Below, one piece after another: positions 1-64,000 of a stretch of DNA of 64,000 bases. The notes below the pieces were generated by a model. That model saw only the letters and a program-made list of their open reading frames with translations, searched no databases and had not been told where the DNA came from. Position 1 is the stretch's first letter, and each line of letters begins with the position of its first letter. Where the stretch lies: contig CAZJPJ010000004.1 in NCBI GenBank assembly GCA_964548205.1, positions 21,577-85,576 on the forward strand, read 5' to 3'. The translations under genes were made by a program, and so were the position numbers. The DNA comes from an uncultured Candidatus Saccharibacteria bacterium (GTDB taxonomy: Bacteria; Patescibacteriota; Minisyncoccia; Phycocordibacterales; WO2-35-19).

Positions 1-876
1 CTCTCTTGCAGAGACGCTCGATTCGCTTTCACCCTTTATACCAGTTTCGCTATAAAGAATAGTCTTATAACGATTCACCCTTTCCTTTACCAGATCACTT
101 TCACCATTTGCGTATAATTTCGATTCTGGTTTTTCCTTAAGATAATCAGCTAGCTCAAAAATTGTGTCAGTAGTGTTTTTAGTGTTAAGGAATTTCTCTA
201 GATGAGCTTCATTTATACCAGTAATGATGCCTATATTTGGGCGAACAAGAAGGCAAAGTTCCTCTATGTCACCCTTATAATACTCCCCTAATTCAAAGAT
301 TAGAACTTCCTCGTCAAAATCTAGTGTGTGAATAAATTTAGATATACCGAGTGGAGTATTCTTGTTGTCTGGCGTGGCACTTACTTTAAACTTTTTCGAC
401 AATACAGTTTTGAGCATCTCTTTCATAGTAGTTTTACCAAAAGATCCAGCCACAGCTATTTTTAGAGCCTCATGTTTTTTTAATTTTCTATTAGCCACAC
501 CTATAATCCTTTTTTCAATCGGTTTTTGTAGAAAATTTATGCAAAAAACTAACGCTATCACAAAGATAACTAAGGCAATAGGCCAAAGAATAGCAAAGAC
601 AAAGATTATTAGAAATGTTCCGAAAGCTGATTCCGCAAAAAGAATATACTTAACAGAAATTGCTACATACAAAAGTGCAAAGACCCAAGACAGAAAGTAA
701 ATAACTTTTACTTTTGTAGTAAAGACAAGTGTTTTACGTTTTTCTACATCCCCAAAATTTTGTACTCTTTTATACCAAGTATAAAAATCAGATAATTTGT
801 ATTCGCTCGACTGCATCATATACACCAATGACCTTATGTACCGCAAACTATATTTTGATATCAATCTTTTTATCAT
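1..876 (-). CDS. murF: Mur ligase family protein, MurF-like (UDP-MurNAc-tripeptide--D-Ala-D-Ala ligase-like), 3' end off the window edge. N-terminal ~120 aa contain 2-3 predicted TM helices. Start ATG overlaps the upstream TGA (ATGA).
   Basis: Hand translation of the minus strand gives ...IAVAGSFGKTTMKEML... (Mur ligase P-loop), then TPDNKNTPLGISKF and IFELGEYYKGDIEELCLLVRPNIGIITGINEAHLEKF, which resemble the MurF central domain. A hydrophobic stretch FLSWVFALLYVAISVKYILF...ILWPIALVIFVIALVFCINFL lies upstream. Not in the ORF track because it runs off the edge. Confidence 0.55.
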   Translation of the reverse strand, partial: MIKRLISKYSLRYIRSLVYMMQSSEYKLSDFYTWYKRVQNFGDVEKRKTLVFTTKVKVIYFLSWVFALLYVAISVKYILFAESAFGTFLIIFVFAILWPIALVIFVIALVFCINFLQKPIEKRIIGVANRKLKKHEALKIAVAGSFGKTTMKEMLKTVLSKKFKVSATPDNKNTPLGISKFIHTLDFDEEVLIFELGEYYKGDIEELCLLVRPNIGIITGINEAHLEKFLNTKNTTDTIFELADYLKEKPESKLYANGESDLVKERVNRYKTILYSETGIKGESESSVSARE

Positions 877-1631
877 GGTCTTCTTATGAAATTGACGATT
901 ATATCTTTCACCTTATCCGCTTTCTCTATAAATGAGAAATGACCCGTACCGTCCAACTCCACAAGTTCAGAATTTTTTAGAAGCTTGTGAAGCCTCAAAC
1001 CTTGCTCAACGGGAGTCTCAAGATCATCCTTGCCCCAGATGAGTAAAGTGGGTGTATCTATTTTTTTTGCAAACTGACTCAAATCTTCATCTACCACAAC
1101 TTTGAATATATCTTTCATGTGCCCTGAGTTTATATATCCACTACCGAGCAGCTTATAAAATCTTCTTTTCAATCTGTCTTTGATCAAACTCAAAAAAGGC
1201 AGACTAAATACAAGATCACCAATTTTAGCTAGAGTCATAAATATAAATTTACGCATACCCGCAGTTTTCAAACCAGCAGCAGATATAAGTACAAGTTTTT
1301 CTGCATCTAGAACACCGCTTCCTACACCTTTCAAAATAATACGACCACCAAATGAATGTCCCAATAAGACCTGTGGGGATACCGATATTTTTTCTTGAAA
1401 TTTCTTTACAAAATTTACATAATCAGCTACCGACCAAGTCTCTTTGGGTCTATCACTCCCACCAAAGCCAGGTAGATCCAGACGTACAACCCGATACTCA
1501 TGTGAAAGAAAACCTGATATATCTGCAAAATCACCGGATTCTCTCCACCATCCATGCAAAAGTAGAGCCACTTTCTGATTTGACCCCTCTTCAAAATATT
1601 GAGTTTTTATACCATCAACTATTGTTTGCAT
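873..1631 (-). CDS. alpha/beta-fold hydrolase
   Basis: LLLHGWW near the N-terminus and the GHSFGG nucleophile elbow (GxSxG); length typical of the fold. Confidence 0.7.
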   Translation of the reverse strand: MQTIVDGIKTQYFEEGSNQKVALLLHGWWRESGDFADISGFLSHEYRVVRLDLPGFGGSDRPKETWSVADYVNFVKKFQEKISVSPQVLLGHSFGGRIILKGVGSGVLDAEKLVLISAAGLKTAGMRKFIFMTLAKIGDLVFSLPFLSLIKDRLKRRFYKLLGSGYINSGHMKDIFKVVVDEDLSQFAKKIDTPTLLIWGKDDLETPVEQGLRLHKLLKNSELVELDGTGHFSFIEKADKVKDIIVNFIRRP

Positions 1632-3342
1632 CGTTTACCAAGTATTCTCTTGTATTTCTAGCCATAAAGTCAATAACCTGCCTCATTACAGAAGTGGCTC
1701 CAACTAGGTTTTTTACTGGCCCTTTCTCCATAACCAAAGCGAAGGCATACTTAGGATTTTCATAGGGAAAGAAGCCTACTACCCAAGAATTTACAAACTG
1801 CTTCTTTGCACCGAGTTCTGCTGTACCAGTCTTAGCTGCGATAGCCACATCTTTGGTATTTAGACCTATGGCCGTAGAGTCAGTGACTGCCATACGCATA
1901 CCCTCACGTGCAATCTGAAAATGTTCGCTATCCCCTTCTATCTTTTCATTACTCTGAAGAACAGTTGACGTAGATGTAAACACGAGTGAAGGAGTGACGA
2001 GATGCCCACCATTTGCCAAGGCAGCCACAGCTCGGACAGCTTGTATAGGGGTTATTTGGGTTCCATATTGTCCAATAGATGTATTGTATGTATCACCTAT
2101 CCTCCACTCTTCTCCGTCAAATGTTTTAGCTTTCCATTCTGGATCAGGTATTACGCCGATAGCTTCGCTCCCAAAACCAAAACCGGTATCTCTAGCAAAA
2201 CCGAACTTCTCAAGATATTTTTTTATGTTGGCGACACCAAGACCTTTTTGGCTACCAAAGCCCCCACCAATCTGGTAGAAATATACGTCTGAAGATACAG
2301 CAATAGCCCTTCTCATATCTGTCGCACCATGAGCCTTCCAGTCCTTAAATATAGTGGGGTTGTCGGGATTATAAGGATTTGGTATCACTAAGCGACCGGT
2401 GCTTACGATCTCTCTTTCAGGAGTTATCACACCTTCCTCTAAAGCTGCAAAAGCGAGGAATGGCTTCACGATAGAGCCAGGTGTATAAAGACCATTATTT
2501 ATCCTCTCAAGAAAAGGATTGTCAGGATTTGAAAGATAAGAATTTATAACACCAACATCCGTACCGTCAGTCATCACTTGCGGATTATATTCTGGATAAC
2601 TCGTCATTGCTATTAATTCACCTGAATATATGTCCATTATGGCGCCAGTGCCACCCTTAAAATCAACTTTCTCTGCAAGATTTCTTATTTGTTTGAACAT
2701 TTCGTTTTGAATACGAGAATCAATCGAAAGAAATAAATCTTGGCCAGGTATAGGCTTTTCAACAACATTCTCAGATATAATATCCCCATTTACTGATACT
2801 TCTGAGAGTTTACTGCCGTTATACCCAGCAATAGCATCGTTCATATATAGTTCTACACCATCTTTTGGATCATAAGCTGCATTTATAAAGTAACCATTTG
2901 CATCCAAAGCGGGATTCTTCACAAACCCTAGCAATAAACCGAAGCCCTCTTCGTCAATGTACTTCCTTTGGGGAAATAATAGATCGGTAGATGTAGAAAA
3001 ATTATAAATCAGCTTTTCACCATTCCTACTATAAACTGTACCTCGAGGGGCTATTAGTAAACTTTTTTTCAAACTATTGTTGATACTACGTTCTCTAAAC
3101 ATATCTCCGTCTACTATCTGCAATGAATACAATTTTGTAGTAAAAACAAACAGTGTAATAACAATAAGGATTGTAGTGAAAATATATGAATACCTACTGA
3201 TTGGTCTTTCCAATCGACCCTCCATCTGATATTTATCAAAATCTGGTAAATTCCTAGAATCCAAAAAAACTTCGTCCGGATATATCTCCGACTTCGATTT
3301 TGAACTAATACGCCTGAGTGTACGTTTTAAACTTCCGAACAT
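1615..3342 (-). CDS. mrdA: penicillin-binding protein 2 (peptidoglycan D,D-transpeptidase), elongasome-associated
   Basis: N-terminal TM. SxxK (GSIVKPF) and KTG (AKTGTAE) motifs. Sits directly downstream of mreBCD. Confidence 0.85.
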   Translation of the reverse strand: MFGSLKRTLRRISSKSKSEIYPDEVFLDSRNLPDFDKYQMEGRLERPISRYSYIFTTILIVITLFVFTTKLYSLQIVDGDMFRERSINNSLKKSLLIAPRGTVYSRNGEKLIYNFSTSTDLLFPQRKYIDEEGFGLLLGFVKNPALDANGYFINAAYDPKDGVELYMNDAIAGYNGSKLSEVSVNGDIISENVVEKPIPGQDLFLSIDSRIQNEMFKQIRNLAEKVDFKGGTGAIMDIYSGELIAMTSYPEYNPQVMTDGTDVGVINSYLSNPDNPFLERINNGLYTPGSIVKPFLAFAALEEGVITPEREIVSTGRLVIPNPYNPDNPTIFKDWKAHGATDMRRAIAVSSDVYFYQIGGGFGSQKGLGVANIKKYLEKFGFARDTGFGFGSEAIGVIPDPEWKAKTFDGEEWRIGDTYNTSIGQYGTQITPIQAVRAVAALANGGHLVTPSLVFTSTSTVLQSNEKIEGDSEHFQIAREGMRMAVTDSTAIGLNTKDVAIAAKTGTAELGAKKQFVNSWVVGFFPYENPKYAFALVMEKGPVKNLVGATSVMRQVIDFMARNTREYLVNDANNS

Positions 3343-3351
3343 AAGATGATT

Positions 3352-3624
3352 TTACAATATTTTTCTCCATTCGACCCTATCCGAAAGTAAATTTACCAAA
3401 AAAAATACCACTAGAGACAGGATTGAAAAAGTATAGTTAAATACAAAACCGTCTCCTGTATAAAATAGTACATCACCAACAGCCCCCCAAAAAAATATCT
3501 CGATCGGGTTTCTAACCAATATCGGATAAATTATCATCGATATAATAAGAAACCACCAACCAAAAACAGTGCTTAAAACTAACATCAGAAGAGAAGAAAC
3601 GAATCTTAGAAAAACCTTATCCAT
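3352..3624 (-). CDS. mreD: rod shape-determining protein MreD-like small membrane protein
   Basis: 90 aa, entirely hydrophobic, positioned between mreC and the PBP2 gene. Confidence 0.5.
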   Translation of the reverse strand: MDKVFLRFVSSLLMLVLSTVFGWWFLIISMIIYPILVRNPIEIFFWGAVGDVLFYTGDGFVFNYTFSILSLVVFFLVNLLSDRVEWRKIL

Positions 3625-4427
3625 CAGTTTGAATTATCAATGACGTAGAGTGTATCCGTTTTCCTGATATCGAAAGGCAGGGACAACAATATTGTTTTAT
3701 TACCCAAACTATCAGCTTCTTTTATAGATCCTACAACTGCCAAAGTATAGTTGCCGATATAGTTCATGATTATTTTATCTCCGATATCAATATCAAAATC
3801 TTCTGGGACTACTGATTCAAAATTACCACTAGATATACCCTCAATATCCATGACTTCAAGCGTCCTTGATACATAACCGGTATGCTTGGTATTGTTATAA
3901 GAATTTATCTTCACAATAGATGTGTCAGTAAACACTTCAGTAATATATCCAAAAGCAGTATTTTCAGAAGCAAGAACCAACTGACCAACTTTAACACCAT
4001 CTGTTTCACCTATATTTATAATAACCGTGTCAAACAATGTCTGTGGAGATCGAGCTGTTACAGAAGCTCTTAAGAAAGAGCCCTTGATGTTGATACCCAG
4101 TTCATTTTTTAACTTACGACTTTCAAGGTACAGTGCGTCATAATCACTCTCTTTTAGTTTCAATTCAAAATTTTCTTCTTCTAAGTTTTTTATCCTATCT
4201 AAAAGCTCAGCTCTCGACGATAACCAAGTAGGAGTCAGGTCAATGTTTTGATACAATACCCTACCCCAAGAAAAATACTGTAAAAAAAATCTGGCTACAA
4301 CACTTCGAACCGAGCCGTTAGAAAATAAAAAAAATATCAGCAAAGCTGAAACAACTGATTTGTATAAAAATTTTGATTCTCTTCTTCTGTTATTATGTAA
4401 GCTCATTATCTTCGTTGAGTAACACAC
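3624..4427 (-). CDS. mreC: rod shape-determining protein MreC
   Basis: N-terminal TM, a coiled-coil segment (LEEENFELKLKESDYDALYLESRKLKNEL) and a beta-rich C-terminus; lies between mreB and mreD. Confidence 0.8.
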   Translation of the reverse strand: MCYSTKIMSLHNNRRRESKFLYKSVVSALLIFFLFSNGSVRSVVARFFLQYFSWGRVLYQNIDLTPTWLSSRAELLDRIKNLEEENFELKLKESDYDALYLESRKLKNELGINIKGSFLRASVTARSPQTLFDTVIINIGETDGVKVGQLVLASENTAFGYITEVFTDTSIVKINSYNNTKHTGYVSRTLEVMDIEGISSGNFESVVPEDFDIDIGDKIIMNYIGNYTLAVVGSIKEADSLGNKTILLSLPFDIRKTDTLYVIDNSN

Positions 4428-5475
4428 TCTTATACTTATCTAGATTCTCTAAAATAATACCCGTGCCCCTAACGACACAACTAAGTGGATTGTCTGCTAC
4501 ATAGACTGGTATTTTAGTTTCTTCGTGCAAAACATCTGCGATCCCTTTTATCAGCGCCCCACCACCAGCAAGATACAACCCTCTATGCATCACATCTGAC
4601 AAGATCTCTGGTGGAGTGACTTCAAGTACTTCCTTGGTTGCAATAACTAGCCGCTCGATTGAATTAGATATAGCATCTCTTACATCGACATCGGTCACAA
4701 CAACTTCCTTAGGCAAGCCACTTATTAGGTCCCTACCCCTTACTGCAATCTCTAGTGCTTCGTTACCAGGGATCAGTGCAGTTATGTTGGTCTTTATGAG
4801 TTCAGCCGTTTTTTCACCAATTACTATTTTAAACTCACTTCTTACATACGTAGCTATATCATTGTCCAGTTTGTCCCCTGCAATCTTTATGTTTTTAGAC
4901 CTTATAATACCCCCAGCAGATATGACAGCAATATCAGCAGTACCTCCTCCTATGTCTATAACCATATTGCCGATAGGTTCAAATATAGGCAGGTGCATAC
5001 CAACTGCTGCAGCTACAGGCTCTTCTATCAGATATACTTCACTTGCCCCTGCATTGCGAGTAGCATCTCGAACAGCCCGTGTCTCAACGTTTGTTATGCC
5101 AGATGGAACACCTACCACTACTCTAGGGCCCAAAATCCTACGAGATATGTTACCCACCTTATTCAACATATAGAAAATCATTTCTTCCGTAACCTCAAAA
5201 TCAGATATTACTCCATCGACAATAGGTCTTATAACTTCAATATGAGCCGGAGTTCTCCCAAGCATACTTCTGGCATCATTACCCACAGCTACAACCTGAT
5301 TAGTCTTGCGATTTATAGCGACAACAGAAGGCTCATTTATGACAATGCCTTTACCTTTTATGTAAACTAAAATATTGGCCGTACCGAGATCAATACCGAC
5401 ATCATTTTTCAGCAAGCTATGCCATTTTGATAATTTTTCAATAAATTTCATCGATTGATAGCATTTTAATTTCAC
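4393..5475 (-). CDS. mreB: rod shape-determining protein MreB (actin-like ATPase). The true start is probably downstream of the track start.
   Basis: VGIDLGTANILVY and DIGGGTADIAVIS phosphate-binding motifs. Confidence 0.9.
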   Translation of the reverse strand: MKLKCYQSMKFIEKLSKWHSLLKNDVGIDLGTANILVYIKGKGIVINEPSVVAINRKTNQVVAVGNDARSMLGRTPAHIEVIRPIVDGVISDFEVTEEMIFYMLNKVGNISRRILGPRVVVGVPSGITNVETRAVRDATRNAGASEVYLIEEPVAAAVGMHLPIFEPIGNMVIDIGGGTADIAVISAGGIIRSKNIKIAGDKLDNDIATYVRSEFKIVIGEKTAELIKTNITALIPGNEALEIAVRGRDLISGLPKEVVVTDVDVRDAISNSIERLVIATKEVLEVTPPEILSDVMHRGLYLAGGGALIKGIADVLHEETKIPVYVADNPLSCVVRGTGIILENLDKYKSVLLNEDNELT

Positions 5476-6673
5476 CTGTTTTTCTATTCTTTACTTCAAA
5501 CTTTCCAGATTCAATATTCTTTTCGCTCACTATGATTTGGTAAGGCATACCCAAGAGATCTGCATCTGCAAACTTTTCCCCAGCCCTTGCTTCTTTGTCA
5601 GCATAGAAACAATTGTTTTCTCCCAACTTCTTGTAAATCATTTCACTAACCTCCTTTACCTTACTGTTTTCTGAACTTATCTCTACAATATGATATCTAA
5701 ACGGAGCTACTTCTTCTGGCCAAGCCATACCTTTTTCATCTGAAAGCACTTCTACCAACACGCCCAAGAGTCTTGTTATACCAATACCGTAAGAACTTAG
5801 AAATACCGGCTTTCTTGCGCCATCTAGGTCTGTAAAGTAGAGCCCCAATTGCTCGCTTTTTTTTGTACCAAAATTAAATATGTTGCCGACTTCTGCTGCT
5901 TTTTTTTCTTCAAAATCAGCGCTAGTCTTTCCTAAAGACGCAAGAGTGTCAGTATTGAAAACCTCTTGATTTACTGCCTGTTTATTATCTTTAGATACAA
6001 AGATTACATCTTCGCCAGCATCAGTCAAAGTTTGAAATTCGTGACTAAACTTATCAGTAAAGGCGCCGCCAGAAGCACTTGTAACAAATGTGGACTCACC
6101 TATACCTATTCGCGCAAAAACTTTTCTGTATGAATCAATAACTCTGTTATAAAAATTATTATTCTCCTCTTCACTCTTTGCAAAGTAATACATATCTTTC
6201 ATCAAGAACTCTCTGCAACGCATGATGCCACTCTTTGCTCTAACTTCATTTCTAAGCTTATTCTGAAATTGGTGTACCGCGACAGGTAAATCGTTGTAGC
6301 TAGAGACATTGCCTTTCATTATCTCTGATATTGGTTCTTCATGTGACCAACCAAAACCCACCTCGCCACCAGCCTGCAAATTTGATTTAAACCAAACATC
6401 TACGTTTTTATCATCCCATCTATCTGTCTTTTGCCACAATTCTTTATTCTGCAACGTTGAGGCTAAAAGCTCTACAGAAGAAAGTAGCTGCATTTCTTCA
6501 TCGACTATTTTTTTTATCTTCTGCACCACCAAAAACCCCAGCGGCAATAAAGAATATACTCCGGCCATCTCTTTATGGATATAACCACCACGTATTAAGA
6601 GTATTGCGTTTTTAGATGACTCGTCACTCGGTGCCTCTCTTCTGGTCTTGGTAAAAAGCTCACTTTGTCTCAT
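5438..6673 (-). CDS. proS: prolyl-tRNA synthetase (short form without an editing insertion)
   Basis: N-terminus MRQSELFTKTRRE... matches class II ProRS; the C-terminal anticodon-binding region resembles ProRS. Confidence 0.85.
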   Translation of the reverse strand: MRQSELFTKTRREAPSDESSKNAILLIRGGYIHKEMAGVYSLLPLGFLVVQKIKKIVDEEMQLLSSVELLASTLQNKELWQKTDRWDDKNVDVWFKSNLQAGGEVGFGWSHEEPISEIMKGNVSSYNDLPVAVHQFQNKLRNEVRAKSGIMRCREFLMKDMYYFAKSEEENNNFYNRVIDSYRKVFARIGIGESTFVTSASGGAFTDKFSHEFQTLTDAGEDVIFVSKDNKQAVNQEVFNTDTLASLGKTSADFEEKKAAEVGNIFNFGTKKSEQLGLYFTDLDGARKPVFLSSYGIGITRLLGVLVEVLSDEKGMAWPEEVAPFRYHIVEISSENSKVKEVSEMIYKKLGENNCFYADKEARAGEKFADADLLGMPYQIIVSEKNIESGKFEVKNRKTGEIKMLSIDEIY

Positions 6674-6706
6674 ATGGAGACAATCATATCAAAAGAAGTA
6701 CCAATT

Positions 6707-7798
6707 TCAAAGGAGGTTTGATATATCTTTTGCTGTTACAACAACCATGAGAACGATCAGTATGATAAATCCGATCAAGTTTGCCATACTTGCAAAACGC
6801 GGATTAAGAGGAGATCCTTTTATTGATTCTACCAAAACAAATAGCAACCTGCCCCCATCGAGTGCTGGAAATGGTATGAGGTTTATAACTGCAAGATTTA
6901 TAGATATCAGAGCGGTAAATGTAAGAAGATAAACAAATCCAAGTCTCGACGCATCTCCGACCAAACCAACTATCCCTATAGGCCCTGTAATACCTGAAAG
7001 GTCTGTCTCTGATTTGAATACTGACAACACCAGATCAAGGAGTCCGGTAACTGTCATTTTGGTCAATCTGGTTGCAAGTTTTACACCTTCTAAAAGAGAT
7101 TGAAAGAAAGGCAATCTTACCGTGCCCACCGTATCCATACTTATACCTATAGCTTTTCTACCTGAAACAATACCTGATTGTGGAGTTACTTCGACAAACA
7201 TGCCGTCATCTCCACGAGCAATACTCAGCAAAATATCCCCCTCTGCGCTATTAATAAAATCACTTACACTTTGGCTATCAACTTCATCTATAACTCTAGA
7301 ATCAGAAATAGACAGTATCACGTCACCGCTCTTTATTTGTGCTTCCGATGCAGGGCTGTTTGGCATAACAGAAGTTATAGTTAGCTTAGGATTTTCTACT
7401 ACTGCACCAAAATCATTGTCACTTGTAGTCGGCATACCAGACATAAAGGCTAGTGCAAACAAGAAACAGGCAAATATGAAATTGAACAGTACTCCCGCCA
7501 CCAAAATCAGAGCCTGCGAAATCTTTGAGACCTCAGTAAAACTTTTACCTACCTTTGTTGATCCGTCTTCATCTTCTTCTGTATAATTTTCACCAAATAT
7601 TTTTACAAAACCACCAAACGGTACCCAGTTTAACGTAAAGATGGTTCCCCACTTTTTTGTTATAGTTAGAGCCCTAGGAGGATACCCAAAACCAAATTCA
7701 TCGACTCTTACACCTGCTTTTTTTGCAAACAAAAAATGCCCACACTCGTGTACAAGCACAAGAATTCCGAGTATTAATATAAAGATTATTATCGTCAT
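6707..7798 (-). CDS. rseP: RIP zinc metalloprotease RseP (site-2 protease) with a PDZ domain
   Basis: HECGHFLFAKKAG HExxH motif inside TM1, a central PDZ-like region, and multiple TMs. Confidence 0.85.
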   Translation of the reverse strand: MTIIIFILILGILVLVHECGHFLFAKKAGVRVDEFGFGYPPRALTITKKWGTIFTLNWVPFGGFVKIFGENYTEEDEDGSTKVGKSFTEVSKISQALILVAGVLFNFIFACFLFALAFMSGMPTTSDNDFGAVVENPKLTITSVMPNSPASEAQIKSGDVILSISDSRVIDEVDSQSVSDFINSAEGDILLSIARGDDGMFVEVTPQSGIVSGRKAIGISMDTVGTVRLPFFQSLLEGVKLATRLTKMTVTGLLDLVLSVFKSETDLSGITGPIGIVGLVGDASRLGFVYLLTFTALISINLAVINLIPFPALDGGRLLFVLVESIKGSPLNPRFASMANLIGFIILIVLMVVVTAKDISNLL

Positions 7799-8346
7799 TA
7801 TTGCTTTATTTCTTTCTCCTTCTTTAAGGCCATCTCATCTAGCCCCTTAGAAGTTTCATCAATTATTTTTTGCATTTCTTCCTTCAACCTAAACTTCATG
7901 TCTTCGCTTATCTCTCCAGACTTCTCATCATCTTGGATCTGACTCCATTCTTTGTCTCTTACATTTCTTAGAGAAATTTTTGATTCTTCTAGTTTCTTAC
8001 GAGTCAATTTTACAAACTCGTCTCTTCTCTCAGAAGTTAATTCTGGGAAAATTATCCTGACACCCTTTTCATACGGAGAAGAGCCAAGACCCAGGTTTGA
8101 GGTAGCTATAGCCCTTTCGATATCCTTTATGATACTGAGGTCATAAGGTTCTACTCTTATAGTTTTCGGATCTTCAAGGTTTATAGAGGCAAGCTCCTTG
8201 ATGGACATCTTAGACCCGTAAGCATCGACCATAATACTATCGAGCATAGCCGTAGCCGCTCTACCTGTACGTATAGCGGACAATTCTTTTTCAAAAAAAT
8301 CCTTTACTTCTTTTGTTTTGTTTTTAAGATTAGAGAAATCTTTCAT
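7798..8346 (-). CDS. frr: ribosome recycling factor
   Basis: RTGRAATAMLDSIMVDAYG... signature, 182 aa. Confidence 0.9.
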   Translation of the reverse strand: MKDFSNLKNKTKEVKDFFEKELSAIRTGRAATAMLDSIMVDAYGSKMSIKELASINLEDPKTIRVEPYDLSIIKDIERAIATSNLGLGSSPYEKGVRIIFPELTSERRDEFVKLTRKKLEESKISLRNVRDKEWSQIQDDEKSGEISEDMKFRLKEEMQKIIDETSKGLDEMALKKEKEIKQ

Positions 8347-8379
8347 CGGTATTTTTATTATTTTCCCATTCTAAATTAT

Positions 8380-9000
8380 TTATAGATAATAAGCCAGCCA
8401 CTCAAGAATCATCTTATGAGATACGCCTTTTTGTAGAGCGTACTTCAGTCCCAACATGATTTTCTCTAATTCTTTATAATTGCGATCTTTCTTTTCCTTG
8501 AAGTATAACTCAGCCTCTTCAATGAGATTTGGCAAGCTTTCTTTGTCTAGATTTTTCTTATCTCTTATTATCTCTAATCTAGATTTCATATCTTTGTCCC
8601 AGAAATCTGATTTGGTAGGAGCGGCCACAAGATCATGGGTTATCATCCTAGATCTAAGAGTTGGCAGTATAAATTTTTGGTTTTTTATGATGATATAGAG
8701 ATATGTCCACGACCTTATCTCTTCAACTTCTTTCAGCAAGGCATTCTGAGACTCTACAGTCATAGAACTTGTAACAATGACGCACACCTTCCTATCGCCT
8801 ACAGGTTTCAATTTTGCCCACTCTTCAAAAAAACGGGAGTCATCGATGCCAAAATTGACCACATCTATCACCAGAAAATCTGGATTACCGAGAACACTAT
8901 ATCCACTTGCCTCAAGTCTTGATTTTATTTGGCAAAAAGCCTCCTTTCCACCAAACACCAAGTTTGCTTGGTGCATTTTGTCTAAACTCTCAAAAAACAT
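8380..9000 (-). CDS. holB: DNA polymerase III delta-prime-like clamp-loader subunit, N-terminally short
   Basis: QNALLKEVEE ... ILPTLRSRM resembles the AxNALLKxLEEPP and SRC sensor motifs of delta-prime. No Walker A is present. Confidence 0.5.
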   Translation of the reverse strand: MFFESLDKMHQANLVFGGKEAFCQIKSRLEASGYSVLGNPDFLVIDVVNFGIDDSRFFEEWAKLKPVGDRKVCVIVTSSMTVESQNALLKEVEEIRSWTYLYIIIKNQKFILPTLRSRMITHDLVAAPTKSDFWDKDMKSRLEIIRDKKNLDKESLPNLIEEAELYFKEKKDRNYKELEKIMLGLKYALQKGVSHKMILEWLAYYL

Positions 9001-9003
9001 ATT

Positions 9004-10053
9004 TTATCTTTTTGATACAGAAGCTCTCTTATAAGCATCGAGGTGATCTAATGCAATTCCGGCACCTTTTACAACACAATACAGAGACTCATCAGCAAGT
9101 GCGGCTTTCACTCCTATCCTACGCAAAACCAACTCTGGAAAATTGCGAAGATTCGATGTTCCTCCAGTCATAATGATACCGTTATCTATAATATCGGCAG
9201 CCAATTCAGGTGGAGTATTTTCCAAAGCTTGCTTCATGGCTTGGATCATTTCTCTAAGTTCTTTAGTGATAGCTTTTACCACCTCGTTGGTTTTTAGTTC
9301 AATAATTTTCGGCAAGCCAGAGACTACATCCCTACCCTTCACATTCATCGACAATTCCTCAGATATTGGCAAAGCCGAACCTATCCCTATCTTTACTTCT
9401 TCGGCCATCTTGTCACCGATAAAGATATTGAATGTTTTCTTTACATAGTCGACTATGGCTTCATCTATCCTATTGCCCGCACATTTGACGCTAGTAGAAG
9501 CTACAATACCCCCAAGCGATATAACCGCGACATCTGTAGTACCACCACCTATATCCACAATCATATGACCTTGAGCTTCATATATTGGGATACCAGCTCC
9601 GATAGCGGCGAGAATCGGCTCCTTTACCACATAAGCATTTCTTGCTCCAGCCTTTATAGCAGCCTCAATCACAGCCCTCCTTTCAGTCGAAGTGATACCA
9701 GCTGGTACAGATATGAGAACTTCTGGTTTTATGAAATTCCACCTACCTAAAGCTTTATGAATATAATACTTCAACATAGCTTCTGTCACTTTATAATCCG
9801 CTATGACTCCATCTTTGAGAGGCCTATAAGCGGCAATAGCATCTGGGGTCCTACCAACCATCACTTTGGCATCGTTACCGACTGCCAATATCTTGTTATT
9901 GTCTAAAGATACAGCAACAACTGAAGGTTCGTTTAAAACTACACCACTTCCTGGTAAAAATACGAGAGTATTAGCTGTACCTAGATCTATACCGAGTTTT
10001 TTGGAGAAAAGAGACATAAAGGATAATATACAAGTTTTTTGCATCATCTTCAA
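9004..10053 (-). CDS. second MreB/Mbl-family actin-like protein (paralog)
   Basis: LGIDLGTANTLVF and DIGGGTTDVAVIS motifs; 349 aa. Confidence 0.8.
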   Translation of the reverse strand: MKMMQKTCILSFMSLFSKKLGIDLGTANTLVFLPGSGVVLNEPSVVAVSLDNNKILAVGNDAKVMVGRTPDAIAAYRPLKDGVIADYKVTEAMLKYYIHKALGRWNFIKPEVLISVPAGITSTERRAVIEAAIKAGARNAYVVKEPILAAIGAGIPIYEAQGHMIVDIGGGTTDVAVISLGGIVASTSVKCAGNRIDEAIVDYVKKTFNIFIGDKMAEEVKIGIGSALPISEELSMNVKGRDVVSGLPKIIELKTNEVVKAITKELREMIQAMKQALENTPPELAADIIDNGIIMTGGTSNLRNFPELVLRRIGVKAALADESLYCVVKGAGIALDHLDAYKRASVSKR

Positions 10054-10099
10054 CCCATTATTTCTTGCGTCTTAGAGCATTCTCTATTTTACTTATACT

Positions 10100-11983
10100 A
10101 TGTATCTTGTGAGCTGCACAATTTTGGAAAAAAATATCAAGAAAAATCTATCTTATTTTTCCAGTGAAAATTATGAGATTGGCTCCCTTATAAAAGTAAA
10201 AATAAGAAATAAAAACACTATTGGCCTAGTAACAGAGACCAAGAGTATTCTGGACGAAAAAATCGCCATTAGAAAGATGGGGTTCCCACTGAAAAAAGTA
10301 GTATCTAAGCATTATTCAGATTTCCTTTTAAAACCATTTTTGGAAAGCACGAGAGAAATCGCAAACTTTTACGCTACTACACAGGGAGCTGTTTTACGTC
10401 AGTTGATACCAGATTCCCTCCTCGAAAATCAAAATCTTATAAAGGTAGAGGGGGGGTTCAACATAACGGCTAATAATATAGAAAGAATTAATGTTTTGCA
10501 GGCGAATACAAACGAGCGCTACGATCATTATCGAACAATCATCCGTACTGAATTTGCAAAGAAACATTCAGTTTTTATATGTGTATCCAGAAATGACGAA
10601 GCAATCAAACTGAAAGAATTTCTTGGAAAAGGCATTGAAAAGTTTATAGCTACTCCAGAAACTTTTATGTCTAAAAAGGATATGAAAGCAGAGGTAATTA
10701 AGGCCGTGGACCGAAACCACCCTGTTCTAGTTATTGCCACAGGTTCTTGGCTTTTTTTACCGCGCACTGATTGGGGTTTGTTTATTATTGAGGGTGAGAA
10801 TTCGAATAATTGGTCAAGTTTTGGTAGTCCTTTTATAGATATGAGGGAGGTTACTAAATCAATATCAAAGCACTATGGCGCAACTCTTGTATTAGGAGAT
10901 AGCTTTCTTAGGATAGAGACCCTGTACCAATACAAGAACCAAAAATATGGCGAATTTGGATCTGTAAAATGGCGGCTCAGTCCAGAAGTTGATTGTCAGA
11001 TATTTGATAAGAGCGACGAAGTCAAGTTGAACAAGGACCCAAAAATATTGTCATCAATGATCCTAGAGAAAATCGAGCAAGCAATAAAAAGCAAGAAAAA
11101 TGTCTTCATATATTCTCCTCGCAAAGGTTTGGCCTCAAGCATTTTGTGTAGAGATTGTGGCCAAACCATAGAATGCAGCAACTGCAACTCTCCCATGGTC
11201 TTATACCGCCTCCATGATGAGAACATCTTTCGCTGTCATCAATGCGGAGAAAAGAGATCATCTAAGGAACTCTGCAAGATGTGTGGAGGTTGGAGACTGA
11301 TATCACTTGGTAGCGGCTCAGAAAAAATATCAGATGAAGTATCTAAGCATTTCAAAGACACATACGTATTTGAAATAAGTAAGGACAAAACTAAAACAAG
11401 CAAGCAAGTAAAAGATACTATCAGCAATTTTTTCCAAAAAAAAGGCAGTGTCTTGGTAGCCACAGAAATGGCACTTCCGTATATTTACAAACCAGTACCT
11501 CTTGTAGTAGCGGCTTCTCTTGCCCCATTATTTTCGATTCCAAACTTCAAAATTAACGAAAAGATATTCAAATTAGTGCTAGAGCTAAGAAATATGGCTA
11601 AGGATTTGTTCGTAGCCGAATCATATGGCAGCGACAAAGAACTTTTAGAAAAAGCTGTAAAAGGAGACGTTATGTCTTTTTATCAAGAAGAACTTAGCGA
11701 TAGAGAACTTTTGAATTATCCCCCATTTTCTATATTTATAAAAATAACTGTCAGAGGGACCAAAGAATTCGTAGAGAGAGAATCAGCTACTATCTTGGAT
11801 TTATTAGACAGTTATGATGTCACCACATTTCATTCGTTACATGAGAAAAAAGGACAGCCGTCAGCAATAAATATAGTAATAAAGCAAGATATCGAAAATT
11901 ATCCAGACATTGAACTTATAGCTATACTTAAAGATTTGCCCCTACATTTTGAGGTAAAAGTATCACCTGACAATCTGTTATAG
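10100..11983 (+). CDS. priA: primosomal protein N' (PriA) homolog with degenerate helicase/ATPase motifs
   Basis: N-terminal 3'-DNA-binding-like region. The zinc-binding Cys-rich region CRDCGQTIECSNCNSPMVLYRLHDENIFRCHQCGEKRSSKELCKMCGG is intact, and the C-terminal ...DRELLNYPPF fits PriA. Walker A is absent (YRTIIRTEF where GVTGSGKT is expected), DEEH is replaced by EGEN, and motif VI is lost. Confidence 0.7.
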   Translation: MYLVSCTILEKNIKKNLSYFSSENYEIGSLIKVKIRNKNTIGLVTETKSILDEKIAIRKMGFPLKKVVSKHYSDFLLKPFLESTREIANFYATTQGAVLRQLIPDSLLENQNLIKVEGGFNITANNIERINVLQANTNERYDHYRTIIRTEFAKKHSVFICVSRNDEAIKLKEFLGKGIEKFIATPETFMSKKDMKAEVIKAVDRNHPVLVIATGSWLFLPRTDWGLFIIEGENSNNWSSFGSPFIDMREVTKSISKHYGATLVLGDSFLRIETLYQYKNQKYGEFGSVKWRLSPEVDCQIFDKSDEVKLNKDPKILSSMILEKIEQAIKSKKNVFIYSPRKGLASSILCRDCGQTIECSNCNSPMVLYRLHDENIFRCHQCGEKRSSKELCKMCGGWRLISLGSGSEKISDEVSKHFKDTYVFEISKDKTKTSKQVKDTISNFFQKKGSVLVATEMALPYIYKPVPLVVAASLAPLFSIPNFKINEKIFKLVLELRNMAKDLFVAESYGSDKELLEKAVKGDVMSFYQEELSDRELLNYPPFSIFIKITVRGTKEFVERESATILDLLDSYDVTTFHSLHEKKGQPSAINIVIKQDIENYPDIELIAILKDLPLHFEVKVSPDNLL

Positions 11984-12032
11984 AGTTTATCCGGACCTAT
12001 CAACATTCAGGTCTTTATGCTAAATTCTAGCT

Positions 12033-12587
12033 ATGGAAAAAGATATTTTACAAAAGGATGATCCTATTCTTAGGTTGACAGCCAAGTCAGTAGAAGTGGA
12101 GGATATAACATCTAGAAAAATACAGACAATAATAAGACGAATGCAAAAAGCTCTCGAATCGCAAGACGATGGAGTTGCCATCGCTGCACCTCAAATAGGA
12201 GAATCTCTTAGGATTTTTGTAGTGTCAAAAAGAGTATTCGATATTCTGGAGGAAGAAAATAGGACAAACAATGAGGATGAAATAGGATCAAAAAACAACA
12301 AAGATATGGGTAAAACTAAGGATTTAGTCTTTATAAATCCAGTCATCATAAAACAATCAAAGAAAAAGATTATGCTTGAAGAGGGTTGTCTTTCTGTAAG
12401 ATGGTTATATGGATTGGTCCAAAGATCTGAAAAAACAACAGTTCGAGCTTATGATGAAATGGGTAAAATTTTTACTTTTGGGGGATCTGGCATCATGTCG
12501 CAGATTTTTCAACACGAGACGGATCACCTAGATGGCGTATTATTTATCGACAAAGCAAAAAATTTGAAAGATATACCACCAGAATAA
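12033..12587 (+). CDS. def: peptide deformylase
   Basis: EGCLSV and QHETDHLDG motifs. Confidence 0.9.
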   Translation: MEKDILQKDDPILRLTAKSVEVEDITSRKIQTIIRRMQKALESQDDGVAIAAPQIGESLRIFVVSKRVFDILEEENRTNNEDEIGSKNNKDMGKTKDLVFINPVIIKQSKKKIMLEEGCLSVRWLYGLVQRSEKTTVRAYDEMGKIFTFGGSGIMSQIFQHETDHLDGVLFIDKAKNLKDIPPE

Positions 12588-12591
12588 ATTC

Positions 12592-13470
12592 ATGTTAGAT
12601 ATCATCAATAAAAAAGAGAATTTTGTTTTTTTTGGATCATCAGAAATGTCTGTTTTTGTGCTTGATGAATTGAAAGCGCATGGTCTTGTACCAAAAATGA
12701 TAATCTCTACCCCAGATAAGCCTAAAGGAAGGAAGCTAGTGATGACTCCTTCGGTGGTGACAAATTGGGCTCTTGAGAACAACATAGAGGTATTGAGACC
12801 AGTCTCACTAAAAAATAACCAAGAAATAGTAGAGATTTTACAGAAAGGAAACTACCAGTATTTTTTGGTAGCATCTTATGGAAAACTCATACCAAGCACT
12901 ATATTTGATATCCCAGAAAAGAAAACTATCAATATACATCCTTCTTTGCTACCAAAATATAGAGGCGCTTCACCTGTACAAGCTCAAATACTTGAAGACG
13001 AGAAAGAAGTAGGAGTAAGTATAATGCTAATAGATGAGGAGATGGACCATGGACCACTATTAGCTCAGGAAAAAGTACAGATAGAAATGTGGCCATTAGG
13101 TAGAATCGAACTCGAAAAAATATTGGCAAAACGAGGAGCCTTACTTTTTCTACAGACCATTGAAAATTGGATTCTAGATAATGTAACACCACAAACACAA
13201 GATGAATCGAAAGTCATCCTTTGCAAGAAAATTATCAAAGAAGATGGCTTATTAAACATAAGTAATCTCGACTACAAACAATTCCTGAAAATTAAGGCTT
13301 TCGAAGGATGGCCCGGAACATTTTTTTTGTTTGATACTGGTGATAAAAAAATAAGAGTCATAGTAAAAGAAGCTCTTTGGAAAGACTGTGAGGTGGAAAT
13401 AACAAAAGTCCTACCTGAGGGTAAGACTTTGATGTTATATAAAGATTTCTTAAGAGGTTACAACAGATAG
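12592..13470 (+). CDS. fmt: methionyl-tRNA formyltransferase
   Basis: FFGSSE...TPDKPKGRK and NIHPSLLPKYRGASP motifs; the def-fmt pairing is classic. Confidence 0.9.
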   Translation: MLDIINKKENFVFFGSSEMSVFVLDELKAHGLVPKMIISTPDKPKGRKLVMTPSVVTNWALENNIEVLRPVSLKNNQEIVEILQKGNYQYFLVASYGKLIPSTIFDIPEKKTINIHPSLLPKYRGASPVQAQILEDEKEVGVSIMLIDEEMDHGPLLAQEKVQIEMWPLGRIELEKILAKRGALLFLQTIENWILDNVTPQTQDESKVILCKKIIKEDGLLNISNLDYKQFLKIKAFEGWPGTFFLFDTGDKKIRVIVKEALWKDCEVEITKVLPEGKTLMLYKDFLRGYNR

Positions 13471-13473
13471 CAT

Positions 13474-13761
13474 TTATTCGAGCTCTATTTCACTGCTTAC
13501 ACCTTCAGTATCAGCTAAATCTGCCGCATCAGTTGTATCAGAAACTTCGTCATTGGTTATAGTCGTATTTGTTTTATCTAGCTCTTTAAGACTCATAAAT
13601 GTGGCTGCTGTTTGGGTATAGGAAGCATCTAACTCCTCATACATACCGATACTTTTGTCATCTGAATAGGTGGTATACACGCTAGCCGTAATCAAAGCTG
13701 CGGCAAGCAAGACAATAGCTGATACTGTGTTGTTTACTTTTGGATCAAGATTATCGTTCAT
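13474..13761 (-). CDS. hypothetical membrane-anchored acidic protein
   Basis: One TM (VSAIVLLAAALITASVY) and an acidic tail; no family recognised. Confidence 0.3.
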   Translation of the reverse strand: MNDNLDPKVNNTVSAIVLLAAALITASVYTTYSDDKSIGMYEELDASYTQTAATFMSLKELDKTNTTITNDEVSDTTDAADLADTEGVSSEIELE

Positions 13762-13786
13762 TGGTAAATTCTTATATTATTAATAA

Positions 13787-14155
13787 CTACCTAAATTTTA
13801 TCATCTTTAGAATATTTTTCACCTTGGCTGCACCTGCTCTAAAAAGCTTCTCGCTTTTCTTTTTGTCTCGGGACAACTCCTTAGTTATCTCATCTTTGAC
13901 TTCGTCTATGGCGGCATAAAGGTCATCTTTCTCAACTGAGGCAAAGAAATCTTTACCACCTATATTTACCTTTATTTCTGCTCTAAAAATATCCCCCGAC
14001 TTATGATGATTGCTAGTCTTCCCCACTTCTACATTTGCAAGCAACTCTTCCTCCTCCTTTATATATTTATGAAGAGCCATAAGCTTCTTATCCACATATT
14101 CGCTAATAGCCTGAGTCAACTCTATGTTTAATGTTTTAAGATTAGTCTTTATCAT
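13787..14155 (-). CDS. hpf: ribosome hibernation-promoting factor / RaiA (YfiA) family
   Basis: MIKTNLKTLNIELTQAISEYV... and the overall pattern of the S30AE family; 122 aa. Confidence 0.75.
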   Translation of the reverse strand: MIKTNLKTLNIELTQAISEYVDKKLMALHKYIKEEEELLANVEVGKTSNHHKSGDIFRAEIKVNIGGKDFFASVEKDDLYAAIDEVKDEITKELSRDKKKSEKLFRAGAAKVKNILKMIKFR

Positions 14156-14178
14156 ACTACTATTCTACCACAAAATTA

Positions 14179-15033
14179 TTAGTCAAATATACTAACAAGG
14201 TACAAGTCGATGTTTCTCTGTTCTATGTCATAAAAATGCTCATTTTCTTCATGGAGCCTAGTTGCTAGGCCGACTCCTACAAATCTCCAGTGCCAAGGTT
14301 CAAACTGGTAATAGCCATTATCCTCTGGGTAGGACAATACAAAACCATACTTATAGGCATTTTGGTTCAACCAAGTATATGCATCTGTTTTATCAAATTT
14401 ATTGAAATCAGCACCAGTAGCCTTGGTCGTAAAATCTAGAGCTGTGCCTAGTTGGTGTTCAGAATACCCTTGGTCAGCACTGAATTTGTTGGCTCCGGTT
14501 CCGTAAACAACGGTATATCCGTTCTTCAACTGACTCTGGTCTCCAAAGGATCTGTAAGCTGAGATTACTTTTATGTCTACACCGCTACTCGAAGCAGCTT
14601 GCATCATTAGCTCAAAATACCTATAAACTTTTGAATGAAGCTTTAGATCTCTGGTTGGCTCGTAGAGCAAACCTTTGTCTATAGAGGTCAGAGAATCCGG
14701 TACATAGTGTTCATTGAGAAAGTAGACTTTGGAGTATTTCTGAAGTAATTCCTTATCAGTCTTAGACAGTTTGTCCAAAACTCCTACTGTGCTGGCTATC
14801 TCTTTTATTTGATTTTCAAACTCAGTGTTTCTAGATTTTTCATCATAAAGCAGAGATAGTATCCTTATGTTACTCTCTGACAAAGAGCTTACAATCTCAG
14901 GAGACTGATCGAACATAAATATTATTTCTTGATACAACCCTTTATAAACAAAATAAACATACCCCAAACCAGCAAAAGACAAAACTAAAAGTGCATAGAA
15001 GATGATCTTTTTTTTAGGTGAGCTATTTACCAT
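14179..15033 (-). CDS. D-alanyl-D-alanine carboxypeptidase, VanY/M15B family, membrane-anchored
   Basis: SEHQLGTALDF and ISAYRSFGDQ motifs of M15B peptidases; N-terminal TM. Confidence 0.7.
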   Translation of the reverse strand: MVNSSPKKKIIFYALLVLSFAGLGYVYFVYKGLYQEIIFMFDQSPEIVSSLSESNIRILSLLYDEKSRNTEFENQIKEIASTVGVLDKLSKTDKELLQKYSKVYFLNEHYVPDSLTSIDKGLLYEPTRDLKLHSKVYRYFELMMQAASSSGVDIKVISAYRSFGDQSQLKNGYTVVYGTGANKFSADQGYSEHQLGTALDFTTKATGADFNKFDKTDAYTWLNQNAYKYGFVLSYPEDNGYYQFEPWHWRFVGVGLATRLHEENEHFYDIEQRNIDLYLVSIFD

Positions 15034-15090
15034 GGCAAGATATTAGCATAAGAAATACAACCACAATAGAGCAAAGCTATAAATACCAAA

Positions 15091-15108
15091 CCCCGCACGA
15101 CGGCGGGG
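15091..15108 (-). terminator. intrinsic terminator hairpin for the 15117..15488 gene
   Basis: ccccgc-acgacg-gcgggg, a 6 bp GC stem, followed on the minus strand by a T-rich tract. Confidence 0.5.
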
Positions 15109-15116
15109 TAACACGA

Positions 15117-15488
15117 TCAGCGGGCGCTGATTTTGAGAGCCTTGAGAAATCTCAGGTCCTGTCTATCCAGAACGAGACCTGGCTCGTCGTCAGTTTCTGT
15201 ATGCATTACGATTTCTGCCCCATTTAAAATGATGGGGGCAATTGATTCGTTTGGCGTCAGATCGACGGTAAACGCCACGCCAGTCAAAGACGGGACAATC
15301 CCCATCTCCCTGATTTCCCGCATCACATTGGAGATCCTCGGGTCCTCAATAAACCCTTTTGCCATCTCCATGAATACATCATTGAGGCCTTGATCGAGAA
15401 CCTCAACTAATCCCCTCAACCGAGCAATAGCCTCGGGATTGTCTCTGAAAGGAAAACCTTCCCCTTCGAAGCTGAGATTATTTATCAT
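15117..15488 (-). CDS. hypothetical protein with GC-elevated coding sequence
   Basis: 123 aa. By eye the GC is about 48% against a mid-30s surround. No recognisable motifs. Confidence 0.4.
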   Translation of the reverse strand: MINNLSFEGEGFPFRDNPEAIARLRGLVEVLDQGLNDVFMEMAKGFIEDPRISNVMREIREMGIVPSLTGVAFTVDLTPNESIAPIILNGAEIVMHTETDDEPGLVLDRQDLRFLKALKISAR

Positions 15489-15539
15489 TCCAAGAAAATA
15501 ATAACATAGCTGTATAAAATAATCAAGTTTTAGGATATA

Positions 15540-15572
15540 CCAAAAGCGCCGCTTGCAAGCGCGCGCTTTTGG
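15540..15572. terminator. GC-rich near-perfect palindrome (ccaaaagcgc...gcgcttttgg) with A/T-run flanks, possibly a bidirectional terminator
   Basis: 10 bp perfect outer arms flanking an inner 12-nt palindrome. Confidence 0.4.
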
Positions 15573-15860
15573 AAACGGCTACAAATCGTAGAAGAGATGC
15601 GCCCCCTATTGTTTTATTTTTTATCTTGGACGATTTCGGGCTCATAACACCGAGGTCGATACACAAGATTTTGATATAGATTTAATCTATGGAGGCTCTC
15701 TTCAGACTTACCGTTGATTATATTTTCGCTTATCTAACAGAAATATCAATACCCCTCTGTGTCTAATTTTCTGGATTAACTGTGGAAAAAATGTTCAAAA
15801 GCCCCCTAAATCTGTGGGTAACTTTATACACAACAAAATGTCGTTCTTGTATATAAAAAC

Positions 15861-16604
15861 CTAGTACCAATCCCCTAGTACCACTTCTATATCAGGATTT
15901 GCATTATTTACTATCTCTTTAAACTTCTCTACATCGCTTAGTCCATCTTGACTACGATAATGGTATGGCCAGACCTGCTTTGGTTTGAACTCTAGCACTG
16001 CATCTGCCGCTTCTTCTACGGTCATGGTATAAGGCAGGTTCATAGGTATAAAGGCCACATCTATACTATCGAGCACTCTCATTTCTGGTGTACCGGAAGT
16101 GTCTCCGGCTATGTATACCCTGAAACCATCTTTTTCTACTACATAACCATTTCCTCTGCCCTTTGTATGATATGCGTCATCAGATTCTGGGATATTGTAC
16201 ATAGGTATCGCTGTTATTTTAAAGCCATCGAAGTCAATACTGTTGCCATTGCTTAAAACTTGAGATTTTATAACTACACTGTCTGGCAATTTTTCCTCTA
16301 ACACTTGGGGTACCACTAACAGTTCAGCGCTTTCAGCTACAGCTTCGAGCGTACTAGTACTAAAGTGGTCACCATGAATATCTGTAACAAGTACAATCCT
16401 TGCTGGTCCTTCTGCTGCAAATTTTTCTACACCCCCCACAGGATCTACATATATGTTTGTATCCCCCCAGTTCATGACAAAAGTAGCATGCTCTATAGGA
16501 TGGATATCAAAATTTTTTACCATAGCATCATTCTTGTCTCCCACCATAGACCCAATAAATATTAATACTAAAACCACCACTACCAACAAAATTAATTTTT
16601 TCAT
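15861..16604 (-). CDS. MBL-fold metallo-hydrolase, secreted or membrane-anchored
   Basis: VTDIHGDH (HxHxDH) motif; N-terminal signal/TM. Confidence 0.75.
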   Translation of the reverse strand: MKKLILLVVVVLVLIFIGSMVGDKNDAMVKNFDIHPIEHATFVMNWGDTNIYVDPVGGVEKFAAEGPARIVLVTDIHGDHFSTSTLEAVAESAELLVVPQVLEEKLPDSVVIKSQVLSNGNSIDFDGFKITAIPMYNIPESDDAYHTKGRGNGYVVEKDGFRVYIAGDTSGTPEMRVLDSIDVAFIPMNLPYTMTVEEAADAVLEFKPKQVWPYHYRSQDGLSDVEKFKEIVNNANPDIEVVLGDWY

Positions 16605-16643
16605 AACTATATATTAACACATTTATATAGTGACGTGACCGAG

Positions 16644-17096
16644 TCAAAATCTTGCGACTACTATGTAGAAGACAAGGAGCGCGAGACCTCCCCACCAACC
16701 TATATCAGAGAGTATCAAACTGACAATGATCTTTTTTTGCAAATACTGCGGCAGAAGTTCTGCTTGTCGTCCTTCTCGTTCTCGTGCAAGCAGAAAAGGA
16801 CTGACGTAAAAAGAAAGAAACAAACCGTTCAATATAAGTACGGTAGCGATAATGGCATGATACAGAGGTATGCCTGACAAAGACTCATGGCGATAAAATA
16901 TAAAGCCTCCGATTATAGCGAAAGTTGTACCAACCCATATTAGGGGCTTGGTTACCTTGTGAGTACGAATGGTTGCTTCGGTCCAATAAGAAGACTTGCG
17001 GCCCAAAAACCCGTGAACATCTATCACGGTGACAGCCCCAAGACCGATCACAAATCCAGCAATAAAGACAAACAAACCAATAAAATCTAAAATCAT
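16644..17096 (-). CDS. hypothetical polytopic membrane protein
   Basis: About 4 TM helices; no motif recognised. Confidence 0.4.
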   Translation of the reverse strand: MILDFIGLFVFIAGFVIGLGAVTVIDVHGFLGRKSSYWTEATIRTHKVTKPLIWVGTTFAIIGGFIFYRHESLSGIPLYHAIIATVLILNGLFLSFYVSPFLLAREREGRQAELLPQYLQKKIIVSLILSDIGWWGGLALLVFYIVVARF

Positions 17097-17495
17097 TTAT
17101 TTGAAACTTGTAATAAAGAAATATGCTATAGCACTGGTAAGCGCCGTAACTACCACTCCCCATAATATATCTACTACAGTCATAGAAATAGGCCACCGAT
17201 CTATAGTTGCATGGTTGGTCAGATCATAAGCAGCATATGCAGCAAGGCCCAAAAGAGCTCCTCGCCACAAAACCCCTACCCACGAACCAGATGAAATGCC
17301 CGGCAAAACAACCAACATAAGTATTACAAAAGCATAAAGGGGATAAAAAAAGGCTATCGGTAATATTTTTACTGATTTAGTAAAAAGAAACCCCATCTGC
17401 TCGGCATAAAAGTTTTTGGCAACTACCAAAATCCATATAGCATCGAGTACGATCATAGGTACAAGAGTTGCGATGTATGTGAGTAATAGATTCAT
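17097..17495 (-). CDS. hypothetical polytopic membrane protein
   Basis: 4 TM helices, 132 aa. Confidence 0.4.
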   Translation of the reverse strand: MNLLLTYIATLVPMIVLDAIWILVVAKNFYAEQMGFLFTKSVKILPIAFFYPLYAFVILMLVVLPGISSGSWVGVLWRGALLGLAAYAAYDLTNHATIDRWPISMTVVDILWGVVVTALTSAIAYFFITSFK

Positions 17496-17498
17496 AAG

Positions 17499-17906
17499 CT
17501 AATTATTTATATAAGTTATGGTCAACTGTAAGCAAGTAGCAAAAGTCACCCAAAGAAGATATGGGATATTGGCATAAACCACCCACCGAAGTGAAGCTGA
17601 TGAGTGCCATGCAGTATAAAGCGCCCAGACAAGAGTAATAAGAACAGCTAAAATATCGATAGAGGCTAGAAGGTTGTTTTTGAGGCCAAACTGTATCGGA
17701 GTAAAGGCAAAATTAAACACAAGATTGAGAGCAAACGGCAAAACTGTAATCAGTGGGATTTGTCTTGTAAAAGCTTTATAGAAAACTGTACCGAAGGATA
17801 TGGCGATAATAGCGTACAACAATGTCCATACCGGCCCAAAAACCCACGATGGCGGCGCCCAACTCGGCCTCAACAAAGCTTGATATGACTCATAGTTGTT
17901 TTCCAT
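17499..17906 (-). CDS. tspO: TspO/MBR family tryptophan-rich sensory protein
   Basis: LRPSWAPPSWVFGPVWTLLY motif and 5 TM helices. Confidence 0.7.
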   Translation of the reverse strand: MENNYESYQALLRPSWAPPSWVFGPVWTLLYAIIAISFGTVFYKAFTRQIPLITVLPFALNLVFNFAFTPIQFGLKNNLLASIDILAVLITLVWALYTAWHSSASLRWVVYANIPYLLWVTFATCLQLTITYINN

Positions 17907-17947
17907 ACCAAAATCATCTCATTTTTTGATAAAAAAAGAAAACTTTG

Positions 17948-18020
17948 CTCCGCGGGTAGGATTCGAACCTACGACCAACCCGTTAACAGCGGGCCGCTCT
18001 ACCAGCTGAGCTACCGCGGA
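17948..18020 (-). tRNA. tRNA-Asn (anticodon GTT)
   Basis: Minus-strand cloverleaf TCCGCGGTAGCTCAGCTGGTAGAGC...CTGTTAA...GGTTCGAATCC...CCGCGGAG. No encoded CCA. Confidence 0.85.
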
Positions 18021-18045
18021 ATAATGAATATTTAAAATAATTTTT

Positions 18046-18087
18046 CCCGCTCTACCATCCGCCAGCTGGCGGAGAGCTACCGCGGAA
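18046..18087 (-). repeat. partial copy of the tRNA-Asn 5' end (acceptor plus D-arm) with a 16-nt palindrome inserted in the D-loop, 25 nt upstream of the intact tRNA
   Basis: TCCGCGGTAGCTC [TCCGCCAGCTGGCGGA] TGGTAGAGCGGG compared with the tRNA's own positions 1-27. Confidence 0.6.
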
Positions 18088-18299
18088 TAAATTTTTTAAC
18101 GAACTCTCTGCCCCTAAAACTTTGCGATCACTTTTTCGATCTCTATAGGGCAACCCAAAAAGAATAGCAAAAAAAATAGTGGTAGTAAATATATCGCTAG
18201 CCGTCTTTCCCAAAGACTATATTTGTGGTACAATTCTTCCAGACAAAAGATCGGGTCGGCTGCTATCCCGACCTAACCAAGTTACCGGAAGGAGAGAAA

Positions 18300-18509
18300 G
18301 TGGAACATAAAAACAACGAGAGTATCGTGGAAATGATCAGGAAAGCATTCAAAAAAGATCCTGAATTCGCAGCGGCAGCAGCTCGAAGACATGAGACGTG
18401 GGAAACGATGACTGAGTTGATGCGTGAAGCATCGCAAAACTTGGTTGTACACGACCGGGTTTGTAGAGAAATTTGGTTACTCCGACGACAACTTGAATTG
18501 AGCCTTTAG
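18300..18509 (+). CDS. small hypothetical protein. A GTG start with a GGAAGGAGAG Shine-Dalgarno site is preferred over the track start.
   Basis: SD then GTG at about 18300; 69 aa; followed by a strong terminator. Confidence 0.35.
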   Translation: MEHKNNESIVEMIRKAFKKDPEFAAAAARRHETWETMTELMREASQNLVVHDRVCREIWLLRRQLELSL

Positions 18510-18538
18510 GAACCCTCACACCATTCGCATCCCCCCTA

Positions 18539-18561
18539 CCCCCGCGGCTTCGCCGCGGGGG
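18539..18561 (+). terminator. intrinsic terminator hairpin
   Basis: cccccgcgg-cttc-gccgcggggg, a perfect stem followed by a weak T-tract. Confidence 0.5.
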
Positions 18562-18605
18562 TACTCATTTTATAATTCGAAAAGACAGTTATCTAACATG
18601 CACAC

Positions 18606-19154
18606 CTAGCGCAAGCTAAGATCGTGAGCTTCTACTATTATAGCCCTTATTTCCTCCGGATTATCAGCGTGGTGGATGACTATGTCATCATGAGTTTTTG
18701 AGGCACCAGAGCCTGCAGTATGCACGTGTAGCGTGCCAAACTTGAAGAATGTGGCGATAAAGCCTTTTGTCTCTACTGTTATATCTTGTATCTGGTTGTA
18801 AGCACAGCTTGTGACGTGTCTATGGAAAAAGCCTTTCTGCTCTATATCTATAATTCTCTTGTTTGTAATAATCCATGTATCGAGATAATAGTCCGTCCAT
18901 TCTACAAAGAATACTATCCAAAGAAATAACAACCAAAGGGAGTAGGCAAAAGCGTAATGTCCACTGACAAAATTCCTTACACTTTCCACTATATCAGGGC
19001 GCAAAAAACTTGAAGTATCGCCGGAGAATACAAGTTTATACAAAGCTATAGGTAGAAGAGACATAGCAACAATACCAAGAGTAAATCCTATCATTACAAA
19101 CCAGTGTTTTCTGACCACTTTTACTATTTTCTCACCTTCTGAAAGTATAACCAT
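18606..19154 (-). CDS. membrane protein with a bacterial PH domain (bPH_2/YdbS-like, DUF304). The start is probably at MVILSEGEK rather than the track start.
   Basis: Two TMs followed by ...ITNKRIIDIEQKGFFHRHV...QIQDITVETKGFIATFFKFGTLHVHTAG, the bPH_2 pattern. Confidence 0.55.
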   Translation of the reverse strand: MVILSEGEKIVKVVRKHWFVMIGFTLGIVAMSLLPIALYKLVFSGDTSSFLRPDIVESVRNFVSGHYAFAYSLWLLFLWIVFFVEWTDYYLDTWIITNKRIIDIEQKGFFHRHVTSCAYNQIQDITVETKGFIATFFKFGTLHVHTAGSGASKTHDDIVIHHADNPEEIRAIIVEAHDLSLR

Positions 19155-19165
19155 GAAGATTTTTA

Positions 19166-19411
19166 TTAACTTATTGATTGAGAGGCCAAAAGCAATAGCA
19201 CTGCGGACACTATCAGAAAAACTACGGACAAGAGCAGGAATTTCCTTTCTCCCAACCCGTACTTTCGCCAATGATAGATCATAACTACAGAGACGACCAC
19301 AGTCATGATAGTAAAAAGAGCAAAAACCACCCACTCTAATTCCAAAAAAGTCATGCCAAGTATGATGTTAGAAAAAGTGGAGAGTATTTTATACGGTATA
19401 TCCACTGTCAT
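19166..19411 (-). CDS. small two-TM membrane protein (hypothetical)
   Basis: 81 aa and hydrophobic; fits the gap between dus and the bPH gene. Confidence 0.3.
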   Translation of the reverse strand: MTVDIPYKILSTFSNIILGMTFLELEWVVFALFTIMTVVVSVVMIYHWRKYGLGERKFLLLSVVFLIVSAVLLLLASQSIS

Positions 19412-19414
19412 ATT

Positions 19415-20581
19415 TTAGCACAAACCACTGAGAATTTTTTTGAAATTTATGAGTATAGCTATCGATTCTTCTGGTGTTTTAGAATCCATAAGCATAGAAA
19501 GGTGTTTGTTTTTCTCTTCATAAACTCTTGTATCGCCAATAGACGAGACGGCATTGTTGAGATAAGACTTGAAATGCTTTTTCATCACAGCAAAGGACTT
19601 AAATAGAGAAAGATTTTTATCGAACATTTTGATATGCTCTATTAGAGCATCGATCCTCTCTAGTGCAGAAGCATTTGTGGTGACAAAGAGAAAAGGGTCG
19701 CCAAATATGGCTCTACCTAGCATCACCCCGTCGCAACCTGTCTCATCGGCCAGTTGGTAGGCATGAGGCACGTCTCTCACATCACCATTGCCGAAGATGA
19801 GAGTATGATCTCCCCCACCCGCTTCGCTACGCTCAGCACCCTCCCCTTGATCAGGGGAAGGCCTTGGGACAGAAATGCTCTTCGAAGAGACTTGCGACCT
19901 GCCCGCCTTGCTACGCAAGGCATTGCAGGCGGTGCGCGAAAAATACTCATCCCTTATCTCCACTGCTCTCTTTATCCTCTCCCACCTAGCAGGCACCTTG
20001 GACATTTCTTTGCGTGTGCGAGCATGCAAAGTGATAACTGCTGGTTGTGCTTCTAGTAAAGTCGGGAGCCAGCTTTCGAGCTCATCTTTGTTGTATCCAA
20101 GACGGGTCTTTACTGATACAGGTATCTCACTCTTGCCGTATTTTTTTGCACCATCTCTCACTCCCTTTTTTGCCGCTTCGATCAGCTCACGAGCAAGAGA
20201 AGGGTTCTTGATAAGTGCCGCTCCAGCTCCCTGCTTTTCTACACTTTTGTCCGGACAGCCCATATTGATATCTACTCCATCGAACCCGAGCTCTACTGCA
20301 AGCCTTGCCGTCTTCTCCATATGCTCCGGCTTGCTTGTGAAAAATTGAGCCACTATCGGCCTCTCGATCTCGTTATATTCCAGACCTTTCATCAGTCTTT
20401 TCTTTCCTTCCTCTGGAGCAAGAGCCAATCCATCGGCACTGACAAATTCAGTCCATGTCACATGAGGAATGTCTGAATTTTTTGATATGACATATCTAAA
20501 TGCACTGTCAGTAACATCAGCCATAGGAGCCAAACACAAAATCGGCTTTTTTAGATCCGCCCAGAACCCCAGATTTACCAT
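19415..20581 (-). CDS. tRNA-dihydrouridine synthase (Dus family) with a roughly 40-aa GC-rich in-frame insertion
   Basis: LAPMADVTDSAFR ... GFDGVDINMGCP ... GCDGVMLGRAIFGDPFLF. The insertion SRTACNALRSKAGRSQVSSKSISVPRPSPDQGEGAERSEAGGG is encoded by a GC-rich segment that carries the palindromic repeat. Confidence 0.85.
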   Translation of the reverse strand: MVNLGFWADLKKPILCLAPMADVTDSAFRYVISKNSDIPHVTWTEFVSADGLALAPEEGKKRLMKGLEYNEIERPIVAQFFTSKPEHMEKTARLAVELGFDGVDINMGCPDKSVEKQGAGAALIKNPSLARELIEAAKKGVRDGAKKYGKSEIPVSVKTRLGYNKDELESWLPTLLEAQPAVITLHARTRKEMSKVPARWERIKRAVEIRDEYFSRTACNALRSKAGRSQVSSKSISVPRPSPDQGEGAERSEAGGGDHTLIFGNGDVRDVPHAYQLADETGCDGVMLGRAIFGDPFLFVTTNASALERIDALIEHIKMFDKNLSLFKSFAVMKKHFKSYLNNAVSSIGDTRVYEEKNKHLSMLMDSKTPEESIAILINFKKILSGLC

Positions 20582-20935
20582 TGAGAAAATATAGCATAAA
20601 AAACAGCGCTGGAGATGACAAAATCAGGAAGAAAAGTCACCTCCACTAAGCGCTGCGCGGCTCACACTATGCCCGCAACCGAAGTTAGGATGCGAGCCAC
20701 TGTATGGAAAATAGTAAATCATAAACACGCCAAAATAGCAACAAATAACGCGGGCGGCCTCTCCCAACGAGAAGGCCGCCCATTTTGATGTTAGAGAGCG
20801 ACCCGCCTACTTTGGCGAGTGTGCGGGTCTTCTCCCTAGAGTGACTATATTATACAAAATTTCTTATAAAAACAAAATCCCCATCTGCACAATCGCAGTG
20901 GGGACAACAGAAGAAAGAACAAAAGATCGGGCTTA

Positions 20936-20969
20936 CCCGCACACCCAGAAGACGATCTGGGTGTGCGGG
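20936..20969 (-). terminator. strong intrinsic terminator (14 bp perfect stem) downstream of a minus-strand sORF
   Basis: cccgcacacccaga-agacga-tctgggtgtgcggg, followed on the minus strand by a T-rich run. Confidence 0.55.
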
Positions 20970-21028
20970 CTGCCCTTCGCGGAGAGCGGCCGGCTAGCTG
21001 GTAGCTAGCCTGCCGCGCCGGCGCCCGG

Positions 21029-21211
21029 TCAGCCGGGGCACCGGTCCGGAGCGCCGATGCGCACGCGGCGGGCGGCGGCCTGGTACGGGCCGAAAAGAAT
21101 GGGGTGGATCCGAGTGGTCGCGGCGCCCGCGGTCTTGCGGGTGCGGCCGGCGAAAGAAAAAACTGTTATCGATGTACCCATGGTTTTTGCCATGGGCGGC
21201 GAATTGGGCAT
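21029..21211 (-). CDS. candidate small GC-rich ORF (60 aa) with a strong Shine-Dalgarno site; function unknown, may not be coding
   Basis: AAAGGAGGG, then 6 nt, then ATG. Product MPNSPPMAKTMGTSITVFSFAGRTRKTAGAATTRIHPILFGPYQAAARRVRIGAPDRCPG. Ends before the 20936 hairpin. Confidence 0.25.
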   Translation of the reverse strand: MPNSPPMAKTMGTSITVFSFAGRTRKTAGAATTRIHPILFGPYQAAARRVRIGAPDRCPG

Positions 21212-21360
21212 CTTCTGCCCTCCTTTCTTTTTGCGCCAGTACCTAAAACTGGCAATCATTTTTCAACTACCAACGAACGAAATTACCGTTATATCATAGC
21301 ACAACCATAGAAAGTGTCAAGGGTTTTACATGCTTTCCTGCATTTTGTCTAGCCCTTGTA

Positions 21361-21392
21361 CCAAAAAACGGCTTTACGAAGCCGTTTTTTGG
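21361..21392. terminator. bidirectional terminator-like hairpin (A-run, 12 bp stem, T-run)
   Basis: ccaaaaaacggc-tttacgaa-gccgttttttgg. Confidence 0.45.
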
Positions 21393-21539
21393 TAGTGCAA
21401 AAATATTTTGTAAAATTTTATATCAAAACAGAGGCAGTTTTGGTATGTATTTAGGCACAGTTTTTTATATAAAAAAGAAATCCGGGCGCCCTGGGTAGAG
21501 GGGCCCGGAATCGGGTTGTTCGGCGGTGCCTGGAGACTC

Positions 21540-21641
21540 CTAGGCGCCGTCGAAAGTGTTCGAGTCCACCGCGGCCTTCATGCCGACGATCTTCATGCCG
21601 GGAATCATCACTTCGTTGACTTCGCAATGATCGGTTCGCAT
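21540..21641 (-). CDS. candidate small ORF (33 aa) followed by a terminator hairpin; function unknown
   Basis: AGGAGA, then 12 nt, then ATG. Product MRTDHCEVNEVMIPGMKIVGMKAAVDSNTFDGA. The hairpin at 21481..21509 plus a T-run sits immediately downstream. Confidence 0.2.
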   Translation of the reverse strand: MRTDHCEVNEVMIPGMKIVGMKAAVDSNTFDGA

Positions 21642-22024
21642 GATTTGTTGGTTTCTCCTGTTGTTGAGGTGACACCCAGCCCCCGAGGGCTGGGTGAGAA
21701 CGGTGGTGCTGTTCTTTTTTTAGAATAGCAAATATAAAAAATCCTGCAAGTATTAAAACAAAAAGTGTGGATAAGTAAGAAAATAAAAAAGTATAAAAAG
21801 TTTTAGGCCCGTGCGCTCCCTCTTAGTGGATTACGCACGGGCCTCTGTTTGGACGCGCCAGGGTAAAGATCTTGCGCAGGTGGCGAACCATCTCTGGTTC
21901 TTTCTGGGGAAGGTGCTTCGAGGGCTTACTTCCTAAATTTATACCACCTGCTTTTATTTAATAAAATAATAAAAATAATATAGAAAAAGAAAATTTTGTC
22001 AACTACAAAAGTGTATAAAATTTA

Positions 22025-22064
22025 CCCCTCCCCTGATCAAGGGGAGGGGGTTGGGGGTGGGGTT
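22025..22064. repeat. GC-rich palindromic repeat element, copy A (CCCCTCCCCTGATCAAGGGGAGGGG plus a G-tract), lying just 3' of the ClpC-like gene and probably acting as its terminator
   Basis: Perfect 9 bp arms around TGATCAA. A near-identical copy lies at 29741..29784. Confidence 0.7.
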
Positions 22065-22065
22065 C

Positions 22066-24486
22066 CTAAAGTTCTTCGACCTTCACCTCAATTTTCCCTC
22101 CACTTTTCACTTCCCCACTGATTATCTTCTTTGCCACAGCGTCCTCGACGATAGTTTTGACGGCTCTATTTATAGAGCGAGCTCCAAACTTCGGATCGGC
22201 CCCCTTTTCTACAAGATAGCGAACAAGTTCATCTGTTATGACTAATTCTATCTCTTTACTTACGAGTTGCTCTTTCAGTTTTTCTAGCTCGAGCCTAGCG
22301 ATAGTAGCGAGGTTCTCGTTACCAAGTGGCTCGAACACAACCAGTCCATCGAAGCGGTTTAGAAGCTCTGGTTTAAATATTTTTTGTTCCACAATTTTAT
22401 TTATTATTTCATCTTTTTCTTCTGCCAAATTTTTACCCTCACTCTCCGCTTTCCATATAAGGTCACTGCCTGCGTTTGAAGTAGCTATGATGATGAGGTT
22501 ACGACAATTTACCTTATTACCAGAAGCATCGCTAAAAAATCCTTCATCCAGTATTTGTAAGAATAGATCATGGACTTCCCTAGAAGCCTTTTCAAATTCA
22601 TCAAGGAGCAATACTCCATACGGGTTATCTTTGACTTTGCTCGAGAGTATCCCAGGTTTACCATCAGAAAAGTTCCCTATAAGACGAGAGAGTGCATCAA
22701 AACCACTATATTCGGACATGTCTATTCTTACCATCTTGTCTTCGCTCCCAAAATACACTAGAGCCAAAGTCTTTGCAGTCTCTGTCTTACCTACACCGGT
22801 TGGGCCAAAGAAAAGGAAGGAGCCTATCGGTCTATTTGGATTGCCGAGTCCTGACCTTGCTCTCCGTACCGCGCTCGACACTGTATCTACGGCAAATTTC
22901 TGACCGACTACCCTCTCCCCAAGCAAAGATTCTAGTCTATTTATCTTCTCCATCTCTTCTTCTCCGACTTTACCGATCTTTATACCAGTCTTTTCTGACA
23001 CATAAGCCACCACATCTTCTTCTTTCAAAATCTGGCCTTTCACAAGCTTTGTACTCAATACCTCATCGAGAAGATCTAGAGCTTTTTCTGGCATCTCACC
23101 GGTAGTGATATGACGCACAGCAGAGAGCACTATCTGCTTTATCGCTCCGAAGCTAACCAATATCTTCTTACCATCCTCTATTGATCTTACTTTTTCTATT
23201 ATTACAGGCAGCGAAGAATCTTCATGCACTTCAACCGGAAGGACTCTTTCAAATTTTTCTGAAAGTTCTGCACTTGTCTCCAAAAAGAAATGGAAATCAG
23301 CCGATGTAGAATGAGCAACAATGTTCAGTGAAGACGAATTGAGATACGGAGAAAGTAGTGACGCTACATTTACACCGCTCTGTTTGGCGCTGACCAAAAA
23401 AGATGGTAAGTCTCTGATATATAGGATTATATTACCTGCATTTGATGCTTGAGTTAGGAGTTTCAATATTTCAGATTCTATGTCAGCTTTATTCTTAAAG
23501 GTTGCTAAAAGCGCAGACCAATCCAACTCTATGATTTCCTTATGTTCGATATTAGGCAACGCAATCCCAAGCCTTATCTTGCGCAAAAGCCTAGCTACAA
23601 TATCTCTAGAGACATCCTCGCTATTGCTTACTATTACTGCATTGGCCTCCTCACTCCTTTCTAAAATACCTTCGAGGATAGAGACTTCGTGTTCTCTGTA
23701 CCCATTTTCAAGATTGATAAGTGACAAATCTATAGTATTTCCAAAACTTCTGCCATATTTACCAAGCTCAAATGAAATACCGTAGCTCCAAGATTTACCG
23801 ATAGAGGGGATACTACCGAGCTTCTCCCTACCCCAAAACCTTTCTTCCCGTCTCTCTCGTTCTATCGATTCCGCTTCCATCAGAGCTGCTCCAAGAAATT
23901 CTTTTTTTCCTACATTGTGAGTATTCAAAAACTGAGCAAAGACTTTATCCAATTCATATACCGCACTAAGATAGCTGACAAGATCTGATTGTTCGTTTTC
24001 TGTATTGACTGAACCAGAAATGATAGGGGTACGCGCTCCGTCGACAAAACCTTGCCATTCATCCTTTTCGACACCACTTCTTTCAAGCACTCTTTTGCCA
24101 GTCTTACTTTCAAATATGCCCCTCGTTATATCTATCTCACTTGTGTGGTAAAGGATCTCAGATAGTGCAAAGTCGATCCGTCTATTTTCTTTGAGGTTGC
24201 GTTCTACCACTCTCGAATATATCCCTTCACCTTTCATAGAATGGTAGAAAAATTCTATAGAAGCGAAAATCAGATAGAAAAATACAAACAAGAAAAACAA
24301 TGCGTCAGCAAAACTAAAATCTAGGGGCAATACATCTATAGATGCAAACGACAATATGAAGGAGAAAAGTGCCAAAGTAGCCGAGAGCTTCCTAAAAACA
24401 GCCCGCAAAAAACGTGGCAAAAACCTGTCTATAGTTAGGACCAAGGCATGAGGTCTGCTTATTTCCTTTATTTTACTGAAAGTCAT
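22066..24486 (-). CDS. Clp/Hsp100-family AAA+ ATPase, ClpC-like, with an N-terminal transmembrane region and a degenerate first AAA domain
   Basis: D2 is intact: FFGPTGVGKTETAKTLA (Walker A), VLLLDEFEKA (Walker B), IIIATSN, LLNRFD. In D1, Walker A and B are replaced (SNSEDVSR and ILYIRD). The N-terminal 90 aa are hydrophobic. Confidence 0.75.
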   Translation of the reverse strand: MTFSKIKEISRPHALVLTIDRFLPRFLRAVFRKLSATLALFSFILSFASIDVLPLDFSFADALFFLFVFFYLIFASIEFFYHSMKGEGIYSRVVERNLKENRRIDFALSEILYHTSEIDITRGIFESKTGKRVLERSGVEKDEWQGFVDGARTPIISGSVNTENEQSDLVSYLSAVYELDKVFAQFLNTHNVGKKEFLGAALMEAESIERERREERFWGREKLGSIPSIGKSWSYGISFELGKYGRSFGNTIDLSLINLENGYREHEVSILEGILERSEEANAVIVSNSEDVSRDIVARLLRKIRLGIALPNIEHKEIIELDWSALLATFKNKADIESEILKLLTQASNAGNIILYIRDLPSFLVSAKQSGVNVASLLSPYLNSSSLNIVAHSTSADFHFFLETSAELSEKFERVLPVEVHEDSSLPVIIEKVRSIEDGKKILVSFGAIKQIVLSAVRHITTGEMPEKALDLLDEVLSTKLVKGQILKEEDVVAYVSEKTGIKIGKVGEEEMEKINRLESLLGERVVGQKFAVDTVSSAVRRARSGLGNPNRPIGSFLFFGPTGVGKTETAKTLALVYFGSEDKMVRIDMSEYSGFDALSRLIGNFSDGKPGILSSKVKDNPYGVLLLDEFEKASREVHDLFLQILDEGFFSDASGNKVNCRNLIIIATSNAGSDLIWKAESEGKNLAEEKDEIINKIVEQKIFKPELLNRFDGLVVFEPLGNENLATIARLELEKLKEQLVSKEIELVITDELVRYLVEKGADPKFGARSINRAVKTIVEDAVAKKIISGEVKSGGKIEVKVEEL

Positions 24487-24487
24487 C

Positions 24488-24883
24488 TTATATTAGAAAA
24501 AAGGTAAAAGATAAAATGGCACATCCAAGGAGCACTGCGGGCAGCAACAACCAAAGCATCATAACAAGTAGAAAAAGTAGTGAAATAACACCGTAAGACA
24601 AAACACCCACCAAGAGCACTACTACTCTGCTGACGAAACCGACTACTCTCATCAAAGAGTTGACTATGAAAGTTTCTACCAAATTCTCAAGATTGAAACC
24701 AGCAACGTAGGACTCGCCCATCCTCCTCCACAGGGCAAACAGTGTGTGAGTAAGCAAATTAAATGAAAAAAAATTCTTTATAAACCACAACACATTACCA
24801 AAAACACCGACAAGCTCTCCAAAACCCTGTAGATAGTGCCAATGCACATACGAGAAAAAAATATTCCTCTCAGCGTTTATCAT
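24488..24883 (-). CDS. hypothetical polytopic membrane protein, adjacent to and probably co-transcribed with the ClpC-like gene
   Basis: 131 aa, 3-4 TMs; a 1-nt gap separates it from the upstream gene. Confidence 0.4.
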   Translation of the reverse strand: MINAERNIFFSYVHWHYLQGFGELVGVFGNVLWFIKNFFSFNLLTHTLFALWRRMGESYVAGFNLENLVETFIVNSLMRVVGFVSRVVVLLVGVLSYGVISLLFLLVMMLWLLLPAVLLGCAILSFTFFLI

Positions 24884-24898
24884 TTTTATATTATAACA

Positions 24899-25702
24899 TT
24901 AGTTTTCTAGCTTGAAGAAAAGCTTGTTGCCAAAACGCGCATCGATATATTGAAATAGAGCATCTGCTTTTTTACTTTTCTGATCATCGTACAATAGAAA
25001 TATATTCTCCAATATCTCTTCCATTTTTTCTTCGTGCGGGTTTAGCAATATCTCACCTATAGAAGTAGTCATGGTAAATTTTTCACTAGACTCTGACCGA
25101 ATAGAACTGACGCTCAAACCTTTCTTCTCAAAAGCTTCTAAAGCCTTAAACATATTTTCCCTTACGCTCTGCTCTGCGATTTTTGCCCCCAAAAGCCCTC
25201 CTTCCACTTCTGTATAAAAAACAGTCATATTTTCTCTATCCTGACTCTCTAAGTTAGCCTGCTCTCTGTATTCAAATATAGTCCCCGACATATCTACCTC
25301 AAAACATTCTTCTTCGTTGCACCATAAAAATTTTGGGCTCTTTTCTTCTATCTTTACGCTCAGTTTGTATAGACCTGCTCTGCTTATATCTATCTTCTGT
25401 ATAGCCGTAAATTCTCCACGCATCTTATTCTCGAGAACATTGGTGCTGAGAAAAATGATATTTGCATTCGGAATGATCCTGTATTTATAACCACTAGTTA
25501 GTTCCAGTAACGCATTTTTTATGTCTCCCTCACTCAATGCAACTATACCTTCTACCTCCACTTCTCTGACTCTCAATGTATCAGAATAAGTAATAAAAAT
25601 TAGACATAACAACAAAATGGAGGCAACCAAAGCAAAAAAAACTAGCTTTTTTATTTTTTTGACCTTGGTCCTTTTTGAAATCTTGTATGAATACCCTTTC
25701 AT
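24899..25702 (-). CDS. ftsQ: cell division protein FtsQ/DivIB-like (POTRA domain)
   Basis: N-terminal TM followed by LRVREVEVEGIVALSEGDIKNALLELTSGYKYRII..., which is POTRA-like. Confidence 0.55.
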   Translation of the reverse strand: MKGYSYKISKRTKVKKIKKLVFFALVASILLLCLIFITYSDTLRVREVEVEGIVALSEGDIKNALLELTSGYKYRIIPNANIIFLSTNVLENKMRGEFTAIQKIDISRAGLYKLSVKIEEKSPKFLWCNEEECFEVDMSGTIFEYREQANLESQDRENMTVFYTEVEGGLLGAKIAEQSVRENMFKALEAFEKKGLSVSSIRSESSEKFTMTTSIGEILLNPHEEKMEEILENIFLLYDDQKSKKADALFQYIDARFGNKLFFKLEN

Positions 25703-26988
25703 TATTTGGATATCCGATCTTTACCACCCATATATGGTCGCAAAACTTCTGGTACGGTGATGCTGCCATCTTCGTTTTGATAGTTTTCGATAATAGCGAC
25801 AAGAGGCCTACCAGACAAAGCCGTATTATTGAGAGAGTGAGCAAACTTTAGCTTACCAGCTTGTCCTGAGCCAGCCGAAGGATCAGTGTCTTTATACCTA
25901 ATGTTTAGTCTACGAGTCTGGAAATCATGGAAGTATGAGGAGGAATGAGTTTCTCTATACTTACCTTCGCTTGGCATCCACACTTCTGTGTCATATTTTT
26001 TGACCTGACCTAACCCTAGGTCGCCAGTACAATTGACCACTATCCTATATGGCAACTTCAGAGCTTGCATGAGCTCTTCTGTATTTTGAGTTATCTCCTC
26101 ATGCAATTTTACCGACTCTTCATGACTTGCTTCGCAGAGTACCACTTGTTCGAACTTATAGAACTCATGTACTCGTATCAGGCCTTTTGTATCTTTGCCA
26201 TGTGCCCCAGCTTCCCTACGAAAACAAGGAGAGAAGGCGATAATTTTTTTGGGCAGATCTTTTTTGTCCAAAACTTCGTCCATGTAGTAGCCCATAGTAG
26301 CCACTTCGCCAGTACCAGAAAGATAGTCGCCGTCTTGAGTTTTATAAAGATCTTCTTCACCCTGAGGAATATAGCCGGTACCTAAGAAAACCTCTCTTTT
26401 GACCAGAGAAGGTACTATCATAGGGACAAAATTTTTCTTACGAAAGAAATCGTTGGTAAACTGCCAAAGAGCAAATTGCAACTGTGCCGCCGCATTTTTC
26501 AAGAAATAACCTCTGAAGCCTGCCACCTTGCTACCACGCTCGAAATCGACAAGATCTAGTGCAAGCATCAGATCGGTATGGCTCTTGGGTGCAAAAGTGA
26601 ACTTTGTTGGTTCACCTATCTTCTTCACTTCTACATTCTCACTATCATCCTTGCCTTCTGGTACAGACATATCGGGGACATTTGGTACAGCTATCATGAG
26701 CTTTTGCCACTCTACCATCACCTCTCTCATTTCTTCTTCCAGCTTTTGTATTTCTTCTTTTAGAGGCTGCATCTCACTTATGAGCCGAGCTTTCTCTTCC
26801 GGAGTAGAGTTGGGTATAGCTTCGCTTGCTTTGTTTTGTTTGGCCCTCTTTTCTTCAAGACTTTGACCTACGGTTTTCCTTTTGTCATCCAAGGCAATCA
26901 GAGCATCGAGATCTAGCTCAACAAATTTCTTGCGAGCCGCTTCTTTGATCACATCACTATTTTCTCTTATGAATTTGATATCAAGCAT
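25702..26988 (-). CDS. serS: seryl-tRNA synthetase
   Basis: N-terminus MLDIKFIRENSDVIKEAARKK plus the class II core motifs. Confidence 0.9.
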   Translation of the reverse strand: MLDIKFIRENSDVIKEAARKKFVELDLDALIALDDKRKTVGQSLEEKRAKQNKASEAIPNSTPEEKARLISEMQPLKEEIQKLEEEMREVMVEWQKLMIAVPNVPDMSVPEGKDDSENVEVKKIGEPTKFTFAPKSHTDLMLALDLVDFERGSKVAGFRGYFLKNAAAQLQFALWQFTNDFFRKKNFVPMIVPSLVKREVFLGTGYIPQGEEDLYKTQDGDYLSGTGEVATMGYYMDEVLDKKDLPKKIIAFSPCFRREAGAHGKDTKGLIRVHEFYKFEQVVLCEASHEESVKLHEEITQNTEELMQALKLPYRIVVNCTGDLGLGQVKKYDTEVWMPSEGKYRETHSSSYFHDFQTRRLNIRYKDTDPSAGSGQAGKLKFAHSLNNTALSGRPLVAIIENYQNEDGSITVPEVLRPYMGGKDRISK

Positions 26989-27093
26989 AGGATTGAATTA
27001 TGAAGCTTGAATCATGAATCATGCATAATTCTTAATTCATACTTCGTGATTCATATGATAGCAGATGATACAATATATTAAAACTCAAGCCAA

Positions 27094-28050
27094 ATGACAT
27101 ACACAATCCAAAAAATGTTGCCCACGGATTGGCCCCCTCTGCTTCAAGCAATCAACGACCCGCCTAAAAAACTTTTTTATGCAGGCAGAATACCTGATTA
27201 TGAGAGAAAATTTTTGTGCGTTGTGGGTAGTAGAAAATATACAAACTACGGTAAAGAAGCTGTCACTTCGATCATCTCCGACTTGCAGGGGTATCCAGTG
27301 ACAATAGTTTCTGGTCTTGCTTATGGTATCGACGCTCTAGCACACCGTAGCGCTATGAAGTTTGGCTTGCCCACGATCGCCGTACCGGGGTCGGGACTTT
27401 CAAGAGAAGTCTTACACCCTAGTGCTCATGCCGGCTTAGCAGAAGAGATAGTGGCAAGCGGTGGGACTCTACTTTCAGAATACGATAGCGATTTCAAAGC
27501 TACCCAATGGAGCTTCCCTCTGCGCAATCGGATCATGGCCGGCATGTCTGTCGCCACCCTCATTATAGAAGCAGAAGAAAAGAGCGGCACCATGATTACA
27601 GCCAAATTGACTACCGAATACAACCGCGATTTGCTCGCCATACCCGGCAGCATTTTCTCACCATCTTCAGACGGACCAAATATGTTTATACGTCTTGGGG
27701 CTACTCTAGTAAGAAATGGGGGTGATGTATTAGAAGCTTTGGGGATAGGAAGGATGAAGTTCAAAGTAGAAAGCGAAAAGTCAGAAAATAAAAATGGATC
27801 ACAAATTTCAGAAAGAAAAGAAGTTGGAGAAGAACACTTGGATAAATATTTGAAAGAAAAGTATCAGGACTGCGGAGAAAACGAGCTAGTACTAATAAAA
27901 ATATTGATAAAAGAAAACAAGCCCCGCGACGAACTCGTTCGTCGCGGGGCCGACTCCGGCCTCTCCATCTCCGACATCCAAACTTCTCTCACCCTCCTCG
28001 AACTCAAAGGCCATATCGAAGAAAAACTCGGAGAAGTAAGGCTTATATAG
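27094..28050 (+). CDS. dprA: DNA processing protein DprA (Smf)
   Basis: VVGSRKYTNYGKEA...VSGLAYGIDALAHRSA...FPLRNRIMAGMS...EAEEKSGTMITA. The C-terminal wHTH-like tail contains an in-frame 30-nt perfect palindrome. Confidence 0.85.
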   Translation: MTYTIQKMLPTDWPPLLQAINDPPKKLFYAGRIPDYERKFLCVVGSRKYTNYGKEAVTSIISDLQGYPVTIVSGLAYGIDALAHRSAMKFGLPTIAVPGSGLSREVLHPSAHAGLAEEIVASGGTLLSEYDSDFKATQWSFPLRNRIMAGMSVATLIIEAEEKSGTMITAKLTTEYNRDLLAIPGSIFSPSSDGPNMFIRLGATLVRNGGDVLEALGIGRMKFKVESEKSENKNGSQISERKEVGEEHLDKYLKEKYQDCGENELVLIKILIKENKPRDELVRRGADSGLSISDIQTSLTLLELKGHIEEKLGEVRLI

Positions 28051-28108
28051 CCCAAAATACCCCCCACCCATTTACTTTTTGAAAATAAGTGCTAGTGTTG
28101 CAGGCAGC

Positions 28109-28225
28109 ATGGGAATCATTCTCTTTATTGTCATAGCGCTATCAATAGCGCTGTGGAATTTTAAAAGGGCGGTAAAAAGGGGGATACTAGACCCCTTCAA
28201 TCCGCCGAATCCAAATGAGGACTAG
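28109..28225 (+). CDS. candidate 38-aa single-TM peptide; weak
   Basis: MGIILFIVIALSIALWNFKRAVKRGILDPFNPPNPNED. No clear Shine-Dalgarno site. Followed by the terminator at 28238. Confidence 0.15.
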   Translation: MGIILFIVIALSIALWNFKRAVKRGILDPFNPPNPNED

Positions 28226-28237
28226 AAAAACCCCGAT

Positions 28238-28272
28238 CCCCGACCGTCACAAGTCGGGGGTTGCTTTTTTAT
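28238..28272 (+). terminator. intrinsic terminator
   Basis: ccccgac-cgtcacaa-gtcgggg followed by ttgctttttta. Confidence 0.55.
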
Positions 28273-28280
28273 ACAGAGTG

Positions 28281-28289
28281 TGATATAAT
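28281..28289 (+). promoter_or_regulatory. extended -10 promoter element (TGaTATAAT)
   Basis: tgatataat lies 26 nt upstream of the ATG at 28315. Confidence 0.4.
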
Positions 28290-28314
28290 CAAAAATGGAA
28301 AGGAAACCTCAATC

Positions 28315-28869
28315 ATGAACCTGTGGAAACATTTTGCTGATTGGTGGCTTGCGCCAAAGAAGCAAGCTGCCAAGCTTCTTCCTGAGCTAATTGAGTTGCG
28401 CGAACAACTCAATAAAGCAATCAATCGCCCCCCCCTTGACGCAATCGTTTCGTTTTTTGATATCGTGTCGATGTGGCACGATCGCATCGATGAGGTGGAC
28501 AACCTCATCTCAAGCTTGGAGAAGGTCAACTATGGCCAACACACCAAGTTGATCCAAAATTTAATGGGACTAAGAAAACACTTTGAGGACGCTGGCCGGA
28601 GTAGGTACGGATGGAATAGGACCACAAGGGGCCAGACAGTCACCGAAGACACCGTCTTTCTGGGCAACATTTTCGGACTGTGGACTTTTCCAGTACGTCA
28701 CTGGAAATCAACCAGGAACCAAGCGCGGGACATCGGTACATTTGCGGGATTCACGGGAATGAGGGAAATGAACGCCTACGACGTAGTGTGTTGCCAGGCA
28801 ACCAGATTCATTACCCCTCACGCGATCGGTATCCGTAGAGCCATAAGCTGGCTCGAAAACAATCTGTAA
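28315..28869 (+). CDS. hypothetical protein with GC-elevated sequence. The start is taken at MNLWKHF because the -10 element lies inside the longer track ORF.
   Basis: 185 aa, about 50% GC by eye, no motifs recognised; GGAAAGG Shine-Dalgarno site. Confidence 0.4.
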   Translation: MNLWKHFADWWLAPKKQAAKLLPELIELREQLNKAINRPPLDAIVSFFDIVSMWHDRIDEVDNLISSLEKVNYGQHTKLIQNLMGLRKHFEDAGRSRYGWNRTTRGQTVTEDTVFLGNIFGLWTFPVRHWKSTRNQARDIGTFAGFTGMREMNAYDVVCCQATRFITPHAIGIRRAISWLENNL

Positions 28870-29234
28870 AACCGATTCCGCCCCACCTTGAGCAATGCCA
28901 ACCAGCAGAGCTCAAGGCGGGGCTTTTCGTATTATAAATTTTCCACAAAACAAATCTAAACACCGATCACGAAGTGCCACAAAGTATTCGTGTCCCCATT
29001 ATTTTGCTACGATCGTAGTAAAATAATGTAGCCAAGTGTAAAGAATTCAAGATGTTCAGATATCAAAGGCGCCCTTTGGGATGGTTTGTCTATATCTTTT
29101 TTTATAATAAAATTAATAAGGAGGTCCAACATGGACCATGGCTAAAAGGTTAAATCAAAAGGGGAATAACCCCCAACTTTGCCCCGCCACTCACTTGTAC
29201 GATGAGAGGCGGTTTTTGTATACAAAATCAGAAT

Positions 29235-29264
29235 TTGACAATATATAGGCGACTATGCTATAAT
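29235..29264 (+). promoter_or_regulatory. consensus sigma70-type promoter (TTGACA, 18-nt spacer, TATAAT)
   Basis: ttgaca-atatataggcgactatgc-tataat. Confidence 0.55.
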
Positions 29265-29283
29265 GCAGTTTAGGAGGCACACC

Positions 29284-29397
29284 ATGAACGATGATCCGTT
29301 TGTGATTGTGTTAGTTCTAGGAGGCTTCCTTTGTCTTATCGTCGCAAGACGACAAATAAAGGAAGTCAGAAAAATTTTTGGAGGAAAGAAAAAATGA
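29284..29397 (+). CDS. 37-aa single-TM small protein, translationally coupled (ATGA) to the downstream Flp-like gene
   Basis: AGGAGG, 6 nt, ATG. Product MNDDPFVIVLVLGGFLCLIVARRQIKEVRKIFGGKKK. Confidence 0.4.
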   Translation: MNDDPFVIVLVLGGFLCLIVARRQIKEVRKIFGGKKK

Positions 29398-29633
29398 GGA
29401 GAAAAAATGCTGCCCGGAGGGGTAGCAACTTGTTGGAGTACGCGGTGGTGGTGGGATTCGGAATTGTGGCCATCTATATGGCCTTCCGCGAGCCGATCAA
29501 GCTCGCAGTCCTAAACCTCATCAATGCGCGCGTAACTGCGTGCATTGCAAGCAACCCCACAGACAATACATGGCGGGAGCAATGCCACAAAGATGGCATG
29601 AATTGGAGGAGGATAATCGTAGACAGGTTGTAA
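29394..29633 (+). CDS. Flp/Fap-family pilin-like protein (type IVb / Tad pilin-like prepilin)
   Basis: MRRKNAARRG|SNLLEYAVVVGFGIVAIYMAF fits the Flp G-x4-EY processing motif and hydrophobic core; 79 aa. Confidence 0.55.
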   Translation: MRRKNAARRGSNLLEYAVVVGFGIVAIYMAFREPIKLAVLNLINARVTACIASNPTDNTWREQCHKDGMNWRRIIVDRL

Positions 29634-29678
29634 AATGCTATTGCTATAATACTCTCTCTCCTTCTCCCCTAACACCCC

Positions 29679-29716
29679 CGCGGCGCAAGCAGTTTAGCGC
29701 CGCGTGGTATTTTTTT
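29679..29716 (+). terminator. intrinsic terminator
   Basis: ccgcggcgc-aagcagttta-gcgccgcg followed by tggtattttttt. Confidence 0.6.
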
Positions 29717-29740
29717 AATTAAGTAATTTCAATTTCTCTT

Positions 29741-29784
29741 CCCCCCTCTCCTGATCAAGGGGAGGGGTTGGGGGGTGGGGTTTT
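29741..29784. repeat. GC-rich palindromic repeat element, copy B
   Basis: ccccctctcctgatcaaggggaggggttggggggtggggtttt; near-identical to copy A at 22025. Confidence 0.7.
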
Positions 29785-29821
29785 GCATTTTCTGCCCTTA
29801 TTCTTTATCCTGTAATAAATA
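29780..29821 (+). repeat. left copy of a roughly 42 bp direct repeat flanking the mazF-like cassette
   Basis: gttttgcattttctgcccttattctttatcctgtaataaata matches 30354..30396 at 38 of 42 positions. Confidence 0.6.
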
Positions 29822-29846
29822 CAGTACAGGGTTGCTATAATATTTT

Positions 29847-30233
29847 ATGAAAAAAGATTTTAAAGATTGGCACAAAGAAAAAAGTTGCTTGCAGGAAGAT
29901 AAGGTTCGTCCATTTTTTCATGAGAGAGAAGTTTGGTTTGCCTCTGTTGGTTTAAATATTGGTTTTGAACAAGACGGTAGAGGGGATAGATTCTTGAGAC
30001 CAGTTATTATTTTAAAGAAATTTAACAATGAAGTACTCTGGTGTATACCACTTACAAAAAATCAGAAGAAAGGGAAATATTATCTTCAATTTAGACTTGG
30101 AGATGAAACCAGCACAGCCATACTCTCTCAGATTCGCCTGATAGATTCAAAAAGATTGCAGTACAAAATCGGAAACCTTGAAGTAGATGACTTTAGTGAA
30201 CTAAAAAAGAAAATCACCCAAATTCTTGGATGA
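29847..30233 (+). CDS. PemK/MazF-family endoribonuclease toxin-like protein, solitary (no adjacent antitoxin ORF)
   Basis: EVWFASVGLNIGFEQDGRGDRFLRPVIILKK...LWCIPLTKNQKK...AILSQIRLIDSKRLQYKIGNL matches the MazF/PemK fold pattern. TATAAT lies 14 nt upstream. Confidence 0.55.
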   Translation: MKKDFKDWHKEKSCLQEDKVRPFFHEREVWFASVGLNIGFEQDGRGDRFLRPVIILKKFNNEVLWCIPLTKNQKKGKYYLQFRLGDETSTAILSQIRLIDSKRLQYKIGNLEVDDFSELKKKITQILG

Positions 30234-30353
30234 TTTTCTTTTTTACCCTCTTGCGAGGGAGGGCCGAAGCCATTTGTACCCGTATTTTAGCAAATTGGTA
30301 ATTTTTGCGCAAGCGTCAGTGGTAATTGCTAAAATTAAGCGAGCAAGATTATA

Positions 30354-30396
30354 GTTTTGCATTTTATCCCCTTATTCTTTATTCTTTAATAAATAT
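30354..30396 (+). repeat. right copy of the roughly 42 bp direct repeat; abuts the topA start codon
   Basis: gttttgcattttatccccttattctttattctttaataaata. Confidence 0.6.
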
Positions 30397-32628
30397 ATGA
30401 AATTGTTAATAGTAGAAAGCCCAGCCAAAGCAAAAACAATAAATAAATACTTAGGAAGCGACTACAAAGTGGTGGCTTCTATTGGACACATCAGAGATTT
30501 ACCAAAAAGCAACAAGAAGGCCATCGATATCGAGGGTGGCTTCATCCCCCACTACGAAGTGAGTAAAGGAAAAGAGAAGGTGGTAAGCGAAATAAAAGAG
30601 TTGGCCAAAAAAGCAGATGAGGTCCTGCTAGCCACCGACCCCGACAGAGAAGGAGAGGCCATAGCTTGGCATATTGCTGAAATCATCGCAGATGATTTCA
30701 GCAAGTCAAAAGCTAAAAGCCAAAAGCAAAAAGCTATCAAAAGAGTGACTTATCATGAGATTACAGAAGAAGCTATCAAAGAGGCTCTGAAACACCCTCG
30801 CAATATCGACGAAAATTTGAAAGAAGCTCAAGAAGCCAGAAGAGTGTTGGACAGACTCGTAGGTTACGACCTCTCAGGACTTATATGGAAAAAAGTCCGA
30901 TATGGGCTTTCGGCCGGAAGAGTACAATCCCCTGCTCTAAGAATATTAATGGAACGCGAGCGGGAGATACGAGCATTCAAACCAGAAACTTTTTATGTAC
31001 TGAGTGTAGACCTAGAGACAAAAGCCAAAGAAAGGATCACTGCTTTTTGCGAAGTAGAACCAAGAGACAAGGCTGAAGCAGACAGGATATATGAAGTAGC
31101 AAGCACCAAAGATTGGACAGTAGTAGACATAAGCGAGACAGAAGTAAAACGTAGTCCTCGCCCACCATTTACAACCTCCACTCTGCAACAAGCGGCTTCT
31201 ACTCGGTTAGGTTTTTCTCCCAAACGCACTATGATGGCGGCCCAAAAACTTTATGAAGCAGGCCACATCACCTACATGCGTACCGACAGCACCTCTCTTG
31301 CAGCCGTAGCTATGAATCAGATAAAGAGTGTAGTAAACAAAAAATTTGGCAGCGAGCACTATAGTGCTAGGCAGTTCAAAACCAAATCAAAGAACGCCCA
31401 AGAAGCCCATGAAGCCATAAGGCCAACTCATTTTGAAAGAGAAGCTCTAGGCACCACAGACGATCAGAAAAAACTCTACAACCTCATCTGGCAACGAACC
31501 GTATCTAGTCAGATGAAAGAAGCTCTGACTATGCGTACCAAGATAACTGCGCAACCGAAAACTGTGGGGAGCGCAGCAAAATCTGTCCCAGATTTTGCTG
31601 CGCATGGCTCGCGCATAGTCTACGATGGCTGGTTGCTTGCAGACCCAAGAGCCAAAAGCGAAGATGTTATATTGCCAAAAATGACAACAAACGACCCCCT
31701 TTCACTAGTAGATATCAAATCAGAAGAAAAACAAACAGAACCGCCAAACCGCTACAGCGAGGCCGGCTTGATCAAAGAACTTGAGAAGCGTGGCATAGGC
31801 AGACCAAGCACCTACGCTTCTATCATCAACACCATCATAGAACGCGGCTACACAGAAAAAGATGGCAAAACTTTGAAACCTACAGACATAGGAGACATAG
31901 TCTCTACTTTTCTTGAAGATAACTTTACTGATTATATAAGCGACACCTTTACAGCAGAGATGGAAGATAAGCTCGACGATATTGCAGAAGGTAAAAGAGA
32001 ATACCTAAAGACCCTCAAAGAATTTTACGGACCATTTATAAAAGAAGTAAAATCGAAAGAAAAAATAGAAAAGATAAACAACCTCGGCGAAGCCGATCAT
32101 AAATGGAAGTGCCCGAAGTGCAACAGTAATATGGTTATAAAAATAGGCAGAGGTGGCAAGTTTATGTCTTGTGATAGATTCCCAGAATGCGAAGGTATGA
32201 GAAGTATAGACGGTGAAGAAGTCAAAGAAGCTGAGAGCATAGGCAACGACCCAACCACAGGACTTCCTGTGTTTGTTAAGGATGGGAGATTTGGGCCATA
32301 TGTCCAAATAGGAGAAAATGTTAAAAGTGAAAAGTCGAAAGCGAAAAGTCAAAAACCAAAGAGAGCAAGTATACCTAAAGACAAAGATCCTAATACAGTA
32401 TCTCTAGAAGAAGCTCTGCACTATCTCTCTCTGCCTAGAGAATTAGGAGCCCACCCAGACACAGGAGAGATGATAAGTGCGAATATAGGCAGATTTGGCC
32501 CATACATAGTCCACCAAAAAGATTTTCGTTCACTCAAAGAAGATGATGTATATACTATAAGTTTAGATCGGGCTCTAGAAATACTGAAAGAACCAAAAAA
32601 AGTAGGAAGAAGAGGAAAAAAGAAGTAA
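30397..32628 (+). CDS. topA: DNA topoisomerase I
   Basis: MKLLIVESPAKAKTINKYLG Toprim start; C-terminal zinc ribbons (CPKCNSNMV...CDRFPEC). Confidence 0.9.
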   Translation: MKLLIVESPAKAKTINKYLGSDYKVVASIGHIRDLPKSNKKAIDIEGGFIPHYEVSKGKEKVVSEIKELAKKADEVLLATDPDREGEAIAWHIAEIIADDFSKSKAKSQKQKAIKRVTYHEITEEAIKEALKHPRNIDENLKEAQEARRVLDRLVGYDLSGLIWKKVRYGLSAGRVQSPALRILMEREREIRAFKPETFYVLSVDLETKAKERITAFCEVEPRDKAEADRIYEVASTKDWTVVDISETEVKRSPRPPFTTSTLQQAASTRLGFSPKRTMMAAQKLYEAGHITYMRTDSTSLAAVAMNQIKSVVNKKFGSEHYSARQFKTKSKNAQEAHEAIRPTHFEREALGTTDDQKKLYNLIWQRTVSSQMKEALTMRTKITAQPKTVGSAAKSVPDFAAHGSRIVYDGWLLADPRAKSEDVILPKMTTNDPLSLVDIKSEEKQTEPPNRYSEAGLIKELEKRGIGRPSTYASIINTIIERGYTEKDGKTLKPTDIGDIVSTFLEDNFTDYISDTFTAEMEDKLDDIAEGKREYLKTLKEFYGPFIKEVKSKEKIEKINNLGEADHKWKCPKCNSNMVIKIGRGGKFMSCDRFPECEGMRSIDGEEVKEAESIGNDPTTGLPVFVKDGRFGPYVQIGENVKSEKSKAKSQKPKRASIPKDKDPNTVSLEEALHYLSLPRELGAHPDTGEMISANIGRFGPYIVHQKDFRSLKEDDVYTISLDRALEILKEPKKVGRRGKKK

Positions 32629-32637
32629 GATAGGTAC

Positions 32638-34143
32638 ATGGCCGAGGTCAAAGACACAAATATATCTATAGACGAAATATGGAAAGCCACAGCTCTTTCA
32701 GAGAAAGATAAAAAGCTAGTAGAGAAAGCGTACAACTTCGCAAAAGAAGCACACAAAAACCTGACCAGACACAGCGGAGAGCCATATTTCAACCACTTAT
32801 TCGCTACTGCAAAATACCTTGCCGAACTTGGCTTAGATGGCGAAAGTATAGCTGCCGGATTTTTGCATGACACGATCGAAGACGTAGGTGTAGATAAAGA
32901 GACTATAAAGAAGGAATTCGGTGATGAGGTCCTATTCATAATAGAAGGTGTGACCAAACTTGGCCATGTGCGTTATCATGGATCAGATAGACACAACGAA
33001 TCATTGAGGAAACTTTTCGTAGCAGTATCGCAAGACATGCGCGTAATACTAGTAAAACTTTGTGACAGGTTGCACAATATGGAAACACTCGAGTTCGTAC
33101 CGAAAGAAAAACAGCTTCGCATAGCCAAAGAAACACTAGAAATATATGTACCTATCGCCTACAGACTCGGTATACGAAAGCTATCTAGGCGCCTCGAAGA
33201 TTTAGCTTTTCCGTATGTCTTCCCCCAAGAATCGAGTGAAATAAAAAAGCTTATAAAAGAGAAATTTGATTCCAGAGAAGAGTCACTTGATAAATTCAGA
33301 AAATCTCTAAGCAAAGAACTGGCAAAGTCAAGCCTAAGGGATTTTAAAACTGAGTATAGAGTCAAAGGCAAATATAGCCTTTATAAGAAATACCTAAAAT
33401 ATAAAAAGGAAATAGATAAGATATTTGATATCGCTGCCGTAAGGATACTGCTCCCGAAAGTTGAAGATTGTTATAAGGTACTTGGCATAATACACTCGAA
33501 CTTCCAACCTATGCCCGGACGTATCAAAGACTTTATCGCCTTCCCAAAGACAAATGGCTATAGAGGCATACATACTACTGTCTTTACGGGTGACGGAAGC
33601 TGCATAGAAGTACAAATAAAAACTTATGACATGCATAATGAGTCAGAGTATGGTATTGCCTCTCATATGAACTACAAGACTGGAAAATCTGGGACACTTA
33701 GTCAAAGCTTAGAGTGGATAAAAAGTATACTGCCCCAAAGCTATTTCAAGAAAAATGAAGATCGAAAGGAGTATAAAGGTATACCAGACTGGATAAAGGA
33801 CTTGGTCGAATATCAGAGTAATTTTGAAGACAGCGACAGTGTCATAAGTGACATAAAAAGTGATTTCCTAAATGAGCAGATTTTCGTATTTACACCTAAA
33901 GGTGACGTAGTGGACCTCCCAAAAGGAAGCTGTGCTATCGACTTTGCATATGCCATACACTCTGATATTGGCGACCATATATCAGGAGCTATTATAAACG
34001 GCAAAATGTCAGGTATTGATACTCCACTTTCCAGTGGAGACATCGTAGATATCCAAACAAGCAAAAATTCTAAACCCAAGCGCAAATGGCTTGAATTTGT
34101 AAAGACAACACTTGCAAAAAGAAGTATAAGAAACCAAATTTAG
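32638..34143 (+). CDS. rel: RelA/SpoT-homolog (p)ppGpp synthetase/hydrolase (HD, synthetase and TGS domains; no ACT domain)
   Basis: HD motif FLHDTIEDV; synthetase core ...FQPMPGRIKDFIAFPKTNGYRGIHTTV; TGS IFVFTPKGDVVDLPKGS. Confidence 0.85.
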   Translation: MAEVKDTNISIDEIWKATALSEKDKKLVEKAYNFAKEAHKNLTRHSGEPYFNHLFATAKYLAELGLDGESIAAGFLHDTIEDVGVDKETIKKEFGDEVLFIIEGVTKLGHVRYHGSDRHNESLRKLFVAVSQDMRVILVKLCDRLHNMETLEFVPKEKQLRIAKETLEIYVPIAYRLGIRKLSRRLEDLAFPYVFPQESSEIKKLIKEKFDSREESLDKFRKSLSKELAKSSLRDFKTEYRVKGKYSLYKKYLKYKKEIDKIFDIAAVRILLPKVEDCYKVLGIIHSNFQPMPGRIKDFIAFPKTNGYRGIHTTVFTGDGSCIEVQIKTYDMHNESEYGIASHMNYKTGKSGTLSQSLEWIKSILPQSYFKKNEDRKEYKGIPDWIKDLVEYQSNFEDSDSVISDIKSDFLNEQIFVFTPKGDVVDLPKGSCAIDFAYAIHSDIGDHISGAIINGKMSGIDTPLSSGDIVDIQTSKNSKPKRKWLEFVKTTLAKRSIRNQI

Positions 34144-34158
34144 GCCAAATACTTATAC

Positions 34159-35253
34159 CTAAATACTAAAATTTTTTATTGAGTATAGATCTTCCTCTTC
34201 TTTGGCCACTTCTTCAATAGTTGGTATAGGCGTATCTTCGGCTTTTTTTATCTCATCTTGGGATCTATCATCTATAAGCTCCTCTTCTAACCCATCATTT
34301 TCAACTGATACCTTTCCTGAAGACTCTTCAGTGCCTGACACTTCCCCATCAAAAGAAATTTTTTCTACACTGCTTATATCTTTTGCAAACGGCTGCAGCG
34401 CTCCCTTCTTGCCACTTTCTACGATTGCAAGCAAAGCTTCGAGATCATCATAAGAGAAAAAATCTAGAATCATTCTTCCACCCTCTTCTCGCTTTTCAAT
34501 GCGAACACGTGTACCGAGACTATCTTCAAATTTCTCTTCTAAATCTGTCACTTCCGGATCGATATCTGATTTGAACCTTCTGACTTTATCTATAGCTATA
34601 CGCCTTGCAGCAGTCTCTGCATCGCGCACGTTCATTTTGCGTAGAATGATGTCTTTGAAAAGTACAAGCTGTTCTTCTGCTCTATCGGCAAGCATCAGGA
34701 GTGGTCGAGTATGACCTTCATTGATCTTGCCCTCTGATAGTGCATCTAACATTTCATTTGGCAGTTCTAGTATGCGCATAGTGTTGCTCACATATACCCT
34801 ACTCTTCCCGACCTTCTGAGCGATCTGGTTGTGCTTAAAACCAAAATCATCAGCAAGCTTTTTGAAAGCTCTGGCTCGTTCTACAGGATTGAGGTCCTCT
34901 CTTTGGACATTTTCTATGATAGCCAACTCGAGCTTCAAGAGTTCATCGTCCTTCTTCTCTTCTTCACCAATTCTTATAAGGACTGGTACTTGCGAAAGAC
35001 CAGCCAACTTTGATGCCCGTAGCCTTCTTTCGCCAGCAATAAGTTCGTACTCTACGACCAAACCATCTTCCCGCACTATTTCTTTCCTAGTAACTACCAA
35101 AGCCTGTAGTACTCCGTACTGTTTTATCGAATCAGAAAGCGCCTGCAAAGCTACTGGGTCAAACTCTCGACGAGGTTGATATGGGTTTGGCTTTATTTTA
35201 TCGACATCCACCCAGAAAATAGAGTTCTGATAAAAACTTGATTGACTATGCAT
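34159..35253 (-). CDS. parB: ParB/Spo0J-family partition protein with a long acidic C-terminal tail; no parA adjacent
   Basis: LIAGERRLRASKLAGL ParB box and an HTH region; 364 aa. Confidence 0.8.
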   Translation of the reverse strand: MHSQSSFYQNSIFWVDVDKIKPNPYQPRREFDPVALQALSDSIKQYGVLQALVVTRKEIVREDGLVVEYELIAGERRLRASKLAGLSQVPVLIRIGEEEKKDDELLKLELAIIENVQREDLNPVERARAFKKLADDFGFKHNQIAQKVGKSRVYVSNTMRILELPNEMLDALSEGKINEGHTRPLLMLADRAEEQLVLFKDIILRKMNVRDAETAARRIAIDKVRRFKSDIDPEVTDLEEKFEDSLGTRVRIEKREEGGRMILDFFSYDDLEALLAIVESGKKGALQPFAKDISSVEKISFDGEVSGTEESSGKVSVENDGLEEELIDDRSQDEIKKAEDTPIPTIEEVAKEEEDLYSIKNFSI

Positions 35254-35351
35254 GATAGACTAAATATTATCACAAAAACCTCTCTAATTTTTGATTTTAG
35301 TGGATATATAGAGTATATTTCTAAGTATAAAACACACAGGTGTTTTCAGTG

Positions 35352-35420
35352 CCGGAGTGGATCAAAAGCAAACTGCTTTGCTTTTGATCCGAAGCTTGCG
35401 TAGGTGGCCGACACTCCGGC
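35352..35420 (+). repeat. tRNA-Leu 5'-end copy (tgccggagtgg) plus a palindromic hairpin plus the complementary 3' arm (cactccggca), forming a tRNA-like minihelix in the -35 region of the tRNA-Leu gene
   Basis: 11 nt identical to the tRNA 5' end. Internal hairpin atcaaaagcaaactgctttgcttttgat. The terminal segment ccgacactccggca is complementary to the start. Confidence 0.5.
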
Positions 35421-35455
35421 ATGTATAATGAAAAAGCTACGCATGTTTTCATAAT

Positions 35456-35539
35456 GCCGGAGTGGCGGAATGGCAGACGCGCACGACTCAAAATCGTGTC
35501 TCGCAAGGGGTGTGGGTTCAAGTCCCACCTCCGGCACCA
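35456..35539 (+). tRNA. tRNA-Leu (anticodon CAA), class II, CCA encoded
   Basis: GCCGGAGTGGCGGAATGGCAGACGCGCACGACTCAAAATCGTG...GGGTTCAAGTCCCACCTCCGGCACCA; TATAAT at 35424. Confidence 0.85.
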
Positions 35540-35616
35540 GATTGAGCATAGCGAAAGCTGTGTTTTTATTGTAAACAAAAAAAGATCGCCCCCGCCGGAC
35601 GATCCTTGAAGCTGAT

Positions 35617-36126
35617 TTAGTCTGTTTTATTTTTGAAAAAATCCTCAATATGGGGCTTGGCTTGTTTCCATATTTCTGCCCATTCATAAATCCTTAACCT
35701 CGGTTCCGTACTCTCAATCGATGGAGAGTACTTCCAAATCGCAACCCCATATCTCCAAAGAACCACCTTCGTGACTCCGTCAATCCGAAAAATACGGTCC
35801 TTCATCTCCAAAGCTGGGTTTGATAAATAGTCGATGGGCTTGTCCCACACGCAAACCAAAATAAATTGATTCTGTTTGGCCTCAAGTCTTTCATCGAGAT
35901 CAGTAACTTCGTGCGCGGTAGCGTAGGCGGTATACTTGACCTCGCCGAAAGCCTCTTGTTCGGCTCGAAATCCATCTACGCGGGGAAACCACTTTTCTGA
36001 GGCTCTCCCTGACGTGATCGATTTGAGTCCAATACCCGCAAGGATACATAGTGCTCCGATGGCTACACTGTACCACCGATGCCAGATTACTTGTGTCGAC
36101 CTACGTCGACGAGACTTTTTTTCCAT
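35617..36126 (-). CDS. hypothetical membrane-anchored protein, GC-elevated
   Basis: 169 aa, one N-terminal TM, strong GGAGGTG Shine-Dalgarno site; no family recognised. Confidence 0.4.
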   Translation of the reverse strand: MEKKSRRRRSTQVIWHRWYSVAIGALCILAGIGLKSITSGRASEKWFPRVDGFRAEQEAFGEVKYTAYATAHEVTDLDERLEAKQNQFILVCVWDKPIDYLSNPALEMKDRIFRIDGVTKVVLWRYGVAIWKYSPSIESTEPRLRIYEWAEIWKQAKPHIEDFFKNKTD

Positions 36127-36191
36127 GACACCTCCAAAGATCTTGATATGTCAAAGGGAGGCCTTCTGTTTTGACGACCCCCCCCATTCGC

Positions 36192-36242
36192 TTATCCCAG
36201 CCAATAGCCGAGGATAAGCAGTCCTGCAAACAGGAATCTCAT
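36192..36242 (-). CDS. 16-aa upstream small ORF (MRFLFAGLLILGYWLG) with a perfect Shine-Dalgarno site, followed by a C9/G9 homopolymer; candidate leader peptide
   Basis: AGGAGG, 6 nt, ATG; lies 65 nt upstream of the 35617..36126 gene. Confidence 0.3.
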   Translation of the reverse strand: MRFLFAGLLILGYWLG

Positions 36243-36332
36243 AGCGTACCTCCTACCTACAATAATACACAAAATCATAATTATGTCAAACCAAGAGTGT
36301 GAATAAGAGCAGAAATATGTTAATACTTATGT

Positions 36333-37379
36333 GTGAAAAATAAAGGAGGTAAAACAAATAATATAGGAGAAAAGATAAAAGTGCTAGTGATACTTGGCCC
36401 CACAGCGAGTGGCAAGAGCGACTTGGCTGTATCTTTGGCGCGCAAATATGGCGGCGAAGTGGTAAGTGCAGATTCTAGACAGGTGTACAAAGGGTTAGAC
36501 ATTGGCACGGGGAAAATAACAAAAAGAGAAATGCAAGGTGTGCCCCACCATCTGCTTGATGTAGCTTCGCCAAAGCGACAATTTTCTGCTCACGACTTTG
36601 TAGAGCTTGCACAAAAAGCTATTGAAGACATACACGCGCGAGGTAAATTGCCCATCATCTGCGGTGGTACAGGGTTTTATATTAGTGCCCTACTTGGAGA
36701 GACAAAACTTTCTGACGTGCCGATGAATAAAAACCTCCGCAAAGAGCTGGAGAAAAAATCTGCACGAGAGTTGTTTGAGATTCTTCAAAATCTTGATGCA
36801 AAGAGAAGTAAAACAATCGATAAGTATAATCCGCACAGGCTGATAAGAGCAATAGAAATAGCCAAAGCTTCTGCAAAACATAAGCAAGCATCAAGTCCTA
36901 AAAAACAAGTTCCAAACAAATATGAGGTATGCAAAATAGGAGTTGCACCAATGAAAAAAATATCCCACCCCCCTACCCCCTCCCTTACCTTAAGGAAGGG
37001 GGCGAAGAGAGAGAGTTATATCATTGATCAAACAGAATTAAAAAGAAAAATAAATGAGCGTATAGATCGATGGTTCAAACTTGGACTAATAAATGAGGTG
37101 AAAAATCTTCACAAGAAAAGGATTTCGTGGAAACGAATGTCAGATATAGGCTTAGAATACAGGCTAGTTGCACAATACTTGCAAAAGAAACTAACAAAAG
37201 ATCAACTTACAGAAAGAATGCGGCTTGAAACTTGGCACTACGCCAAACGCCAGATGACGTGGTTCAAGAGACCTGTCCACCACGCTTCGCGAAGCGATGC
37301 ATGCGGAGATAGACAAATACATTGGTTCAAACCTGACCAAGTTACAAAGATCCAAAAGCTAGTTTCAAAATTTATTTAG
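36333..37379 (+). CDS. miaA: tRNA dimethylallyltransferase
   Basis: VLVILGPTASGKSDLAVSLA...VVSADSRQVYKGLDIGTGKIT. Contains an in-frame GC-rich insertion (ISHPPTPSLTLRKGAKRES). Confidence 0.85.
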   Translation: MKNKGGKTNNIGEKIKVLVILGPTASGKSDLAVSLARKYGGEVVSADSRQVYKGLDIGTGKITKREMQGVPHHLLDVASPKRQFSAHDFVELAQKAIEDIHARGKLPIICGGTGFYISALLGETKLSDVPMNKNLRKELEKKSARELFEILQNLDAKRSKTIDKYNPHRLIRAIEIAKASAKHKQASSPKKQVPNKYEVCKIGVAPMKKISHPPTPSLTLRKGAKRESYIIDQTELKRKINERIDRWFKLGLINEVKNLHKKRISWKRMSDIGLEYRLVAQYLQKKLTKDQLTERMRLETWHYAKRQMTWFKRPVHHASRSDACGDRQIHWFKPDQVTKIQKLVSKFI

Positions 37380-37451
37380 CGGGTCCAGCAGGACTCGAAC
37401 CTGCAACCTCGGTTTTGGAGACCGATGTTTTACCATTGAAACTATAGACCC
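37380..37451 (-). tRNA. tRNA-Trp (anticodon CCA)
   Basis: GGGTCTATAGTTTCAATGGTAAAACATCGGTCTCCAAAACCGAGGTTGCAGGTTCGAGTCCTGCTGGACCCG. Confidence 0.85.
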
Positions 37452-37717
37452 TAAAAATCTAGCCTGTAAATATCCTTGTGATGGCCGATGTATAGGAATG
37501 TTACAACATCTCCGGAAAAATGAAAAATGATACGGTAGGCTCTATCTACCCTAAAACTCCAAATATTCAACTGCTTTGGAGAAAGTTTCTCAGTATTAAG
37601 AGAAGGATAAAACATATTAGCCCGAAACACAGCCTCCTGTTTCTGAGCTTTTCGTTGAATTACAGGTGTTAATTGTTCATACATACGAATAAATTTTCGT
37701 GTATAAACAATCTGCAT
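37451..37717 (-). CDS. RelE/ParE-family toxin (type II TA)
   Basis: 88 aa; ...LRVDRAYRIIFHFSGDVVTFLYIGHHKDIYR resembles the C-terminal motif of the RelE/ParE fold. Confidence 0.6.
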   Translation of the reverse strand: MQIVYTRKFIRMYEQLTPVIQRKAQKQEAVFRANMFYPSLNTEKLSPKQLNIWSFRVDRAYRIIFHFSGDVVTFLYIGHHKDIYRLDF

Positions 37718-37723
37718 TTTGTT

Positions 37724-37918
37724 TTAGATGTACTTTAGACTTTTAGCTTTGACTACCCTACCCTCCTTCATATCAGCAAGTGACTCTTTCATATCTTTGA
37801 CAAATTTGGGTTCAAACATATCCAAAGAACCTGCAATTCTCTCAAGAGCGTTCAGATCAACGGAAATATTGTATTTCTTTGACTTATGATTTTTTGTTGT
37901 AATTATCATCAAATTCAT
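37724..37918 (-). CDS. cognate antitoxin (small, upstream of the toxin)
   Basis: 64 aa; position and size fit a RelB/Phd-type antitoxin; a 6-nt gap separates it from the toxin. Confidence 0.45.
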   Translation of the reverse strand: MNLMIITTKNHKSKKYNISVDLNALERIAGSLDMFEPKFVKDMKESLADMKEGRVVKAKSLKYI

Positions 37919-37937
37919 AAGTTTATTATAGCATATA

Positions 37938-38093
37938 TTACTTCTTACTTTCCTTGAAAACGACCCTCTTTCGGAGCTTTTTGGAATATTTTTTGAGCTC
38001 GATTTTACGCTCTACTTTTTTCTTGTTTTTGCGTGTCCAATACACCTCCCCAGTAGTTTTGTGCACTAGTTTTATCAGTTGATCTTGAGACAT
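37938..38093 (-). CDS. rpmG: 50S ribosomal protein bL33
   Basis: Hand translation gives MSQDQLIKLVHKTTGEVYWTRKNKKKVERKIELKKYSKKLRKRVVFKESKK, which resembles the E. coli L33 pattern IKLV..TG..Y.T.KNKR...KLELKK.....R.V.YKE.K. At 51 aa it is below the track cutoff. Confidence 0.8.
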   Translation of the reverse strand: MSQDQLIKLVHKTTGEVYWTRKNKKKVERKIELKKYSKKLRKRVVFKESKK

Positions 38094-38109
38094 AGGCTTC
38101 AATATAACA

Positions 38110-38949
38110 CTATTTTAATAGCTGTGCAAACCCTCCCATAAGCTCTTCGGTAACTCTCCCAATAGCCCCACCCCCCACTACAGAATCATCTATTTTGACT
38201 ATCGGCACTATATCTTTGAATGAAGAAGTTATAAAGACCTCATCCGCCTCATAGAGCTCCTTGGTATAAACCCTTCTTTCTTCTACCTTATATTTATCCT
38301 TGGCAAGATCGAGTACGACCTTGCGAGTGATGCCATAAAGCACCTCGTCCGATGGAGTGATGATAGTATTATCCTTGACCATAAAAATGTTACTAGTTGC
38401 ACACTCATACACTTCCCCATCTTTGGTATAGAGCACTTCTACTGCACCCTCTTGTTTTCTATGGTCCTGCAAACTCACACCTCTGATATAGTTTGTAGTT
38501 TTATATTCTGGAAATTCTCTCAAAAAATCTACGGTTATAAGCGCAGCCCCATTTTCATAATAATTTTTGGGTAAAGATACAAACTTCTCGACAATGATAT
38601 AAAAAGTAGGATTTGCAAACTCATACTCTATACCTGCAATGGTCCGCCCGCCGGTTAGGATCAACCTTACATTGCCGCGATTACAAACATCACCCACACA
38701 ACCATTTTTGATTGCAAGTTCTTCTATCTTTTTTTCTACTACTTCTGGAGCATACGGAATGTTGAGATTGAGAAACCTTGCCCCACTCACAAACCTATTC
38801 CAGTGATCTTCAAAGTGAAAAACTTTGCCATTTATGACCGCAAGCCCGTCATATATGCCATACCCTCTCAAAAGCCCTATGTCTTCAATTCCGATCTTAG
38901 CCTCTTTAAGCGGCATTATCTCTCCGTTTAGAAAACAATATTCCATCAT
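38110..38949 (-). CDS. dat: class IV PLP aminotransferase, probably D-amino-acid aminotransferase
   Basis: Fold-type IV pattern (GLLRGYGIYDG... ; ...EVFITSS). Overlaps the murD stop by 4 nt. Confidence 0.65.
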   Translation of the reverse strand: MMEYCFLNGEIMPLKEAKIGIEDIGLLRGYGIYDGLAVINGKVFHFEDHWNRFVSGARFLNLNIPYAPEVVEKKIEELAIKNGCVGDVCNRGNVRLILTGGRTIAGIEYEFANPTFYIIVEKFVSLPKNYYENGAALITVDFLREFPEYKTTNYIRGVSLQDHRKQEGAVEVLYTKDGEVYECATSNIFMVKDNTIITPSDEVLYGITRKVVLDLAKDKYKVEERRVYTKELYEADEVFITSSFKDIVPIVKIDDSVVGGGAIGRVTEELMGGFAQLLK

Positions 38950-40301
38950 TTTTGTTTTATACTATCTACTAATAAATTAAACTTCTCTCCCCGATCAAAT
39001 TCATTTTTAAATTTTTCAAAACTCTTGGCCCCCGGTGAAAAGATGATAGCGGTTTTTTTGTTATCAGTTGATTTTGTAAGATCCAAAGCTCTTTTAAAGC
39101 ATTCGTCCAACGAACCATACTCTTGATAACTCTGATAAGAGAGAGCGTTCTTGAGTTTTTCTGTAGCACTACCAGATATAAGTATAAGATTTTCTCTATC
39201 TATCCTTTTATTTATGGCTTCTGCTAAAGGTTTTAGTTCGAGCTCCTTATCGGTACCACCAGCTATGAGTACAGTCCTTTCGCTACCAAACCTTTCTATA
39301 GCAGCAACAGTTGCTTCAGGAGAAGTAGCAGCAGAATCGTTGTATATCTTCAAATTTGCATCAGAATATACAAGCTCCTGTCTAAATTTTATCTGGGGCA
39401 AAGTTTCTACAGCTTTCCTTATATCTGTGTTTATAACTCCAGCAAGAAGTGCGGCTTCAGTAGCAAATAACAGATTGGTGGTATTGTGCAGCCCCCACTT
39501 TTCTTCAAATCTTTTTAGAAAAGCATCGTCATAAACATCAGGATGATTTATATACAAAACTTGTCTGCCATGCCTCAAATCTGAAAAGTATTTTGACCAT
39601 TGTTGATTGTAATCAAGAATAAGAACGTGATCACTAGATTGGCCCAAGAAAATATTTGCTTTTATTCTTGCATAATTTTCGATATTTTTGTGCCGGTTCA
39701 GATGATCAGGATAAATATTGGTGATAATAGCAACAATAGGATCAAAGTTATATTTGTCCACCAGCTCCAAATGATACGAAGGCACTTCTAGGACTACTAT
39801 GCTTTCTTCGTTTATCGAATCTAATGCCTGAAGAAACGGATTTTCTGGATTGTTACCAAGTAAAAAAGTATTTGGAAACTTACTCTTTATAAGATGGTAG
39901 GTCCATGCTGATGTTGTAGTCTTACCTCTCGTCCCTGTAATTGCAACTACTTTCTTACTTTTGCAATATTTATAAAAGAGAGTCAGCTCATTTTCTATCA
40001 ACTTACCTTTTGCTCTTGCCAGCTCTACGTACTTATTATCACTCGGTACATCAGGGTTAATGACAATTATATCGTTATTCAAAAAGTCCAACTCATCATG
40101 CCTACCAAGTTTATAATGTATACGATCTTCAAATTCTTTGAGTTTTTCAATAGAAGAGTTCAGAGCTTCAGCATCCTTCAAGTCTGTGATAGTCAGAAAT
40201 ACTCCTTGATTCAAAAGCCATCTTGCAGTAGCCACTCCGCCACCCAAGATGCCCAAACCCATAAGTAAAACTCTTTTTTCTCTTAGAATCATTTTAGACA
40301 C
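38946..40301 (-). CDS. murD: UDP-N-acetylmuramoylalanine--D-glutamate ligase
   Basis: N-terminal Rossmann region GLGILGGGVA; VVAITGTRGKTTTSAWTYHLI P-loop; C-terminal GGTDKELE. Confidence 0.85.
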   Translation of the reverse strand: MSKMILREKRVLLMGLGILGGGVATARWLLNQGVFLTITDLKDAEALNSSIEKLKEFEDRIHYKLGRHDELDFLNNDIIVINPDVPSDNKYVELARAKGKLIENELTLFYKYCKSKKVVAITGTRGKTTTSAWTYHLIKSKFPNTFLLGNNPENPFLQALDSINEESIVVLEVPSYHLELVDKYNFDPIVAIITNIYPDHLNRHKNIENYARIKANIFLGQSSDHVLILDYNQQWSKYFSDLRHGRQVLYINHPDVYDDAFLKRFEEKWGLHNTTNLLFATEAALLAGVINTDIRKAVETLPQIKFRQELVYSDANLKIYNDSAATSPEATVAAIERFGSERTVLIAGGTDKELELKPLAEAINKRIDRENLILISGSATEKLKNALSYQSYQEYGSLDECFKRALDLTKSTDNKKTAIIFSPGAKSFEKFKNEFDRGEKFNLLVDSIKQK

Positions 40302-41826
40302 TTGTTATTTTCTCGATACTTGCACCGATACTATTGAGCCTATCGACCACATCTTCATAACCACGAGTGATGGAGTAGACATTTCTCAACACAGACGTCC
40401 CACTTGCGGCAAGCATTGCTATAAGGATAATCATCGCAGGTCGCAAGGCTGGAGGACATACCACCTGAGCCCCCTTTAATAGGGTTGGACCGTTTACAAA
40501 AGCTCGGTGGGGATCGACTAGAGTAATGCTGGCTCCCAACTTATTTAGCTCAGTAAAGTGTATAGCCCTATCTTCCCACATCCAGTCGTGTATAAGAGTG
40601 CGACCTTGTGCTTGTGTGGCAATAGGTACAAAAAACGGTAGGTTGTCAGAGTTTAATCCCGGATATGGCAAAGCGTGCAATTTATCATGCGGAGCACTGA
40701 GCTTGGATGGCAAGACAGTTATATCTACGAGCTTAGTGTGACCATTCTTTGCAAGATATGATTTTGATATCAAAAATTTTTGACCCATCTTTTCCAATTT
40801 CAAGACCTCAAGCTGTAGGAAATCTATCGGGCATCTTTTTACTACAAGCCTTGAATTTGTGGTTATAGCAGCAGAAAGAAACATCATAGACTCTATCGGG
40901 TCTTCACTATTTTCATACTCCACATTCTGATTGATCTCCTTTAGCCCCGTCACCTGAAGAGTGGTAGTGCCTATGCCTTCTATCTTCACACCCAACTTCT
41001 GCAGGAAAAAGCAAACCTCCTGCACTTGATAATTCGGGGGTGCAAAACTTATCTTGGTAGTACCCTCAATCAAAGAAGCCAGCATTATGGCATTTTCGGC
41101 GGCAGTATCGCTCGATTCGTAAAGTACTATCTCGTTAGCCTTCAGCTTTTTTGTAGTTATTTCATATTTACCATCCAGACTTTTTATATTCACCCCCAAA
41201 TCTTCGAAGGCAAATTTATGAGCGGCAATAGTTCTCTCTCCCATCTTGCAACCACCTGTATGAAGCATAGGAAAATTCCCAAGATTGTGCACAAAAGCAG
41301 GTATGAGCATCAGACTAGAACGGACACTAGCTACTGATTTGTGCATCAGTCCAGTTTTCTCAAATGTTTTTGGAGGCACGATCTCCAGCGTATGGAGATC
41401 GAGCCAGCGAGTCTTTACTCCCAAATTGCTAAATATCTCTAACATTCTGTTTACCTCTTCGATGCGCGGCATACCTCTAAGAGTAGTAACCCCTTTGTTT
41501 AAAAGCGCAGCACAAAGAAGCCCCATAGCACCATTTTTAGATGGATTTGTGGTAATAGAACCTTTGAGTTTCTTACCACCATGCACCTTAAAATCTACGG
41601 TATCAGAAAGTGAGACGATCTTGTGATCTAGAGCATCGCTGATACGCATCAACTCCTGAGCAGTAAGATTCTGACCACCACGCTCTATCCTAGCAATAGC
41701 ACTTTGGGAAGTGTTCAATCGTTTGGCTAGATCTCCTTGGGTAAGAAGCCTCTTTTCCCTCAACTTTTTGATAAAAGCTCCTATTGCCTTCTGACTCTGA
41801 TCGGTAATGTTTTGCACATTTTTCAT
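40294..41826 (-). CDS. murA: fusion of an N-terminal XRE-family HTH domain to UDP-N-acetylglucosamine 1-carboxyvinyltransferase (MurA)
   Basis: Residues 15-75: LTQGDLAKRLNTSQSAIARIERGGQNLTAQELMRISDAL, a Cro/C1 HTH. From about residue 85 the MurA features begin: KNGAMGLLCAALL...; the Cys/Asp loop ...HTGGCKMGERTIAA; C-terminal ...RGYEDVVDRLNSIGASIEKI. Confidence 0.8.
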   Translation of the reverse strand: MKNVQNITDQSQKAIGAFIKKLREKRLLTQGDLAKRLNTSQSAIARIERGGQNLTAQELMRISDALDHKIVSLSDTVDFKVHGGKKLKGSITTNPSKNGAMGLLCAALLNKGVTTLRGMPRIEEVNRMLEIFSNLGVKTRWLDLHTLEIVPPKTFEKTGLMHKSVASVRSSLMLIPAFVHNLGNFPMLHTGGCKMGERTIAAHKFAFEDLGVNIKSLDGKYEITTKKLKANEIVLYESSDTAAENAIMLASLIEGTTKISFAPPNYQVQEVCFFLQKLGVKIEGIGTTTLQVTGLKEINQNVEYENSEDPIESMMFLSAAITTNSRLVVKRCPIDFLQLEVLKLEKMGQKFLISKSYLAKNGHTKLVDITVLPSKLSAPHDKLHALPYPGLNSDNLPFFVPIATQAQGRTLIHDWMWEDRAIHFTELNKLGASITLVDPHRAFVNGPTLLKGAQVVCPPALRPAMIILIAMLAASGTSVLRNVYSITRGYEDVVDRLNSIGASIEKITSV

Positions 41827-41855
41827 GGTATAAAATATATCATATGTGATATATT

Positions 41856-42851
41856 GTGTGTATGACTATTGTGGAAAAAGATGCTTTTATACCAAACTCT
41901 ATGAGCTTAGAATCGCGAGCCAGACTGCTTGTCCGAGCCAAAAGCCGGGCGGACATAGTAGAAGCTTGTGAGCTTTCTGATCGCGAGAAGTTACCTCTCT
42001 TGGCTATAGGAGGCGGCACCAATGTCATACTTGGTCCTAAGATCGAAGCTCTTGTGCTACTTATGGAAAATATGGGGGTGGAGATAGGCCCCATATCTAC
42101 AGTGCAAGCAGGGGAAGATTGGGACAGCTTCGTAGCCAAAGCAGTCGGAGTAGGACTCTCTGGTATAGAAAGTCTTAGCGCTATACCAGGAAGCACTGGA
42201 GCGGCACCTGTCCAAAATATCGGGGCTTATGGTTCGGAGATAAAAGATATTCTCATATCGGTAGAGGCTTATGATAGAGAGAAAACAGAGTTTGTAGAAA
42301 TAAACAACAAAGATTGCGGTTTTGGATATAGGGAAAGTGTTTTCAAAAGAGAGCCGAATAAATTTGTCATTGCATCGATAAAGTTAAAACTAAACACTAA
42401 CAAACCAAAAGTGCCGGAATACAAAGATGCTATAAAATATTTCGCAGACAGAAACATCACCTCCCCTACTCTGCAAGAAATACGAGAAGCTATAATAGAG
42501 ATACGGAGCAACAAACTACCTGACCCAAAAGAAATACCGAACTGCGGTTCTTTTTTCAAAAACCCGATTTTAGATCTTCCATCACTTGATAAACTGAAGA
42601 CCGTTTTGCCTGCAATACCTACATTCCCTTTCGGAGACTCATACAAAGTACCAGCAGGACACCTCATAGAACAAGCGGGTTTTAAGGGTAAAGAGATAGG
42701 TAAAATAAAAGTTTATGAACACAACGCACTAGTGCTTACAAATCCAAACAATGGATCCTACCAAGATATTTTAAGCGCGAAGGAGACCATAGAAAAAGAT
42801 GTTTTGGAAAAATTCGGCATTAAATTAGAACCAGAAGTAAATTTTGTATAA
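41856..42851 (+). CDS. murB: UDP-N-acetylenolpyruvoylglucosamine reductase
   Basis: FAD-binding LLAIGGGTNVILGPK...GIESLSAIPGSTGAAPVQNIGAYG. Confidence 0.85.
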   Translation: MCMTIVEKDAFIPNSMSLESRARLLVRAKSRADIVEACELSDREKLPLLAIGGGTNVILGPKIEALVLLMENMGVEIGPISTVQAGEDWDSFVAKAVGVGLSGIESLSAIPGSTGAAPVQNIGAYGSEIKDILISVEAYDREKTEFVEINNKDCGFGYRESVFKREPNKFVIASIKLKLNTNKPKVPEYKDAIKYFADRNITSPTLQEIREAIIEIRSNKLPDPKEIPNCGSFFKNPILDLPSLDKLKTVLPAIPTFPFGDSYKVPAGHLIEQAGFKGKEIGKIKVYEHNALVLTNPNNGSYQDILSAKETIEKDVLEKFGIKLEPEVNFV

Positions 42852-44220
42852 TTTATACATGAATATTTTTGATAAAAAAAAATATCATTTTATAGGCATA
42901 GGGGGGATCGGCATATCGGCTATTGCCAGAATGCTTGTCTTGCAAGGCAAAAAAGTAAGCGGGAGTGACAGTGCAAAATCAGAGATAACGGATGATCTAG
43001 AAAAGATCGGGGTAAAAATATACATAGGGCAAAGAGCGGAAAACATTGCACCTGATACGGAAGTGGTTATCTATACTATCGCAATACCAGATACCAACCC
43101 AGAGATGCGAGAAGCTATGAAGAAAGCGGGTGGAGCAAAATCAGCAACGGAGCGAACATCCGCAGTGCAACGAGGACAAGAGAGCGAAATAGCTACTTTC
43201 GCTTCACCCAATTTATTATGTCTTTCTTACCCCGAAGCACTTGGTGAGCTTTCTAGGCAAAAATACACCATAGCCATATCAGGTACCCACGGCAAGACCA
43301 CAACCACTGCCATGATCGCCCACATTATGGAAAAGGCAGGACTCGACCCAACTGTCATCATAGGTTCAAAGATGCTCAGTGGTGACGGAGATAGTGCACA
43401 AACTAACTTTCATGCAGGTAAGAGCAAGTACTTGGTAGCCGAAGCTTGCGAATACCGCCGTTCATTCCTCAATCTTTCCCCTACAATACTTGTGATAACA
43501 AACATCGAACCTGACCACCTTGATTACTACAAAGATTTCGATGATATAAAGAGCGCCTTTGAAGAACTAAAAGCAAAAGTACCAGAAAACGGGTTTGTAG
43601 TAGATGAAAATGAATACAGCAAGATCACACAAACATTCCCTCTCCCCATGGCCGGTGAGCACAATATGAAAAATGCTCGAGCTGCCATATGTGCTGTCAG
43701 TAAAATAGGAGTAAGTGTCGAAAAAGCTATCAAATATCTTCAGGACTTTAGAGGCACTTGGCGCAGACTCGAATATAAGGGTAGTATCTCAAATAAAGAC
43801 GGAGAGCAAAACAGTATGATATTTTATGACGACTACGCCCACCACCCTACTGCCATAGAAGCTACGCTCAGAGCTCTTAGAGAAAAGTACCCAGATCACA
43901 CACTCATAGCAGTATTTGAACCTCATCAACAGAAACGGACTAAAGATTTTTTTGATCAGTTTGTCACTTCCCTCTCACTTGCCGACCTTGCCTTCATCGC
44001 CCCAATATACATGGCCCGCGAAGAAAAGGACCCAAGCATCTCAAACACTATTCTCGCAGATACTATAAACAAAAATATCCCTGCCAAACCAATCGCTAAT
44101 GTAGATGAACTTAAAGCATACTTGGATCGTATCGATAATTCCAAGCCTATCTGCGTGGCTATGATGGGAGCTGGTGATATTTATAAGTACACCCAAGCTC
44201 TTTTATCAAAAACCTCATAA
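42844..44220 (+). CDS. murC: UDP-N-acetylmuramate--L-alanine ligase
   Basis: GIGGIGISAIARML; IAISGTHGKTTTTAMIAHIM; DHLDYY. Confidence 0.85.
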   Translation: MYNLYMNIFDKKKYHFIGIGGIGISAIARMLVLQGKKVSGSDSAKSEITDDLEKIGVKIYIGQRAENIAPDTEVVIYTIAIPDTNPEMREAMKKAGGAKSATERTSAVQRGQESEIATFASPNLLCLSYPEALGELSRQKYTIAISGTHGKTTTTAMIAHIMEKAGLDPTVIIGSKMLSGDGDSAQTNFHAGKSKYLVAEACEYRRSFLNLSPTILVITNIEPDHLDYYKDFDDIKSAFEELKAKVPENGFVVDENEYSKITQTFPLPMAGEHNMKNARAAICAVSKIGVSVEKAIKYLQDFRGTWRRLEYKGSISNKDGEQNSMIFYDDYAHHPTAIEATLRALREKYPDHTLIAVFEPHQQKRTKDFFDQFVTSLSLADLAFIAPIYMAREEKDPSISNTILADTINKNIPAKPIANVDELKAYLDRIDNSKPICVAMMGAGDIYKYTQALLSKTS

Positions 44221-44453
44221 CGATCACAGCTCGCTGGCGAAGCACAGCGAGCTGGTTGGGGCGATCATTCATCGCCTGAATTATTTGGACTGCCATGGCC
44301 AATAGCTGCAAATAGCAGTCCGAAAAATACAACAAAAATAGCGATCAGTGGCATCCATCGCATATGTATAGACCCCTTCTTGGACGCGAGTTTCTTGTTC
44401 TAACCTAAATTTAACACGACTAACAAAACTAGGCATTGTGGATAGGTTTGAAC

Positions 44454-44483
44454 TTGACAAGGTGCTATATACTATGCTATAAT
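44454..44483 (+). promoter_or_regulatory. consensus sigma70-type promoter (TTGACA, 18-nt spacer, TATAAT)
   Basis: ttgaca-aggtgctatatactatgc-tataat, about 25 nt upstream of the 44510 ATG. Confidence 0.5.
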
Positions 44484-44509
44484 ATAGGTATTATTCCTAT
44501 ATTGGAAAT

Positions 44510-44971
44510 ATGAGTAAAATATCAAAAATAGCTTTAATAACAGGCCTCTCTACCCTTTTCGCCCTCAGCGCTAGTGCACAGACAATAGTAAGGGCAGAGG
44601 CTAGTACTCCCGATAGTATAAAAGTAGGCAAAGAGCAGACAGTAAACTGGAGTAGCGAGCATTTTCCAAAAGGAGCCTTCGTGCATATCAACCTTATAGA
44701 AAAAGTATCTGACTCCCCCAACACTTACGAGCTTGTAAGGAGACTTGCAGAATATAGCGTAAATGATGGCAATGAGACATGGGTGCCAGAAAGAGTAGAT
44801 ATGGGCAAGGAACTTTATATCGAAGTCACTTGTGCCGGAGCCACTAGATTCCCAGACGGATGTTCTTCTGCATTGCCTACAAGTAAGTTTGCAGTAGAGA
44901 GCAGTTTCGGCAGCAATCTTGCAAATATCTACACTGCATTTGTAGAATTCTTGGGTAGCGTGCTCAAATAA
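44510..44971 (+). CDS. hypothetical secreted protein (Sec signal peptide)
   Basis: MSKISKIALITGLSTLFALSASAQ signal; 153 aa. Confidence 0.5.
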   Translation: MSKISKIALITGLSTLFALSASAQTIVRAEASTPDSIKVGKEQTVNWSSEHFPKGAFVHINLIEKVSDSPNTYELVRRLAEYSVNDGNETWVPERVDMGKELYIEVTCAGATRFPDGCSSALPTSKFAVESSFGSNLANIYTAFVEFLGSVLK

Positions 44972-44989
44972 ATAAAGAAAAAATAAAAG

Positions 44990-45019
44990 CAAAAAACGAG
45001 CCTCAGTCTCGTTTTTTGG
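44990..45019 (+). terminator. intrinsic terminator
   Basis: aaaaaacgag-cctcagt-ctcgttttttgg. Confidence 0.55.
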
Positions 45020-45038
45020 TAAAACTGAACCCCCAAGC

Positions 45039-45341
45039 TCATCTGTAAAGACGCCAGGCCACCACCTGATGTTGCGGGAACACAGAATTGGGCAAACACC
45101 CATACGGTTCTATCGGATATAACCACACCAGTTCTGAGTGACCGAAGCCAATTGTTGCAAATGAGAACATGCCATTTCGCAACAAAATACAAAAAGTGCG
45201 CGCTCGGATACTGTGCTCCGGCAACTCAGGCAGCGGTCTAGTATTAAAACTCAAACGGCGCTCCCGCACAAACCGACTCATTCTTAGCCCGAGAGACCAG
45301 AATCGACTTTCTAGTTCCACTATTTCAACTTGTGTGCTCAT
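45039..45341 (-). CDS. hypothetical protein (100 aa), GC-elevated, unrecognised
   Basis: AGAGGTGA Shine-Dalgarno site then ATG; no motifs recognised. Confidence 0.3.
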   Translation of the reverse strand: MSTQVEIVELESRFWSLGLRMSRFVRERRLSFNTRPLPELPEHSIRARTFCILLRNGMFSFATIGFGHSELVWLYPIEPYGCLPNSVFPQHQVVAWRLYR

Positions 45342-45462
45342 AGATCACCTCTGCAACAAAACTAACATTTAAGGCCTGAATTTCCAAGTATCCTTATTAC
45401 AATAATATCAATATCCAGACTACTTTTATTTAATGATTTTTATGATAAAATCTGCATTATCG

Positions 45463-45511
45463 CGTCGGTGGTAGAGCTTGCCCCGCCACGGCGGGGTGAA
45501 GTCAATTACAA
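45463..45511 (+). repeat. tRNA-Tyr 5' fragment (positions 1-27) with a 25-nt GC hairpin inserted in the D-loop, immediately upstream of the GIY-YIG gene
   Basis: gcgtcggtggtagag [cttgccccgccacggcggggtgaag] tcaattacaa compared with the intact tRNA's gcgtcggtggtagagtggtcaattacaa. Confidence 0.65.
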
Positions 45512-45512
45512 T

Positions 45513-45755
45513 ATGTGGTATGTATATATTCTCAAAAGCTTGAAGGATGAAAAATACTATATAGGTTGTACAGATAATTTAGAGAGAAGAATTGATCAAC
45601 ACAACAGAGGAGAAAATTCATCGACTAGATTCCGGAGACCTTTTGAGTTAATCTATACAGAAACATACGCGAATAGCAGTATTGCTTATTCGAGAGAAAA
45701 GAAAATAAAAAGATACAAAGGTGGAAATACCTTTAGGAAATTGATAAGTAAATAA
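45513..45755 (+). CDS. GIY-YIG nuclease family protein (small, UPF0213/YhbQ-like)
   Basis: MWYVYILKSLKDEKYYIGCTDNLERRIDQHNRG, the GIY-YIG motif. The ATG at 45513 is preferred; the track ORF starts from an upstream GTG that lies inside the tRNA fragment. Confidence 0.7.
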   Translation: MWYVYILKSLKDEKYYIGCTDNLERRIDQHNRGENSSTRFRRPFELIYTETYANSSIAYSREKKIKRYKGGNTFRKLISK

Positions 45756-45756
45756 T

Positions 45757-45840
45757 GCGTCGGTGGTAGAGTGGTCAATTACAACAGACTGTAAATCTGT
45801 CGGCCTTAGGCCTACGCAGGTTCGAATCCTGCCCGGCGCA
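45757..45840 (+). tRNA. tRNA-Tyr (anticodon GTA), class II long variable arm
   Basis: GCGTCGGTGGTAGAGTGGTCAATTACAACAGACTGTAAATCTGTCGGCCTTAGGCCTACGCAGGTTCGAATCCTGCCCGGCGCA. Confidence 0.85.
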
Positions 45841-46037
45841 CAGCGCAAAACAAAACAAAAACAGGATAAATGCCTGTTTTTGTTTTCGTGCCTATGCACG
45901 AGGGAGGATTCGAAAGCCGGAGGGCACGGAGCGAAGCGAAGTCCGAACTTAGCAAAGTTCGGGCCCGAGGTGGGGTCGCGGAAAATTATTTTTGACGAAA
46001 AATAATTTATCTGTGACCGAATCCTGCCCGGCGCACA
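45823..46037 (+). mobile_element. att-like structure: a 20-nt direct repeat of the tRNA-Tyr 3' end (cgaatcctgcccggcgcaca) bounding a roughly 175 bp hairpin-rich segment; remnant of an element integrated at the tRNA 3' end
   Basis: Identical 20-mers at 45823..45842 and 46018..46037; internal palindromes (acaaaaacagg...cctgtttttgt and aaaattattttt-gacg-aaaaataatttt). Confidence 0.55.
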
Positions 46038-46089
46038 ATATCAAACTTTCCGATTTTTATATTACCCCTACTAGATGGTATGCGGTGAA

Positions 46090-46257
46090 TTATTCTTCTT
46101 CAGCTTCAGAAGCTGCCTCGTCGGCTTCTCGTTGAGCTTCGCTAGCGGCTTCTTTGCGATCATCCGCAACGTTCTGTCTATGGCCTGCATGACGATACTT
46201 CTGTGCTTTTTTAGTTCTTCTATCTGCTTCGTCTTCATATTTATTTTTATTTGCCAT
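46090..46257 (-). CDS. candidate 55-aa small charged protein (MANKNKYEDEADRRTKKAQKYRHAGHRQNVADDRKEAASEAQREADEAASEAEEE)
   Basis: Hand-translated; weak Shine-Dalgarno site; overlapped by two longer, less plausible track ORFs. Confidence 0.3.
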   Translation of the reverse strand: MANKNKYEDEADRRTKKAQKYRHAGHRQNVADDRKEAASEAQREADEAASEAEEE

Positions 46258-46352
46258 GATTGTTTTGTTATTTGTAACAATAAAACCATCACGGATATTT
46301 TAAACCGCAGACCATGAATAAATCGTGAAATAGAAGTAATATAGATTGGGAT

Positions 46353-49040
46353 CTAAATATTGACTTTCGTATCCAATATACTAGCTTCTATTATAGAACC
46401 ACGTCTACCTTTCTTGATATCAAAAATAAGCTCTCCACCTTTTTCAGAAACAGTTATCGAACCACCTTTCAAGACTTTCTTCGATATGATGTAAGAAGCG
46501 ATAGGATTGAGTATCTTATTTTGGATAAGGCGCTTGAGTGGTCTTGCACCATATTGTGGGTTGTAGCCTTCGTTTGCAAGGTAAACAAGAGCGCTATCTT
46601 CTACTTTGATGCTTATTTCTTTCTCTTCCAACCTCTTAGCCACCAGCTCGATCTGGATCTTTACGATATCTGCCACCGCTTCTTTACTTAGAATATCGAA
46701 GAGGATGATATCATCGATACGATTGAGAAATTCTGGCCTAAAGTGATCCTTGAGAGCCGCAAGCACCTTGTCTTTTACTGCCCCATAGTCTCCATCTTTC
46801 TTCTCCCCATCGGCAAATCCAATCTTTTCCATCCTATCAATGTATTGAGCACCTATGTTTGAAGTCATGATGATGATGGTATTTTTGAAGTTGACTGTCC
46901 TACCTTTCGAATCTGTCAGACGACCATTGTCTAGCACTTGGAGCAGTAAGTTGAAAACTTCCGGATGAGCTTTTTCTATTTCATCAAAAAGGACGATTGA
47001 ATACGGTCTATGACGGACCATGTCAGTAAGACTGCCACCTTCTTCATACCCTACGTATCCTGGAGGAGCCCCGATCAATTTTGATATGGCATGGCGCTCC
47101 ATGTATTCGGACATATCGATACGAAGCAAGGCCTTCTCATCGTTAAACATAAAGTCAGCCAAAGCTTTAGTAAGCTCTGTCTTACCTACTCCAGTAGGCC
47201 CAAGAAAAATGAACGAGCCAATAGGCTTGTTTGGGTCGCTTATACCAGCCCGAGAACGCTTGATAGTATCGCTGATCTTTTGGACAGCTTCGTCTTGACC
47301 AATGATTCTTGATTTGAGCTCTTCTTCCATCCTTCCGAGTTTCTCGGCTTCTTCTTCGAGCATACGAGTCACTGGTATACCAGTCCACCTAGAGACCACA
47401 CTCGCTATATCTGTTTCGGTAATTTCTTCTCTCAAAATTCTTCTGGAACTCTGAAGTTTCTTGAGCTTCTTCATACTCAGGTCGAGATTCTTCTCAAGAT
47501 TTGGAATAGTGCCATAACGTATTTCCGCCGCTTTCGATAAATCAACTACAGCCTCAGCAGACTCTGCATCAAGCCTAGCTTGCTCTAGCTTCTTCTTGGT
47601 ATCTTTTATCTCTGTCACTGTTTCCTTCTCGTTTTTCCACTTGAGATCTATCTCTCTTATTTTTTCTTGCAGATCAGCGATCTCTTGGTCGACTTGAACC
47701 AGACGGTCTTTGGCTTTGTTGTTTTTGGTCGATTCATTTTTCAAGGCCTCACGTTCTATCTCGAGCTTCACAATCTTAGAATTGGTCTCTTGCAAAACTG
47801 GAGGCATATTCTCAAGAGAGATCTTGAGCTCAGAAGCGGCTTCGTCGATAAGATCGACTGCTTTGTCCGGAAGGAACCTATCTGTGATATATCGAGTGCT
47901 TAAGTTTACCGCCGCTTTGATGGCATCATCAGTGATACGCACGCCATGATAGAGCTCATACTTTTCTTTGAGACCTCTTAAAATAGTTGTGGCGTCTTCT
48001 ACGTTTGGTTCTGAGACATAGACTGGTTGGAAGCGCCGAGTCAGAGCTGGGTCTTTCTCGATATGCTTCTGATATTCTTTGATGGTGGTAGCCCCTATGG
48101 CTCGAAGCTCGCCTCTAGCGAGAGGGGGTTTGAGCATATTGGATGCGTCGAGCGAGCCTTCTGCACTGCCAGCTCCGACGATAGTGTGTATCTCATCTAT
48201 AAAGAGGATTATTTTGCCGTTTGATTTTTCGACTTCTTTTATTATATTTTTTAGTCTTTCTTCAAATTCTCCTCTGTATTTGGTACCCGCCACAAGCAAA
48301 CCTACGTCTAAGGACACCAGCTCTTTGTCTTTTAGCGACTCCGGCACATTACCAGAAACTATCCGCATAGCCAAGCCCTCGGCAATAGCAGTCTTACCTA
48401 CACCCGCTTCTCCGATCAATATCGGGTTGTTCTTAGTGCGACGCGAAAGTATTTGGATAATTCTTGATATTTCTATGTCTCTACCAATAACTGGATCAAG
48501 CTTGTTCTCTTTGGCAAGCTTGGTAAGAGAACGAGTATACTTGACTAGAGTTTTAGCCTTGCCTTCACCGCCACTTGCACCTATACGACCTTGTTTTATC
48601 TCCTGTATTACGTACATCACTTTTTCCTTTTCGATCTTAAACTTGGCAAGCATATCTTTGGCTGGACCTGGCACATCGAGGCAAGCTATGAACAGATGCT
48701 CAGTAGAAACAAACTCATCTCCCATAGAGCTTGCCACCTTGGAAGAATGTTCAATGATGTGAGCTAGTTCGGGAGTAATGTATATCTGATAAGAAGGAGT
48801 CAGAGTGCCCCCACCTGGTTCGCCTTCTATGACTTCAAGAAGAGAATCGGTTAGTAGAATATGGTCCACTTCCAGAGTATCGAGTACCGAGATAACCATG
48901 CTCTCTTCCTGCAATATGAGAGCAGTAAGAAGGTGGAGAGGGCCTACGTGGTTACTACCACGTTCAATAACCAGTTCGTGAGACTTCCTGATGACTTCCT
49001 TAGCTTTGGTCGTAAAACGATTGAATGGAATCATAAGCAA
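46353..49040 (-). CDS. clpB: ATP-dependent chaperone ClpB (both AAA domains intact, coiled-coil M-domain)
   Basis: ILIGEAGVGKTAIAEGLA and ILFIDEIH (D1); IFLGPTGVGKTELTKALA and VLFDEIEKAH (D2); long coiled-coil between them. Confidence 0.9.
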   Translation of the reverse strand: MLMIPFNRFTTKAKEVIRKSHELVIERGSNHVGPLHLLTALILQEESMVISVLDTLEVDHILLTDSLLEVIEGEPGGGTLTPSYQIYITPELAHIIEHSSKVASSMGDEFVSTEHLFIACLDVPGPAKDMLAKFKIEKEKVMYVIQEIKQGRIGASGGEGKAKTLVKYTRSLTKLAKENKLDPVIGRDIEISRIIQILSRRTKNNPILIGEAGVGKTAIAEGLAMRIVSGNVPESLKDKELVSLDVGLLVAGTKYRGEFEERLKNIIKEVEKSNGKIILFIDEIHTIVGAGSAEGSLDASNMLKPPLARGELRAIGATTIKEYQKHIEKDPALTRRFQPVYVSEPNVEDATTILRGLKEKYELYHGVRITDDAIKAAVNLSTRYITDRFLPDKAVDLIDEAASELKISLENMPPVLQETNSKIVKLEIEREALKNESTKNNKAKDRLVQVDQEIADLQEKIREIDLKWKNEKETVTEIKDTKKKLEQARLDAESAEAVVDLSKAAEIRYGTIPNLEKNLDLSMKKLKKLQSSRRILREEITETDIASVVSRWTGIPVTRMLEEEAEKLGRMEEELKSRIIGQDEAVQKISDTIKRSRAGISDPNKPIGSFIFLGPTGVGKTELTKALADFMFNDEKALLRIDMSEYMERHAISKLIGAPPGYVGYEEGGSLTDMVRHRPYSIVLFDEIEKAHPEVFNLLLQVLDNGRLTDSKGRTVNFKNTIIIMTSNIGAQYIDRMEKIGFADGEKKDGDYGAVKDKVLAALKDHFRPEFLNRIDDIILFDILSKEAVADIVKIQIELVAKRLEEKEISIKVEDSALVYLANEGYNPQYGARPLKRLIQNKILNPIASYIISKKVLKGGSITVSEKGGELIFDIKKGRRGSIIEASILDTKVNI

Positions 49041-49057
49041 TATTATACACCAAAATC

Positions 49058-49930
49058 CTATTTATTCAAATCTGAAATAGCTCTATTTATAGAATTTTTT
49101 AGTGCGTTTATAGGAAAATAAGAAATAGCAGCACTGTTGCTGTCTTCTATCTCTATCCCGACAAGATCTGCCGAAAGATTCAGTACTGGGCTACCGGTCA
49201 TAGCTCTTGAAGATCTAATGTCTGTATCTACGGCTGTCAGTTTGTCTGCCTTCTTTACGAGTTCTGCTACTCTCCCGACTGTAACCGCATTGCTTTCTTT
49301 TCCTGAGACAGCTATAAGAGTCTGCCCAAGACGCAAAATGTCTGAATCGCCAAGCTTAGCTGGAACGAATATTCTCTTTTCTGTAAGCGGGATACCAGGC
49401 TTCATAAACACAAAACCACTCTCTTTGTCTTCGAACACCTTCGAAACACTGTACTCAGAACCGTCTGGGTATTCGATTTGATATTTCTGGTTCACTGAGT
49501 AAGTGTCTTGACCAAAAGTGACAATACCATCGCTTGAAACAATTACACCTATACTTACCACTATTTCACTGCCATCAAACCCAACTGTTTTAACCCTAGC
49601 AATAGATTTTGTATTTTTTTCTATGGATTCAAGTATCAGATCTTCTTCACTTACCACATTGGTCACTTCTTTGATCACCTCTCCAGAATTATTTTCATTT
49701 CCCCCGTCTACAGTAGCCACCTTTTCTATAGTTCTTTCTACCACCCTGTTGATAGTTTGAGTCACAGCGATAGGAGCTTCCTGGAGAAGAGTAGATGTGA
49801 TGATACCTGTAGCAATAGAAGTGACAAAGCTCACTAGTAAAGTGAGAAGAATAAGTTGTTGTTTGTTTAGATCTTCCATCCCATAATGAAATAGTTTATA
49901 TAAATATTTTACCAAAAAAACCAAAAGCAA
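49058..49930 (-). CDS. membrane-anchored trypsin-like (S1 family) protease-domain protein, divergent
   Basis: N-terminal TM; C-terminal ...DTDIRSSRAMTGSPVLNLSADLVGIEI resembles the TDAAINPGNSGGPL region of the chymotrypsin fold, but the GNSGG motif is degenerate. Confidence 0.45.
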   Translation of the reverse strand: MLLVFLVKYLYKLFHYGMEDLNKQQLILLTLLVSFVTSIATGIITSTLLQEAPIAVTQTINRVVERTIEKVATVDGGNENNSGEVIKEVTNVVSEEDLILESIEKNTKSIARVKTVGFDGSEIVVSIGVIVSSDGIVTFGQDTYSVNQKYQIEYPDGSEYSVSKVFEDKESGFVFMKPGIPLTEKRIFVPAKLGDSDILRLGQTLIAVSGKESNAVTVGRVAELVKKADKLTAVDTDIRSSRAMTGSPVLNLSADLVGIEIEDSNSAAISYFPINALKNSINRAISDLNK

Positions 49931-49935
49931 GAAAG

Positions 49936-51165
49936 CTATTTCAAAACTTTTTTGAGAGCAACTATAAGTTTGTCTATATCTGTTTTTTTTGTATCCCTAC
50001 CAAATGTAAAACGCAAAGAAGAAGTAGAGCATTCAGGCTTACCCAGAGCTTCGATAACATAAGAGCCATTTTCGAAAGAGAGGGAGTGACAAGCGCTAGC
50101 AGCAGAAACCGCAAACCCTAGCGTGTCCAGCTTGATGACTACAAACTCAGAATCAAATCCTATAAACCCATTTTCTTGAGACTCTGGCGAGGCGAAGCAG
50201 ATATTTACATTGTTTGGCAACCTTGCTTCCTTACTACCATTGAGTGAAGAGTTGGGAAAAGTAGAAAGTATTTTGTCGATACAATAATCTCTGATCTTCA
50301 TCAATCTTTCCGACTCCTTCTCTCGCATATTACTTGCCAGCCTGAACGCCTCGGCAAATCCGATTGCACCAATGACATTTTCAGTACCACTGCGCAAACC
50401 GTTTTGTTGTCCTCCACCATAAAAAATGGGGTCAACTTCTACAGAATTCCTGACCACGAGCACGCCGACACCTCGCGGCCCATACATCTTGATGCCATCA
50501 AGAATAAGTATGTCTGCCCCAAGTCGTTCTATAGATACATCTTCATAACAAGCTGACTGGCTAGCATCGACCAACAAATATGTATTGTGGGGTAAGTATT
50601 TTGTATTCTGCGATTTTATGGCAGAACAAATTTTGCGAATAGGCTGCAATGTCCCTATCTCATTGTTTGTATGCATGACACAGACAAGTACGGTATTTTC
50701 TTTTAATTCTCTTGCTACAGATTCTGGGTTTATTAGCCCCTCTTCGTCTGGGGAAACAAAACTCACCTCCACTTTACACCGCCTCAAAAGAGCCCTAATC
50801 ACCTCTATTACCGCTGGGTGTTCTATGGTAGAGCATATGATGTGAGGTAGCTTTTCGATTTTCAAATCTTTAAATCTTTCGATAGATCTCTCTACCACGC
50901 CTTGGATAGCTATATTCAGAGCTTCTGTGCCGCCACTTGTAAAATATATTTCACTCTTCTTGCAATGCAAAATCTTAGCTACTTCTATTTTTGCATTATC
51001 AAAAGCCTCTTTAGCCTTCTCGCCTTCAGCATGCAAAGATGAAGGGTTGGCCCAAGCAAAATTGTCGGCATTTTTCATAGCCTTAAGCACCCTCTTGTCT
51101 ATAGGGGTAGTGGCAGCGTGGTCAAAATAGATCCGTGCATTCCTCCCTTTGGTTACTTCTTTCAT
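49936..51165 (-). CDS. cysteine desulfurase (class V aminotransferase, NifS/IscS-like)
   Basis: PLP-fold pattern; ...SAASACHS near the C-terminus; 409 aa. Confidence 0.8.
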   Translation of the reverse strand: MKEVTKGRNARIYFDHAATTPIDKRVLKAMKNADNFAWANPSSLHAEGEKAKEAFDNAKIEVAKILHCKKSEIYFTSGGTEALNIAIQGVVERSIERFKDLKIEKLPHIICSTIEHPAVIEVIRALLRRCKVEVSFVSPDEEGLINPESVARELKENTVLVCVMHTNNEIGTLQPIRKICSAIKSQNTKYLPHNTYLLVDASQSACYEDVSIERLGADILILDGIKMYGPRGVGVLVVRNSVEVDPIFYGGGQQNGLRSGTENVIGAIGFAEAFRLASNMREKESERLMKIRDYCIDKILSTFPNSSLNGSKEARLPNNVNICFASPESQENGFIGFDSEFVVIKLDTLGFAVSAASACHSLSFENGSYVIEALGKPECSTSSLRFTFGRDTKKTDIDKLIVALKKVLK

Positions 51166-51241
51166 AAAATATTTTTACATTATTTTTTGCAAAATGACAA
51201 TAAAAGGGTTAGAATGCTCTCACTTTTTGTAATACTAGAAA

Positions 51242-52723
51242 ATGACTAACAACAATGAAAACAACACAAAGAGACCTCCGGTAGTAGTAGTGATGGGGCA
51301 CATCGATCATGGCAAATCAACACTGCTAGATTTTATACGCAAATCTAAAATAGTAGAACGTGAGGCAGGAGGAATAACCCAACACGTAGGCGCATACGAA
51401 GTGGAAGTAGGTAATGATAAGTCAAAGATAACTTTTCTCGATACTCCAGGCCACGAAGCCTTTTGTTCGATCAGAGAACATGGTTCAAAAACTGCTGATA
51501 TAGCCGTACTCGTAGTCTCTGCAGAAGATGGGGTAAAACCCCAAACCATAGAAGCCCTAAAGTGCATCACTACCGAAAACTTGCCATACATAGTAGCGAT
51601 AAACAAGATCGACAAACCAAACGCAAACGTAGAGAAGATAAAACAAGAACTTGCAGAAAAGGAAGTGTATCTAGAGGGTTGGGGCGGCCATGTACCAGTA
51701 GTGGCTATATCAGCAAAGACAGGACAAAATGTAGACGAACTTCTAGAGCTTATATTGCTCCAAGCAGAACTTTTGGAGCTAAAATCGGACTCTAGTTCAA
51801 CTGCAAGCGGTTTCGTCGTAGAGAGCAACATGGATAGCAAGACAGGTATAAGAGCAACACTAATCGTAAAAGATGGCACCCTACTAAAACAGACATTCTT
51901 AGCAACCCCGAACGCTTGGACAGTAGTACGAATGATCGAATCGAGTGAAAAGAAAATACTAGACAATGCAATAGCTTCGACCCCAATCATCATAACAGGC
52001 TGGAGCGAAGTGCCCATGGTTGGCTCTACGTTCAAAGCTTATGAAAGCAAAGATAAAGCAATAGAAGCGGCAAGCTGTATGGCCAAAGATAGCAAGGAAA
52101 CAGAGGAAGTTGCTTTGGATTTTGTTGTGACAAATCTTATAGTGCGCGCAGATACTCATGGCAGCATGGAAGCTATAAAGCATGAACTAGAAAAGCTCAA
52201 CTCTGAATTTATAGAAAAGAAGGTTATAGCACGCATCGTGGCCTCAGGTATCGGGGCAATAACAGAAAGTGATGTAAAGAACGCATCTAGCAGCAAATCT
52301 ATTGTCATAGGGTTCAATGTAAAACAAGACAAAAATGCAGCCGCTATATCTCTCAGAGACAATGTAGAAATACTAGATTTCAATATCATATACGAGCTTA
52401 CTGATGCTATAAAAAACAAAATGCAACAGATAGTACCCTCTACAGAAGAAGATATGATCATAGGCAGAGCCACTGTACTGAAAAAATTTAGCCAGACAAA
52501 AGACAAACAGGTCTTGGGCTGCAAGATAGAATCAGGAGAGGCCAAAAAGGGATCTAGCTTGAAAGTCTTGAGAAGAGACACAGAAATCGGTGTCGGCAAA
52601 ATAAAGGAGCTTCAAAGCAAGAAAGAAAAAGTGGGTAAAGTAAGTGAAGGTGAAGAATGCGGCATGCTTGTAGAATCAAAGACTGAAATACTCTTAGGTG
52701 ACACACTTACAATATTCAACTAG
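51242..52723 (+). CDS. infB: translation initiation factor IF-2 (short form lacking the N-terminal extension)
   Basis: VVVVMGHIDHGKSTLLD (G1), DTPGHEAF (G3), NKID (G4). Confidence 0.9.
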   Translation: MTNNNENNTKRPPVVVVMGHIDHGKSTLLDFIRKSKIVEREAGGITQHVGAYEVEVGNDKSKITFLDTPGHEAFCSIREHGSKTADIAVLVVSAEDGVKPQTIEALKCITTENLPYIVAINKIDKPNANVEKIKQELAEKEVYLEGWGGHVPVVAISAKTGQNVDELLELILLQAELLELKSDSSSTASGFVVESNMDSKTGIRATLIVKDGTLLKQTFLATPNAWTVVRMIESSEKKILDNAIASTPIIITGWSEVPMVGSTFKAYESKDKAIEAASCMAKDSKETEEVALDFVVTNLIVRADTHGSMEAIKHELEKLNSEFIEKKVIARIVASGIGAITESDVKNASSSKSIVIGFNVKQDKNAAAISLRDNVEILDFNIIYELTDAIKNKMQQIVPSTEEDMIIGRATVLKKFSQTKDKQVLGCKIESGEAKKGSSLKVLRRDTEIGVGKIKELQSKKEKVGKVSEGEECGMLVESKTEILLGDTLTIFN

Positions 52724-52805
52724 TGCCCGAGGTGGGGGTCGAACCCACATCCCTTTCGAGACACGATTTTAAGTCGTGCGCGTATACCGATTCCGCCACT
52801 CGGGC
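52724..52805 (-). tRNA. tRNA-Leu (anticodon TAA)
   Basis: GCCCGAGTGGCGGAATCGGTATACGCGCACGACTTAAAATCGTG...GGGTTCGACCCCCACCTCGGGCA. Confidence 0.8.
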
Positions 52806-52876
52806 ATCCGCCTACACTTCGCACAAGCGAAGCGCTGAACTTTTATAGTCGCTCCCTGCTCCTTAAAAATTCAAGG

Positions 52877-52948
52877 AGGCCTAGGGCGGAATCGAACCGC
52901 CGTATAAGGGTTTTGCAGACCCTTGCCTTACCACTTGGCGACTAGGCC
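52877..52948 (-). tRNA. tRNA-Cys (anticodon GCA)
   Basis: GGCCTAGTCGCCAAGTGGTAAGGCAAGGGTCTGCAAAACCCTTATACGGCGGTTCGATTCCGCCCTAGGCCT. Confidence 0.8.
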
Positions 52949-52980
52949 GTGTCGCAATATTAACATATTGACCTATTTTA

Positions 52981-53296
52981 GTCCGCTCAGAGGGAATCGG
53001 TCACGAGTTCCTTCGCCAAGCTCAGGACTCTCGACCCCAGCTCGCCCGTCTCGCTTTGCTCGACATGGCTCCGCTTTTCGATTCCTCACGCAAGCAAAGC
53101 AGTTTGCTTGCTTTCGCGTCCAAACCGCTTCGCAACTTGTCCGCTCAGAGGGAATCGGTCACGAGTTCCTTCGCCAAGCTCAGGACTCTCGACCCCAGCT
53201 CGCCCGTCTCGCTTTGCTCGACATGGCTCCGCTTTTCGATTCCTCACGCAAGCAAAGCAGTTTGCTTGCTTTCGCGTCCAAACCGCTTCGCAACTT
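52981..53296. repeat. two tandem 158 bp repeat units, each beginning (in plus-strand view) with a 19-nt copy of the tRNA-Lys 3' end
   Basis: Units at 52981..53138 and 53139..53296 are essentially identical. Each starts gtccgctcagagggaatcg, the 3' end of tRNA-Lys. Each contains the hairpin gcaagcaaagcagtttgcttgc. Confidence 0.75.
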
Positions 53297-53297
53297 G

Positions 53298-53370
53298 TCC
53301 GCTCAGAGGGAATCGAACCCCCGACCATCTCCTTAAGAGGGAGCTGCTCTACCAGCTGAGCTATGAGCGG
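53298..53370 (-). tRNA. tRNA-Lys (anticodon CTT); the acceptor stem begins C1:G72
   Basis: CCGCTCATAGCTCAGCTGGTAGAGCAGCTCCCTCTTAAGGAGATGGTCGGGGGTTCGATTCCCTCTGAGCGGA. Confidence 0.75.
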
Positions 53371-53415
53371 ATACTCTTTATATTTTTATCATAAAATTTC
53401 TTTGATAGAAATTTG

Positions 53416-53496
53416 TGCTGAGGAGAGGACTTGCACCTCCACGCCTTGCGGCACTAGTTCCTAAGACTAGCGTGTCTTCTATTTCACCACCTCAGC
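53416..53496 (-). tRNA. tRNA-Leu (anticodon TAG), class II; atypical D-loop (no GG) and a T-loop TGCAAGT (G55)
   Basis: GCTGAGGTGGTGAAATAGAAGACACGCTAGTCTTAGGAACTAGTGCCGCAAGGCGTGGAGGTGCAAGTCCTCTCCTCAGCA. Confidence 0.55.
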
Positions 53497-53936
53497 AATC
53501 AATACTTCTAAAACTCTTCAAAACAACTTTCTCCTTCCTTTTGATGTAAGGTAAAGTATGGCTATTATACACTGATTTTATTATTTTTAAAGTATCAGAT
53601 TTACAAAATTGTAGGGCAGACACACTTTGTAATTTATGCTTATAAATCGAGCCTCCTGTGCACGAAAACTTTTGTTTAATTTTCTTATGCATCCAAATTA
53701 GAAAATTTGGACTCGCTGAATACAACCGGAGTTTCAGTTGCCATTGTACACTTTTTATTTTTACTAAGACTTATAGCGTATACCATCTATTACATAATAC
53801 ACGAGAATTATTTGATAATAAACATAGTCAGCATGAAATATTGGGGAATCATTTATACCCACAAAATATACCAAAAATAAGGTCATTTTGAGATGTAAAC
53901 AACTGGTGTTTACATACTGAAATCGAGAGGTAGAAT

Positions 53937-54308
53937 GTGGATATGAGTATGAATATGGAATCAGCTTATGAGGCGGGAGAATTTGATGGGCATGCAAGTG
54001 AAGCCGTAGAAACTGAAGCACGGCAAGAATACCATGAAGGTCATTCTGAGTATGTAGTTTTTGAATCAGAGGAGAAAAAAGAAGAAGCAAAAAAACTGCT
54101 TGATGAGCACCACCAGACTGATGGCAGGCTGACTTATTTTCTTAGATACGAAGACAACGAAAACCAAAACTGCCTTCAAATAATATTTTCTAAAACATCA
54201 CAAGACCAATGGAGAGATCTAAAGGATTTTTTCAAAGAACACGGTCTCAGGATTGAAGACAAAGACATTCACACCGTGGACCCTAAAGGCAACGAGACAC
54301 ACCACTAA
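53937..54308 (+). CDS. hypothetical acidic protein (123 aa)
   Basis: GAGAGG Shine-Dalgarno site; His/Glu-rich N-terminus; followed by a 17 bp-stem terminator. Confidence 0.4.
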   Translation: MDMSMNMESAYEAGEFDGHASEAVETEARQEYHEGHSEYVVFESEEKKEEAKKLLDEHHQTDGRLTYFLRYEDNENQNCLQIIFSKTSQDQWRDLKDFFKEHGLRIEDKDIHTVDPKGNETHH

Positions 54309-54312
54309 ACAA

Positions 54313-54353
54313 GCCCACAAAAAAACACTCTTTCGGAGCGTTTTTTTGTGGGC
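54313..54353 (+). terminator. strong intrinsic terminator (17 bp stem with one mismatch)
   Basis: gcccacaaaaaaacactc-tttcg-gagcgtttttttgtgggc. Confidence 0.6.
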
Positions 54354-54444
54354 CATATTTTCATAAGCCGAATTCTGTTTTGATTGCAACAATTTATCTG
54401 GACTTAATATTACTATTAAGTTCTTGCGGCACTCCCCATGAGGT

Positions 54445-54800
54445 AATTTCGCAAAAGCTCACTATCTCACGGGGCACGGCCTTGCACAGAAGTAAGGATT
54501 TTGCCGTTTCAGCTTGGCATTGCTACCAAGACGTTCCGATCGCTTGGAACCCCTATTCTTTCGAAATCGGGCGTTTCTGTTCGCACCTCTTCCAATTTTG
54601 CCCACCGAAAGTGGTCGCAAAATTGAGAATCCGCCGAAGCTTTAGTGAAGGCGGAGACATTGTCTCAACTTTGTATTCACTTTCAGTGAACAAAACCAGA
54701 GACGGGTGTTACCCGCTACCCTGCTGCATATGAGGTGGCAAGATCTTGCGAGCTCCACCTCATATGCCTGTGTTCGGACTTTCCTCCACGTGAGATAACT
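54445..54800 (-). ncRNA. rnpB: RNase P RNA (bacterial type, reduced); antisense to track ORF 54380..54733
   Basis: The minus strand reads ...GGAGGAAAGUCCGAACACAGG... (P4 5' strand), ...CAGGGUAGCGGGUAACACCCG..., ...GAACAGAAACGCCCGAUU... (P4 3' strand-like). P1 pairing UAUCUCACGUGG/CCGUGAGAUAG spans about 54463..54797. The segment is GC-rich in an AT-rich context. Ends are approximate. Confidence 0.7.
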
Positions 54801-55041
54801 GCAAACTATCCTTCAACCGGGATTTTATATACCGTCTGCCCCAAGCAGTTTTAAGATACTTTTCTCTTTTTAGAGAATCTCTGCTACTTGAACAGGCTTC
54901 ATAATATACAAGTCTCCATGGCCCGCGGTTTTTTGTAGCAATAGACTTATTGTCGTTATGTTCTTTAAGTCTTCGCTTCAGATCAGAAGTATATCCGATA
55001 TAAAACTGCTTTGGGCCTTTGATTATGTATACGTAGTGCAT
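54760..55041 (-). CDS. GIY-YIG nuclease family protein (UPF0213/YhbQ-like), paralog 2; its 3' end overlaps the predicted 5' end of rnpB
   Basis: MHYVYIIKGPKQFYIGYTSDLKRRLKEHN. Confidence 0.65.
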   Translation of the reverse strand: MHYVYIIKGPKQFYIGYTSDLKRRLKEHNDNKSIATKNRGPWRLVYYEACSSSRDSLKREKYLKTAWGRRYIKSRLKDSLQLSHVEESPNTGI

Positions 55042-55177
55042 AATTTACAATTATCTCACGTGGCTGTTGCACGAAATATGGCCTGAAATATAGGTTATCA
55101 CACATTTCCCCAAAATTCAACATTTTGCTTGCATTTTCTATCATAATATGCTATAATAAAAGTAGGAGGTGGTCATA

Positions 55178-55579
55178 ATGAAGATCACATTATTGCTCGT
55201 TTTCACGCTGGTCGCGGTGACCAGCTCCACTTTGCTGGCCCAAGGCCGGCAGGCCGGCTCGGTGGCCATCGCCGAGCACATCAGTTCAAACCTTGTGCTC
55301 GACTCAGTGAAGTGCCTGGAGCGAGCAACAAATAACAATATTAGGGCTGGAGAGAAAAATCCGGCCGAAAAGGCATCCAAGTTTTGTCAAACCTCAGTCA
55401 ACGCTGAAGTTAAGAGGAGTACGGGGGTTGCCAACGAGGCCGCAGACGCCACAAAGGCATCGGCCCCTCGGGGAGTAGTTCTTCCCGGGGGAATAGGACT
55501 TGGTTGGGGGGGTTACTACGGGGGAGGAGGCTTCATCCTCCGCAGGCCGATCGGTCGGCGGCAGATAGTCCGGCGGTAA
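55178..55579 (+). CDS. secreted hypothetical protein with a Gly/aromatic-rich C-terminal tail (GGIGLGWGGYYGGGGFILRRPIGRRQIVRR); GC-elevated
   Basis: AGGAGGTG Shine-Dalgarno site, 6 nt, ATG; Sec signal MKITLLLVFTLVAVTSSTLLAQG. Confidence 0.5.
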   Translation: MKITLLLVFTLVAVTSSTLLAQGRQAGSVAIAEHISSNLVLDSVKCLERATNNNIRAGEKNPAEKASKFCQTSVNAEVKRSTGVANEAADATKASAPRGVVLPGGIGLGWGGYYGGGGFILRRPIGRRQIVRR

Positions 55580-55588
55580 GACCGCCAA

Positions 55589-55630
55589 TCCCGTCGAGAT
55601 GCACACAGCACCTCGACGGGATTTTTATTT
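55589..55630 (+). terminator. intrinsic terminator
   Basis: atcccgtcgag-atgcacacagcacc-tcgacgggat followed by ttttattt. Confidence 0.55.
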
Positions 55631-55639
55631 ACAAAAACC

Positions 55640-55668
55640 TTGCATTTTCCACCCTTTTGTGATATAAT
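55640..55668 (+). promoter_or_regulatory. sigma70-type promoter (TTGCAT, 17-nt spacer, TGtGATATAAT extended -10)
   Basis: ttgcat-tttccacccttttgtga-tataat. Confidence 0.5.
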
Positions 55669-55715
55669 AGAGGGTGGAAGTAGATCTTCTACAAATCTAT
55701 TTAGAGGCAACGAAA

Positions 55716-56852
55716 ATGACGGAAAAGAATGAAGAAAAGATCCAAGAAAAAGGGGTGGGTGGCCCCAACCCCCCACCGGAATACCAGTGGATAGTTACGG
55801 TCCCCCAAGAGTGGTTCAGACTGGTTCTTAGGGGAGAGGACCTTGACTCAATTATCCACGGAGCGCGTGGATACAGAGTCAACGAGGAATTGGAATTTGA
55901 AAAAATCCCACCGGGATTTGAAGACGCTTACGACCTATCACCTAGACACCTCTTCCGCCAAGTAACTGGGCGGGAATTCGTCGGGATTCCCAAGCTCAAG
56001 AGGACCGGTATATACGGAAAAAAATTCCGTTGGGCCGCGTTTTTTCCAAGAACCGAAGGAGGTGGTGAGAACGGTAAACCGGTATACACGCCGGGCTGGC
56101 ACGACCAAGAAATCGTGCGGGCATTTCCTCTCGTATCGAGTTACCCTCTAACCTTTACAAATATCGACGTACAAGGTCGAGAGGTGACAACTGGCGACCC
56201 GTCGATCGTCCAGATCGCGATGACGGTCATCATCCGAGTCAGGATGCTAAGGCCACGGATCGCACTGATGCAAAATACCGACTGGCTCGGAAACGGCGTG
56301 TCCCCCTATCTCCAAGGTCGCATTGGTGACTATATGAGGACTGGAGGAGATGACACAAATATTATGTCCTATGACCGTGTCATACGTCGTGATAGATTGA
56401 ACGGTAGAGGAAGTCGGTTTCGCAACACCTTTCTCGGCACGTTGATCAATGGCGGAAAGCAAGTCGAGCGAAGCAGTTTGAGACTCTCCTTACTTGCACA
56501 GTATGGAGTGGACCTCATCGACGTGCAAGTCGTCGATGTGCAAACGAACGAAGAGTTCGAGAAGAAGCTGAGAGCACTAGCCGACGCCGATATCGATGCC
56601 GCAATCATCGAGCGGCAGGCAAGAGCCGAAGCCCAGAAGCGAAAGCTTCAGGCTGAGGCCGAGGGAGAGTATATTCGCCAAACATCAGCCGCCATTCAGG
56701 ACAGACTCCGCCGGTTGATGGAAAGCATGGGAGGAGACGCGGCTAGCGTAAGGGCGATCGAATATGCCTATGCCCTGCGCGACTCCAAACTCACCACCCT
56801 TGCCGGGGCCGGCGTCAGCCTCGTCGTAGGCCCAGACGGCACCATCCGCTAG
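55716..56852 (+). CDS. SPFH/Band-7-domain protein with a roughly 160-aa N-terminal extension and no predicted TM; GC-elevated
   Basis: ...YGVDLIDVQVVDVQTNEEFEKKLRALADADIDAAIIERQARAEAQKRKLQAEAEGEY... then ...VRAIEYAYALRDSKLTTL...VVGPDG, which fits the SPFH core plus the coiled-coil pattern of HflK/C, stomatin and flotillin. Confidence 0.55.
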   Translation: MTEKNEEKIQEKGVGGPNPPPEYQWIVTVPQEWFRLVLRGEDLDSIIHGARGYRVNEELEFEKIPPGFEDAYDLSPRHLFRQVTGREFVGIPKLKRTGIYGKKFRWAAFFPRTEGGGENGKPVYTPGWHDQEIVRAFPLVSSYPLTFTNIDVQGREVTTGDPSIVQIAMTVIIRVRMLRPRIALMQNTDWLGNGVSPYLQGRIGDYMRTGGDDTNIMSYDRVIRRDRLNGRGSRFRNTFLGTLINGGKQVERSSLRLSLLAQYGVDLIDVQVVDVQTNEEFEKKLRALADADIDAAIIERQARAEAQKRKLQAEAEGEYIRQTSAAIQDRLRRLMESMGGDAASVRAIEYAYALRDSKLTTLAGAGVSLVVGPDGTIR

Positions 56853-56994
56853 ACCCAAGCCCTGTTTAGGGCAAACCAACCCCCAAATGCATCGCTTTCA
56901 AGGCATAGCGTGAGGGGGTTGCTTTTTTATACGAAATGTGCTATAATATAAATAGGTCTGTGTACAATAACAATTGCATAAGGAGACGAAGGAA

Positions 56995-58227
56995 ATGAAC
57001 GCAATAAATAGTGGAAATGGCCGCTTGATTAGCGGCCAGACGATGGCCCAGTCTTTCTGGGCCCAGTTCTGGGCCTGGATCAAGTATAGTTGGGCGACAA
57101 GTGGGTGGTGGAAAAAAATCACCCTCGTCCTGCGGGCAATCTGGGCACTCCTGGTCGCAGGAGTACGGTTTCGGATCTTATCAGCAGGGCTCGCCGGATT
57201 GGCCGCTTTGGCCATCATCCTCGGGGTAGCATACTGGTTCGTGATGGGTGGTTACAAGTGGTTATTTAGCTCCACTATGTGGATGCTGTTTGCCACTGCC
57301 ATCTTCATCGGCCTATGGTGGCACCTTCGGAAGTACAAGGATGAGGATTTCGTAAAAATTGCGGGGGGAAAGTTCGTAGCCAAACCCCTGCGGTCAGCTC
57401 CGTTATGGGCAATCGCTGTCATCTGGGCAATCTGGGTCGCCGTTCAGGCGATAATTCTGGGTTGGCAAGGTGTGGTCGCGATCTACAAGCTCGCCGCAGA
57501 CTGGTTCTTCAACTTTTCTGGGGGGCTCGCTCTCTGGAAAGTCGCTCTGGGTTTACTCCTGCTAGCCGGCATTGTGTGGGTAATAAGCATACTCGTCCGG
57601 TGGGCAAGAAAGTCTAGAGAGGAGAACGACAAAACCTTTGGACTCGGCTCGGCCCTCGTAGTCGGCATGGTGGCAGTAGCAATACTGAACACCATACTGT
57701 TTCTCGAAGCGTATCTATGGATCGCTTTCGCAGAGAACCACACGGCTGGGTTCCTGGGAACCAACCTCTCTCTCTGGCTTGCTGTAAGCGCATGGCTGGT
57801 CAGAGACAAGGAGGGCAACCGCCCCGCTTGGTCTGCCAATGCTTCAAATATCCTATTTGCTCTCGCTTTAATCGGCGTCAGCATAGCGGGATGGGAGGCA
57901 TTCCGGCAAATCGAGGAACCGATTACTTACGAGGCGGTTCCTGGAGGGGTACTGGCAAAGGTTCTTGCTCCAATCGACGATTGGAGTAAAAACCTATCCG
58001 TCCGAGGAAACAAGTTCAACCTTGAAACCGTCCCCGGACGGAAGTTCAAGGTGAAATTCCTCGGATACGAGGTTAAGGACGGGAGAAGGATTCCTTTGGT
58101 CAAAGTTTTCGTGGTCAACGACAATGACCACGATTTCGAGACTGATGGAGTGATTCAAGAAATACTTGTTCAATCACTCGATGGGAGACCGATGAGAGTT
58201 CCAGTCGAGATGATGTCGCGGCGATAA
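56995..58227 (+). CDS. Trp-rich polytopic membrane protein (about 8 TM) with a roughly 110-aa C-terminal soluble domain; GC-elevated; function unknown
   Basis: AAGGAGA Shine-Dalgarno site; TATAAT at 56943; TM helices rich in W (WAQFWAWIKYSW..., LWAIAVIWAIWVAV...). Confidence 0.45.
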   Translation: MNAINSGNGRLISGQTMAQSFWAQFWAWIKYSWATSGWWKKITLVLRAIWALLVAGVRFRILSAGLAGLAALAIILGVAYWFVMGGYKWLFSSTMWMLFATAIFIGLWWHLRKYKDEDFVKIAGGKFVAKPLRSAPLWAIAVIWAIWVAVQAIILGWQGVVAIYKLAADWFFNFSGGLALWKVALGLLLLAGIVWVISILVRWARKSREENDKTFGLGSALVVGMVAVAILNTILFLEAYLWIAFAENHTAGFLGTNLSLWLAVSAWLVRDKEGNRPAWSANASNILFALALIGVSIAGWEAFRQIEEPITYEAVPGGVLAKVLAPIDDWSKNLSVRGNKFNLETVPGRKFKVKFLGYEVKDGRRIPLVKVFVVNDNDHDFETDGVIQEILVQSLDGRPMRVPVEMMSRR

Positions 58228-58300
58228 ATTTCCACCCTTCTCCTTATGCACACCCCCGCTTGGTTTCGGCCATGCGGGGGTGATTTTTTATAAAGCTTTT

Positions 58301-58564
58301 TTACAACCCCAAAAGCCCAGAGTAAGTGATACCAAAAGTAGAGAGCACGAGGCGCAATATGCCATAGACGCTAAACATCACAAACATCCCCACAATTCCA
58401 TAGAACACTGTGCTCTTTTTTTTCTCCAAGTCTCCCCCGTCTGCCCCCCATATAAGCCTTACTACACCCCAGAAGAAGACTACAGTAGCTATAGCGAAGC
58501 CGAAGACTATCACTGGATTGATGATATAAGTGGCTATCTTACCGAGCAAAATTTTTATTGGCAT
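58301..58564 (-). CDS. small two-TM protein, paralog 1 of a VirB2/TrbC-like array (no signal peptide)
   Basis: ...VFGFAIATVVFFWGVVRLIWGADGGDLEKKKSTVFYGIVGMFVMFSVYGIL... Confidence 0.5.
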   Translation of the reverse strand: MPIKILLGKIATYIINPVIVFGFAIATVVFFWGVVRLIWGADGGDLEKKKSTVFYGIVGMFVMFSVYGILRLVLSTFGITYSGLLGL

Positions 58565-58639
58565 TGGCTAAATAATAGCACAACCCCGACACTATTTTGT
58601 GTGTCGGGGTTGTGCAAAAGACAATTATTTCTTTTCTTA

Positions 58640-59002
58640 TTACCCTTGTGGGACAAGATCAGTAGGACTGAAGCCAGGACCAGTACCAGTATCTATATCG
58701 AGAGAGCTACTTAGGAAGTTTACCAAGCCCCAGACAGCTGCCATGACGAAGAGGGCTACTACACCCCAGATCATAGTCTTCTTTGCCTTCTCCTTGTCGT
58801 GCTCACCACCAAAGATGTATAGAGCCAAACCCCAGAAGAAGAAGAGCATAGCAAGAGCAAATACTATAGGGATGAGGATGTTGATGATATCACCTACAGA
58901 TGATGCCAGAGTCTTTATGTTGTCGAGTTGCTGTGCTCCTGCTACCAACGGTAGAGAGAACATAGAAGCAACCAAAGCTATTTTCTTCATTTTTATAAAC
59001 AT
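58640..59002 (-). CDS. secreted two-TM small protein, paralog 2 (VirB2/TrbC pilin-like topology)
   Basis: Signal MKKIALVASMFSLPLVAGAQQ; ...IPIVFALAMLFFFWGLALYIFGGEHDKEKAKKTMIWGVVALFVMAAVWGLV. Confidence 0.55.
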   Translation of the reverse strand: MFIKMKKIALVASMFSLPLVAGAQQLDNIKTLASSVGDIINILIPIVFALAMLFFFWGLALYIFGGEHDKEKAKKTMIWGVVALFVMAAVWGLVNFLSSSLDIDTGTGPGFSPTDLVPQG

Positions 59003-59105
59003 TAATTATTAAACGACCGTTTTAATATATCACAATTATACCCAATTTGCAAAAACACGCGCAACTCTGTAATCCACAGCAGACATTTTTTGAATCAAAA
59101 ACTAA

Positions 59106-59546
59106 TTAAATATCGCCCAACAATAATGGCGTCTCTCCCCCACCACTTGAAGCACTTCCATCCAGATTTATATTTGGCACAGTTTGATAATTACCCACAT
59201 CTCTAATACCAAATTCTCGTCTCAAGAAAAATACCAGACCCCAAACTGAAGACATTACGAAGAGTGCTACAACTCCCCATACCATTATCCTCTTACCATC
59301 ATCTTTACCTTCACCTTCAGAGCGAATGTACTTTGCAACACCCCAGAAGAAGAAGAGCATAGCAGCCGCAAAAGCAAGGGGCACCAATATATTTGAAACT
59401 AGAGATAGAGCATTGGTAAAAAATCTATCCGTGCCGCCTAGAGGTTCTGAAGTCAACACCTGAGCATTGGCAACTGTAAAAGTCAGACAATACAGCGTTA
59501 TCAATAGAATCTTATTTACACTTTTCTTCATTTTGTTTTCAAACAA
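59106..59546 (-). CDS. secreted two-TM small protein, paralog 3
   Basis: Signal ...LTFTVANAQ; ...VPLAFAAAMLFFFWGVAKYIRSEGEGKDDGKRIMVWGVVALFVMSSVWGLVFF. Confidence 0.55.
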   Translation of the reverse strand: MFENKMKKSVNKILLITLYCLTFTVANAQVLTSEPLGGTDRFFTNALSLVSNILVPLAFAAAMLFFFWGVAKYIRSEGEGKDDGKRIMVWGVVALFVMSSVWGLVFFLRREFGIRDVGNYQTVPNINLDGSASSGGGETPLLLGDI

Positions 59547-59552
59547 TTTAAC

Positions 59553-59831
59553 TTATAAGCTATTGCCTTGGATACTGATCGTATCCTTTTGCGGCAATTG
59601 AAATTCTTTTTGTATAAACTCTATTATACCCCATATAGAGAAAACTACGAATATCCCTAGGAGTCCCCACATCATCACCCTCCTACCCTCTTCTGCTGCC
59701 CTATCTCCCCCAGCGTCTTTGCGGATATACTTGGCAATGCCCCAGAAAAAGTAAAGTAGGCACAAAGCAAAGGCAAGAGGCACCATAGTACCTGTTATGA
59801 TCGACGTTGCTCTTTGGACAAGTTCTACCAT
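59553..59831 (-). CDS. two-TM small protein, paralog 4 (start taken at MVELV so that it abuts paralog 5)
   Basis: ...MVPLAFALCLLYFFWGIAKYIRKDAGGDRAAEEGRRVMMWGLLGIFVVFSIWGII. Confidence 0.5.
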   Translation of the reverse strand: MVELVQRATSIITGTMVPLAFALCLLYFFWGIAKYIRKDAGGDRAAEEGRRVMMWGLLGIFVVFSIWGIIEFIQKEFQLPQKDTISIQGNSL

Positions 59832-59835
59832 ATTG

Positions 59836-60114
59836 TTATTTAATGAATATTTGAGGTATGCCCAGAGTATCACCAAAACCAAACTCCTTTCTTATAAATA
59901 TCAGAATACCCCATATAGAGAACATTATAAAGATACCGATAACTCCCCATATTATGATATTTTTGCTCTTGGCTAGCTCATTCTCATTGCCCGCACTCCT
60001 TATAAACCTTCCGACTCCAAAAACAAAAGATACAAAGGCTAGTGCTGCAAGGAAAGGTACCAATACCAAGGCCATATCTGTAAATTTTTCCAATACTTGT
60101 GTCAGATTGTCCAT
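59836..60114 (-). CDS. two-TM small protein, paralog 5
   Basis: ...LVPFLAALAFVSFVFGVGRFIRSAGNENELAKSKNIIIWGVIGIFIMFSIWGILIF. Confidence 0.5.
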   Translation of the reverse strand: MDNLTQVLEKFTDMALVLVPFLAALAFVSFVFGVGRFIRSAGNENELAKSKNIIIWGVIGIFIMFSIWGILIFIRKEFGFGDTLGIPQIFIK

Positions 60115-60134
60115 TTTGTATCTATATTTTCAAA

Positions 60135-60548
60135 TTAACCTCCAAGCTGTTTTACGGTGCCCCCTATGGCATTGGCGATGACCCAAGCCCCTAGCAATAT
60201 AGCGGCTCCCACCACTCCGTACAAAAGAGCCTGGTGAGCCTTGGCTATCTTGCTCTCATTTCCACCTGCGGTCACATACAAAAAGCCAGCGTAGATGATC
60301 ATAATAACTGCGATAACAGCCCCTATTGGCAATATGATCTCGTTGATTATGAGCCTAAGGAAACTATCTACATCTTTCACATCCCCTTTCAGAGGATTTT
60401 GGATGTCTATACTATAGCTAACAGGTGGCTCCGAGTTATTACCACTTATGTCTGCAAACAAAGCAAGGGGGGCTATCATGCCGATGATTATCATTATAGT
60501 CACTATAGCTATAAATATTTTTTTGTAAGTATCTTTTACCTTTAGCAT
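60135..60548 (-). CDS. secreted two-TM small protein, paralog 6; the closest match to the VirB2/TrbC pilin pattern
   Basis: Signal/anchor; ...ILPIGAVIAVIMIIYAGFLYVTAGGNESKIAKAHQALLYGVVGAAILLGAWVIANAIGG. Confidence 0.55.
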   Translation of the reverse strand: MLKVKDTYKKIFIAIVTIMIIIGMIAPLALFADISGNNSEPPVSYSIDIQNPLKGDVKDVDSFLRLIINEIILPIGAVIAVIMIIYAGFLYVTAGGNESKIAKAHQALLYGVVGAAILLGAWVIANAIGGTVKQLGG

Positions 60549-60549
60549 G

Positions 60550-60981
60550 TTATTTGTTTAGTTGTACAGCATCGTTTATATCTGGCCTAAAGATAGCTCG
60601 CGATATGGTGCCGACTATAAGCCAAGCTGCTAGCATGATAACAAACCCGATAAAAACTTTCTTGAACAACTCTTTGGCTTCAGAACGCCTATCAGAGACT
60701 CCAGTAGTCATAAGTATAAAACCAGCATAAGCAAAAGCCCCCGCCGCTATAGGTACTGATATTTTCACAAGGTATCCCAATATCTTGTTTACCAGAGTGA
60801 CAAGCTTCTCCAAACTGCATTCATCTCCCGGCAAGCCACTGCAGACTACAAAACCTCTGTTTTCATCCCTATCATTCTGAGCATTTGCGACTGTGGGTAA
60901 AAGGTTCAGTGCAAAAATAAACAGACACAGCAGAGCCATCAGACTTTTGAATTTATAACTTTGTACTTTCAAACTTTTCAC
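60550..60981 (-). CDS. secreted two-TM small protein, paralog 7
   Basis: Signal ...LLPTVANAQ; ...ISVPIAAGAFAYAGFILMTTGVSDRRSEAKELFKKVFIGFVIMLAAWLIVG. Confidence 0.55.
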   Translation of the reverse strand: MKSLKVQSYKFKSLMALLCLFIFALNLLPTVANAQNDRDENRGFVVCSGLPGDECSLEKLVTLVNKILGYLVKISVPIAAGAFAYAGFILMTTGVSDRRSEAKELFKKVFIGFVIMLAAWLIVGTISRAIFRPDINDAVQLNK

Positions 60982-61004
60982 TTTATTTTATGTTGTTTCG
61001 GTTA

Positions 61005-62300
61005 TCATTTACCCAAAAGCAGTACGTCGATTTCTCTGTTTGCTCTAGAAAGAGCGTCCCCAATTCTCGAACGACCGCTGGTTATCGACTCTACCATGGA
61101 CTTAAAGACTGCGTTTGTCTCTAGTGGTTCTGGATCGAGCCAACCTCTCGCCATGATAGCACTTTCATAAAAGATAACCTTATATGCATCCGTCTGCCTT
61201 TCTGCAAGCAAGTCTCGCCTTACCGGTGGAAGATTCATCATGGTACTAATAACCTCAGCGCTTTCTCCCAATGCTAAAGCGTTTGCTACAGTGAAAGCTG
61301 CGTTTGGATTTTTGGATGTTTTGGTTATTGCAAAACCATAAAAATCACCAAAAGTGACATTTTCACCATTTTCTCTAGGCACTGGTATCTTGGTTACATC
61401 GAAGTTTAGGTTTGGGTTCTTTATATTTATACTAGAAAGCTCACTTGCGGGACCGAAATACATAGCCAAGTCACCACCCAAGAAATATGTCAGGGAATCT
61501 GGCAATGACCTATTCCAAGAATAAGAACTTTTGGCTGGATTACCAAACTCTGTATAGAAGTTGAGAGCAGATTCTGCAGGCAATATAGGCTTGTTCGATG
61601 GGTTTAGAGTCCATGCACTTTTGGGCTCACTGCCTAGCCAATAGACTATAGGGGTACTGGCTTGCATGGCCAGAGTAGCGATTATGTCCTTTGCGTGGCG
61701 TATGTTTGAAAATTCCCCCATAGAGACAGCACTACGTTGGATATTTAGAGCCCCGTCCTTTATAGAAATCTGTGAAGAAAGACCATAAAACTGATCCCAA
61801 TATTTGGGTGGCAATGTCACCTGAACATCGTTAAAAATAGACCTGTTCCAATACATGACAAGCGGATCTACGACCACAGGTAGAGCCATAGCTCCATCTG
61901 GAAACATAAATATCTCAGCTCCTTCTATGAAAGCATCTTTGTATTGCCTCTGTGTAAACACGTCATAAGGTAGCGGCAATATTTTGTTTGAATGTTTGAG
62001 TAGTTTGGAGCTAGGGAGCAAAATAAGATCAGGGCCATCACCTGAAGCTAGTGCTTCAATAAAACTTTGGTCAAACTCATCGCTGGATCGATATTTGTAT
62101 TCGATCTTTATGTTTGATTTGCTGTTGGAAGAAAAGGGGCTCGACTCTACTATGGTGTACCAATCGCTCTGAGGTATGCTGCCCCAGACTGATACTACTA
62201 CCTCTTGGCCAGACGAACCTTTGTATGCAGAGAAAACAATAACCCCACCTATGATAAACAAACCAAAGACGGCCGTAAGGATGATCTGAAATTTTGACAT
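61005..62300 (-). CDS. extracellular solute-binding protein (ABC transporter SBP family 1-like), N-terminally anchored
   Basis: N-terminal TM then a roughly 400-aa alpha/beta domain with aromatic-rich ligand-pocket-like segments; weak family assignment. Confidence 0.5.
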   Translation of the reverse strand: MSKFQIILTAVFGLFIIGGVIVFSAYKGSSGQEVVVSVWGSIPQSDWYTIVESSPFSSNSKSNIKIEYKYRSSDEFDQSFIEALASGDGPDLILLPSSKLLKHSNKILPLPYDVFTQRQYKDAFIEGAEIFMFPDGAMALPVVVDPLVMYWNRSIFNDVQVTLPPKYWDQFYGLSSQISIKDGALNIQRSAVSMGEFSNIRHAKDIIATLAMQASTPIVYWLGSEPKSAWTLNPSNKPILPAESALNFYTEFGNPAKSSYSWNRSLPDSLTYFLGGDLAMYFGPASELSSINIKNPNLNFDVTKIPVPRENGENVTFGDFYGFAITKTSKNPNAAFTVANALALGESAEVISTMMNLPPVRRDLLAERQTDAYKVIFYESAIMARGWLDPEPLETNAVFKSMVESITSGRSRIGDALSRANREIDVLLLGK

Positions 62301-62360
62301 AACAAAATTATACTAGAGCAATTTTTTATTGCCCACAAAAACAGTGGATTCAAATGTTAT

Positions 62361-64000
62361 TTAGAAACACACAAGAGAAGCGAGAGAATCCCCATCTCTC
62401 AGCTTCATGATCCGTACACCCTGAGTAGACCTGCCGAGAGTTGGAACTTCAGATAGCTCGAGACGTATAACTTGGCTTTTCTTAGACATAGCCACCAACT
62501 CTGACTCTTCTTCGGTAACAACACTTGAAGCCATTATTTTGCCAGTCTTTGAAGTAACACTTGAGGTCTTTATACCAGAACCTCCTCTGTTTTGGATCTT
62601 ATACTCTTCTATGAGAGTTTTCTTGCCGTAGCCGTTTGCACCCACAACAAGCAATGCGGAGGCCTTTTCTTGACCTTTCGGCACCCTATGAGCACCGATA
62701 ATCTTGTCTCCTTTATCAAGCTTCATAAGTTTGACACCCCCCGCTTGCCTGCCCATCTCTCGGGCATCACTTTCCTTAAATCTGATAGATTGACCGTTCT
62801 GAGTTACTAGTATGCAAGAATCTGCTTTCGATACTTGAAATACTGACACTAGTTTGTCATCTTCGTGCAGCTTTACCGCTATGATGCCGCTAGAGCGCAC
62901 ATCATGGAAACTTGAGGCAGAAACCCTCTTGCCCACACCGTGTTCTGTAACCATAAAGAGAGACAAATCAGCGTTTGCCTTTGAATCTTTTGATACAGGC
63001 AATATGGAAGTAACCTTTTCTCCTTCTGAAAGTGAGATAAAGTTCATAATAGACTTACCACGGGTAGCACGCCTGCCTTCTGGGATATCGTACATCTTTA
63101 TCTGATAAGCCTTACCTTTGTCGGTAAAGAACAAAAGATCTGCGTGGGTGCTAGCTGTCAAAAACTGTGTGACAAAATCTTCTTCTTTAGTATCTAGATC
63201 TACCACTCCTACGCCACCACGTCTTTGCTTTTTGTATTCGTCTGGATGTGTTCTTTTGACGTAGCCACCAGCAGTAAGAATAAGCGTACTTTCTTCGTCT
63301 GGTATCAGATCTTCTACATTGATGACTTTGACCCCACCCTTAATAACCTTTGTTCTGCGGTCATCTCCATACTTTTCTGCAATATCTGAAAGCTCTTTCT
63401 TGATGATAGTCATCATCTTTTTGGCACTTGCAAGTATCGACTCTAGTTCCTTTATCAATTCTTGGATGGCTTTCAGTTCGTCTTCTATCTTCTTTCTTTC
63501 AAGACCGGCAAGCTTCTGCAATCTCATCTCTAGAATAGCGTTTGCCTGTATCAGAGAAAACTTAAACTCTTTCATCAGATTCTCTCTGGCTGTATTTACG
63601 TCTTTACTCTTCTTTATCAGAGCTATTATTTTGTCTATGTGGTCAAGCGCTTTCTTCAATCCAAGCAAGATATGCTCTCTAGCCTGAGCTTCTCTAAGAT
63701 CAAACTCGGTTCTACGTTTTACTACCACCTTCCTGTGCTTGATGAATTCATCTATGACACCTTTGAGAGACAGAGTCTGAGGGACATTGTCTACCAGTGC
63801 TACAAGATTTACATGGAAAGTCTCTTCAAGCTGAGTGTGCTTGTAGATATAATTCAAAACCTTCTGAGGATGGCTGCCTGATTTTAGGTCTATCACCACT
63901 CTTATATCTTTGGTTGATTCGTCCCTGATACCTTTTATACCTTCAAGTTTTTTATCCCTTACAAGGTCAGCTATACGCTCTATCAGAGTAGATTTGTTTA
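62361..64000 (-). CDS. gyrA: DNA gyrase subunit A, C-terminal portion; the gene continues past the window end
   Basis: ...HILLGLKKALDHIDKIIALIKKS..., coiled-coil tower, and repeated beta-pinwheel blades (GyrA-box-like QNRGGSGIK). The track ORF begins at an internal Met; the frame stays open to position 64000. Confidence 0.85.
   Translation of the reverse strand, partial: NKSTLIERIADLVRDKKLEGIKGIRDESTKDIRVVIDLKSGSHPQKVLNYIYKHTQLEETFHVNLVALVDNVPQTLSLKGVIDEFIKHRKVVVKRRTEFDLREAQAREHILLGLKKALDHIDKIIALIKKSKDVNTARENLMKEFKFSLIQANAILEMRLQKLAGLERKKIEDELKAIQELIKELESILASAKKMMTIIKKELSDIAEKYGDDRRTKVIKGGVKVINVEDLIPDEESTLILTAGGYVKRTHPDEYKKQRRGGVGVVDLDTKEEDFVTQFLTASTHADLLFFTDKGKAYQIKMYDIPEGRRATRGKSIMNFISLSEGEKVTSILPVSKDSKANADLSLFMVTEHGVGKRVSASSFHDVRSSGIIAVKLHEDDKLVSVFQVSKADSCILVTQNGQSIRFKESDAREMGRQAGGVKLMKLDKGDKIIGAHRVPKGQEKASALLVVGANGYGKKTLIEEYKIQNRGGSGIKTSSVTSKTGKIMASSVVTEEESELVAMSKKSQVIRLELSEVPTLGRSTQGVRIMKLRDGDSLASLVCF

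Follow-up and report, generated by a model that had tools for sequence, protein, structure and literature searches.

Seven small genes and a gene for a solute-binding protein form an operon that is native to, and conserved on, the chromosome of a bacterium from the class Paceibacteria. In our best explanation, to which we give a probability of about 0.6, the operon encodes a MalE-like solute-binding protein (SBP) homolog and seven differentiated VirB2-like proteins that form a T4SS-dependent pilus-like structure. Tandem arrays of VirB2-like genes in Patescibacteria have already been published, so this kind of locus is known. What is new is the universal presence of the operon among informative relatives, its collinear subtypes, its coupling to an SBP gene, and the promoter-like gap and hairpin that accompany one of the genes (pil2).

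The stretch of DNA that we analyzed (the window, 64 kb) is housekeeping chromosome from a Zambryskibacteria-like Patescibacterium of the class Paceibacteria. Its GyrA is 66-80% identical to those of 80 Patescibacteria MAG loci. We assigned the phylum from these 80 loci and the class from Table S1 of PMC12102498, in which the relatives' names are classed as Paceibacteria. The array is flanked by housekeeping genes (gyrA and IF-2). The initial annotation described the array as having an elevated GC content, but the GC content is 0.409 for the array vs. 0.412 for the window, with individual genes ranging from 0.36 to 0.45. The GC-rich stretch is the adjoining one (55000-58300, GC content of 0.516), which is on the opposite strand. 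Downstream of the array, there is a variable, GC-rich block and a tRNA cluster.

In a Pfam scan of all open reading frames of at least 120 amino acids in the window, we found no VirB4, VirD4, VirB6, or relaxase, which agrees with the original remark that no apparatus genes adjoin the array. Integrases and coupling proteins were also absent from the window, as were further copies of the array genes. Genes for the ATPase or channel of a T4SS are absent for 58 kb on one side of the operon and for about 3 kb on the other side. Similarly, a relative (L001) has no VirB4, VirB6, or VirD4 within 10 kb on either side of gyrA, and in another relative (L081), no T4SS apparatus genes were found near the operon. 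Because there are no T4SS genes in the window or near gyrA in L001, the link to a T4SS rests on the family annotation and on other genomes. Two relatives that have this operon, GCA_001029775.1 and GCA_001189165.1 (L057 and L023), encode VirB4 elsewhere in the genome: both are marked "Yes" for VirB4 in Table S1 of PMC12102498.

The array (58301-60981) consists of seven consecutive genes on the minus strand, which we call pil1 to pil7. As had been annotated, their longest open reading frames encode 87-146 amino acids and share one architecture: an optional N-terminal signal peptide, a hydrophobic helix, a loop, and a second hydrophobic helix. (The helices are from Kyte-Doolittle segments, the loop is from manual segmentation, and the hairpin is from an AF2 model of pil2.) The first helix ends in FFFWG, YFFWG, FVFG, or YAGF in all seven proteins. 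The loop between the helices is 12-15 amino acids long and is rich in Gly and Lys/Arg, with a Lys/Arg fraction of 0.17-0.33. The annotation of signal peptides on four of the seven proteins also stands: reading the sequences, we see Sec-type leaders with AxA-like sites in pil2, pil3, pil6, and pil7 (VAGA/QQ, ANA/QV, LFA/DI, and ANA/QN, where the slash marks the predicted site). Inspection of the sequences of pil1, pil4, and pil5 did not reveal a Sec leader. At position -1 of the leader of pil2, Ala is kept in at least 90% of 66 homologs.

The genes fall into four types, and we describe them in their order in the operon, with their scores against PF18895 (T4SS_pilin). The first gene, pil7 (60550..60981, minus strand, 143 amino acids, 48.3 bits), is type A: its signal peptide is followed by an extracellular segment with two conserved cysteines and then by the YAGF helix hairpin. 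Conservation of both cysteines, C47 and C55, is 90% or more in an alignment of homologs. The only type B gene, pil6 (60135..60548, minus strand, 137 amino acids, 35.5 bits), encodes a leader, a conserved NP motif, and an IIYAGF helix hairpin. The next four genes are type C, or FFWG-like. The first of these, pil5 (59836..60114, minus strand, 92 amino acids, 33.8 bits), lacks a signal peptide and is similar to both pil3 and pil4 (BLAST E = 1e-19). The longest reading frame of pil4 (59553-59882, 109 amino acids) overlaps the upstream gene pil5 by 47 nucleotides. Judging from the sequence, pil4 most likely starts at the internal Met18 (59831), which would give a gene at 59553..59831 on the minus strand and a product of 92 amino acids (35.0 bits); its orthologs are about 91-100 amino acids long. 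For pil3 (59106..59546, minus strand, 146 amino acids, with a signal peptide, 28.6 bits), the start is probably an internal MKK (ATG at 59531), which would shorten the protein to 141 amino acids. It is 46% identical to pil2 and to pil4, and it carries a C-terminal tail of 38 amino acids. Similarly, pil2 (58640..59002, minus strand, 120 amino acids, with a signal peptide) probably starts at an internal MKK (ATG at 58990), for a protein of 116 amino acids. Its PF18895 score (51.9 bits) is the best of the seven, with pil7 second, and it is also the most conserved paralog (67-74% identity to the proteins from L001 and L002). In the AF2 model of pil2 (pLDDT of 76), a leader helix precedes a hairpin of two helices, H26-64 and H67-100. 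Finally, pil1 (58301..58564, minus strand, 87 amino acids) is type D and has no signal peptide. Its PF18895 score is sub-threshold (17.3 bits), and its ortholog in L081 also matches PF18895 weakly, but pil1 is 39% identical to pil2 (BLAST E = 2e-15).

These proteins had been annotated as paralogs, and this holds up. Among pil1 to pil6, pairwise BLAST E values are as low as 1e-25, with 22-46% identity in local alignments. The pil7 type is only weakly similar to the others, but hhalign joins it to them (probability of 97-99%, E = 1e-11 to 6e-22; 1.6e-13 against the pil2 type and 6.4e-22 against the pil6 type). Profile-profile comparisons show homology between each pair of the three subtype profiles, so by sequence similarity, all seven proteins belong to one superfamily.

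As to what superfamily this is, six of the seven genes exceed the gathering threshold for PF18895 (26.6 bits); the exception is pil1. None of the seven reaches the gathering threshold for TrbC/VirB2 (PF04956, 27.9 bits), and only pil6 matches it at all (22.1 bits, E = 1.8e-4). The initial reading of these genes as VirB2/TrbC-like pilins, for which an HMM search had been proposed, thus agrees with PF18895. The claim that pil6 and pil7 fit VirB2 best is half right: pil6 has the sole match to PF04956, but the best match to T4SS_pilin is pil2. Five of the seven proteins also match NF045849 from NCBIfam (the Mbov_0395 pilin-like conjugal transfer protein) at 24-31 bits; these matches cover nearly all of the 80-residue model, but all are below its 40-bit cutoff. 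Similarity to pilins with solved structures is weak or insignificant. The best PDB match for the pil2-type profile, and the only one to a solved structure, is the pKM101 pilin TraM (8cw4, E = 0.019), and the pil6- and pil7-type profiles did not match any solved pilin. At the level of protein families, these similarities support a VirB2/TrbC-like assignment.

We found the operon in every one of the 65 related genomes that have enough sequence downstream of gyrA, and these relatives, which span 66-80% GyrA identity, share the gyrA...IF-2 neighborhood. Contig OZ246398.1 (742,714 bp) also has the operon, with SBP_bac_1 followed by seven PF18895 genes, according to precomputed Pfam labels. The genes keep a collinear order, in which we distinguish four positional subtypes: A (pil7), B (pil6), C, and D (pil1). 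The first gene is pil7 in 59/59 loci, the second is pil6 in 56/65, the penultimate gene is pil2 in 49/62, and the last is pil1 in 56/61. Each subtype retains its own motifs, such as the cysteine pair of pil7 or the NP motif of pil6, and only the FFWG-type copies in the middle vary in number (from about 2 to 5). The pilin orthologs diverge faster than GyrA does (35-74% vs. 66-80% identity). It follows from the collinear order and the positional subtypes that these paralogs are of ancient origin and have differentiated; they are not a rapidly changing repertoire.

The first gene of the operon (61005..62300, minus strand) encodes a protein of 431 amino acids that matches SBP_bac_1 (69.4 bits) and SBP_bac_8 (53.7 bits). 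The initial annotation did not mention this co-transcribed gene (61005-62300), nor the published Patescibacterial arrays (PMC12102498; PMC10633639). An AF2 model of the protein (pLDDT of 84) resembles MalE and other sugar-binding SBPs in the PDB (Foldseek E = 6e-21, TM-score of 0.60-0.69), and a profile search of the PDB matched 4r9f (E = 4.5e-11). At its N terminus is a hydrophobic helix without a lipobox cysteine. The protein is a membrane-anchored, MalE-like SBP homolog. Many of its aromatic residues are invariant across 51 homologs. In all 65 loci with pilins, the SBP-like gene directly precedes the first pilin gene (median gap, 1 nucleotide), so it appears to be translationally coupled to the pilin genes. 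The partner shares the SBP_bac_1 domain and the MalE-like fold with family 1 (MalE-type) SBPs, but it has a transmembrane anchor instead of being soluble or a lipoprotein, and pilin-like genes always follow it. Because there is no ABC permease or ATPase (BPD_transp or ABC_tran) in the window or beside the operon in L001 or L081, it is probably not a component of a normal importer. We did see an ABC_tran protein near the array in only one relative (L010).

Between gyrA and the SBP-like gene, a match to the promoter consensus (TGGGCA-17-TATAAT, 62307..62335, minus strand, 10/12 positions) is the putative promoter of the operon, based on this match only. A second promoter and the 5' UTR of pil2 might lie in the 103-nucleotide gap before pil2 (59003..59105, minus strand). 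This gap contains a TATAAT hexamer (59040-59035), a DnaA-box-like 9-mer (TGTGGATTA, 59078-59070), and the conserved sequence GGTCGTTTAAT (59018-59008), and these motifs are kept in close relatives. Across 54 loci, the penultimate gene is preceded by a gap with a median length of 100 nucleotides, vs. 16 or less at other junctions. The DnaA-box-like motif is present in 22 of 49 of these gaps, or 3.2 per kb vs. 0.49 per kb in other stretches without open reading frames. Between pil2 and pil1 is a terminator-like hairpin (58578..58615, minus strand) with a 15-bp stem, including 10 G-C pairs, and a T-rich tail. The minimum free energy of this 75-nucleotide gap is -34 kcal/mol, and the relatives L001, L003, L005, and L006 have comparable hairpins at the same junction. 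Another hairpin, which is rich in G+C, lies between pil1 and a convergent gene of 417 amino acids (58251..58282). Since its T-run is on the plus strand, it is primarily a terminator for the plus-strand gene, but it is possibly bidirectional.

How does this operon compare to known systems? In Patescibacteria, 441 arrays of VirB2-like pilins have been described, with 2-11 genes, a mean identity of about 25%, and a maximum identity of 54% (Quinonero-Coronel et al. 2025, PMC12102498). An array was defined as 2-11 genes from PF18895 or PF04956 that lie side by side or have one non-pilin gene between them. Our array, with seven adjacent genes that are 22-46% identical, from a Patescibacterium, falls within this definition. 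In Ca. Southlakia epibionticum ML1, a T4SS cluster contains six tandem PF18895 genes (SEML1_0014-0019), all of which are essential (Wang et al. 2023, PMC10633639). The operon we describe resembles these arrays in having tandem small genes from PF18895, occasional sub-threshold matches to PF04956, low identity between paralogs, and a chromosomal location without a relaxase, all in the same phylum. It differs in that it is from Paceibacteria, is not inside or beside a virB4/virB6/prgI cluster, and has a collinear order across many genera. Also, an SBP gene precedes the array, which is not the case for the locus in S. epibionticum and is not mentioned in PMC12102498. The conjugative pilins of diderm T4SSs (VirB2, TrbC, TraA, and TraM) are similar in size and have a leader (as do 4/7 proteins here) and two helices with a short basic loop, but sequence matches are weak (22.1 bits for pil6 to PF04956 and the TraM match for the pil2 profile), and our array has no virB neighbors, three leaderless members, and a monoderm host. 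The mycoplasma protein Mbov_0395 also comes from lineages that are wall-reduced or monoderm and have MPF-FATA-type systems, but it is encoded by a single gene inside an ICE.

In the mechanism that we propose, each pilin-like protein would insert in the cytoplasmic membrane as a helical hairpin, with its termini facing outward and the Lys/Arg-rich loop in the cytoplasm. Four of the proteins would use a cleavable Sec leader; the other three would probably insert directly, with short N-tails. VirB4-type (MPF-FATA-like) T4SS machinery, encoded elsewhere in the genome, would extract and polymerize the subunits. We infer that the result would be a pilus-like filament or a conduit for epibiotic interaction with a host cell. 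The major subunit would likely be pil2, given its own promoter-like gap, the hairpin downstream, and the fact that it is the most conserved paralog and scores best against the family. Type A (pil7, with an ectodomain that could form a disulfide), type B (pil6), and type D (pil1) might be specialized minor subunits or subunits of the base or tip. The SBP-like protein may be a carbohydrate-binding accessory that recognizes host glycans or captures host-derived ligands. Two observations do not fit neatly: the absence of signal peptides from three of the seven genes runs against a T4SS model, and nothing in such a model predicts the coupling to an SBP. No T4SS pilus has been visualized in any Patescibacterium (PMC12857230).

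More tentatively, the products of all eight genes, MalE-like and pilin-like, could be a single conserved surface machine specific to this large Paceibacteria lineage: a heteromeric, T4SS-dependent filament for adhesion or uptake, rather than for export of DNA or effectors, which is encoded apart from its ATPase core. The major subunit would be pil2, with types A, B, and D as fixed minor subunits, and the SBP-like component would bind glycans of the host's envelope or pass host sugars to the conduit. In this picture, the conserved DnaA-box-like site might point to regulation by the cell cycle.

Alternatively, the hairpin proteins might not be filament subunits at all. They could remain in the cytoplasmic membrane, where they and the MalE-like protein would make up an envelope complex that does not depend on a T4SS; this complex might be a receptor or uptake pore for host-derived carbohydrates or a scaffold that organizes the membrane. 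The obligate coupling to an SBP-like gene that has no adjoining ABC permease or ATPase, the lack of nearby T4SS genes in the window, L001, and L081, the three leaderless members, and the poor matches to solved pilins are all consistent with this idea. We know of no precedent for SBPs working with hairpin proteins that have two transmembrane helices. Also, the leader, two helices, and basic loop are the architecture of a conjugative pilin, PF18895 genes are essential and inside the T4SS cluster in S. epibionticum, and pilin genes are near virB4 in 1135/1948 assemblies (PMC12102498), so we consider an envelope complex rather unlikely. Even less probable, in our view, is that the genes encode surface variants that can replace one another, which would let the cell adapt its host range or vary its antigens. 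PMC12102498 suggests this for Patescibacteria, and the initial annotation lists it as a variable surface repertoire. The low identity between paralogs (22-46%), the varying number of FFWG-type copies, and the rapid divergence of the orthologs would fit, but the order and positional orthology of the genes are fixed across 65 genomes, the four subtypes are structurally distinct with their own conserved motifs, and in the single operon that holds all of the genes, we saw neither silent cassettes nor recombination repeats nor invertible promoters. Surface variation has also been proposed as the role of the VirB2 paralogs of Bartonella and Anaplasma. Like our array, those are multiple divergent tandem genes of the VirB2 family in a host-dependent bacterium, but they lie in or beside the virB locus and are thought to vary antigenically or with the host cell, while the genes here are ancient, collinear, differentiated into subtypes, and detached from the apparatus.

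Two other suggestions in the initial annotation seem to us very improbable. Holins or two-peptide bacteriocins would share with these proteins only their small size and two hydrophobic helices. The array proteins match nothing in PHROGs (E < 0.01) and none of the holin or bacteriocin families in Pfam (E < 1), the operon has no lysin, immunity, or bacteriocin-export gene, and the genes are kept beside housekeeping genes in every informative relative, so we disfavor membrane-active peptides of this kind. The array might instead be what remains of the cargo end of an integrative conjugative element that has decayed, given that the family's name is tied to conjugation and that the array is followed by a variable GC-rich block and a tRNA cluster. 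We disfavor this as well: the array has the GC content of its background and intact reading frames, the window has no integrase, relaxase, or coupling protein, and the operon sits in the same gyrA...IF-2 neighborhood in 65/65 relatives.

In S. epibionticum, the only species tested, the Patescibacterial T4SS is essential (PMC10633639). Overall, the ancient, ordered, and subtype-differentiated paralogs argue for a heteromeric structure and against a repertoire for antigenic variation, the promoter-like region and hairpin mark pil2 as the likely major subunit, and the invariably co-encoded MalE-like carbohydrate-binding protein suggests that the ligand is a glycan or a sugar.

Seven consecutive ORFs on the minus strand, pil1 to pil7, fill positions 58301-60981, as the initial annotation described. 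Transcription runs from pil7 (60550-60981, the first gene of the array) to pil1 (58301-58564, the last). All seven proteins have the expected architecture of two strongly hydrophobic segments (about 20-24 residues each), and the loop between the segments is always 12-15 residues long and rich in Gly and Lys/Arg. The Sec-type N-terminal leaders that had been noticed, with AxA-like sites, are found in pil2, pil3, pil6, and pil7; pil1, pil4, and pil5 do not have one. Some starts need adjustment. The longest ORF for pil4 encodes 109 amino acids and overlaps pil5 by 47 nt; the start is most likely Met18 (59831), which gives 92 amino acids. Similarly, pil2 and pil3 probably each start at an internal MKK.

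In BLAST comparisons, pil1 to pil6 are linked to each other at 22-46% identity (E values down to 1e-25), while pil7 is only weakly similar to the other six. Orthologue-based profiles of the pil2, pil6, and pil7 types all match each other, however (hhalign, probability 97-99%, E from 2.6e-11 to 6.4e-22). Together, the BLAST links and the profile matches indicate that all seven are paralogs. Searching the window with an HMM of all seven revealed no further copy.

Six of the seven proteins exceed the gathering score of Pfam's T4SS_pilin family (PF18895), with 28.6-51.9 bits, and pil1 scores 17.3 bits. The TrbC/VirB2 family (PF04956) matches pil6 only, and below threshold (22.1 vs. 27.9 bits). The proposed VirB2/TrbC-like pilin identity thus stands at the level of Pfam families, by way of PF18895. 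The best PDB match for a profile of 66 pil2 homologues is the conjugative pilin TraM of pKM101 (8cw4), which is a weak match (E = 0.019), and the corresponding searches with alignments of the pil6 and pil7 types gave no meaningful match. The AlphaFold2 model of pil2 (pLDDT 76) has a leader helix followed by a long helical hairpin. Five of the seven proteins also weakly match NCBIfam NF045849, the Mbov_0395 pilin-like conjugal transfer protein of mycoplasma ICEs (24-31 bits, with a cut-off of 40). MPF-FATA systems are stated to lack VirB2 homologues (PMC12102498), so the weak matches hint that some MPF-FATA systems of wall-less monoderms may natively own a pilin-like component. A literature search for Mbov_0395 returned nothing relevant.

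With a fragment of GyrA, we collected 80 related loci (66-80% identity), all from Patescibacteria MAGs. They are labelled as Zambryskibacteria, Taylorbacteria, Campbellbacteria, Paceibacterota, Parcubacteria, or generically as "Saccharibacteria", and these names correspond to Paceibacteria in GTDB (Table S1 of PMC12102498). The seven-gene HMM (E ≤ 1e-3) detected an array downstream of gyrA in 65 of the 80 loci, usually with 5-8 pilin-like genes (range 1-8). Because the other 15 loci all stop within 2.5 kb past gyrA, the array is present in every informative locus. Gene order is also conserved: the best match to pil7 is in the first position in 59/59 loci, pil6 is second in 56/65, pil2 is penultimate in 49/62, and pil1 is last in 56/61.

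Assigning all 353 pilins from these loci to the nearest paralog in the window gave four subtypes. Type A (pil7) has two nearly invariant ectodomain cysteines and a FAYAGF helix; type B (pil6) combines an NP motif with an IIYAGF helix; type C (pil5 to pil2) has the pattern FFWG...GDEK...WG...LFVM and varies in copy number; and type D (pil1) is short, lacks a leader, and is always last. In the two closest genomes, orthologues are 35-74% identical, as compared to 22-46% for paralogs from the same genome, which implies that the duplications are older than this radiation.

Directly upstream of the array, at 61005-62300, is a gene for a solute-binding protein (SBP) homologue of 431 amino acids, which carries an SBP_bac_1 domain (Pfam) and is anchored in the membrane at its N-terminus. 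Its AF2 model (pLDDT 84) resembles sugar-binding SBPs and MalE (Foldseek, E = 6e-21), and its PDB profile matches are mannooligosaccharide-, maltose-, and sucrose-binding proteins. A homologue lies upstream of the first pilin gene in all 65 loci with an array. The median gap between the two is 1 nt, the gap is at most 60 nt in 61 of the 65 loci, and overlaps of 1-4 nt are frequent. In contrast, the SBP gene lies anywhere between 8 and 4121 nt from gyrA, and other genes intervene. Precomputed Pfam labels give the same layout on the 742,714-bp contig OZ246398.1. No genes for ABC permeases or ATPases are adjacent to the SBP gene in the window or in two relatives (loci L001 and L081). The coupling of the SBP to pilins is not mentioned in PMC12102498 or in the literature that we searched.

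Promoter- and terminator-like signals single out pil2. The stretch from gyrA to the SBP gene includes a promoter-like site, and gene junctions are at most 16 nt, with the sole exception of the gap before the penultimate gene (median 100 nt, 54 loci). In the window, this gap is at 59003-59105 and contains a TATAAT hexamer. At 59008-59018, within the 5' UTR of the pil2-type gene, is a conserved GGTCGTTTAAT element, GGTCGTT(T/C)AAT, which occupies the expected place of a Shine-Dalgarno sequence, yet is not purine-rich; it is kept in four relatives (L001, L002, L005, and L006), with a degenerate copy in L007. The gap also contains a DnaA-box-like 9-mer (59070-59078, TGTGGATTA on the minus strand). 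Allowing up to one mismatch to TTATCCACA in either orientation, this motif occurs in 22 of 49 equivalent gaps, where some 76-105 nt separate it from the pil2-type gene downstream, at 3.2 per kb vs. 0.49 in other ORF-free stretches (about 6.5-fold enrichment). This might reflect regulation by DnaA or by another factor whose site is similar. Between pil2 and pil1 is a T-tailed hairpin with a 15-bp stem (58578-58615), which is also present in the closest relatives. Given its own promoter-like gap, the hairpin downstream, and the best family score and highest conservation of the seven, we infer that pil2 encodes the major subunit.

On the other side of the array, between it and a tRNA cluster, is a GC-rich block (55000-58300) with genes on the plus strand for a 136-amino-acid ORF (55169-55579), an SPFH/Band-7 protein (55674-56852), and a 417-amino-acid protein with 8 TM segments (56974-58227). 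Its GC content is 0.516, vs. 0.412 for the window, with GC3 of 0.57-0.64. The array itself was thought to be high in GC but is at 0.409; that impression probably came from this block. SPFH homologues are at the equivalent place in L001 and L002 only, and are GC-elevated there as well. In 27 relatives, the slot convergent to the array's end holds a fast-evolving polytopic membrane protein with a lysozyme-like domain (L001 15541-17001, L007 15805-17211, L069 16462-17994, and 24 more loci). This protein has a conserved AACES...GxxQIN motif, a PDB profile match to C-type lysozyme (E = 3.8e-4), and faint matches to Pfam Lys and SLT_3; it is possibly a VirB1-like wall hydrolase beside the pilins. 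The window's 417-amino-acid protein is not homologous to it. We considered that protein as a VirB6- or VirB1-like partner and rejected the idea: it has no match in Pfam, NCBIfam, or PHROGs, nor to a profile of the lysozyme-domain protein, and has homologues in none of the 80 loci.

The window is otherwise housekeeping chromosome (PBP2, MreB/C, two Clp ATPases, TopA, RelA/SpoT, Mur enzymes, ParB, DprA, IF-2, and GyrA) with eight tRNA genes. Four of these lie within 800 nt directly after IF-2 (52724-53496, minus strand), overlapped by a spurious ORF of 137 amino acids (52923-53336). There are two MreB paralogs (4393-5475 and 9004-10053) and two ClpB/ClpC-like ATPases (22066-24486 and 46353-49040), one without a detectable first AAA domain. 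An unusual fusion (40294-41826, minus strand) joins an N-terminal HTH_3 (Cro/C1-type) DNA-binding domain to MurA (EPSP_synthase domain, UDP-GlcNAc enolpyruvyl transferase type). A MazF/PemK-like toxin gene (29847-30233) is present in this small-genome organism.

How would the pilins be assembled? We think that they would insert as hairpins, with the termini outside and the basic loop inside, and that VirB4-type machinery encoded elsewhere would extract and polymerise them. The product would be a filament or conduit in which pil2 predominates and the minor subunits are fixed, and the SBP-like protein would recognize carbohydrates. We give this model as a whole a probability of about 0.6. The main rival is a membrane complex that includes the SBP and is independent of any T4SS, which we consider unlikely. 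The initial annotation had noted no VirB4, VirD4, or VirB6 next to the array, and none was found in a Pfam scan of every ORF of at least 120 amino acids in the window. T4SS genes are absent for 58 kb on one side of the array, about 3 kb on the other, and 10 kb on either side in relatives. A screen of the loci for large Walker-A ORFs, as potential VirB4 genes, yielded only GyrA, IF-2, one unannotated long ORF (a member of a cluster of seven ORFs whose proteins have 473-1792 amino acids), and one ABC_tran exporter. The exporter-type protein, a TMD-ABC_tran fusion of 612 amino acids, is encoded after the array on the same strand (L010, 15658-17496), and no other locus has such a gene. Two relatives with the SBP-pilin operon are flagged as VirB4-positive (Table S1 of PMC12102498), and VirB2-like pilins were reported in 1,948 VirB4-bearing Patescibacteria assemblies, near virB4 in 1,135 of them (Quinonero-Coronel et al. 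2025, PMC12102498). A 2025 review describes a monoderm T4SS pilus as an "intriguing" but unproven possibility (PMC12857230).

The three meanings that were originally proposed for the array are unsupported. A remnant of a conjugative element (an ICE) is very improbable: the same Pfam scan found no relaxase or integrase. A holin or bacteriocin, for which the small size and two helices speak, is just as improbable, as none of the pilins matches PHROGs or any holin or bacteriocin family in Pfam. A variable repertoire is somewhat less far-fetched, though still doubtful. Adaptation to different host strains was suggested for the 441 arrays of 2-11 pilin genes in Patescibacteria, whose identity averages 25% and reaches at most 54% (PMC12102498); unlike those arrays, the window's type is collinear and differentiated into subtypes across many genera.

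Given these published arrays, this kind of feature has already been described, and the locus in the window is a further member. In Southlakia epibionticum, six tandem PF18895 genes (SEML1_0014-0019) lie inside a T4SS cluster, and all are essential for epibiotic growth (Wang et al. 2023, PMC10633639). The array in the window, in contrast, is detached from the T4SS apparatus, and its obligate coupling partner is a MalE-like gene that the S. epibionticum locus lacks. The locus in the window adds some new comparative detail to what is known of pilin arrays in Patescibacteria.
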